Part shown: piece after piece, positions 1 to 32,000 of the stretch
How the letters are laid out: every line of letters starts with the position of its first letter
How positions within the stretch are numbered: the first letter of the stretch is position 1
Origin: Candidatus Caldatribacterium sp. SIUC1
GTDB taxonomy: Bacteria; Atribacterota; Atribacteria; Atribacterales; Caldatribacteriaceae
Reading direction: 5' to 3'
Assembly (NCBI RefSeq): GCF_051549785.1
Contig: NZ_CP189974.1
Coordinates: 1,253,491-1,285,490, forward strand
Length of the DNA stretch: 32,000 nucleotides
Notes under the pieces: generated by a model
The model's database searches: none
Told to the model about the DNA's origin: nothing
What the model saw: only the letters and a program-made list of their open reading frames with translations
Program-made: the position numbers and the translations under genes

Positions 1-603
1 AGCGGTGGTGCTGTGCAACCCAACCAGGACGTCGTTTTTACCGGTCGGGGGCCGGCCAACGTCGAGATTCGAGTGTACCAGGGAGGAAGTCTCCTGGACA
101 CCACTTCAACCAGCGCTACAGGAGAGTTCACCTTTACCTGGAATTCGGGATCCACGGAAGGGACGTTTCTCCTCGAGTTTGCTGCCAAGGACCCGGTGCT
201 TGCGGAAAGCCCCAGGGTTTCCTTCACCCTGGTGGTTGATGGCACTCCACCTGAGCTGTCCAGCGTCACCGCCCGGGCCAGTACTCCTTCTGGTGGTACC
301 CCACCCAGGGTTACCGTGGTCTTCAGCGAACCCATTGTGGTGAACGATATGGTCCTTTTCACCCTTCCTCTGGGAGGGTTCTGGACGGTGAGCGTCACCG
401 GGTCGTCGGTGTTCATTCCCACGAGCATCCAGCTTGCCGCTGATAGAAAAACCGTGACCATCACCGGGAATGCCGTTTCTCAGCTTGTTGCTGGGGATAG
501 CATTATCGTGGGTTTTGCCCCTGCAGGTCCACTTGTGGTGACCGATGAGGCAGGAAACGCCTGCGTAAGCCCAACAGTAGTTTCGGGTACGGTTGCACCG
601 TGA
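1..603 (+). CDS. C-terminal part of Ig-like/SwmB-like repeat surface or secreted protein (5' partial)
   Basis: Open reading frame runs in from the window edge (SGGAVQPNQDVVFTG...). Beta-rich Ig-like pattern 'VDGTPPELSSVTARA...RVTVVFSEPI...ADRKTVTITG...GDSIIVGF' typical of bacterial Ig-like/SwmB domains; stop TGA at 601-603. Confidence 0.7.
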   Translation, partial: SGGAVQPNQDVVFTGRGPANVEIRVYQGGSLLDTTSTSATGEFTFTWNSGSTEGTFLLEFAAKDPVLAESPRVSFTLVVDGTPPELSSVTARASTPSGGTPPRVTVVFSEPIVVNDMVLFTLPLGGFWTVSVTGSSVFIPTSIQLAADRKTVTITGNAVSQLVAGDSIIVGFAPAGPLVVTDEAGNACVSPTVVSGTVAP

Positions 604-610
604 CTTCCCA

Positions 611-627
611 GGGAGGTGTGACCTCCC
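611..627. other. Perfect 7-bp inverted repeat with 3-nt loop (GGGAGGT-GTG-ACCTCCC), possible hairpin between convergent ORFs
   Basis: Read directly: gggaggt gtg acctccc. No T-tract on either side, so not a canonical intrinsic terminator. Confidence 0.5.
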
Positions 628-628
628 C

Positions 629-862
629 TCAGCGTTTCTGTCCCCATTCTCCGCGCACGCAGCGGCAGAAACCGTGGAAGTTAGCGCACACCCCGCCCAT
701 GAGGGAAAAAAGGCCCCAGAAAAGCGGGCGGGCGAGAATGTGGGAGAGGACGGGGCGGGAAACAGGGAGAAGGTATACTCCCCAGGTGATGAGCAAGCAC
801 CCAAGGGTAATGCAGGTATGGCCAAAAAGAAGGAGAGCTGCTTGGTTTTTCGTCGCACCCAC
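629..862 (-). CDS. Candidate small membrane protein (77 aa), hypothetical
   Basis: GTG start, GGAGGG Shine-Dalgarno (plus-strand ccctcc 872-877) 9 nt upstream, TACAAT -10-like box at 894-889 on the minus strand, two hydrophobic stretches (QAALLLFGHTCITLGCLLITWGVYLL and PLFWGLFSLMGGVC), no competing plus-strand gene with family signature. Confidence 0.35.
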   Translation of the reverse strand: MGATKNQAALLLFGHTCITLGCLLITWGVYLLPVSRPVLSHILARPLFWGLFSLMGGVCANFHGFCRCVRGEWGQKR

Positions 863-922
863 GGGACTTTTCCCTCCTTTTTGCCGGTATTGTAGAGGAA
901 AGAAAGGAAGGAGGGAAGACTG

Positions 923-2182
923 GTGAGAGGGAACTTCCGGTGGGATCAGGAAGTGCTTGCAGGAGTTGCCCTCTTTTTAGAGATTTTCCCTCTTCTCTTT
1001 GTGATTGCGGGGCTTCTTGAGGGTGCAGGAGTACCCTCTCCTCTTTTTGCGGTGATTCTCGTGTCTGCTTTTGGGACGCTCTGTTTCAGCCTCGTCATGG
1101 ACCTGCCCTTTGTGGTGATTCCAGGGCTCAACCTTGTGATGTTCTATGCTTTTGCTTTGTGTGGGGAACTGCGACTTCCCTGGAAGGTGGCCCTGGGGAC
1201 ATTTTTCCTTGGAAGCCTTGTAGCGTTTCTTGCCGCTTCCGTTCCGGGATGGAACCGCTTCTTCCACAGGCTCTCGCCCAACTTTCGTTTTGCCCTTTCG
1301 GGAAGCCTTGGTCTTCTGCTCCTTTTCCGGGGGCTTCTGGAATCGAGGATTCTCGTTCTCCAGGAGTCAGGGTGGTTTGGGTTTGGGGACCTCACCCATC
1401 CCCGGGTCCTGGCGGTGTTCCTCGGCCTTTTCGTGGTCTCAGTGGGATACGGTATCCGCCTGAAGGGGGCCACATGCTTTGGAGTGCTCGCCACGCTGGG
1501 TTTTTCTCTGTGGAGGGATTTATGGTCCTTCGGGATGGGGGGAAATCCTCCCACACTTTCTCCCTCCCTGCTGTTTGCCCTGGATGTTCCCAGAGCACTG
1601 CAGTATGGGACTGTCGGCCTTGCCGGTGTGGTTTCCGTGTTCGTCTTTTTTGAGACCTTTGGGTCCTTGGGCGGGTACCTCATGCGTTTGAGCACCCTTG
1701 GAGTGCAGGGGAATGTTACCAGGTTCTCCCGGGGGCTTCTTCTGGGTACCCTGATGGCCGTTTTCGGGCTCCTCTTTGGGGTCCCCGGGCTTTTTCCGGC
1801 GCCAGAAAGCGTCATCGGGATGGCGGAACGGGGACGACGAGGGCTTGCCGGAGTAGTGTGCGGGGTCTTCCTGCTTCTGAGCCTTTTCGCAGTGCCGTAT
1901 TGTTCCGGTCTTCCCTCCTTCTTTGCCGTTCCGGCCCTCTTTCTTGGGGGAATTTTCGCCCTGGAACCCTTAAGTCGCGTGGATTTTGTGGATGCGTCTG
2001 AGGGCATTCCCGCTGCTCTGCTCCTCGGAATGACTCTGGGGACTTTGTCTTTTGCAGGAGGGATGGCCTTTGGGATTCCGGGTCTTGCTCTCCTTGGACT
2101 TTCCCTGAAAAGGGGCCGGGGGATACATCCAGCAGCGTACCTCCTCTCGGCAGTACTGCTCTGGTGGCTTCTTGTCCGGTGA
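923..2182 (+). CDS. NCS2/AzgA-like (xanthine/uracil/guanine permease superfamily) membrane transporter
   Basis: 419 aa, multiple TM helices, 'IPGLNLVMFYAFALCGELRLPWKVALGTFFLGSLVAFLAA' resembles the AzgA 'GLNAYFAY...W..ALG.VF.SG' region; GTG start preceded by purine-rich SD region. Confidence 0.6.
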   Translation: MRGNFRWDQEVLAGVALFLEIFPLLFVIAGLLEGAGVPSPLFAVILVSAFGTLCFSLVMDLPFVVIPGLNLVMFYAFALCGELRLPWKVALGTFFLGSLVAFLAASVPGWNRFFHRLSPNFRFALSGSLGLLLLFRGLLESRILVLQESGWFGFGDLTHPRVLAVFLGLFVVSVGYGIRLKGATCFGVLATLGFSLWRDLWSFGMGGNPPTLSPSLLFALDVPRALQYGTVGLAGVVSVFVFFETFGSLGGYLMRLSTLGVQGNVTRFSRGLLLGTLMAVFGLLFGVPGLFPAPESVIGMAERGRRGLAGVVCGVFLLLSLFAVPYCSGLPSFFAVPALFLGGIFALEPLSRVDFVDASEGIPAALLLGMTLGTLSFAGGMAFGIPGLALLGLSLKRGRGIHPAAYLLSAVLLWWLLVR

Positions 2183-2210
2183 GGGCTGGGAGGAAATTCG
2201 CAGGAGTGTA

Positions 2211-2239
2211 TTGCAAAGGGGGTGGGAAATGACTATACT
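2211..2239 (+). promoter_or_regulatory. Sigma70-type promoter TTGCAA-17 nt-TATACT
   Basis: -35 TTGCAA at 2211-2216, spacer 2217-2233 (17 nt), -10 TATACT at 2234-2239, just upstream of the decarboxylase gene. Confidence 0.6.
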
Positions 2240-2292
2240 TCATGCGGACCTCGCAGAGAGGTACTTCCTGGGAATCGGGTGATTGTGCATAC

Positions 2293-3447
2293 ATGGGAAA
2301 GAGATTGCGGGTTCTCGAAGAGCGGGCATTTCCACTGGGCGAAGAGCAGATTGAAGAGCTGACCAGCCAGTTTGGTACCCCTCTCCTCATCCTTTTGAGG
2401 GAACGCATTGTCAGGAACTACCGGGCGTTTCAGCGCTTCCTCCCGGGAGTGGAGGTTTTCTACGCGGTGAAAGCTAACCCTCACCCTTCGGTGGTTGGCC
2501 TTCTGGCTTCTTTGGGTTCTTCTTTCGATGTGGCCTCGCAACAGGAAATTGCCCTGGTGACGAGTTTTGGTGTCGCTCCGGAGCGGATGATTTTCGCCAA
2601 TACCGTTAAGCGCCGGGAGGGTATTCTCTACGCCCGGAGGGTTGGGGTTTCGCTCATGACGTACGACAACGAGGAGGAGCTGAAAAAGATTCAGCGGTAC
2701 TACCCCGAGGCGAGGCTTGTTCTTCGCCTGAAAACCCCTTCCAATGGGAGTCGCATCGACCTCTCGTACAAGTTCGGTGCCGAGCCGGAGGAGGCCCTAG
2801 AGCTCCTTTTGAGGGCTCAGGACATGGGGCTCGCCCCCGTGGGCTTGAGCTTCCATGTGGGGTCGCCCTGCCACAATCCTAAAACGTACGCCACGGCACT
2901 CCATATTGTGGAGGAGGTCCTTTTGAAGGCCCAGGCACGGGGTCTTTTCCTTACCCTCATCGATATCGGTGGGGGATTCCCTCTCTACACCTATTCGAGT
3001 GAGGGAGGGCCGGCGAGTCTTGAGATTGTGAGTGAAGTTGTGTATCCACTTCTTGAACCTTTTCTCTCCCGGGGTTTTCGGGTTATTGCAGAGCCAGGCC
3101 GGAGCATTGTGGGGAATGCAGGAGTACTCGTCACCCGGGTGATCGGGAAAGCGGTGCGTTCAGGGAGAATCTGGTACTACCTGGATGATGGGCTCTATGG
3201 AACCTTTTCGGCCATTCCCTTTGATAAGGCTCGCTTTTCCTTCTACGCTCTGAAAGAGAGTGACCAGGAAGTCCTCTGCACCCTTGCTGGGCCGACTTGT
3301 GATTCGCTGGATGTTGTGGCCGAGGACGTTACGCTTCCTCCTCTTGAGGTTGACGACCTTGTGGTGGTCCCGGATATCGGAGCGTACTCCTGGGCTTCGG
3401 CGACAACGTTCAACGGTTTCGACAAGCCCCAGGTGGTCATGGTGTAG
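2293..3447 (+). CDS. PLP-dependent ornithine/lysine/diaminopimelate-type decarboxylase (group IV, alanine-racemase fold)
   Basis: 'FYAVKANPHPSVVGLLASLGSSFDVASQQEI' with PLP lysine, 'FHVGSPCHN', 'DIGGGFP', 'AEPGRSIVGNAG', 'LAGPTCDSLDVVAEDV', 'IGAYSWASATTFNGF'. Track start at 2242 lies at the promoter, so ATG 2293 is preferred. Confidence 0.85.
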   Translation: MGKRLRVLEERAFPLGEEQIEELTSQFGTPLLILLRERIVRNYRAFQRFLPGVEVFYAVKANPHPSVVGLLASLGSSFDVASQQEIALVTSFGVAPERMIFANTVKRREGILYARRVGVSLMTYDNEEELKKIQRYYPEARLVLRLKTPSNGSRIDLSYKFGAEPEEALELLLRAQDMGLAPVGLSFHVGSPCHNPKTYATALHIVEEVLLKAQARGLFLTLIDIGGGFPLYTYSSEGGPASLEIVSEVVYPLLEPFLSRGFRVIAEPGRSIVGNAGVLVTRVIGKAVRSGRIWYYLDDGLYGTFSAIPFDKARFSFYALKESDQEVLCTLAGPTCDSLDVVAEDVTLPPLEVDDLVVVPDIGAYSWASATTFNGFDKPQVVMV

Positions 3448-3458
3448 TGTGCTATAAT
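3446..3458 (+). promoter_or_regulatory. Extended -10 promoter element AGTGTGCTATAAT
   Basis: TGn directly 5' of a perfect TATAAT (3453-3458), overlapping the stop of the preceding gene and upstream of the SufC-like gene. Confidence 0.55.
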
Positions 3459-3477
3459 GGGAAGGGGAGGTAAAGGC

Positions 3478-4209
3478 ATGCTCTACATCGAGCAGCTCAG
3501 GGTGGCCGTTGGCGATACGCTGATTCTCGATGGCGTGAACCTCGAGATCCAAGAAGGAGAAGTTCATGTCCTCCTTGGTCCCAATGGAGCGGGGAAAACG
3601 ACGCTCCTCATGGCCATCATGGGGATGCCAGGGTACAGGATTGTTGGAGGGCGGATCTTCTTCCAGGGGAAGGACATCACAAACCTCGATGTGGAAGAGC
3701 GAGCCAGAATGGGTATTGGCATGGCCTTTCAGAAAATGCCCACCATAAGCGGCATTACGCTGCGGACGCTTGGTCGCCTGGTGCTTGAAAAGCGAGGCTT
3801 GACCGATGCCCTCGAGGAGACGGCGTCGCGGGTAAACTGCCTCTACCTCCTTGATCGGGAGGTGGGTAAGGGCTTTTCCGGTGGAGAGATGAAGAGGGCC
3901 GAGCTTTTCCAGCTCCTTCTGCAGCGCCCTCTCTTCTCCATGGTGGACGAGCCGGAATCGGGGGTTGACCTGGACAGCATTGCCCTCGTGGGTCGGGCTC
4001 TCCGAGAACTCTTTGAGCGGGATCAGGTACGGACAAAAAAACGGTCTGGTCTCATCATCACCCACACGGGGTATATTCTTGAGTACCTCAATGCCGATCG
4101 GGGGCATGTGCTCATGAACGGCCGAATTGTTTGCAGCGGCAATCCCCGTGACCTTTTCGCCGACATCAAGGAACGAGGGTACCAGGAATGTGCGAGGTGC
4201 GAGCGATGA
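3478..4209 (+). CDS. sufC: Fe-S cluster assembly ATPase, SufC/SmsC-type ABC ATPase
   Basis: 'VHVLLGPNGAGKTTLLMAIMGMPGY' Walker A, 'GFSGGEMKRAELFQLLLQRPLFSMVDEPESGVDLDSI' signature and Walker B typical of SufC; SD GGGGAGG precedes ATG 3478 (MLYIEQL). Confidence 0.9.
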   Translation: MLYIEQLRVAVGDTLILDGVNLEIQEGEVHVLLGPNGAGKTTLLMAIMGMPGYRIVGGRIFFQGKDITNLDVEERARMGIGMAFQKMPTISGITLRTLGRLVLEKRGLTDALEETASRVNCLYLLDREVGKGFSGGEMKRAELFQLLLQRPLFSMVDEPESGVDLDSIALVGRALRELFERDQVRTKKRSGLIITHTGYILEYLNADRGHVLMNGRIVCSGNPRDLFADIKERGYQECARCER

Positions 4210-5450
4210 AGGTTCAGGAGGAGTACCTGCGAGACCTGAGGGAACGCGCGGAGAAGGCGCTGGCAAAAAGAGCCTCTCTGGGACCGGATATCGACCTCTC
4301 TCAGTTCTACCTCTGTTCCCCCCGGGAACGGGTTGAGGATGTCCGGGAGATTGAGGACCAGCTGAGAGAAGCAGCGCTCTACGCGGGGGTGGAGCTTGAG
4401 GGAGAGAAGGCCGCTACGTACCTCCAGGTGGACCGCTCAGCGGTGTACGAGCGGGTGCAGCGGGCGTTTCAGGGGAAGCTTGAGATTATGAGCTCTCAGG
4501 AGGCTCTGCGGAAGTACCCGGAGCTTTTAGAGTACTGGTGGGGTCTTGTTCCCGTCGATGCCGACAAGTACACGGCCTTTGCCGAGCTCTGCCCAACAGA
4601 GGGGTACTTCATCAGGGTGTTCGCCCACACAAAGGTAGAAATCCCCCTTCAAGCCTGCCTTTTGATGTCAGAAAGGGCACGGGTGCAGAGTGTCCACAAT
4701 ATCGTCATTCTTGAAGAAGGGGCTGAGGCAAATCTCATCACTGGGTGTGCCTCGGTGCGGGGAAACGAGAGCGGGGTCCATATCGGGGTGAGCGAGTTCT
4801 ACCTTGGGGATAACGCCCGCCTCACCTTCACCATGGTACACAACTGGGGAGAGGCCTTCCATGTCCGTCCCCGAACTGCGGCAAGACTGGGGAAGAACGC
4901 CTTTTTCAGCAGTACCTACGTACTTTTGAAGCCCTTGGCTTCCATTCAGGCTTTCCCTCAGGTTTTCCTTGAGGGCGAAGGAGCGCAAGCGACGTTTCAG
5001 AACATCGTCTTTGCCAAGGGGAACTCCTATATTGACCTTGGGTCCACCCTTCTTCTAAAGAACCAGGGTTGTCGGGGAAGCTCTATTTCCCGGGTGTGCG
5101 CAACAGACGAAGCGCAGGTTTTCGCCCGTGGCCGGCTCATTGCCTACCACGATGAGGTTCAGGCTCACCTGGAGTGCAAGGGTATGCTCTTTTCTCCCAG
5201 AGCCCAGATTGTCTCTGTGCCGGAGCTTGAGGTGTACGGAGCCCCCAGGGCCCGGCTGTCCCACGAGGCAGCGGTGGGTCCTTTTGAAGAGGAAGCGGTG
5301 AATTACCTCAGGGCAAGGGGATTGAAAAGGGAAGAAGCTCTGTCGCTGCTTACCCAGGGATTTCTGAACCTTGACCTTCCTGGTCTTCCTGAGGCGCTTC
5401 GGCGGTACATCGAGGAAATCATCCGGGTGACATCCCGGGATGTGTTATAG
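4206..5450 (+). CDS. SufB/SufD family Fe-S cluster scaffold protein (SmsB-like)
   Basis: 'FISP...HLECKGMLFSPRAQIVSVPELEVYGAPRARLSHEAAVGPFEEEAVNYLRARGLKREEALSLLTQGFL' is the SufB/D C-terminal core; ATGA overlap with the sufC stop. Confidence 0.9.
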   Translation: MKVQEEYLRDLRERAEKALAKRASLGPDIDLSQFYLCSPRERVEDVREIEDQLREAALYAGVELEGEKAATYLQVDRSAVYERVQRAFQGKLEIMSSQEALRKYPELLEYWWGLVPVDADKYTAFAELCPTEGYFIRVFAHTKVEIPLQACLLMSERARVQSVHNIVILEEGAEANLITGCASVRGNESGVHIGVSEFYLGDNARLTFTMVHNWGEAFHVRPRTAARLGKNAFFSSTYVLLKPLASIQAFPQVFLEGEGAQATFQNIVFAKGNSYIDLGSTLLLKNQGCRGSSISRVCATDEAQVFARGRLIAYHDEVQAHLECKGMLFSPRAQIVSVPELEVYGAPRARLSHEAAVGPFEEEAVNYLRARGLKREEALSLLTQGFLNLDLPGLPEALRRYIEEIIRVTSRDVL

Positions 5451-5462
5451 GGGTGCAGGTGT

Positions 5463-5696
5463 TTGGCGGTTCAGGCGTATATCCTCATCCAGGTCCAGGC
5501 CGGAAAGGCTCAGGGAATCAAAAAGGAGCTGAGTCAGCTTCCGTATTTCCTCCGGGTTGACCGTATCATGGGACCTTTCGACCTCATTGCCCTTGTGGAA
5601 GTGGAGAGTAATCGGGAAATTGGGGAGGTTGTGCTCAAGGAAATTCAATCCATGAACGGAGTCAAAAGAACCCTGACGTGCCCGGTTATTCCCTAA
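5463..5696 (+). CDS. Stand-alone Lrp/AsnC ligand-binding (RAM/ACT-like) domain protein
   Basis: 77 aa 'AYILIQVQAGKAQGIKKELSQLPYFLRVDRIMGPFDLIALVEVESNREIGEVVLKEIQSMNGVKRTLTCPVI'; no HTH. Confidence 0.8.
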   Translation: MAVQAYILIQVQAGKAQGIKKELSQLPYFLRVDRIMGPFDLIALVEVESNREIGEVVLKEIQSMNGVKRTLTCPVIP

Positions 5697-5701
5697 AGAC
5701 C

Positions 5702-6277
5702 ATGAAACCGAAAGGTCCTATCTCTCCCCGGGAAGAGGAAATTCTGTCCTTCATCACCCGTTACTGTCAGGAGCGGGGCTATCCTCCTACGGTTCGGGAG
5801 ATTGGAAAGGCAGTGGGTTTGCAATCGTCGTGCAGCGTCCATTACCACCTTCGGAAACTCGAGGCCAAGGGTTTCATTCGCCGGAAACCGGCAAAGCCCC
5901 GGGCCATTGAGCTGGTCTCCTCAAGCGAAGAGAGTCTCCCTTCAGAGGAAATCGTCTTCGTACCCCTTCTCCGTGGAGTGACCCAGGATCGGGAGGGAGT
6001 ATGTCTTGAGTTCACCCGCGCCTTTTTCCCTTTCCCCAGACACTTCGTCGGCGAAGGGGAGTACTTCGTCTTTCGGGTGCAGAATGGGGCGTTCAGCCGC
6101 TGGCACATCCTCGAGGGAGATTACCTCCTTGTGGAGCGGGGAGAGACCTTTGGAGATGGAGCGTTGCTTTTTCTCGTGAGTCAGGGGAGGGTGTTCCTGG
6201 AGCGGGATGACCTCTGGGAAGGAGAGGGTTCGGGGAACGTCATCGGGAGAGTCGTTGGGGTTTGGCGGAAGCTCTAA
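5702..6277 (+). CDS. LexA-like transcriptional repressor with degenerate peptidase domain
   Basis: N-terminal LexA HTH 'ISPREEEILSFITRYCQERGYPPTVREIGKAVGLQSSCSVHYHLRKLEAKGFIRR'; C-terminal S24-like fold 'HILEGDYLLVERGE...VIGRVVGV' but the catalytic motifs are not conserved. Track start 5678 precedes the likely ATG 5702. Confidence 0.8.
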   Translation: MKPKGPISPREEEILSFITRYCQERGYPPTVREIGKAVGLQSSCSVHYHLRKLEAKGFIRRKPAKPRAIELVSSSEESLPSEEIVFVPLLRGVTQDREGVCLEFTRAFFPFPRHFVGEGEYFVFRVQNGAFSRWHILEGDYLLVERGETFGDGALLFLVSQGRVFLERDDLWEGEGSGNVIGRVVGVWRKL

Positions 6278-6315
6278 AGGGGTGATGGGCTCTGGTCATC
6301 ACGGAAGAGATACGG

Positions 6316-6711
6316 GTGGAGACGAAAGGCCATACTGATATCGTTCCGCTGACGGAAGAGGTGGCGAAAGTCCTTGAGCGGTCCGGTCTTCGTGCGGGGA
6401 TTCTCTGTCTTTTTGTTCCTGGAACAACGGCAACCCTTACGACGACCGAGTTCGAGCCAGGACTCGTCAAGGACATCAGGGATTTCTGGGAGCGGGTTGC
6501 GCCGGTTTCTCATTTCTACGAGCATAACGCCCGCTGGCAGGATGGGAACGGGTACGCCCATGTGCGAGCCCAATCTTCCGGTCCGTCCCTTGTCCTACCC
6601 TTTGTGGACGGGAAGCTCCTCCTTGGGACATGGCAGGACATCGTCCTTGTGGACTTCGACAACCGTCCCCGCCTGCGAACCATCATCGTCCAGATCGTGG
6701 GGGAACCCTGA
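6316..6711 (+). CDS. YjbQ/UPF0047 family protein
   Basis: 'TKGHTDIVPLTEEVAKVLERSG...GILCLFVPGTTATLTTTEFEPGLVKDI...HNARWQDGNGYAHVRAQSSGPSLVLPFVDGKLLLGTWQDIVLVDFDNRPRLRTIIVQIVGE' is the YjbQ signature. 5' end uncertain. Confidence 0.9.
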   Translation: METKGHTDIVPLTEEVAKVLERSGLRAGILCLFVPGTTATLTTTEFEPGLVKDIRDFWERVAPVSHFYEHNARWQDGNGYAHVRAQSSGPSLVLPFVDGKLLLGTWQDIVLVDFDNRPRLRTIIVQIVGEP

Positions 6712-7859
6712 TGGAGGAGTCCTTTGTTTTTCGCCTGCCCCAGGAGATTTACTTTGGCCCGGGTGAGGGGAGACGGGTTGGGGAGCATCTTGAGCGTTTC
6801 GGGAAGCGCCCCCTTGTGGTTGTGGGGCAGCGTTTTGCCCGGGAATCGGGAATCCTCAAAGACATCCTCGGCGCCCTGGCCCGGCGTGGCCTTGAGGCAG
6901 TGGTTTTCAGCGGAGTCCCTCCCGAGCCCACCCTTGAGGTAGTCGATGAGGGGATAAGGGTGGCAAGGGAAGCCCGTTGCGACAGCGTTGTGGCTCTGGG
7001 AGGGGGGAGTGTCCTGGACTGTGGCAAGGCCGTTGCGGGAGTCCTGCCAAACGGGGAAAGCGTTGTCCCATACTTTGAGGGAGCACCTCTTACTCGTCCC
7101 GCGCTTCCCTGGATTGCCCTGCCTACCACTGCGGGAACGGGTTCAGAGATGACCAATAACGCCGTTCTGACCGATGCCACGAGAAAGCTCAAAAAGAGTC
7201 TGCGGAGTCCTTTTCTGGTTGCTCGGGTGGCCATCATCGACCCCACCTTCACCTATTCCCTCTCCCCCTATCGCACTGCGGCAAGCGGGGTTGATGCGCT
7301 GGTTCAGGCTATCGAGGCCTACACGAGCCCCCGGGCGAATGCTGTGACCGATGTGCTTGCTCTTGAAGCCATACGTCTTCTCTGGGAGTACCTGCCCCGG
7401 GCAGTTCGGGAAGGGGAGAACACCTTTTTCCGGAAACAGGTGGCCAAGGGCAGCATGCTGAGTGCCATGGCTTTCGCCAATGCCTCCTCCGGGGCCTGTC
7501 ATGGTCTTGCCCACATGGTGGGACCGGAATTTGCCATTCCCCATGGGGAGGCTTGTGGTCTGCTCTTGCCTCCAGTCATTCGCTTCAACAAGGAAGCGCT
7601 TAAGGAAAGGTACCGGGATATCGTCCTTTGTGTGGGCCTTCAGGGCGGCGAATGCGAGGACTGGGGAGAGCTTCTTGCACGGGCTTTTGAGGACTTTGTG
7701 CGGGGAGTGGGACTCCGGACGAGACTGCGGGATTTTGGCGTTCCTCGCGAAGCGCTGGGCGGGGTGGTGCGGGAAGAACGTATCGGGCGGAGTATCCTTG
7801 AGAATCCCCGTCCGATGACTCCGGAAGACCTTCAAGCGCTCCTTGAGGAGGTATGGTGA
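6711..7859 (+). CDS. Iron-containing alcohol dehydrogenase family protein
   Basis: 'VVALGGGSVLDCGKAVAG', 'PTTAGTGSEMTNNAVLTD', 'SGACHGLAHMVGPEFAIPHGEACGLLLPPVIRFN' metal-binding His motifs; TGATG overlap with the upstream gene. Confidence 0.9.
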   Translation: MEESFVFRLPQEIYFGPGEGRRVGEHLERFGKRPLVVVGQRFARESGILKDILGALARRGLEAVVFSGVPPEPTLEVVDEGIRVAREARCDSVVALGGGSVLDCGKAVAGVLPNGESVVPYFEGAPLTRPALPWIALPTTAGTGSEMTNNAVLTDATRKLKKSLRSPFLVARVAIIDPTFTYSLSPYRTAASGVDALVQAIEAYTSPRANAVTDVLALEAIRLLWEYLPRAVREGENTFFRKQVAKGSMLSAMAFANASSGACHGLAHMVGPEFAIPHGEACGLLLPPVIRFNKEALKERYRDIVLCVGLQGGECEDWGELLARAFEDFVRGVGLRTRLRDFGVPREALGGVVREERIGRSILENPRPMTPEDLQALLEEVW

Positions 7860-8203
7860 GGAGGGAGAATGTGGAGATCGTCTACGAGAAAGACAGGGCT
7901 TTCCGTGAAGGTGACTGGGGCATCAAGTACCTCTTTCGAGGACCCCGTCTGGACTGTGGTGTGGTGTATTTGAAGCCGGGAACCAGCATGGGCGCCCATT
8001 ACCACCGAGAAGTCGAGGAAACCTTCTTTATCCTTGAAGGTCAGGGGATCCTCAAGGTCAATGGCCAGGATGTTCCTGTTGTAGCGGGAATGGCCCTTCG
8101 AGTGGAACCGGGGGAACGGCATGACCTTCTGGCCCTGGATGGGCCTTTGCGGGGAATTTTCGTGAAGGTTCCGTATCTTCCGGAGGATAAGGTATCGTGT
8201 TAG
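7853..8203 (+). CDS. Cupin domain protein
   Basis: 'GTSMGAHYHREVEETFFILEGQGILKVNGQDVPVVAGMALRVEPGERHDLLA' cupin motifs 1 and 2; GTG 7871 after GGAGGG is an alternative start. Confidence 0.85.
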   Translation: MVRRENVEIVYEKDRAFREGDWGIKYLFRGPRLDCGVVYLKPGTSMGAHYHREVEETFFILEGQGILKVNGQDVPVVAGMALRVEPGERHDLLALDGPLRGIFVKVPYLPEDKVSC

Positions 8204-9069
8204 CCTGGGAAGTCCTGCAGGAGCTCTCCGAGCGCCTGAAGTCCTGTTCCCTCTGCCCCCGGCGGTGTGGTGTTAACCGTACGAAGGGGGAACGGGGATT
8301 CTGTGGTGGGGGGATGCTTCCCCGGGTGGCGAGTTTCCATCCCCACTTTGGGGAGGAGGAAGTCCTCAGCGGGTACCGGGGTTCGGGAACCATTTTCTTT
8401 TCAGGGTGCAATATGGCCTGCGTGTACTGCCAGAACTACACGATAAGCCATTTTCGCGAGGGGATTGAGGTCACCCCCCTTGCTCTTGCTGCTATGATGC
8501 AGTCTCTGGAGCGGCAGGGGTGCCACAACATCAATCTCGTCACGCCAACACACTTTGTTCCACAGATTTTCGAGGCCGTTGACCGTGCCCGCCAGGAAGG
8601 TCTCCGCATCCCCATCGTCTACAATACCAGTGGTTACGAGGATCTTGGGGTTCTCCGGCTCCTGCGGGGTCTTGTGGATATCTATCTTCCCGATATGCGG
8701 TACGCCCGTGAAGAAAGTGCGGTACGGTATTCCCAGGCACCCCGTTACCCTGAAGTGTGCCGGGAAGCCATCCGGGAGATGTTCCTGCAGGTGGGCAATG
8801 TGGTGCTTGACGAAGAGGGTGTCGCCAGCCGAGGGCTTATCGTCCGCATTCTCATCATCCCTTCTCTTGAGGAAGAAGCCAAAGAAAATCTCCGCTTCCT
8901 TGCCACAGAGATCTCCCGGGACGTTTTCGTTACGCTTCTTCGGCAATACCGTCCTCTTTACCGGGCGCAGGACTTTCCGGAGATTGCCCGTTCTGTGAGT
9001 GACCGGACCTATCAGGAAGTTCTGGAGTACGGCAGGTCCCTGGGACTTCGTAACTTCATTCTCCAGTAG
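8197..9069 (+). CDS. Radical SAM protein, PflX-like (pyruvate formate-lyase-activating-enzyme-like)
   Basis: 'CSLCPRRCGVNRTKGERGFCG' N-terminal Cys cluster followed by radical SAM 'FSGCNMACVYCQNYTIS' CxxxCxxC. Confidence 0.85.
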   Translation: MLAWEVLQELSERLKSCSLCPRRCGVNRTKGERGFCGGGMLPRVASFHPHFGEEEVLSGYRGSGTIFFSGCNMACVYCQNYTISHFREGIEVTPLALAAMMQSLERQGCHNINLVTPTHFVPQIFEAVDRARQEGLRIPIVYNTSGYEDLGVLRLLRGLVDIYLPDMRYAREESAVRYSQAPRYPEVCREAIREMFLQVGNVVLDEEGVASRGLIVRILIIPSLEEEAKENLRFLATEISRDVFVTLLRQYRPLYRAQDFPEIARSVSDRTYQEVLEYGRSLGLRNFILQ

Positions 9070-9085
9070 AAGGGAGGATGGGAAC

Positions 9086-9607
9086 GTGAGGGAAGCTATC
9101 CTGGAAGTGGCACGACTCATGGTGATTGCGGCAAAAACGGCACCGAAGGCAGTGGGGAAAGATTTTGTGACTGTGACCATTCTTGAGGGGGAAGCAGTGC
9201 GGAAACTCGGGGAGGCCATGATCCGATACGGGGAGGAAAACGGGATCCGGGGATTTATCCGTGACGGGAAAAACGTCCTTGACTCCCAGGCAGTGGTGCT
9301 CGTGGGTCTGAAAGATGCTCAGCCTGCGGGGCTCAACTGTGGAGCGTGTGGCTTTGAACGGTGTGCGGACCTTGTTCCTGAGGAACAGAGGGAATTCAAG
9401 GGACCTCAGTGTGTCATGCGACTCCTGGACCTGGGGATTGCCCTCGGTTCGGCGGTGAAGGTAGCCTCCCTTTTAAATGTGGACAACCGCATCATGTACC
9501 GTATTGGTGTTGTGGCAAGACGGGAGGGGCTGGTGTCCGATGACGTGGTCATGGGCATTCCCCTTTCGGCGTGGGGAAAGAACATCTATTTTGACCGGAA
9601 AGAATAA
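9086..9607 (+). CDS. Ferredoxin domain-containing protein (DUF2148-like)
   Basis: 'LNCGACGFERCADL...GPQCVMRLLDLGIALGSAVKVASLLNVDNRIMYRIGVVARR...VVMGIPLSAWGKNIYFDRK'; SD GAAGGGAGG before GTG 9086; track start 8999 lies inside the preceding gene. Confidence 0.75.
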   Translation: MREAILEVARLMVIAAKTAPKAVGKDFVTVTILEGEAVRKLGEAMIRYGEENGIRGFIRDGKNVLDSQAVVLVGLKDAQPAGLNCGACGFERCADLVPEEQREFKGPQCVMRLLDLGIALGSAVKVASLLNVDNRIMYRIGVVARREGLVSDDVVMGIPLSAWGKNIYFDRKE

Positions 9608-9618
9608 GGGGTGGGGAT

Positions 9619-10440
9619 ATGCAATTTGGGTTACGCATCCAGGATATCATTGGCCTTGTCCTTGCCGTGCTCATTGTGGCCATCCTCATCAGTATTATTC
9701 TCATCATCCGAGAGAACGCCCGGGAACGAAGGCTCTGGCGGGAGGGAGAGTACGAGGAAGAGGAACCGGAAAAACCGCGCTTGCGGCGAACAGGAGCTTC
9801 CCGAAAAGAGGAAGAGCCCGAACGCGTTTTGAGGAGGCCACGCTTTGCTGTTCAGCGTGAAGCACAGAGAGAAGAGGAGGTGGCAGAAAGCGTTGAACCC
9901 CTGGAGTCTCAGGAGGCGGTTGAGACCGTCCCTTTGGAGGAAATTCGAAAGGAAGAACCAAAAGAAGAACCCAGACAGGTTGTGCTTGAGCGAGCGCTGC
10001 GAAAGCTCGAGGACCTGGGTCTAGATTTTGGAGCACTGAAGCCGGTCTTCAGTGAGGATGTCATTCACTTTTCGCCTCTTTTGTGGGAAGTCAAAGAAGA
10101 GGTGAAATCGGGCAGGGAACTCGGTGACATTGTGATCCACACCGTTTTTCGGAGTCTCCCTGGGTACTCTGCCGATGAAATCGTCGAGCGGTACCGCTCC
10201 GGGGACGTCTCAGTGGTCGAGAAGCTCGAGGCCCGGGTGAAGACCAGGGAAGGTCGAGATTACCTCATCGCCACAATGAACCTTGCCCATTTCCAGGTTC
10301 CGGAACTCGACCGCCAATTTCGCCAGGGGAATCTCCGGGAGGACGAGTACGAACTCCTTAAGGCGTTGAAGTTTGTGGACCGGGCGACCAAAAAGGACTT
10401 CGCCCGGATGGTCTATGCCCGGATCATGGACGAAGACTGA
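9619..10440 (+). CDS. Hypothetical membrane-anchored protein: single N-terminal TM, charged linker, C-terminal soluble domain
   Basis: MQFGLRIQDIIGLVLAVLIVAILISIILII TM segment, Glu/Arg-rich linker (about residues 35-120), then a folded-looking 150-aa domain; no family recognised. Confidence 0.75.
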   Translation: MQFGLRIQDIIGLVLAVLIVAILISIILIIRENARERRLWREGEYEEEEPEKPRLRRTGASRKEEEPERVLRRPRFAVQREAQREEEVAESVEPLESQEAVETVPLEEIRKEEPKEEPRQVVLERALRKLEDLGLDFGALKPVFSEDVIHFSPLLWEVKEEVKSGRELGDIVIHTVFRSLPGYSADEIVERYRSGDVSVVEKLEARVKTREGRDYLIATMNLAHFQVPELDRQFRQGNLREDEYELLKALKFVDRATKKDFARMVYARIMDED

Positions 10441-10443
10441 GAC

Positions 10444-10605
10444 GTGAGGTACCCTGTTCCATCTCGGTTCTCCTTCCAGCGTCGGAGAGGGCGAAGGTGG
10501 TGCATTCTGGTCTTTGTCCTCTTGTGCGGTCTTTTCCTGCTCTTCCTCCTCCTTGGCCTCCTTTTTCCTCTTTCTGACGTGTTTCTCCCCCTGAGTGTGC
10601 TATAA
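10444..10605 (+). CDS. Candidate 53-aa single-pass membrane protein, not in the ORF track
   Basis: Translated by hand: VRYPVPSRFSFQRRRGRRWCILVFVLLCGLFLLFLLLGLLFPLSDVFLPLSVL*; GTG starts 3 nt after the preceding stop; basic N-terminus then strongly hydrophobic helix; TAA overlaps the following TATAAT. Confidence 0.55.
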   Translation: MRYPVPSRFSFQRRRGRRWCILVFVLLCGLFLLFLLLGLLFPLSDVFLPLSVL

Positions 10606-10606
10606 T
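10594..10606 (+). promoter_or_regulatory. Extended -10 promoter element AGTGTGCTATAAT
   Basis: 13 bp identical to 3446-3458; located 34 nt upstream of the coiled-coil gene start. Confidence 0.55.
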
Positions 10607-10640
10607 TCAAGGGAAGCCCAAGAACGGAGGGGGTGTCACC

Positions 10641-13136
10641 TTGAAGAACTGGCTTGCCCTTATCGTCGCTTTTCTTGCTCTTGGCGTCTCGCTTTTTGTG
10701 ATTGTCTTTTTGACCAGTGTCTCTCGGGACGTCCGGGGTATTGCCGGAAGGATGGTAGCAGTGGAAAAAGGTCTGGAGGAAGCTCGTACAGTTCCCCAGA
10801 GCGTGGTCGAGATGGGGCAGAGGATTGCCGACCTTGAGGGGCAGCTCAAAACGGTGAAAAACCTTGAAGAGGAAATCCGTACCCTTTCTGCTACCCTGGC
10901 CGAGAAAGGCCAAACTCTTGAGGACCTTTCCCGGGCAAGAAAAGCCATGGAATCTTCTCTAGCTCGTCTTGGGGAGGATCTGAATACGTGGGCCACAAAA
11001 ATCACGGCTCTCGAAGAGACGATGAAGGAGCTGGAGGTTCTTAAGGAGTCCCTGAAGAATCTGGAGCAGAGTATTACCGCTCTGAGTATCGATGAGCGCT
11101 TCTCCGCACTTCTTGCATACTTCGAAGGGAAGGTTCGGGAACTCGAGCAGACAGTGGCAGACCTTTCGGGGAAACTGGAAACCTCCGTGGCACTCTCTCA
11201 GGAAGTGGAAGGGCTCAGGAGCACCCTTGAGGCGACTCAGAGTGATGTCCAGCGCCTCCAGGGGGAAATGCGTGAGCTCCTTGAGGAGAAGACCAGAGCG
11301 CTCCAAGATGTTGGGAAGGCGGTGGCCGCCCTTGAAGAGAAGGTCCTTGCTATGGAGCAGGGTATTGCTACCCTGAGTATCGATGAGCGCTTCTCCGCGC
11401 TTCTTCGGTACTTCGAGGGGAAAATTCAGGAAGTGCGGGATACCCTTTCTGCGCTTCAGCAAGAAGTGGCTGCCTGGAAAGAAAAGGCTGTTCCCCTTGA
11501 GGTTTTCGAGAAGGCTCTGCGGACCCTTGAGGAGAAACTCCAGTCTCTGGAGAAAGAGCTCACTGAGTATGAGAAAAGGACCGAGGAGAGCGTGGGGACC
11601 ATCCGTGAGCTTCTTGGGGAAGTCCAGCTCGCCCAGAAGGACTACGGTAGGAGGCTTGAAGAAAGCCTCCTGACCTTCTCACAGAAAATCGCCGCTCTTG
11701 AAGAGGAACTCCAGGGTCTCTCGCAGTCGGTGGCATCTTTTGAGGGAAACTTCGAGAAGGTCCAGGTGACATTTCAGGAATTCTCCCAGAGACTCAGCAG
11801 TCTCCAGGAGAAACTCTTGGGTCTTGAGAGCGGTATGGATACCTGGAAAGAAACCACCCTGCAGTCTCTCCGAAAGGAAGTCGAGGCGTTAGCTGCTGCC
11901 GTACCTTCGCCTCAGGATCTCGAGGAGGTCCGTGCCGAGGTCGTCACGCTCCTTGAGGAGCGCGAGTTGCTCAGGGCACGTCTCCAGGAGCTTCGAGCAG
12001 AGCAGGCGAATATCGTTCAGGAACTGGAGGGGAAAGGGAAAGATATTCTTGCCTTAAAGGAGAAAATCGCCACGCTCTCGGAGAAAGAAGAGGTAGCAAA
12101 CCTGAGGGCTCAGCTTGCAACGCTTTTGGGTGTCCAGGGTGACCTTGAGGATGCCCTCAGGAAGACCGAAGAGAACATGCGGGCCCTTGAGGCATCCTTG
12201 CGGGCGAAAGATGAAGAGGTTGCTGGAGCTCTTGAGAAGGTCTTTGCTCAGGTTCAGGAGCTTGCCCAGAGTCTGGAATCTTTTGGAAAACGTCTTGAGG
12301 AGGTTCACGCGCAGGGGCAAGCGCTTTCTCCGGTTCGGGAAATCCTTGCCGAGATTCAGAAGACCCTCGGGCTTTTTGAGGCTCGCCTTGCGGAAATCGA
12401 AAAGTTCAGTAAAGAGATGCTCAGAGAAGACCTAAGGACCAGGGTCCAGACCATAGAGGGTGAAATTGCGACCTTGCGGGGAGAGCTGGGAAAGGTTGCC
12501 GAAGAGTCACGAGCCTCCATTCCAGAGTTGCAGACCATTCGAAGGCTTCTCGAAAACCTTGAGAAGGACAAAGCCTCTCTTGAGGAACGCATCAAAGAAC
12601 TCTACAGCCTCCTTGAGAGTGGCAAGAAGCGTGAGGAAGTCGAGAAAGACATCGAGTCGTTGATCAAGGAGAAGGAAGCTCTGCAGGAAGACATCAAGCG
12701 TTTTGCCCAGGAGCGGATGGACCTTGAGGGAGAGCTTGGTCGCAAAAAGGAAGAGCTTGCCCGTATTGACCGGGAACTTGAGGTTTTGCGGACTCAAAAG
12801 GGTTCGGCAGAACGTATCCAGGAGCTTGAGAAAGAGCGAAAGAGAGCCGAGGAGGAAATCGGCAGGCTCCAGCAGGAGCTCAAGGACAAAGAAGACCAGA
12901 TTGAGGTTCTGCAGCGGAGGAATGAGGAGCTGTCTGCTCAGCTTGAGGAGGCAAAAAAGTTCACCTCTTACGTCATCCTGCCCTGGGACAGTCTCTGGAA
13001 GATTGCTCGCCGGTATTACCGGGATGGTCGGAAATGGACAATCATCTGGGAAGCCAACCGGGAAAAGATTCCCGATCCTGAGAAACTCCAGCCCTATGTT
13101 GAGATTCGCATTCCTCGTGTTCCTGAGAATTCCTGA
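10641..13136 (+). CDS. Long coiled-coil membrane-anchored protein with C-terminal LysM-like domain
   Basis: 831 aa; TTG start after GGAGGGGG SD; N-terminal TM 'WLALIVAFLALGVSLFVIVFLTS'; heptad-rich Glu/Leu/Lys repeats throughout; C-terminal 'YVILPWDSLWKIARRYYRDGRKWTIIWEANREKIPDPEKLQPYVEIRIPR'. Confidence 0.85.
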   Translation: MKNWLALIVAFLALGVSLFVIVFLTSVSRDVRGIAGRMVAVEKGLEEARTVPQSVVEMGQRIADLEGQLKTVKNLEEEIRTLSATLAEKGQTLEDLSRARKAMESSLARLGEDLNTWATKITALEETMKELEVLKESLKNLEQSITALSIDERFSALLAYFEGKVRELEQTVADLSGKLETSVALSQEVEGLRSTLEATQSDVQRLQGEMRELLEEKTRALQDVGKAVAALEEKVLAMEQGIATLSIDERFSALLRYFEGKIQEVRDTLSALQQEVAAWKEKAVPLEVFEKALRTLEEKLQSLEKELTEYEKRTEESVGTIRELLGEVQLAQKDYGRRLEESLLTFSQKIAALEEELQGLSQSVASFEGNFEKVQVTFQEFSQRLSSLQEKLLGLESGMDTWKETTLQSLRKEVEALAAAVPSPQDLEEVRAEVVTLLEERELLRARLQELRAEQANIVQELEGKGKDILALKEKIATLSEKEEVANLRAQLATLLGVQGDLEDALRKTEENMRALEASLRAKDEEVAGALEKVFAQVQELAQSLESFGKRLEEVHAQGQALSPVREILAEIQKTLGLFEARLAEIEKFSKEMLREDLRTRVQTIEGEIATLRGELGKVAEESRASIPELQTIRRLLENLEKDKASLEERIKELYSLLESGKKREEVEKDIESLIKEKEALQEDIKRFAQERMDLEGELGRKKEELARIDRELEVLRTQKGSAERIQELEKERKRAEEEIGRLQQELKDKEDQIEVLQRRNEELSAQLEEAKKFTSYVILPWDSLWKIARRYYRDGRKWTIIWEANREKIPDPEKLQPYVEIRIPRVPENS
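11061..11430 (+). repeat. Intragenic near-identical segment repeated at 291-bp (97-codon) offset
   Basis: ctgagtatcgatgagcgcttctccgc(a/g)cttctt...tacttcga(a/g)gg(g)aa at about 11082 and again at about 11373; encodes 'SIDERFSALLAYFEGKV' and 'SIDERFSALLRYFEGKI'. Confidence 0.8.
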
Positions 13137-13160
13137 GGAAAGGGGCGAGCCAAAGGGGGA

Positions 13161-13682
13161 ATGTCTATGGACCTTTCTGAAGTCATTGCCACGCGCAGGA
13201 GCATTCGAAAGTTTCGAGCAGAAGATGTTGCCGACGAAGACGTGAAAGAGATTCTCGAGGCTGCCCGTCTTGCGCCCTCGGCTAACAATCTACAACCGTG
13301 GAAGTTCATCGTGGTGCGGAATGAAAAAAAGCGCCGCCTCATTGCGCAGGCCTGCTTTGGGCAGGAGTTCATTGGAGAGGCCCCAGTGGTGATTGTGGCC
13401 TGCGCCACGGGAAGAGGGGGGTGCATTGGGGGGTATATGGAGAGCTGGCCCGTTGACGTGGCCATTGCGATGACGCATCTTGTGCTTGCAGCCTGGGCAA
13501 AAGGGCTGGGTACCTGCTGGATTGGGGCCTTTGACGAGGACCGCATTAAGGAGATTTGCCAGATTCCTCCCGAGATTCGGGTCGTTGCCGTGACCCCTCT
13601 GGGATATCCGGTGAAAATTCCCCAGGCGACGACTCGCCGACCCCTCGAGAAGATTTACTGTGAGGACGTCTTTGTCGAGTGA
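13161..13682 (+). CDS. Nitroreductase family protein
   Basis: 'SEVIATRRSIRKFRAEDVADEDVKEILEAARLAPSANNLQPWKFIVVRNE...LVLAAWAKGLGTCWIGAFDEDRI...VVAVTPLGYPVK'. Confidence 0.9.
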   Translation: MSMDLSEVIATRRSIRKFRAEDVADEDVKEILEAARLAPSANNLQPWKFIVVRNEKKRRLIAQACFGQEFIGEAPVVIVACATGRGGCIGGYMESWPVDVAIAMTHLVLAAWAKGLGTCWIGAFDEDRIKEICQIPPEIRVVAVTPLGYPVKIPQATTRRPLEKIYCEDVFVE

Positions 13683-13694
13683 CGGTGATGGATT

Positions 13695-13922
13695 TTGGGC
13701 GTGCTGCATCTTGAGATTGACGACATTGTGACCCTGAAGAAGGCCCATCCCTGTGGAAGCCAGAAGTGGCGCATTGTGCGTCTTGGGGTGGATATTGGCA
13801 TAAAGTGCCTGGGTTGTGGGCGCTTTGTGATGATTCCCCGGAGAAAACTCGAAGGGAAAATCCGAGAGATTTACCGCCAGGGCCGCTGTCTCAAGCCGAA
13901 AGAGTGTATCATTGAGGTGTGA
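13695..13922 (+). CDS. DUF951 family protein
   Basis: 'IDDIVTLKKAHPCGSQKWRIVRLGVDIGIKCLGCGRFVMIPRRKLEGKI' is the DUF951 signature; adjacent to ychF. Confidence 0.85.
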   Translation: MGVLHLEIDDIVTLKKAHPCGSQKWRIVRLGVDIGIKCLGCGRFVMIPRRKLEGKIREIYRQGRCLKPKECIIEV

Positions 13923-13923
13923 G

Positions 13924-15021
13924 ATGGGGCTTCAGGTTGGGATTGTGGGGCTACCGAATTCGGGAAAGACGACGCTCTTCAACCTCCTCACGGGGGGTCA
14001 TGCAGAGGTTGCAGGACACCCCTTTTCCACCGTTTCCCCCAACCGGGGTGTGGTGGCGGTCCCTGACAGGCGGCTCGAGGTGCTGGCCCGTCTTCTCCAT
14101 CCGCCCCAAGTCGTTCCGGCGACCATAGAATTCGTTGACGTGGCAGGGCTTGTGGAGGGAGCAAGTAAAGGAGAGGGACTGGGAAACCGGTTCCTCAGCC
14201 ATATACGGGCAGTGGATGCTGTGGTCGAGGTGCTCCGTTTCTTTCAGGACAGAAGCGTTCCCCACGTCGCGGGGGATATCGACCCGCTTCGAGACCGGGA
14301 TATTGTGGATACGGAACTCCTTCTTGCGGACCTCGAGGTTGTGGAACGACGCCTTGAGAAACTCCGGGAGCTTTTACGGAAGACGAAGGACGAGTACCTG
14401 AGGGAAGAGAAAGAAGTTCTGGAACAGTGCTTTGCGGCGCTTTCTCAGGGTATTCCCGTGCGAGCGGTGGATTTCCCGCCCAGTGCGCGGGAAATCTTAA
14501 AACCCTATCAGCTGATCACAGCCAAGCCCCTGCTTTACGTGGCCAACCTCGATGAAGAGGAGTCCTCTCGTCGCCTCTTTGAAGAGGTACGAAAACGCTT
14601 CGAAGAGGAAGGGCTTCCACTCCTTCCGGTCTGGGCCAAACTTGAGGCAGAGCTTTCCGAGCTTGAAGAAGAAGAGCAGAAAGCCTTTTTTGCAGCATTT
14701 GGCATTCCCGGTCTGGGGTTTGTCCGTCTTGTGGAGGAAGCGTACCGGCTGCTTGATCTCATCACCTTTTACACGTATGGTGAGAAAGAACTCCGGGCAC
14801 GGGAGCTCCCTCGGGGTACCAAGGCTCCCCAGGCTGCCGGAAAGGTCCACACGGACATGGAACGGGGATTCATTAGGGCCGAGGTCGTTCATTTTGAGGA
14901 CCTCGTGGCCTGTGGGTCCTTCGAGCGGGCCCGTCAGGAAGGGCGTATCCGCCTGGAAGGGAGAGAGTACGAGATTCAGGATGGGGATATCGTGTATTTC
15001 CGGTTCACCTCCCCTCGCTGA
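13924..15021 (+). CDS. ychF: Redox-regulated/ribosome-binding ATPase YchF (Obg family)
   Basis: 'VGIVGLPNSGKTTLFNLLTG...FVDVAGLVEGASKGEGLGNRFLSHIRAVDAVVEVLR' and C-terminal TGS domain 'ELRARELPRGTKAPQAAGKVHTDMERGFIRAEVVHFEDLV'. Confidence 0.95.
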   Translation: MGLQVGIVGLPNSGKTTLFNLLTGGHAEVAGHPFSTVSPNRGVVAVPDRRLEVLARLLHPPQVVPATIEFVDVAGLVEGASKGEGLGNRFLSHIRAVDAVVEVLRFFQDRSVPHVAGDIDPLRDRDIVDTELLLADLEVVERRLEKLRELLRKTKDEYLREEKEVLEQCFAALSQGIPVRAVDFPPSAREILKPYQLITAKPLLYVANLDEEESSRRLFEEVRKRFEEEGLPLLPVWAKLEAELSELEEEEQKAFFAAFGIPGLGFVRLVEEAYRLLDLITFYTYGEKELRARELPRGTKAPQAAGKVHTDMERGFIRAEVVHFEDLVACGSFERARQEGRIRLEGREYEIQDGDIVYFRFTSPR

Positions 15022-16219
15022 GGCGGAATTCTCGGGCCATCCGTTCCTGGGTTTGCCACTGTCCTCTGAGCTTCCCCTCCTGGGCGAGTTTCCCCAGGAA
15101 TTGCCTCATCCATCGAGGAATAGGGGTACCGGTTCTCTCTCCCCAGGGAGTTCCGGGAAGGGGCAAAAAGGTGTGGGCGTGAACAATGGCCCCAAGACGA
15201 ACGAGCTTCTCAATGAACCCTGCGGTGGTGCGAAGGTCTTCCTCGGTCTCTTCGGGGCATCCGAAAATGAAATCCACGTACACCTGAAATCCCAGGCGGA
15301 TGCTCGTCTCGCAAGCTGAGAAAACGTCTTCAGGGGTGTGCCCCCGACCCATGAGGCTCAGGAGCCTCTGGCTTCCTGACTGTGCTCCGACGACAATGCT
15401 CCGGTTGTCTGCGTACTGGCGGACAAGGTGGAGAATCTCCTCCGAGACGAACTCTGGACGGACTTCGGATGGGAAGGAACCGAAGAATATCCTCCCCCTC
15501 CGACCGAGGAGTTTGCGAAGGCTCCCGAGAAGGCTTTCCAGAGCTTCGATATTCGGCCTTTGCCCATCCGGGGACCCATAGGCGAAGGCGTTGGGGGTCA
15601 CGAAGCGAAGGTCGATGCTCTCGCGGTGGCGCATCATGCCGCGGACATGCTCGAGAATGGACTCAAGGCTTCGGTGCCGCATGGCTCGCCCAAAAATCGC
15701 AGGGGTCTGACAGAAGGCGCACCCGAACGGACATCCCCGGCTGATCTCGATTGGTCCCAGGAAGCCCAAGTGGTACGGGAACGAGGGAAAACGGTCAAGG
15801 TGTGCCTTCTCACCCTTGATGGTCTGGGGTGAGGAAGGGAGGGTGCCCTCAAGGAACGCCTGGACAATGGTGAGGAAGGTTCCTTCTCCTTCCCCCTGCA
15901 CGAGGAAGGTACTCCAGGGAGCAAAATCCTGAGGGAGAGCCGTTGCGTGGGGACCACCGCAGCAGGTGAAGGCGTTAGGATGGCGAAGGAAATCCCGCAA
16001 AAGACGCTGACGACGTTCCTTTTCAGGCGTCATGCTGGAGAGGACAAGGAGAGACACTCCGGACTGGTGTACAAAAGCGGAGAGCACTTCTTCCTCGGTG
16101 GTGCACAGCACCACGCGGGTTCTCTCCCAAAGAGAAGAAGAAGACAGCGCTCCCAGAAGGGCGTTCATGCTCAACCTGTTTTTGGGGCTGTAGAGGAAAA
16201 GCAGCGTTTTCTCTACCAT
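15005..16219 (-). CDS. B12-binding-domain-type radical SAM protein
   Basis: 'GFLGPIEISRGCPFGCAFCQTPAIFG' CxxxCxxC and 'YVDFIFGCPEETEEDLRTTAGFIEKL...HTFLPLPGTPW'; N-terminal Rossmann-like region with 'CCGGPHATALPQD'. Start chosen as ATG 16219 (track 16249). Confidence 0.85.
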   Translation of the reverse strand: MVEKTLLFLYSPKNRLSMNALLGALSSSSLWERTRVVLCTTEEEVLSAFVHQSGVSLLVLSSMTPEKERRQRLLRDFLRHPNAFTCCGGPHATALPQDFAPWSTFLVQGEGEGTFLTIVQAFLEGTLPSSPQTIKGEKAHLDRFPSFPYHLGFLGPIEISRGCPFGCAFCQTPAIFGRAMRHRSLESILEHVRGMMRHRESIDLRFVTPNAFAYGSPDGQRPNIEALESLLGSLRKLLGRRGRIFFGSFPSEVRPEFVSEEILHLVRQYADNRSIVVGAQSGSQRLLSLMGRGHTPEDVFSACETSIRLGFQVYVDFIFGCPEETEEDLRTTAGFIEKLVRLGAIVHAHTFLPLPGTPWGERTGTPIPRWMRQFLGKLAQEGKLRGQWQTQERMAREFRLSEGR

Positions 16220-16228
16220 ACGCCCTTT

Positions 16229-16257
16229 ATTGTAAATCCCGGGAAGCAAAAAGCAAA
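16229..16257 (-). promoter_or_regulatory. Candidate minus-strand promoter TTTGCT-17 nt-TACAAT
   Basis: Minus-strand -35 at 16257-16252, spacer 17 nt, -10 at 16234-16229, 9 nt before ATG 16219. Confidence 0.4.
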
Positions 16258-16272
16258 GGCTTTTCGAAGTTA

Positions 16273-16281
16273 TGATACAAT
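16273..16281 (+). promoter_or_regulatory. Candidate plus-strand extended -10 (TGATACAAT)
   Basis: TGn-TACAAT at 16273-16281, overlapping the track start codon at 16272. Confidence 0.45.
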
Positions 16282-16319
16282 GGGGCAGAATCGGAGAAGC
16301 AAAGGGGGACAGGGCATTC

Positions 16320-17660
16320 GTGGAAAGAAAGAGCGAGAGAGAACTCCGGCGACCCTTTGAGGAATCTCTTCGTCTCCATGCCTTTTACCGGGGGAAAATC
16401 GAAACGCATCTGAAGTGTCCGGTGAGGGGTTACGAGGACTTTGCCCTCTGGTATACTCCGGGAGTGGCCGAGGTCTGCCGTCACATTGAACAGGACCCCG
16501 GTCTCTCCTTTACTTATACGAGCCGCTGGAACACTGTGGCTGTGGTTTCCGACGGTTCACGGGTACTCGGTCTTGGAAATATCGGCCCTGAGGCTGCTCT
16601 GCCTGTCATGGAGGGGAAGGCTCTGCTTTTCCGTTACCTCGGAGGTGTGGATGCCGTTCCTCTGTGTCTGCGAGTTTCAAGTCCTGATGCGCTGGTTGAA
16701 GCGGTGAAGACGCTTGAGCCAAGTTTTGGCGGGGTGAATCTTGAGGACATTGCTCAGCCTGCGTGCTTTTCCATTCTTGAGAGACTTCAGGAAGAGCTGG
16801 AGATCCCGGTGTGGCATGATGACCAGCAGGGCACAGCCCTGGTGGTGCTTGCGGGGCTTTTGGGGGCCCTGGATGTTGTGGGGAAGAAAAGGGAGGATAT
16901 CCGGGTTGCTCTTATTGGAGCAGGAGCATCAAATCTCCGCATTGCTTCGTTGCTCATGAAGGCAGGGGTACGGGGGGAGAACATCGTCCTCTGTGACACA
17001 AAGGGTATCCTCCACCGAGATCGGGAGGATCTCGCAAGGAGCAACCCCTGGAAGTGGCAGTTCTGTCTTGTGACCAACGGGGAGAACCTCAAAGGAGGGA
17101 AAAAGGAGGCCATTGAAGGCCGGGATGTGCTCATTGCGCTTTCAAGTCCTGGTCCCGGGGTCATTGAACCTGAGTGGGTTTCCCGGATGAACAGAGATCC
17201 GGTAGTTTTTGCTTGTGCGAATCCCGTGCCGGAGATCTGGCCCTGGGAAGCCAAGGAATACGGAGCAAGGATTGTGGCTACCGGACGGTCGGATTTCCCA
17301 AATCAAATCAACAACTCCCTTGGTTTTCCGGGTCTTTTTCGGGGTGTTCTGAGCGTCCAGGCTCGAAAGATTACTGACGAGATGTGTCTTGCTGCCGCTT
17401 TTGCGCTGTACCATTTTGCGAAGAGGCGAGGTCTCCACGAGGAGTACATCATTCCGACCATGGACGATTGGGAGGTTTACGTGGAAGAGGCTAAGGCTGT
17501 GGCTTCTGTTGCGGTGGAGCAGGGTCTTGCCCGAAGGCCACGCCGTCCCGAAGAGGTGGAAGAGGAAGCCCGGAGTCTCATTCTCCGGGCCCGGAGGATG
17601 GTGGCCGAGGGGGTTCGAAACGGGACCATTCCTCTCCCCCCTGAAGGTGAGAGTGCGTGA
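16320..17660 (+). CDS. NAD(P)-dependent malic enzyme
   Basis: 'YTPGVAEVCRHIEQDP', 'VSDGSRVLGLGNIGPEAALPVMEGKALLFRYLGGVDAVPLCL', 'PVWHDDQQGTALVVLAGLLGAL', 'RSDFPNQINNSLGFPGLFRGVL'. GTG 16320 with AGGGGG upstream preferred. Confidence 0.9.
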   Translation: MERKSERELRRPFEESLRLHAFYRGKIETHLKCPVRGYEDFALWYTPGVAEVCRHIEQDPGLSFTYTSRWNTVAVVSDGSRVLGLGNIGPEAALPVMEGKALLFRYLGGVDAVPLCLRVSSPDALVEAVKTLEPSFGGVNLEDIAQPACFSILERLQEELEIPVWHDDQQGTALVVLAGLLGALDVVGKKREDIRVALIGAGASNLRIASLLMKAGVRGENIVLCDTKGILHRDREDLARSNPWKWQFCLVTNGENLKGGKKEAIEGRDVLIALSSPGPGVIEPEWVSRMNRDPVVFACANPVPEIWPWEAKEYGARIVATGRSDFPNQINNSLGFPGLFRGVLSVQARKITDEMCLAAAFALYHFAKRRGLHEEYIIPTMDDWEVYVEEAKAVASVAVEQGLARRPRRPEEVEEEARSLILRARRMVAEGVRNGTIPLPPEGESA

Positions 17661-18499
17661 AGGACATCTGGGTTTGCGACGTCGTTGAGGAAGTGAAGAA
17701 CGCCCTTTTGGAGATCAATATAAGAAGCGATGCCGCGCTCCGCCAGAAAATGCTCGACGCCCTGGTCGCTGAGGAGAGTGAAGCGGGGAGGGAGATGCTG
17801 ACCCAGATTCTCGAGAACTACGTGGTGGCCGAGGAACGAAGGCTTCCTCTCTGTCAGGACACGGGAATGGTTATGGCCGAAGTCCGGGTGGGAAGCGAGG
17901 TTTGTCTTCGTGGGGGGAGCCTGCGGCAGGCCCTTGACGAGGCCATCCGGCTGGCTTACCGGGAGGGGTATTTCCGAAAATCCATTATTGCCGATCCCTT
18001 CTTCGGGAAAAACACCCAGGATAATACTCCGGGAGTGTATTTCTTCGAATGGGTGGAGGGGGATTGCCTCGAAATCGACCTCCTGGTAAAGGGAGGGGGA
18101 TGCGACAACATCACTACTTTAGGGATGCTTGAGCCGGGGAGTACCCCTGATGATGTGGAACGATTCATCCTGCGGGAACTTGACAGAAAGGCCGCCCTGG
18201 CCTGCCCACCGCTTGTGGTGGGTGTGGGTATTGGTGGGAATGGGGCTTACGCCCTCTTTTTGGCCTCCCGGGCTCTGAGTCGTCCTCTGGGTTCTTCGCA
18301 TCCAGACCCCCGATATCGGGAATTGGAGAGGAAGTGGTGTGAGGATATCAATCGCCTGGGCATCGGTCCCCAAGGGGTGGGAGGAAGAGTAACCTGTCTT
18401 GAGGTTCGCATTGAGACGTATCCCTGCCATATTGCCAGCTTCCCCGTGGGACTGGTGTGCAGCTGTCACGTTTTCCGCAGGAAAACCCTGAGATGGTGA
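17657..18499 (+). CDS. Class I fumarate hydratase, alpha subunit
   Basis: 'RRLPLCQDTGMVMAEVRVG', 'KSIIADPFFGKNTQDNTPGVYFFEWVEGD', 'KGGGCDNITTLGMLEPG', 'VVGVGIGGNGAYALFLA'; GTGA overlap with the upstream gene. Confidence 0.92.
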   Translation: MKDIWVCDVVEEVKNALLEINIRSDAALRQKMLDALVAEESEAGREMLTQILENYVVAEERRLPLCQDTGMVMAEVRVGSEVCLRGGSLRQALDEAIRLAYREGYFRKSIIADPFFGKNTQDNTPGVYFFEWVEGDCLEIDLLVKGGGCDNITTLGMLEPGSTPDDVERFILRELDRKAALACPPLVVGVGIGGNGAYALFLASRALSRPLGSSHPDPRYRELERKWCEDINRLGIGPQGVGGRVTCLEVRIETYPCHIASFPVGLVCSCHVFRRKTLRW

Positions 18500-19101
18500 G
18501 AACCATGGCGGGGCGAGAATTCATCCTGAAAACTCCCCTGGGTGTTGAGGACATTCTGGCACTTCGTGTTGGCGATCGGGTTTTCTTAAGCGGAGAACTC
18601 TACGTTGCCCGGGATGCAACTCACCGGAGGATGCTCAGCGAGGTTACTCAGGGTAAGGAGCTCCCCTTTCCCGTTCATGGAGCCGTTCTCTACTATGCCG
18701 GACCCACACCACCACCGCCCCATGAGCCTGTGGGGTCCATCGGGCCAACGACGAGCCGACGGATGGACCCCTATCTTGCGTTCTTCCTCGAGCGGGGTTT
18801 GCGGGCTACTATCGGGAAAGGTGAACGGGGAGAAGAGGTGAAACAGCTCCTTGAAAAATACAAGGCGGTGTACTTCATCGCCTGTGGTGGCGCCGGGGCC
18901 TATCTTTCGACCTTTGTGGTGTCCCAGGAGGTTCTGGCCTACGAGGACCTGGGTGCTCAGGCGCTGTTTCGCCTTTTGGTAAAGGACTTCCCCCTCATGG
19001 TGGCCTATGATGCCTTTGGCGGTGACCTCTTTGAGGAGGGGAAAATCCGGTACCGGAGGATTCTCCTGTATCACCGGGAAAATTCGGATAAGGGGGAGTG
19101 A
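18493..19101 (+). CDS. Class I fumarate hydratase, beta subunit
   Basis: 'GDRVFLSGELYVARDATHRRML', 'VHGAVLYYAGPTPPPPHEPVGSIGPTTSRRMDPY', 'VYFIACGGAGAYLS'. Confidence 0.92.
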   Translation: MVRTMAGREFILKTPLGVEDILALRVGDRVFLSGELYVARDATHRRMLSEVTQGKELPFPVHGAVLYYAGPTPPPPHEPVGSIGPTTSRRMDPYLAFFLERGLRATIGKGERGEEVKQLLEKYKAVYFIACGGAGAYLSTFVVSQEVLAYEDLGAQALFRLLVKDFPLMVAYDAFGGDLFEEGKIRYRRILLYHRENSDKGE

Positions 19102-19946
19102 GTATGTTCTGGGAAATCCTTTTTCTCATCCTCTTTCTCAGCGTGTACTTTCCAGCGCTTCAGCAGAAAATTCTCGAACAGCGACGGATCATCATGATCC
19201 GGGAATTCGAGAGAAAACGTCGCTCACGGGTCATCGTGCTCATCCACCGTCAGGAATCGGTGAGTTTCCTGGGTCTTCCCATTGCCCGCTATATCAGCAT
19301 TGAGGACTCAGAGCGGGTGCTTCGGGCCATCCGCATGACGCCCCCCGATATGCCCATTGACCTTATCCTTCACACCCCTGGAGGGCTGGTGCTCGCTGCT
19401 GAGCAGATTGCCTGGGCCATCAAACGGCATCCTGCAAAGGTCACGGTTTTTGTTCCCCACTACGCCATGTCCGGAGGAACGCTTATTGCCCTTGCGGCAG
19501 ACGAAATCGTCATGGATCCCAACGCCGTTCTGGGCCCTGTGGATCCCCAAATCACCACTGCCCGTGGACAGTATCCCGCAGCGTCAATCCTTCGGGCGCT
19601 TGAAGAACCCAACCCGAATCGGGATGACGAGACGCTTATTCTCGGCGATATCGCCCGAAAAGCCATCCGTCAGGTGTACCAAGTGGTCTTCGACCTCGTG
19701 CGGGACAAGATGCCCGAGGAGAGAGCAAGAGAACTTGCCCAGGTGCTTTCTGAGGGAAGGTGGACTCACGATTTCCCCATCACTCCTGAGATAGCAAGGA
19801 ATCTGGGCCTTCCGGTGCAGGAGGGCCTTCCGGAGGAAATCTACGAGCTCATGGAGCTTTACCCGCAGCCGCCCCAGCAACGCCCCACGGTTGAATACGT
19901 TCCTCTACCTTACCGACCGTACCGTCGACCGGCGGCCAAGGAGTGA
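19098..19946 (+). CDS. Membrane-anchored SDH-type/ClpP-fold serine proteinase family protein
   Basis: N-terminal TM; 'MPIDLILHTPGGLVLAAEQIAWAIKRHPAKVTVFVPHYAMSGGTLIALAADEIVMDPNAVLGPVDPQI'. Confidence 0.85.
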   Translation: MSMFWEILFLILFLSVYFPALQQKILEQRRIIMIREFERKRRSRVIVLIHRQESVSFLGLPIARYISIEDSERVLRAIRMTPPDMPIDLILHTPGGLVLAAEQIAWAIKRHPAKVTVFVPHYAMSGGTLIALAADEIVMDPNAVLGPVDPQITTARGQYPAASILRALEEPNPNRDDETLILGDIARKAIRQVYQVVFDLVRDKMPEERARELAQVLSEGRWTHDFPITPEIARNLGLPVQEGLPEEIYELMELYPQPPQQRPTVEYVPLPYRPYRRPAAKE

Positions 19947-19959
19947 AAGGAGTGCATCT

Positions 19960-22104
19960 ATGGGGAAGAAGCTCGTCATTACGGAGAAACCCAGCGTGGC
20001 ACGGGATATCGCCAGGGCGCTGGGGAAGTTCACGGACCACAGGGAATATCTTGAAAATGCGGAGTACATCATCACCTGGGCGGTGGGACACCTCGTCGGT
20101 CTTGCCGAGCCCGAAGACTACGACGACCGTTTCAGAAAATGGGACCTTGAGCTTTTGCCCATTATCCCGGAAGTTTTTAAGCTGAAGCCTCTTGAGAAAA
20201 CGGAAAAGCGCCTTGAAGTTATCAAAATGCTCTCCGAAAGAGAGGACACCGATGCGCTGGTGAATGCCTGTGATGCGGGACGGGAGGGGGAGCTGATTTT
20301 CCGCTATATTTACGAGTTCCTCGGCCTGAAAAAGCCGGTGTTTCGTCTCTGGCTCTCCTCGATGACGAAAGAGGCAATTCAAGAAGCCTTTGCCCGGCTC
20401 AGGCCGGCTTCGGAATACGAGCTCCTCGCTCAGGCAGCCAAGTGCCGCTCTGAAGGAGATTGGCTCGTGGGCATCAACGGAAGCCGGGCTTTCACAAGCC
20501 GTTACAAGATTCTCCTTTCCGTTGGAAGGGTCCAGACCCCGACTCTGGCCATCCTGGTCCACCGGGAGCGGGAGATTCAAAACTTCCGTCCCACCCCCTA
20601 CTTTGAGGTTTTTGCCCGTTTCCGGTATGGGGACCTCACGTATGTGGGGAAGTGGCGGGGAGGCGAGGACGACCGTCTTTTCGACAAAGACGAGGCAGAA
20701 AAGGTTGTGGCTGGGGTTTTGGGGAAGCGGGGGAAGGTCGAAGAGTTCTCCGAGCACAAAACCCAGGAAGCCCATCCCCTGCTGTACGATCTCACTGAAC
20801 TCCAGCGGGATGCTAACAAGCTCTTCGGGTATTCGGCACAGAGAACCCTTGATATTGCCCAGAGGCTCTATGAGCACTACAAGCTCATCACGTATCCCCG
20901 GACGGACTCCCGTTACCTCTCCGAAGACCTTCTGGGCCAGGTGGAAAGAAGCGTTGCCATGCTCACTCGGTGTGGGTTTGCCGAGTTTGCCAGAGATCTT
21001 CCGCTCCGTGAGGCCCTCAGGGACCGGCGTGTTTTTGACCGAAGCAAGGTCACGGATCACCACGCTATCATCCCCACGGGAGAGGAAATCCGCTGGGAAG
21101 CGCTGAAGGAAGGAGAGCGAAAGGTTCTGGATCTCATCGTGCGCCGTTTCCTGGCGGTTTTCCATCCCCCGGCGGTCTGGATGCACCGGACGATCAGGAC
21201 CAGGGTGGAGGGGGAAACCTTCCTGAGCAAGGCCAGGGTTCTCGCCGAGCCGGGGTGGCGAGTGCTCTATCCCAGGGAAGAGGAGGAGTTTCTCCCTGTT
21301 GTCCCTCGGGGAGAAGAGGTGGATGTTGTGGAGGCCTGGAATGAAGAAAAGGAGACTAAAGCTCCTCCAAGGTACACCGAGGCCGCGCTTCTTGCAGCCA
21401 TGGAAGGGGCTGGGCGTTTTGTTGAGGACGAGGAACTTCGGGAAATACTGAAGGAAAGCGGCATTGGAACGCCGGCGACCCGGGCGGCCATTATCGAACG
21501 TCTCATCGAAGTCGGGTATGTGGAGCGAGAGGGAAAGACCCTCATTCCCACTCCCAAGGGCATGGAGCTTGTGAGCCTTGTAGAGAGCATTCCCATCCCG
21601 GAACTCGCCTCACCTCAGCTTACAGGTGAGTGGGAGAAGAAACTCAATCTCATCCAGAAAGGGCAGTTTACCCGGGAGCTCTTCATGGAGGGTATCAAGA
21701 GTTTGACCTGGGAAATTGTCGCCAAGGTCAAAGCCCAGAATCTGGAAGACGTTCGGGAAGCAAAAAGCCGCATGGTGGCCTCAAGGTACCCTCTGGGTCC
21801 CTGCCCGCTCTGCGGTGCCCCGGTGTACGAAAGTAAAGTCGCTTTCAGCTGTTCCCGATGGAAAGAAGGCTGTCCTTTCACGGTGTGGAAGACCATTTCG
21901 GGGAAGAAAATCTCCCGCCAGCAGGTCCAGAAACTCCTGGCAAGCGGCCGAACGGACAGACTTTCGGGTTTCCGTTCCCGAAAGGGGAAAAGGTTCTCCG
22001 CAGTGCTTGTTCTTTCCGAAGACGGCAAGGTGGCATTTGCGTTTCCTCATGTGCCCTCTAAGGTACGAGCTGAAAGAGAAGATGGCGAGGATAAGGGAGA
22101 TTGA
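19960..22104 (+). CDS. topB: Type IA DNA topoisomerase (topoisomerase III-like)
   Basis: 'KLVITEKPSVARDIARALG', Toprim 'ALVNACDAGREGELIFRYIYEF', catalytic Tyr 'LITYPRTDSRYLSEDL', C-terminal zinc ribbon 'CPLCGAPVYESKVAFSCSRWKEGCPF'. Start at ATG 19960. Confidence 0.9.
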   Translation: MGKKLVITEKPSVARDIARALGKFTDHREYLENAEYIITWAVGHLVGLAEPEDYDDRFRKWDLELLPIIPEVFKLKPLEKTEKRLEVIKMLSEREDTDALVNACDAGREGELIFRYIYEFLGLKKPVFRLWLSSMTKEAIQEAFARLRPASEYELLAQAAKCRSEGDWLVGINGSRAFTSRYKILLSVGRVQTPTLAILVHREREIQNFRPTPYFEVFARFRYGDLTYVGKWRGGEDDRLFDKDEAEKVVAGVLGKRGKVEEFSEHKTQEAHPLLYDLTELQRDANKLFGYSAQRTLDIAQRLYEHYKLITYPRTDSRYLSEDLLGQVERSVAMLTRCGFAEFARDLPLREALRDRRVFDRSKVTDHHAIIPTGEEIRWEALKEGERKVLDLIVRRFLAVFHPPAVWMHRTIRTRVEGETFLSKARVLAEPGWRVLYPREEEEFLPVVPRGEEVDVVEAWNEEKETKAPPRYTEAALLAAMEGAGRFVEDEELREILKESGIGTPATRAAIIERLIEVGYVEREGKTLIPTPKGMELVSLVESIPIPELASPQLTGEWEKKLNLIQKGQFTRELFMEGIKSLTWEIVAKVKAQNLEDVREAKSRMVASRYPLGPCPLCGAPVYESKVAFSCSRWKEGCPFTVWKTISGKKISRQQVQKLLASGRTDRLSGFRSRKGKRFSAVLVLSEDGKVAFAFPHVPSKVRAEREDGEDKGD

Positions 22105-22105
22105 G

Positions 22106-22111
22106 TATAAT
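22106..22111 (+). promoter_or_regulatory. Perfect -10 hexamer TATAAT upstream of murA
   Basis: TATAAT immediately after the topB stop codon (22102-22104); weak -35 candidate TGGCGA at 22083-22088 (17-nt spacer). Confidence 0.45.
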
Positions 22112-22121
22112 TAGCGTGGAT

Positions 22122-23411
22122 ATGGACGGGCAAAAAGACCAGACCGAAGTGAGAGAGTACTTTCGTATTCACGGTCTTCAGCCTCTTAGGGGGAGTGTAA
22201 CCGTCGGGGGTTCGAAGAACGCAGCACTGCCTATCCTTGCTGCAACGCTTTTGAGCAGCACTCCCTCCGTTATTCACAATGTCCCGGATCTCCTTGACGT
22301 TCGCACCATGGTGATGGTCCTCGAAAGCCTTGGAGCCGGCGTTGAGCGCATCGGGAAACATTCCTACCGCATTTTCCCCGTCACCATTTCCCGCTTTGAG
22401 CCTCCTTACGAGCTCATCCGGAAAATGCGGGCGTCGTTTCTCGTCACCGGGCCCCTGATCTCCCGACTGGGTAAGGCGCAGGTTCCGCTCCCCGGGGGAT
22501 GCGCCATTGGGTCTCGTCCCATCGACCTGCACCTTAAGGGGTTCGCCCACCTTGGAGTGGACGTTTCCATGCGTTCCGGGTACATCGAGGCGTGGGCCCA
22601 GAAGCTCCATGGGGGCGAGGTGTACTTTGATTTTCCAAGTGTCGGAGCCACAGAGAACGTGATGATGCTTGCGGCAACCATTGAGGACGAGACAATCATC
22701 GCCAATGCCGCCCGGGAACCCGAGGTGGTAGACCTTGCCCGCTTTCTCACGTTGATGGGGGCCTCCATTGAGGGAGCGGGAACAGACACCATTGTTGTCC
22801 GGGGAAAGAAGGACCTTCAGGGGTGCGAATACACCATCATGAACGACCGTATTGAGGCCGGAACGTTCTGTGTCGCCGCTGCTATCACCCGGGGAGACGT
22901 TACGGTGCACGGCGTGGAAACCTCCCTTCTCAGGTCTGTTCTCACGAAGCTTGAGGAAGTCGGTGCACAGGTTGAGAAGGTCGGTGAAGACGCTGTTCGG
23001 GTGGTGATGTTTGAACGTCCCAGACCCACGAATATCAAGACCATGCCCTATCCGGGTTTTCCGACGGACATGCAGGCGCAGTTCATGTCGCTTTTGTGTC
23101 TTGCTGATGGGGTGAGCGTCATCACTGAGACGGTTTTTGAGAGCCGCTTTGCCCATGTTGGGGAACTAGAACGCATGGGAGCAAAGGTTCAGGTGGAGGG
23201 ACGGAGCGCAGTGGTGGTGGGAGTGGAGAAGCTTACCGGTGCCCGGGTGACGGCCACGGACCTTCGGGCAGGAGCGGCCCTTGTTCTTGCAGGTCTTGCT
23301 GCAGAAGGCGTGACCGAAGTCAACGGGATTCACCATATTGACCGGGGCTATGAGGACCTCGAGGTGAAGCTCCAATCCCTGGGAGCGTTTATCGAACGAG
23401 TGCGAGGGTGA
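22122..23411 (+). CDS. murA: UDP-N-acetylglucosamine 1-carboxyvinyltransferase
   Basis: '[21 protein letters not shown]', '[23 protein letters not shown]' (Cys of the active site), '[23 protein letters not shown]...[14 protein letters not shown]'. The track start (TTG 22101) overlaps the -10; start uncertain among 22116, 22122 and 22149. Confidence 0.93.
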
Positions 23412-23427
23412 ACGGGAGGAATCCTGT

Positions 23428-24444
23428 ATGTGGAATAAACGATTGGGGATTGACCTTGGCACGGCAACGACGCTCATTTACCTCCATGGACGGGGGATTG
23501 TGCTCAACGAACCTTCGGTTGTGGCCATTGCCAAAGACTCCAATCAGATTCTCGCGGTGGGAAAAGAAGCCTGGGAGATGATTGGGAAGACCCCGGAACA
23601 CATTGTGGCCCACCGTCCCCTACGCGATGGAGTGATCAGCGATTACGAGATCACCCGGAAGATGCTGGCCTACTTCATCCAGCGGGTATGCGGGCGAAGT
23701 CTTTTCAAGCCTGATGTCGTGGTCTGCGTTCCCTCAGGAGGTACCGAGGTTGAAAAGCGAGCAGTGCTCGATGCAGCGTACCACGCGGGAGCCCGTAAGG
23801 CGTACCTCATTGAGGAGCCTATGGCAGCGGCTCTGGGGGCTGGCCTCGACATCACGGGCCCTTCAGGGAATATGGTGATTGATATTGGAGGAGGGACCAC
23901 GGATGTTGCTGTACTCTCCCTGGGGGGGATTGTGGTCAGCCAGTCCGTGCGGGTGGCAGGGGATAAGATGGACGAGGCCATTATCCGTCACCTCAGGAAA
24001 AAGTTCAATCTCCTTATCGGTGAGAAAACTGCGGAGATGATTAAGATTGAGATCGGGTGGGCTGTGCCCCCTCCGGAGGATAAGGTAGTCCGCGTCAAGG
24101 GGCGGGACCTTGTCTCGGGACTTCCCAAAGAGATTCTCCTCAGCGCTTCAGAGGTCTACAAATGCCTCACCGAACCCCTCTCATACATTGTCGAGGCAGC
24201 ACGGATGGTACTCGAGCATACACCTCCTGAGCTTGCTGCCGATATTGGAGAAAAGGGTATCTGCCTCACCGGGGGAGGATCGCTCCTTCGGGGCATTGAT
24301 GAGATGCTGGCCAAGGCTCTGGGAACTCCTGTGTACGTTGCCGAGGATCCGGTGTCCTGTGTTGCTCTCGGGGCAGGAAAGGTTCTCGATTACCTGAAGT
24401 TTCTCCGAAACGGCTTTCTCTATACCAAGGGGAGGAATGCATAG
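23428..24444 (+). CDS. mreB: Rod shape-determining protein MreB
   Basis: 'RLGIDLGTATTLIYLHGRGIVLNEPSVVAI', 'VVCVPSGGTEVEKRAV', 'NMVIDIGGGTTDVAVLSLGGIV', 'GICLTGGGSLLRGIDEML'. Confidence 0.95.
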   Translation: MWNKRLGIDLGTATTLIYLHGRGIVLNEPSVVAIAKDSNQILAVGKEAWEMIGKTPEHIVAHRPLRDGVISDYEITRKMLAYFIQRVCGRSLFKPDVVVCVPSGGTEVEKRAVLDAAYHAGARKAYLIEEPMAAALGAGLDITGPSGNMVIDIGGGTTDVAVLSLGGIVVSQSVRVAGDKMDEAIIRHLRKKFNLLIGEKTAEMIKIEIGWAVPPPEDKVVRVKGRDLVSGLPKEILLSASEVYKCLTEPLSYIVEAARMVLEHTPPELAADIGEKGICLTGGGSLLRGIDEMLAKALGTPVYVAEDPVSCVALGAGKVLDYLKFLRNGFLYTKGRNA

Positions 24445-24447
24445 CTT

Positions 24448-26031
24448 TTGTGGTGGCGTAGAGTCCTCCTGATTTTCTGGGTTCTGGGCCTTGTCCTCTG
24501 TGCTCTTCCGGTCTGGGGTGGGGAGATTTCCATTTTCCCCTTTTCGGCGATCCGTAAAGGTATGAAGGCCACCGGGAAGACGGTTCTGTACGGAACAGAG
24601 GTGCAGGAGTTTTCTCTCGAGGTCATCGATGTTGTGCAGGCGAAGGACATCACAGACAGCTACTTTGTTGTCCTCGTCACCGACGAGAAAATTCGCAGCC
24701 TGGGGGGTATCCTCGCCGGGATGAGCGGAAGCCCGGTATATATCCGGGGGAAGATTGCAGGAGCGCTCTCTCACAGCTTCGAGACACAGGATCACCTCGT
24801 GGGTGTCGTTACGCCCATTGAGGCCATGCTCAAAATATGGAAAGAGGAGGAAGTACTTGCTCCCCTTGGGAAAGAGACATCGGTGGTGTTCTGTTTTGGA
24901 ATGGGCGATAGGGCGTGGTCTCGCCTGAGGGAGCGCCTTGGGGAAACGTACGCTTTGAGGAAGGTGCTCGCTTTTCCACGTCTTTTCCCGGGGAGGTCCG
25001 AGAAGCAGGCGGCTCCTCTTGAGCCCGGGAGCGCCATAGGGGTGCAGCTCGTGACTGGGGATGCAGAGATTGTGAGTATTGGGACTCTGACTTTGCGGGA
25101 TGGGGATCGGTTCCTGGCGCTCGGACATCCCTTTCTCCACCGGGGGAAGGCGCAGTATTTTCTCTCCTCGGTGTACGTGAATTTCAGTCTGAAGGGAGAT
25201 GAGTTCCCCTTCAAGGTGGGAACGCCCATCGAAATTGTGGGTGTGGTAGAGGAGGATCGTAGCGTCGGCATAGCAGGGCGGTTTGGGGTTTTCCCGAAGA
25301 CAACGGAAGTTACCATAGGGGTAAAGGAGGGGACAAGGAGGCGGGATTTTCACTTCTCGGCGGTTCAGGAAGAGGACATTCTCGTGGATTTCCTCCCCGA
25401 GCTTCTCCTTGACGCCATTGATCGGACCATCGACCGCCAGTCTCCAGGAAGTGTTGATCTGAAGTTCCGGATAACGGGAGAAAATCTCAACCTTGAAGAT
25501 GAATTTTTCTGGGTCAGTGAACCGGATGTCGCGACTTTTGCCTCGAACACGTTTCGCCGGGTACTCGAGGCATTCCTGAAGAATCCCTATCAGCCGGTGA
25601 ACGTAGCAGAAATCGCTCTTGAGGTCGAGGTATTTCCTGAAGTCCAGCGAGGATGGATTCTCTCTTGCGATTTCCCTCGGATTGTGAAGCGGGGTGAAGT
25701 TGCCGCAGGAAAGGCTACGGTGTTCCTGTATCGCCAGGGCATACGGGATGTTTCCCTCCAGGTGACTGTGCCTTCTGACTTTGCCCCGGGTGAGGCGGAG
25801 ATCGTAGTTCGGGGGAGAGGAAGGAGTAGCGGGGAGTCCCAGGAGGGGACGTTTACCGTGGATTTTCAGGAGTACCTCAATCAGAGGCTTGACGAGCTTC
25901 GGAGTGACGGTGTGGACCTTGAGATTCTCGCCAAAGGTAGCATTCCCCAAAAGACCACCTATACCAGGACCCATGTGTTTCTTCCATTTGTGCTTGAAGG
26001 AGATGCTTCGAGCAAGGTATGGGTAAACTGA
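24448..26031 (+). CDS. SpoIVB/S55-type serine peptidase domain protein
   Basis: Signal peptide-like N-terminus; 'KIRSLGGILAGMSGSPVYIRGKIAGALSHSFETQDHLVGVVTPIEAML' S55 signature around the catalytic Ser. Confidence 0.8.
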   Translation: MWWRRVLLIFWVLGLVLCALPVWGGEISIFPFSAIRKGMKATGKTVLYGTEVQEFSLEVIDVVQAKDITDSYFVVLVTDEKIRSLGGILAGMSGSPVYIRGKIAGALSHSFETQDHLVGVVTPIEAMLKIWKEEEVLAPLGKETSVVFCFGMGDRAWSRLRERLGETYALRKVLAFPRLFPGRSEKQAAPLEPGSAIGVQLVTGDAEIVSIGTLTLRDGDRFLALGHPFLHRGKAQYFLSSVYVNFSLKGDEFPFKVGTPIEIVGVVEEDRSVGIAGRFGVFPKTTEVTIGVKEGTRRRDFHFSAVQEEDILVDFLPELLLDAIDRTIDRQSPGSVDLKFRITGENLNLEDEFFWVSEPDVATFASNTFRRVLEAFLKNPYQPVNVAEIALEVEVFPEVQRGWILSCDFPRIVKRGEVAAGKATVFLYRQGIRDVSLQVTVPSDFAPGEAEIVVRGRGRSSGESQEGTFTVDFQEYLNQRLDELRSDGVDLEILAKGSIPQKTTYTRTHVFLPFVLEGDASSKVWVN

Positions 26032-29000
26032 GGAAAAAGATTTTCTGGGGCAGTGTGGTAGTGCTTTTTTCCGCCTTTCTCCTCTGGGAAGGAGGAAGGT
26101 ATGGCCTTCGGCAGGCCCTTCGGGAACTCGAAGAAACCCATCGCATCGTTGTTCGTGTCGAGAACACTGTTCCTCTTTTTCTGGGGTTTGCCCTTCGGGG
26201 AGTTCGGGTCTCAGGTGAGGGGTTCGCTTTCCAGGCTCCGGAGGTTTCGGTCCGTTTGAGCTGGAGCCGGGGGATTTCTGCCGTTATTGAGGACGGTGAA
26301 TTCGCTTTTTCTTCGGGTTTACCATGGTCTGCCCTGGAGTCCCTTCCCCCTCTTTTTGTTGAGGTTCGCAAGGCTCGCCTTAGCGGGCAGAGTCTTCCTC
26401 CCTGGGATGGATGGCTGGAGAAAAATGGTACCGTGTTCCGTTTCGGGATTGCCGCGGGTGACCTTGAGGTGAGGGGAACCGTGGAGGGAGAAAGGGTGGT
26501 TTTTGAGGGGAAGTACCGTACTCTGCCCTTTTGGGGGTCTTTTGTTCCTGCGGAGGGTCGTTTCAAAGGGGAACTTGGCGAAGGTTCCCGAAGGCTTCAC
26601 CTTGAAGGTAGGCTCTTTCGAGGGGCTTGGGGGTGGGAACTGTCTCCCCTGCAAGTGGACCAAGGAGGACTTCTCTTTTCCGGCCGGCTCTTCCGGGGGG
26701 ATGACGGACGTTTTACGCTCTCGGGGAAAGTGCGTGTTCTGGAGGAGGATATCGACGTTTCCTTTCAGGGGAGGAATACCCAGACTTCTTTTGAAGGGAA
26801 CTTCGAGGGGAGAAGCGCAACCTCTACGCTTTCGGGTCGTTTCCGCGCCGATCTCTGGAACTCTTCCTTCGTTCTCGAGTTTGCTCCCCAGTCGGTGTGG
26901 CGGGGTATTCGTCTTTCGGGCCGTCTCGAAGGTTCGGTAGATGATGGTCTCCGTCTCAATTTCTGCGACCTCTTTGTGTCCCCTGAAGAGGGTTGTACCC
27001 TCTTTCCCGTGCGGGGAAGCGGCAGAATCCAGGGACAGGTGGCAAAGAGGGGGGAGCTGTGGCAAGGGGAGATTGCATTTTCGAGTTCCGAGATCTTCGT
27101 CGATCGTCTGAGGCTTCAAGAGGTGTCCGCACAGATTGCTCTGGATAAGGGACGGGTAACGTTTTCGGGAGCCGGGCACATGCTGGGGGGGAATCTTGAG
27201 CTTTCCGGAAGCTATGAGTCGGGGGTGATTCGGGCCTCGGGAAGGGTGCAGGGGATCACCCTTGAGGGCATTCTGGGACGGAGTGACGCTCCCCTTTCCG
27301 GAACCTTCTCGGGGAACCTTTTCTGTGCGGGGAAAGCGGGGGATTTTCGTCTTGTTCTCCGGCTCACCGATGGGTCTCTATCCTGGCAGGGCGTGGACCT
27401 CGGCAACATTGCGGGGGGGGAGGTTCTGCTTGAGGGGGAACGCGTAGAGGTCCGGAACCTCCTTGTAACCCGGGGTAACGGGAAACTCTCTGGCAATGTG
27501 ACGAGGGACGCTTCAGGCATTCGGGGGAAGGGGGAGTTTGAAGGGTATCCCCTTGAGGTTTCCTGGAAAGGGAAAATGATTGGGTTCACCCTCTGGGGTT
27601 CCGTGACCCTGGAGTGGGGGAAGGAACACTATCTTGGGCTTCGTCTTTCGTCGCCCTCGTGGTTTTTCGGAAGTCTTCAGGGTCGAGATCTTTCCCTCTC
27701 TGGCACCGTCAGGGAGAAAGAAATCACCCTGAACTGCCTGGCTCTACAGTGGGACGGAGGGTATTTCAATGCCCGGGGGAGAATGGTGCTTGACCAGGAA
27801 GTGGACCTTTCTGGAGAAATCGAAAACCTTCGTCTTCCGGACAACGATTTTCGGCTCAGCGGGATGATTCATAGGGCCCGTTTTGCTGCTTCTGGACCGT
27901 GGGAGAGGGTTTCCTGGAAGTTTGAAGGTGAAGGGTCGTCCCTCCGAATCCTGAATGAGCCCCTGGGGGAGCGCATTGTGCTGAAGTTCTCCGGAGTTCT
28001 TCCCCTTTCTTCGTTCCTTGGAGGGGAGGTTGCTCCTGCCGACATCCTGAACCCAGAGACGCTCAGCGAAGGGGCTATTATGGTGGAGAGGGCGAATCTT
28101 GCCCTTCTTGGGGGGAGCTTCCTTGCAAAGGCCATGGAGCCTGTGGATTTTTCTTTTGTGCTTGACCCTGGGAATCGCCTGTGGCATTTCCGTTCCGGTG
28201 AGGTTGTGTTCTCCTTCCCTCCTTACGGAAATTTTCGAGGAAAGGTAGCAGGGGTGTACGATGGTAGGTGTTTTGTGGTTGAGACGCTTGAGTTTTCCGG
28301 TTCCCAGGGTATACGTCTTTCCGGAAAGGGAACCGTGGACACCCTGGCAAAGACGTTGGACCTTCAGTGTTCCTTTGGAGGGGAACTTTCTTTCCCCTTT
28401 GAGGAGTTTGCGGTTGAGCTTGGAGGATCGGGAATGCTACACCTTTTTGGGGATTACGCATCGCCTGTTGCGGAGGGCTCGGTGACGCTTCAGCGGTTTC
28501 GGGTCCTTGCTGGTGGGAGAGAATACCTTTCCTTGCAAGGTCTTCAGGGGGATCTCGCAGGGGGGAAGTGGCGGTTTTCCGGGGGGAAGGGAACGTTCCT
28601 CGGGGGAGAGCTTGTGGTGAAGGGTGAGGTTTCCCGAGAGGGTCTCATCCTTCATGGAACGGTTCAGGGGGATGGGGCTTTCCCTGGGCTTGAAGGGATA
28701 TTCCAGGGGCGATGGAGTGGTGAACTCATGGTAACGGGGAAGGAGGGGCAGTACACCCTTGAGGGGGATCTCGTGGTGCGGGAAGCCGTCCTGGATACGC
28801 GGGGAGGGAAGACCGGCGGGTCTTCGTACCTTGATTCCTTGTCTCAGGTGGTGACGAAAATTCCTTTTCCTTTGAAACTTCGCCTCTCCTTTCAGGATAC
28901 TCTCACGGTAAAGACGGATTTCCTGCAGCTTACGCTCTCCGGGAGCGTGCTGATTCGTCGGGAAGGTGAAGGCCTGGTGCTCTCCGGACGCCTGGATGTC

Positions 29001-29552
29001 CTTCAGGGGATATATGACCTTATTGCCTGCAACATCCCTCTTGAGGGGTACATCGTGTTCACGGAACTTGACGGATGTACTCCAAGGCTTTGCCTCGAAG
29101 GCCGAAAGAGCCTTAGAGGGTATGACCTCAGCGTGCGTATTACCGGACCGCTTGATGGCTACGCAGTGGCCTTCTCTTCCGAGCCTCCCCTCTCACAGGA
29201 GGAAATCCTGTCCCTGCTGTTTCTGGGTGACAAGGATGCCTATGTTGCGCTCAACCGGGTGAACCTTGCGCCATTCTTCCTGAAGATTGCTCGATTCCTG
29301 CTTAAGGAGGACTTCTCTCTGAGCCTCAAACCGCTTTTTGACGGGATAACCTTCGATCCGGAGAATTTTTCCCGGATTACTTTCGAGAAAAAGCTTGGTA
29401 AGAACGTGGCTTTCGGGTATACTCAGAACTTGAGCAATGGAGGGTCGGCGGTTGAGATGAACATCGACTTTGGGAGAGAATGGTCCCTGAAGCTTGAGCG
29501 GGCTGAGAGCGGTGAAACGGAGTGGATGATTCAGTTTTCCACGAAGTTCTGA
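26019..29552 (+). CDS. TamB-like (DUF490/AsmA-like) translocation and assembly/lipid-transfer protein
   Basis: 1177 aa, single N-terminal TM, repetitive beta-rich body, C-terminal TamB domain 'VRITGPLDGYAVAFSSEPPLSQEEILSLLFLG...ENFSRITFEKKLGKNVAFGYTQNLSNGGSAVEMNIDFGREWSLKLERAESGETEWMIQFSTKF'. Confidence 0.9.
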   Translation: MGKLRKKIFWGSVVVLFSAFLLWEGGRYGLRQALRELEETHRIVVRVENTVPLFLGFALRGVRVSGEGFAFQAPEVSVRLSWSRGISAVIEDGEFAFSSGLPWSALESLPPLFVEVRKARLSGQSLPPWDGWLEKNGTVFRFGIAAGDLEVRGTVEGERVVFEGKYRTLPFWGSFVPAEGRFKGELGEGSRRLHLEGRLFRGAWGWELSPLQVDQGGLLFSGRLFRGDDGRFTLSGKVRVLEEDIDVSFQGRNTQTSFEGNFEGRSATSTLSGRFRADLWNSSFVLEFAPQSVWRGIRLSGRLEGSVDDGLRLNFCDLFVSPEEGCTLFPVRGSGRIQGQVAKRGELWQGEIAFSSSEIFVDRLRLQEVSAQIALDKGRVTFSGAGHMLGGNLELSGSYESGVIRASGRVQGITLEGILGRSDAPLSGTFSGNLFCAGKAGDFRLVLRLTDGSLSWQGVDLGNIAGGEVLLEGERVEVRNLLVTRGNGKLSGNVTRDASGIRGKGEFEGYPLEVSWKGKMIGFTLWGSVTLEWGKEHYLGLRLSSPSWFFGSLQGRDLSLSGTVREKEITLNCLALQWDGGYFNARGRMVLDQEVDLSGEIENLRLPDNDFRLSGMIHRARFAASGPWERVSWKFEGEGSSLRILNEPLGERIVLKFSGVLPLSSFLGGEVAPADILNPETLSEGAIMVERANLALLGGSFLAKAMEPVDFSFVLDPGNRLWHFRSGEVVFSFPPYGNFRGKVAGVYDGRCFVVETLEFSGSQGIRLSGKGTVDTLAKTLDLQCSFGGELSFPFEEFAVELGGSGMLHLFGDYASPVAEGSVTLQRFRVLAGGREYLSLQGLQGDLAGGKWRFSGGKGTFLGGELVVKGEVSREGLILHGTVQGDGAFPGLEGIFQGRWSGELMVTGKEGQYTLEGDLVVREAVLDTRGGKTGGSSYLDSLSQVVTKIPFPLKLRLSFQDTLTVKTDFLQLTLSGSVLIRREGEGLVLSGRLDVLQGIYDLIACNIPLEGYIVFTELDGCTPRLCLEGRKSLRGYDLSVRITGPLDGYAVAFSSEPPLSQEEILSLLFLGDKDAYVALNRVNLAPFFLKIARFLLKEDFSLSLKPLFDGITFDPENFSRITFEKKLGKNVAFGYTQNLSNGGSAVEMNIDFGREWSLKLERAESGETEWMIQFSTKF

Positions 29553-29569
29553 AAGGGGGAGAAGAGCCG

Positions 29570-31246
29570 GTGGCCGAACGGTCCTCTTGGTGGCTTGTCG
29601 TGATTGCCGTAGCAGTGGTGATTGTCTGTGGCTTTCAGGCTTTTGCCCAGGAAACTGTACTCCCTGTCGTTGCCGTGCGGGTAGAGGGAAATGAACACGT
29701 GCATACCCAGCTTATCCTTTCGGCCATTTCCCTGGGTCTTAAAGAGCCCTTCAATCCCCAGAAAGTTGAGCAGGACGTCAAGAGCATTTACGACCTCGGG
29801 TACTTTGCAAAGGTCTGGGTGGAAACAAAGCGTTATCCTGACGGTATCGAGGTCATTTACAGGGTCCAGGAGCTGCCGGTCATCCAGGCTATAGACATTC
29901 AGGGAAATACCGTGCTCTCCACGGAGGAGATCCGTCAGGCCATGATCGTTGCCCCCGGGCAGGTTATGAACTGGAAGATTTTTCAGCGGGATCTTGAGCG
30001 CATTAAGGCGTTGTACAGCAACAGGGGTTTCCTCATGACTGCGGCCGAGGACATCCGTTTCGATGCATCGGGTGTTCTCCATTTCACCATCCGGGAAGGT
30101 ATTGTGGAGCGGGTGGATTTTGAAGGTTTGCAGAAGACGAAGGAGTACGTCCTGCGACGGGAGCTGAAGTTCACCCCTCCTGTCGTTTTTGACTTTGCTA
30201 AAGTCAAAGAGAGCATGCGGGCCATCTATAACCTGGGGTTTTTTGAGGATATCAGCATGAAGCTCGAGCCGGGGAGCGATCGGGACCACGTGGTGGTCAA
30301 GGTGAAGGTTGTGGAAAAGCCCACGGGGGAAGCTGGAATCGGGGTGGGTTACAACAGCGAGAAGGGATGGCTGGGATTTGTCCGGTATCAGGAGTCCAAC
30401 TTTGGTGGAAATGCCCAGAAACTCGAACTTCGTTACGAATTTGGAGCTCGAACACTCTACCGTATCTCGTTTGAAGAGCCCTGGCTTTTTGGTGAACCCA
30501 TTTTCTTCGGGGTTGCCCTCTATGATAGGGTGGAGAAAAAGAAACACTGGGTGGAACAGGAGGTCGTCGGAGAGTACGAAGAAGAACGCCTCGGGGGCCA
30601 GGTTGCCCTTGGTGGTCGTTTCGGTGACGCATGGCACTGGCGCATTCAGTACAAGTCGGAGGACATCACCATCACGCCTCTTTCTGGAGAACCGCCTCAA
30701 GCGGATGGGAAAACGAATTCTCTTACACCGACCATCATCTATGACACTCGGGACGATGTTTTCAATCCCCACGAGGGGTGGTACTGCACACTTCAGATTG
30801 AGTTTGCGGGAGGATTCCTGGGAGGTGATTACGACTACACGAAGTATATCCTCGATGCCCGGAACTACATGAACACCGGAGAGAATTCGGTGCTGGCCCT
30901 GAGGATCCTTGGGGGCATTGCCGATCGAGAGCTCCCGAGTTTTGAGAAGTTCTCGGTGGGTGGGGTGAATACCCTTCGAGGGTATGACCTTTATGAGTTC
31001 CAGGGAGACAAAATGCTTGTGGCGAACCTTGAGTATCGCTTTGAGGTGGCTAAGAATACCCAGCTTGTGGTTTTTGGAGACGCCGGCTATGCCTGGGACC
31101 TTAAAGAGCCCATCGACCTTGGGGATGTGAAGATAGGCTACGGAGTTGGACTCCGTTTTGATACGCCTATTGGGCCGATTCGCCTTGATTACGGTATCGG
31201 TGAAACGGGAAGCCAAACCTATGTGAGCATTGGGCAAACGTTCTGA
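29570..31246 (+). CDS. bamA: Outer membrane protein assembly factor BamA-like (Omp85), with about 3 POTRA domains
   Basis: Signal peptide, POTRA-like repeats 'VVAVRVEGNEHV', 'VIQAIDIQGNTVLS', 'VERVDFEGLQKTKE', then barrel with 'RYRISFEEPWLFG' and 'DTPIGPIRLDYGIG'. GTG 29570 with AAAGGGGGAG SD preferred over track 29522. Confidence 0.9.
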   Translation: MAERSSWWLVVIAVAVVIVCGFQAFAQETVLPVVAVRVEGNEHVHTQLILSAISLGLKEPFNPQKVEQDVKSIYDLGYFAKVWVETKRYPDGIEVIYRVQELPVIQAIDIQGNTVLSTEEIRQAMIVAPGQVMNWKIFQRDLERIKALYSNRGFLMTAAEDIRFDASGVLHFTIREGIVERVDFEGLQKTKEYVLRRELKFTPPVVFDFAKVKESMRAIYNLGFFEDISMKLEPGSDRDHVVVKVKVVEKPTGEAGIGVGYNSEKGWLGFVRYQESNFGGNAQKLELRYEFGARTLYRISFEEPWLFGEPIFFGVALYDRVEKKKHWVEQEVVGEYEEERLGGQVALGGRFGDAWHWRIQYKSEDITITPLSGEPPQADGKTNSLTPTIIYDTRDDVFNPHEGWYCTLQIEFAGGFLGGDYDYTKYILDARNYMNTGENSVLALRILGGIADRELPSFEKFSVGGVNTLRGYDLYEFQGDKMLVANLEYRFEVAKNTQLVVFGDAGYAWDLKEPIDLGDVKIGYGVGLRFDTPIGPIRLDYGIGETGSQTYVSIGQTF

Positions 31247-31270
31247 ATGTTTCAGGGAAGGAGAGTGTCC

Positions 31271-31840
31271 ATGAGGAAGTTCGTCATCTCTACAATGGTT
31301 GGAATTCTTGTGGTCCTTCTGGGGAGCACACTGGTTTTGGCACAGACGCAGACCAAGAAACCTGCTCAGGGGCAGACGAGTTCTGCGTCATCCTCAGGAG
31401 CGGTGGCCATCGGGGTGGTGGACATCAACAAGATCTTCGACGCCCATCCTAATACGGCAAAGATTGCCGAACTTGAGAAAAAGATTGCCGAAGAGTTTCA
31501 GAAAAGGCAGCAGGAACTGAATGAAAAGGGAAAAGGAAAGACTCGTGAGGAAGTCCAGAAGCTTGAAGAAGAAATGAATGCTGCCTGGGCACCGGTGCGC
31601 GATGAAATGCTGAAAGAGCGCCAGGCACTCATTGAAGAGCGTTACGGCGATGTGATCAGTGCCATCCGGAAAGTGGCCGAATCCATGAAGCTCGCCCTGG
31701 TTATCCGCAGCGCCCTTCGCATTCCGGTCAACCAGAAAGAGGTCCTGGAAATGCCCCTTGTGCTCTACGGCGGTGTGGACATCACCGACCAGGTTATTCA
31801 GGAGCTTCAGAACATTGTGGCTGCGAAGGAGAAGAAGTGA
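31271..31840 (+). CDS. OmpH/Skp family periplasmic chaperone
   Basis: Signal peptide, 'AIGVVDINKIFDAHPNTAKIAELEKKIAEEFQKRQQELNEKGKGKTREEVQKLEEEMNAAW' coiled tentacle region; SD GGAAGGAG before ATG 31271. Confidence 0.88.
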   Translation: MRKFVISTMVGILVVLLGSTLVLAQTQTKKPAQGQTSSASSSGAVAIGVVDINKIFDAHPNTAKIAELEKKIAEEFQKRQQELNEKGKGKTREEVQKLEEEMNAAWAPVRDEMLKERQALIEERYGDVISAIRKVAESMKLALVIRSALRIPVNQKEVLEMPLVLYGGVDITDQVIQELQNIVAAKEKK

Positions 31841-32000
31841 GCTTTTTCCGTCTTGGTGAGCTGGCAGGAATCATTGGGGGTCACCTTTTTGGTGACCCTG
31901 ATTTTGTCGTCAGGGGCGTTCAGGAGCCTCAGAGAGCTGAAGAAGAGGACTTGATTTTCCTCTTCGATGCCCGTGCTCTTCCTGAGGTGCTCTCGTCCCG
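31837..32000 (+). CDS. lpxD: UDP-3-O-acylglucosamine N-acyltransferase LpxD (3' partial)
   Basis: Hand translation VSFFRLGELAGIIGGHLFGDPDFVVRGVQEPQRAEEEDLIFLFDARALPEVLSS matches the LpxD N-terminal domain; GTGA overlap with the skp stop. Confidence 0.8.
   Translation, partial: MSFFRLGELAGIIGGHLFGDPDFVVRGVQEPQRAEEEDLIFLFDARALPEVLSS

Follow-up and report, generated by a model that had tools for sequence, protein, structure and literature searches.

A degenerate LexA of Atribacterota that has lost the residues of self-cleavage

The gene lexA* (5702–6277, + strand, stop codon included), carried on the 32,000-nucleotide stretch of Candidatus Caldatribacterium (Atribacterota) DNA that we analysed as a whole and refer to as the window, encodes a 191-aa LexA-family protein that is probably an Atribacterota descendant of LexA turned pseudo-protease, acting as a stable, non-cleavable dimeric repressor. 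In textbook accounts, bacteria switch on the SOS response through the self-cleavage of LexA. In LexA* the cleavage site, the nucleophile and the general base are all substituted, and it would follow, as the initial annotation had proposed, that the protein is controlled by something other than RecA-stimulated self-cleavage.

LexA* adds to the 'uncleavable LexA' type, for which the cyanobacterium Synechocystis provided the earlier example. Bacteria that keep LexA while giving up its cleavage show how a sensor of damage can be put to new use as an ordinary transcription factor. The worked example so far has been a single cyanobacterial strain, and Atribacterota provide a second, much deeper case, in which the degenerate protein is conserved, under purifying selection and fixed in its operon position. 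One may then ask by what means these bacteria induce DNA repair, if indeed they do. A literature search pairing LexA with Atribacter* returned only an unrelated review on syntrophic propionate oxidisers, and a wider one on the SOS response added nothing of use.

Domain structure and the former catalytic site

The lexA* open reading frame runs from an ATG to a TAA; if translation began instead at a GTG at 5678, the product would be 199 aa long. A near-identical NCBI record (WP_427365732.1) is likewise 191 aa long and named 'LexA family protein', in accord with a TIGR00498 lexA match that falls under its cutoff (1.5e-29, 103.1 bits against 110.95) and stops at residue 157. T. maritima LexA (3k2z) is matched at 5e-18 by sequence and at 1e-13 by Foldseek with the AF2 model, which is confident (pLDDT 87.7) and has a LexA-like two-domain layout. 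With these matches, homology to LexA is far above chance. The four strings quoted in the initial annotation are all present in the translation: PLLRGVTQDRE (residues 88–98), RVQNGAFSRWHILEGDY (125–141), VFLER (164–168) and VIGRVVGV (179–186).

The N-terminal winged-helix DNA-binding domain (residues 6–68; 5717–5905, + strand) had been read as that of LexA, and both profile and structural comparisons bear this out. It scores 1.1e-22 against Pfam PF01726 LexA_DNA_bind (80.1 bits; GA 23.7), superposes on the E. coli LexA DNA-binding domain 1lea with a Foldseek TM of 0.87, and is modelled as helices 9–25, 31–38 and 43–55 plus the wing at pLDDT 92–95. Its sequence lies close to the Firmicutes-type LexA consensus (alignment A2), GYPPSVREIG.AVGL.SSSTVH.HL.RLE.KGFIRRDP.KPRAIE. 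The recognition helix, SSCSVHYHLRKL, carries two phylum-invariant residues, C44 and Y48. The cysteine is found in all 23 aligned Atribacterota sequences, as it is in three additional representatives (P0024, P0254 and P0256); of 144 other LexA-like representatives, 112 have Ser at this position and only four have Cys. A variable inter-domain linker follows (residues 73–86; 5918–5959, + strand), recognised by its low pLDDT (below 50 at residues 75–80), its poorly conserved columns and a dN/dS of 0.30.

Residues of the C-terminal domain were mapped in a MAFFT alignment of E. coli LexA and five further canonical LexAs with 18 Atribacterota sequences, and each of the three substitutions that had earlier been aligned by eye recurs there. 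The columns of E. coli A84 and G85, the scissile bond, hold Ala-Gly in 6/6 canonical proteins and in none of the 18 from Atribacterota; LexA* has Q95-D96 (codons CAG GAT; 5984–5989, + strand). The catalytic serine, S119 in E. coli and present in all six canonical sequences, is aligned with A130 (codon GCG; 6089–6091, + strand), and the Atribacterota as a group show A, T, G, K or R in this column but Ser in 0/18. The general base, K156 in E. coli and again Lys in 6/6, is aligned with E167 (codon GAG; 6200–6202, + strand); Glu is the residue of Caldatribacterium, other members of the phylum have R, G or V, and none has Lys. The flanking positions of E. coli G117, M120, E152 and T154 are substituted in LexA* as well.

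The initial annotation had also considered that a Ser/Lys dyad might be placed elsewhere in this domain. None is available. The C-terminal domain has a single lysine, K190, and most orthologues have Arg in its place; of the three serines (132, 160 and 177) none is conserved across the phylum, which leaves no alternative dyad. Nor did a search of the entire domain in the 18 Atribacterota sequences find any conserved Ser, Lys, Cys or His. LexA* would thus be unable to cleave itself, whether the reaction is RecA*-stimulated or alkaline.

What remains is a degenerate S24-like beta domain (residues 87–191; 5960–6274, + strand) that we presume to be a dimerisation module. The earlier view that its fold-defining residues persist holds in part. 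The structural residues F122, G139, D140, G182, G186 and R189 are kept, as are the hydrophobic core and the C-terminal strand GRVVGVWRKL, whose G-x-V-G-V-x-R pattern is identical to that of canonical LexA, and in the AF2 model the former cleavage-site region is still a strand-loop-strand hairpin (strands 84–96 and 99–112). On the other side, about 20 residues following the strand of the former lysine are deleted in the genus Caldatribacterium (MAFFT alignment), the PF00717 Peptidase_S24 match is sub-threshold (18.0 bits; GA 23.3), and Foldseek superposition on LexA C-domains reaches a TM of only 0.55–0.64 with an rmsd of 4–6 Å. The deletion and the TM of only about 0.6 together indicate that the domain has been remodelled, and its dimer interface may differ from that of LexA. 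Set against canonical LexA (E. coli 1jhf/3jso, T. maritima 3k2z, the B. subtilis type), LexA* thus has the same two-domain architecture and length class but lacks the scissile bond and the Ser/Lys dyad, scores below threshold with both TIGR00498 and PF00717, and has neither a promoter of its own nor an SOS box that we could find.

Distribution, selection and related proteins

The triple loss is not peculiar to the window gene; as far as the alignment goes, it is common to every Atribacterota homologue examined. Ala-Gly, Ser and Lys are all missing from 18/18 Atribacterota sequences and from none of the six canonical ones, and P0254 and P0256, additional representatives from Atribacteraceae/Atribacteria, have lost all three as well. 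In a neighbour-joining tree the LexA* proteins of Atribacterota group together as a single clade. The phylum is widespread in the subsurface and in hot springs, and most of its members are uncultured.

Both domains of LexA* are under purifying selection, which is strong on the winged helix: the N-terminal domain, nearly invariant among Atribacterota, has a dN/dS of about 0.04 and the C-terminal domain one of about 0.13, values that are rough because dS is saturated (∼1.6). Of 15 related loci with the gene, 14 have an intact open reading frame, at 38–99% identity to the window protein. It might be argued that lexA* is nonetheless a functionless gene in decay. It does evolve faster than its neighbours, at 67–79% identity where the flanking genes keep 80–97% in the same genome pairs; one locus (L007) has a 1-nt deletion, and one Atribacterota lineage (L025) retains asnC77, the gene that precedes lexA* in the window, but has neither lexA* nor yjbQ within its 12-kb locus, so that lexA* is either dispensable there or relocated. 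However, the assembly with the L007 frameshift was made from a single cell, and for Ca. C. californiense, the species of that locus, a protein of 191 aa (P0123) is on record. Intact reading frames of similar length across a phylum-deep divergence, together with the low dN/dS of both domains, leave this already disfavoured explanation with hardly any credibility.

The closest described counterpart is the LexA of Synechocystis sp. PCC 6803 (sll1626), in which Ala-Gly and the catalytic Ser are replaced, cleavage is not observed in vivo, and the protein is a stable repressor of non-SOS genes (PMC3091678, PMC7567884). Both proteins join a LexA winged helix to an S24-derived C-domain with the scissile bond and the nucleophile replaced. 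They differ in that Synechocystis LexA has lost only these two features (PMC3091678, PMC7567884), whereas LexA* has also lost the lysine (E167) and, in Caldatribacterium, a hairpin of about 20 residues; lexA*, moreover, follows a gene for a RAM-domain protein within a long block of housekeeping genes. The cyanobacterial loss concerns one strain among 26 lexA-bearing genomes analysed (PMC3091678), as against every Atribacterota homologue examined here. The monophyly of the Atribacterota proteins among Firmicutes-like LexAs, in a neighbour-joining tree built without cyanobacterial sequences, suggests that the two losses were independent.

Loss of the catalytic features extends beyond these two groups. 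Among the 150 best representatives of the profile search, 29 are without all three, some of them from Firmicutes, whose LexAs were otherwise canonical in these searches. Paraclostridium sordellii WP_054632052.1 and the Thermaerobacter MAG protein MDA8063972.1 resemble LexA* in length class (190–230 aa), winged helix, GILxGD motif and terminal strand, and lack Ala-Gly, Ser and/or Lys; both are uncharacterised and fall outside the Atribacterota clade of the tree.

The lexA* locus and searches for regulatory sites

The gene lies in a block conserved across the phylum, in the order ODC-sufC-sufBD-asnC77-lexA*-yjbQ-FeADH, and the whole 10-gene block is syntenic. Upstream are sufC (3457–4209) and sufB/D (4188–5450), both on the + strand (PF00005 and PF01458; 3457–5450 in all), a pair found in most of the loci but absent from those of L019 and L025. 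The next gene, asnC77 (5463–5696, + strand; PF01037, 2.5e-10), encodes a 77-aa stand-alone Lrp/AsnC ligand-binding (RAM) domain protein whose RAM domain spans residues 7–76 and which has no HTH; it ends 5 nt before the lexA* start, and the gap is 5–24 nt in every lexA*-bearing locus. The two genes adjoin in 14/14 loci with lexA*, and in L019, despite the loss of sufCB, they remain together with yjbQ and FeADH. Immediately downstream is yjbQ (UPF0047; 6316–6711, + strand; PF01894, 5e-32, and TIGR00149), present behind lexA* in 13 of the 14 loci with that gene and not detected in L006.

No promoter or terminator signal beyond chance was found around lexA*. The only + strand match to a sigma-70-like promoter between 2000 and 10700 is TTGCAA-17-TATACT at 2211–2239, an element that recurs throughout the phylum, L003, L005, L006, L012, L013 and L015 included, and it probably drives ODC-sufCB-asnC77-lexA*-yjbQ and genes beyond. 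Transcription of lexA* would then be shared with housekeeping genes from a start about 3.5 kb upstream, and its translation is probably coupled to that of asnC77.

Searches for a binding site within the window were negative for the familiar LexA-type patterns: GAAC-N4-GTTC with at most one mismatch occurs 14 times where 17 are expected, and GWWC-N4-GWWC eight times where 7.6 are expected. Inverted repeats and phylogenetic footprints in intergenic regions and orthologous promoters yielded only the −35/−10 elements and no operator-like palindrome. Two candidates were rejected. GTAC-N4-GTAC is matched 12 times against 2.3 in shuffled sequence, but other spacings give 4–10 matches, every match lies inside an open reading frame of at least 110 aa, and GTAC on its own occurs more often than dinucleotide shuffling would lead one to expect. 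The other, a GTAC-AGGC-GTAC palindrome at the asnC start in L019, corresponds to the codons V-Q-A-Y and is not conserved in the window.

Control of a repressor that probably cannot cleave itself

The conservation described above is consistent with a protein whose winged helix would still bind a specific DNA operator and whose C-terminal strand GRVVGVWRKL would keep the dimerisation role known in LexA. If LexA* does not cleave itself its activity must be set otherwise, and the candidates are the level at which it is expressed, binding of a ligand, contact with a partner protein, or modification of Cys44 in the recognition helix.

There is some reason to consider a redox or Fe-S signal, in which oxidation or modification of Cys44 would release LexA* from DNA and the upstream suf genes would supply the tie. 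The cysteine is invariant in a column that is mostly Ser outside the phylum, and lexA* lies downstream of sufC-sufBD in most loci. However, each monomer has one conserved Cys and no partner for it, and the change at residue 44 may merely shift DNA specificity together with Y48; sufCB, being absent from the L019 locus, is not always adjacent, which weakens the Fe-S link, and we regard this explanation as very unlikely. No better placed is the possibility that LexA* still responds to damage and is inactivated by other means, such as sequestration on RecA filaments or cleavage in trans. Separate proteases do remove other repressors, and the hairpin of the cleavage region is retained in the model, but the window has no SOS-box-like site, lexA* does not appear to be autoregulated from its own promoter, and a scan of the window genes for DNA repair found none, the sole DNA-metabolism gene being topoisomerase I. 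Another alternative is that LexA* is a paralogue, left free to regulate other things while the SOS response is run by a canonical, cleavable LexA encoded at another site in the genome. The frequency of degenerate homologues among the best representatives, some of them in Firmicutes with otherwise canonical LexAs, lends this idea some weight; against it, none of the named Atribacterota proteins among the best 120 matches carries the catalytic residues, the nearest canonical LexA (P0029) has a gene neighbourhood of the Firmicutes lexA/LysM (yneA-like) type, and a single conserved locus position across the phylum is what would be expected of a vertically inherited orthologue. A duplicate of this kind is unlikely.

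As a partner for LexA*, AsnC77 would be the obvious candidate. It could bind an amino acid or other metabolite and contact the C-terminal domain of LexA*, the two together forming a split Lrp-like regulator. AsnC77 has homologues of known structure among the stand-alone RAM proteins, namely 2djw (8e-10), 2e1a and 2zbc, and like T. thermophilus 2djw, Pyrococcus DM1 (2e1a/2z4p) and S. tokodaii 2zbc it belongs to a class of ∼75–92 aa with a RAM domain only and no HTH. Stand-alone RAM proteins, Pyrococcus DM1 among them, make hetero-oligomers with full-length regulators; to our knowledge, a LexA-type partner has never been described for 2djw, DM1 or 2zbc. The invariably short gap between the genes, the persistence of the pair (with yjbQ and FeADH) after the loss of sufCB, and the extraordinary conservation of AsnC77 (59–96% identity across the phylum, dN/dS 0.008) all favour such a partnership, and among the relatives examined the pairing of a RAM gene with lexA* is seen only in Atribacterota. 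But adjacency is not specific evidence in a block that is syntenic throughout, L025 keeps asnC77 in a 12-kb locus that has no lexA*, the nearest relatives of AsnC77 outside the phylum (in Actinobacteria) adjoin thiL/ddl and no LexA, and LexA* has no RAM domain with which RAM-RAM pairing could occur. No RAM-LexA fusion was seen among 244 AsnC77 homologues or 150 LexA* profile matches, and the long profile matches (280–314 aa) that were considered as fusions proved to be LexAs with two wHTH domains in tandem and catalytic residues of the canonical type. We consider regulation through AsnC77 unlikely on balance. A bolder combination, which we hold to be decidedly unlikely, is that Atribacterota have no cleavable LexA at all and that their sole LexA orthologue has been converted into a regulator that responds to a metabolite or to redox state, taking its signal from AsnC77 and/or Cys44 and using the former protease domain for docking and dimerisation. 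If true, such a split regulator, 'LexA-head / Lrp-tail', would have no described precedent, and the phylum would be without the classical SOS switch. Several database records name proteins of the LexA* kind 'repressor LexA', implying an SOS function that their sequences do not support.

Loss of the autoproteolysis residues

The gene at 5702-6277 (+) encodes, from an ATG, a protein of 191 residues that opens with a LexA winged helix (Pfam LexA_DNA_bind, 1.1e-22, residues 6-68). An in-frame GTG at 5678 would lengthen it by 8 residues; the ATG is the start in most orthologues and in the NCBI record (WP_427365732.1, 'LexA family protein', 191 aa). The Peptidase_S24 match at residues 106-162 scores 18.0 bits, below the gathering score of 23.3 bits, and the lexA equivalog model TIGR00498 of NCBIfam gives 103.1 bits against a cutoff of 110.95, with a match that ends at residue 157. 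The closest solved structure is Thermotoga maritima LexA (3k2z, 5e-18), followed by the LexAs of E. coli, P. aeruginosa and M. tuberculosis.

The initial annotation, whose quoted strings are all found in the translation where it placed them, held that cleavage site, nucleophile and general base are substituted, and this is borne out by alignment with 17 Atribacterota homologues, E. coli LexA and five canonical Gram-positive-type LexAs. The scissile bond (A84-G85 in E. coli) corresponds to Q95-D96 (5984-5989), the nucleophile S119 to A130 (6089-6091) and the general base K156 to E167 (6200-6202), and the active-site neighbours G117, M120, E152 and T154 (E. coli numbering) are likewise substituted. 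Ala-Gly, Ser and Lys are absent from these columns in all 18 Atribacterota sequences, whereas all six canonical sequences carry the three features. The sole Lys of the C-domain, K190, is Arg in most orthologues, and across the 18-sequence alignment none of the three Ser of this domain is kept; a Ser/Lys dyad elsewhere in the domain, the alternative raised in the same annotation, is therefore not supported. Conserved Cys or His residues were also not found in the C-domain in this alignment.

The residues that the C-domain does conserve across the phylum (F108, F111, F122, L137, G139, D140, Y141, L142, L155, W172, G182, G186, W188 and R189) are chiefly hydrophobic or Gly. The proposal that the fold-defining residues remain holds for the core and the C-terminal strand of this S24-derived domain; it does not extend to a stretch of about 20 residues after the former Lys strand, which is deleted in the Caldatribacterium clade and kept in other Atribacterota. 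AlphaFold2, run on an alignment of 72 sequences, gives a confident model (mean pLDDT 87.7) in which a disordered linker (residues 75-80) joins a three-helix wHTH to an all-beta C-domain. LexA structures rank top in a Foldseek search of the PDB (3k2z, 1e-13); the DNA-binding domain superposes on 1lea with a TM score of 0.87, and the C-domain on LexA C-domains with only 0.55-0.64 (rmsd 4-6 A). By its DNA-binding domain the protein belongs with LexA, and by scissile bond, Ser, Lys and equivalog cutoff it falls outside LexA as an S24 autopeptidase. Several database records for the Atribacterota proteins bear the name 'repressor LexA'; the window protein is better called a LexA-family, non-cleavable regulator.

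Phylogenetic depth and maintenance

The window shares 99% protein identity with a Candidatus Caldatribacterium MAG and 94% with Ca. C. saccharofermentans OP9-77CS. Homologues at 67-99% identity belong to Caldatribacterium and those at 38-49% to other Atribacterota, including Caldatribacteriaceae and, via profile search, Atribacteraceae; beyond the phylum the match list shifts abruptly to canonical Firmicutes-type LexAs with PF00717 (33-44% identity). The closest of these canonical LexAs, P0029, is encoded divergently from a yneA-like LysM gene, the typical Firmicutes arrangement. The Atribacterota sequences group as one clade in a neighbour-joining tree, which fits a single loss of the autoproteolysis residues in a common ancestor.

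Degeneration of the gene is unlikely. Pairwise NG86 dN/dS among six Caldatribacterium orthologues comes to about 0.04 (wHTH), 0.30 (linker) and 0.13 (C-domain), values that are rough because dS (about 1.6) is saturated, and that indicate purifying selection on both domains. Of the 15 related loci with the gene, 14 have an unbroken reading frame. In the remaining one, from a single-cell assembly of Ca. Caldatribacterium californiense (L007), a 1-nt deletion (L007:10349 region, GTCGGCG to GTT-GCG) shifts the frame; a full-length protein of 191 aa is on record under that species name (P0123), so the deletion is probably a sequencing error. The intact DNA-binding domain is, in addition, nearly invariant across the phylum, and on all this evidence both domains are maintained.

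When the full database was searched with a profile of the Atribacterota alignment and the best 150 representatives were re-aligned, 79 kept Ala-Gly, Ser and Lys, 29 lacked all three and the rest lacked one or two. To judge from these counts, degenerate LexA homologues are not rare in sequence space, and to our knowledge they are essentially undescribed; they include Paraclostridium sordellii WP_054632052.1 and a Thermaerobacter MAG protein. Full-length proteins outside the Atribacterota that lack Ala-Gly, Ser and/or Lys include P0267, P0271, P0272, P0283, P0291, P0297, P0329 and P0359. Six further proteins of 280-314 aa (P0255, P0257, P0258, P0260, P0276 and P0319) carry a tandem pair of LexA-type winged-helix domains before a canonical S24 domain with Ser and Lys; Ala-Gly is present in five, with Val-Ser at that site in P0276. 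This domain arrangement is, as far as we know, undescribed.

Possible modes of control

The Atribacterota protein would be expected to bind DNA as a dimer and, being presumably incapable of self-cleavage, to act as a stable repressor set by expression level, by a partner or ligand, or by modification. There is clear precedent in Synechocystis LexA, which lacks Ala-Gly and Ser, is not cleaved in vivo and represses diverse non-SOS genes, possibly tuned by phosphorylation (PMC3091678, PMC7567884). By analogy the Atribacterota protein would likewise be a stable, non-cleaved repressor. It departs further from the canonical type: the Lys is also lost, a hairpin is deleted in Caldatribacterium, and the residue loss is common to every Atribacterota homologue examined. 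The loss is well supported, and how deep it reaches in the phylum is somewhat unexpected; no paper on LexA in Atribacterota was found in the literature searched. Motif and palindrome searches of the window and of orthologous upstream regions, within the roughly 20 kb covered around each orthologue, found no operator.

Two recognition-helix residues, C44 (5831-5833) and Y48 (5843-5845) in the segment SSCSVHYH, are phylum-invariant. At the C44 position 112 of the 144 other representatives have Ser, and at the Y48 position Ala, Ser or Gly is found outside the Atribacterota. This pattern may reflect a changed DNA specificity or a thiol switch, and redox control through Cys44 would be compatible with the data.

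Partnership with the adjacent AsnC77 (5463-5696, +) would also be compatible with the data; AsnC77 consists of a RAM domain alone (PF01037) and has 2djw, 2e1a and 2zbc as solved homologues. This neighbour is far more conserved than the LexA-family protein (59-96% identity, omega 0.008). No RAM-LexA fusion was seen among AsnC77 homologues or the LexA-family profile matches. Outside the phylum AsnC77 is most closely related to RAM-only proteins of 78 aa from Actinobacteria; in both contexts examined, on four contigs (L020-L023), their genes adjoin a thiL-like AIRS-domain gene and are close to ddl, with no LexA gene nearby. The yjbQ gene of the window matches TIGR00149 ('secondary thiamine-phosphate synthase enzyme YjbQ'); together with thiL it hints at a thiamine link that may be coincidental.

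Gene array and surrounding genes

The LexA-family gene is fifth in a same-strand array, ODC-sufC-sufB/D-asnC77-lexA-yjbQ-Fe-ADH-cupin-radical-SAM-DUF2148, with tiny intergenic gaps (asnC77 ends 5 nt before it) and no promoter-like site of its own. From 2000 to 10700 the + strand has a single sigma-70-like site, TTGCAA-17-TATACT at 2211-2239, which is recognisable 5' of ODC in distant Atribacterota loci. This promoter overlaps the ODC start that was called mechanically at 2242 (region 2211-2293); the true start of this gene (2242/2293-3447) is probably Met18 at 2293, giving 384 aa, near the 381-384 aa of several orthologues. Terminator-like hairpins in the array region do not exceed chance expectation. 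The array is kept across the depth of the phylum (loci L012, L013/14, L015/16 and L024). At L019, which lacks sufCB, asnC77, the LexA-family gene, yjbQ and Fe-ADH remain grouped, preceded by a 270-bp upstream region of their own. The locus of an Atribacterota MAG (L025, GCA_012517635.1) keeps asnC77 and Fe-ADH and is missing the LexA-family gene, yjbQ and sufCB; its 472-bp AT-rich non-coding gap (L025:6231-6703) holds no LexA remnant.

Further along the window, 10641-13136 (+) encodes an 831-aa protein with sub-threshold Pfam matches of coiled-coil type only, and unannotated proteins of 784-963 aa hold the same position in the distant loci L012, L013 and L015. Long antisense ORFs of 597 and 568 aa without Pfam matches, at 24181-25974 (-) and 29531-31237 (-), mirror + strand genes for an S55-like peptidase and BamA/Omp85 and are presumably spurious. 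The outer-membrane biogenesis cluster at 24448-31840 (+), with a TamB-like protein of 1177 aa, BamA/Omp85 with POTRA repeats and OmpH/Skp, fits a diderm envelope for this member of the Atribacterota.
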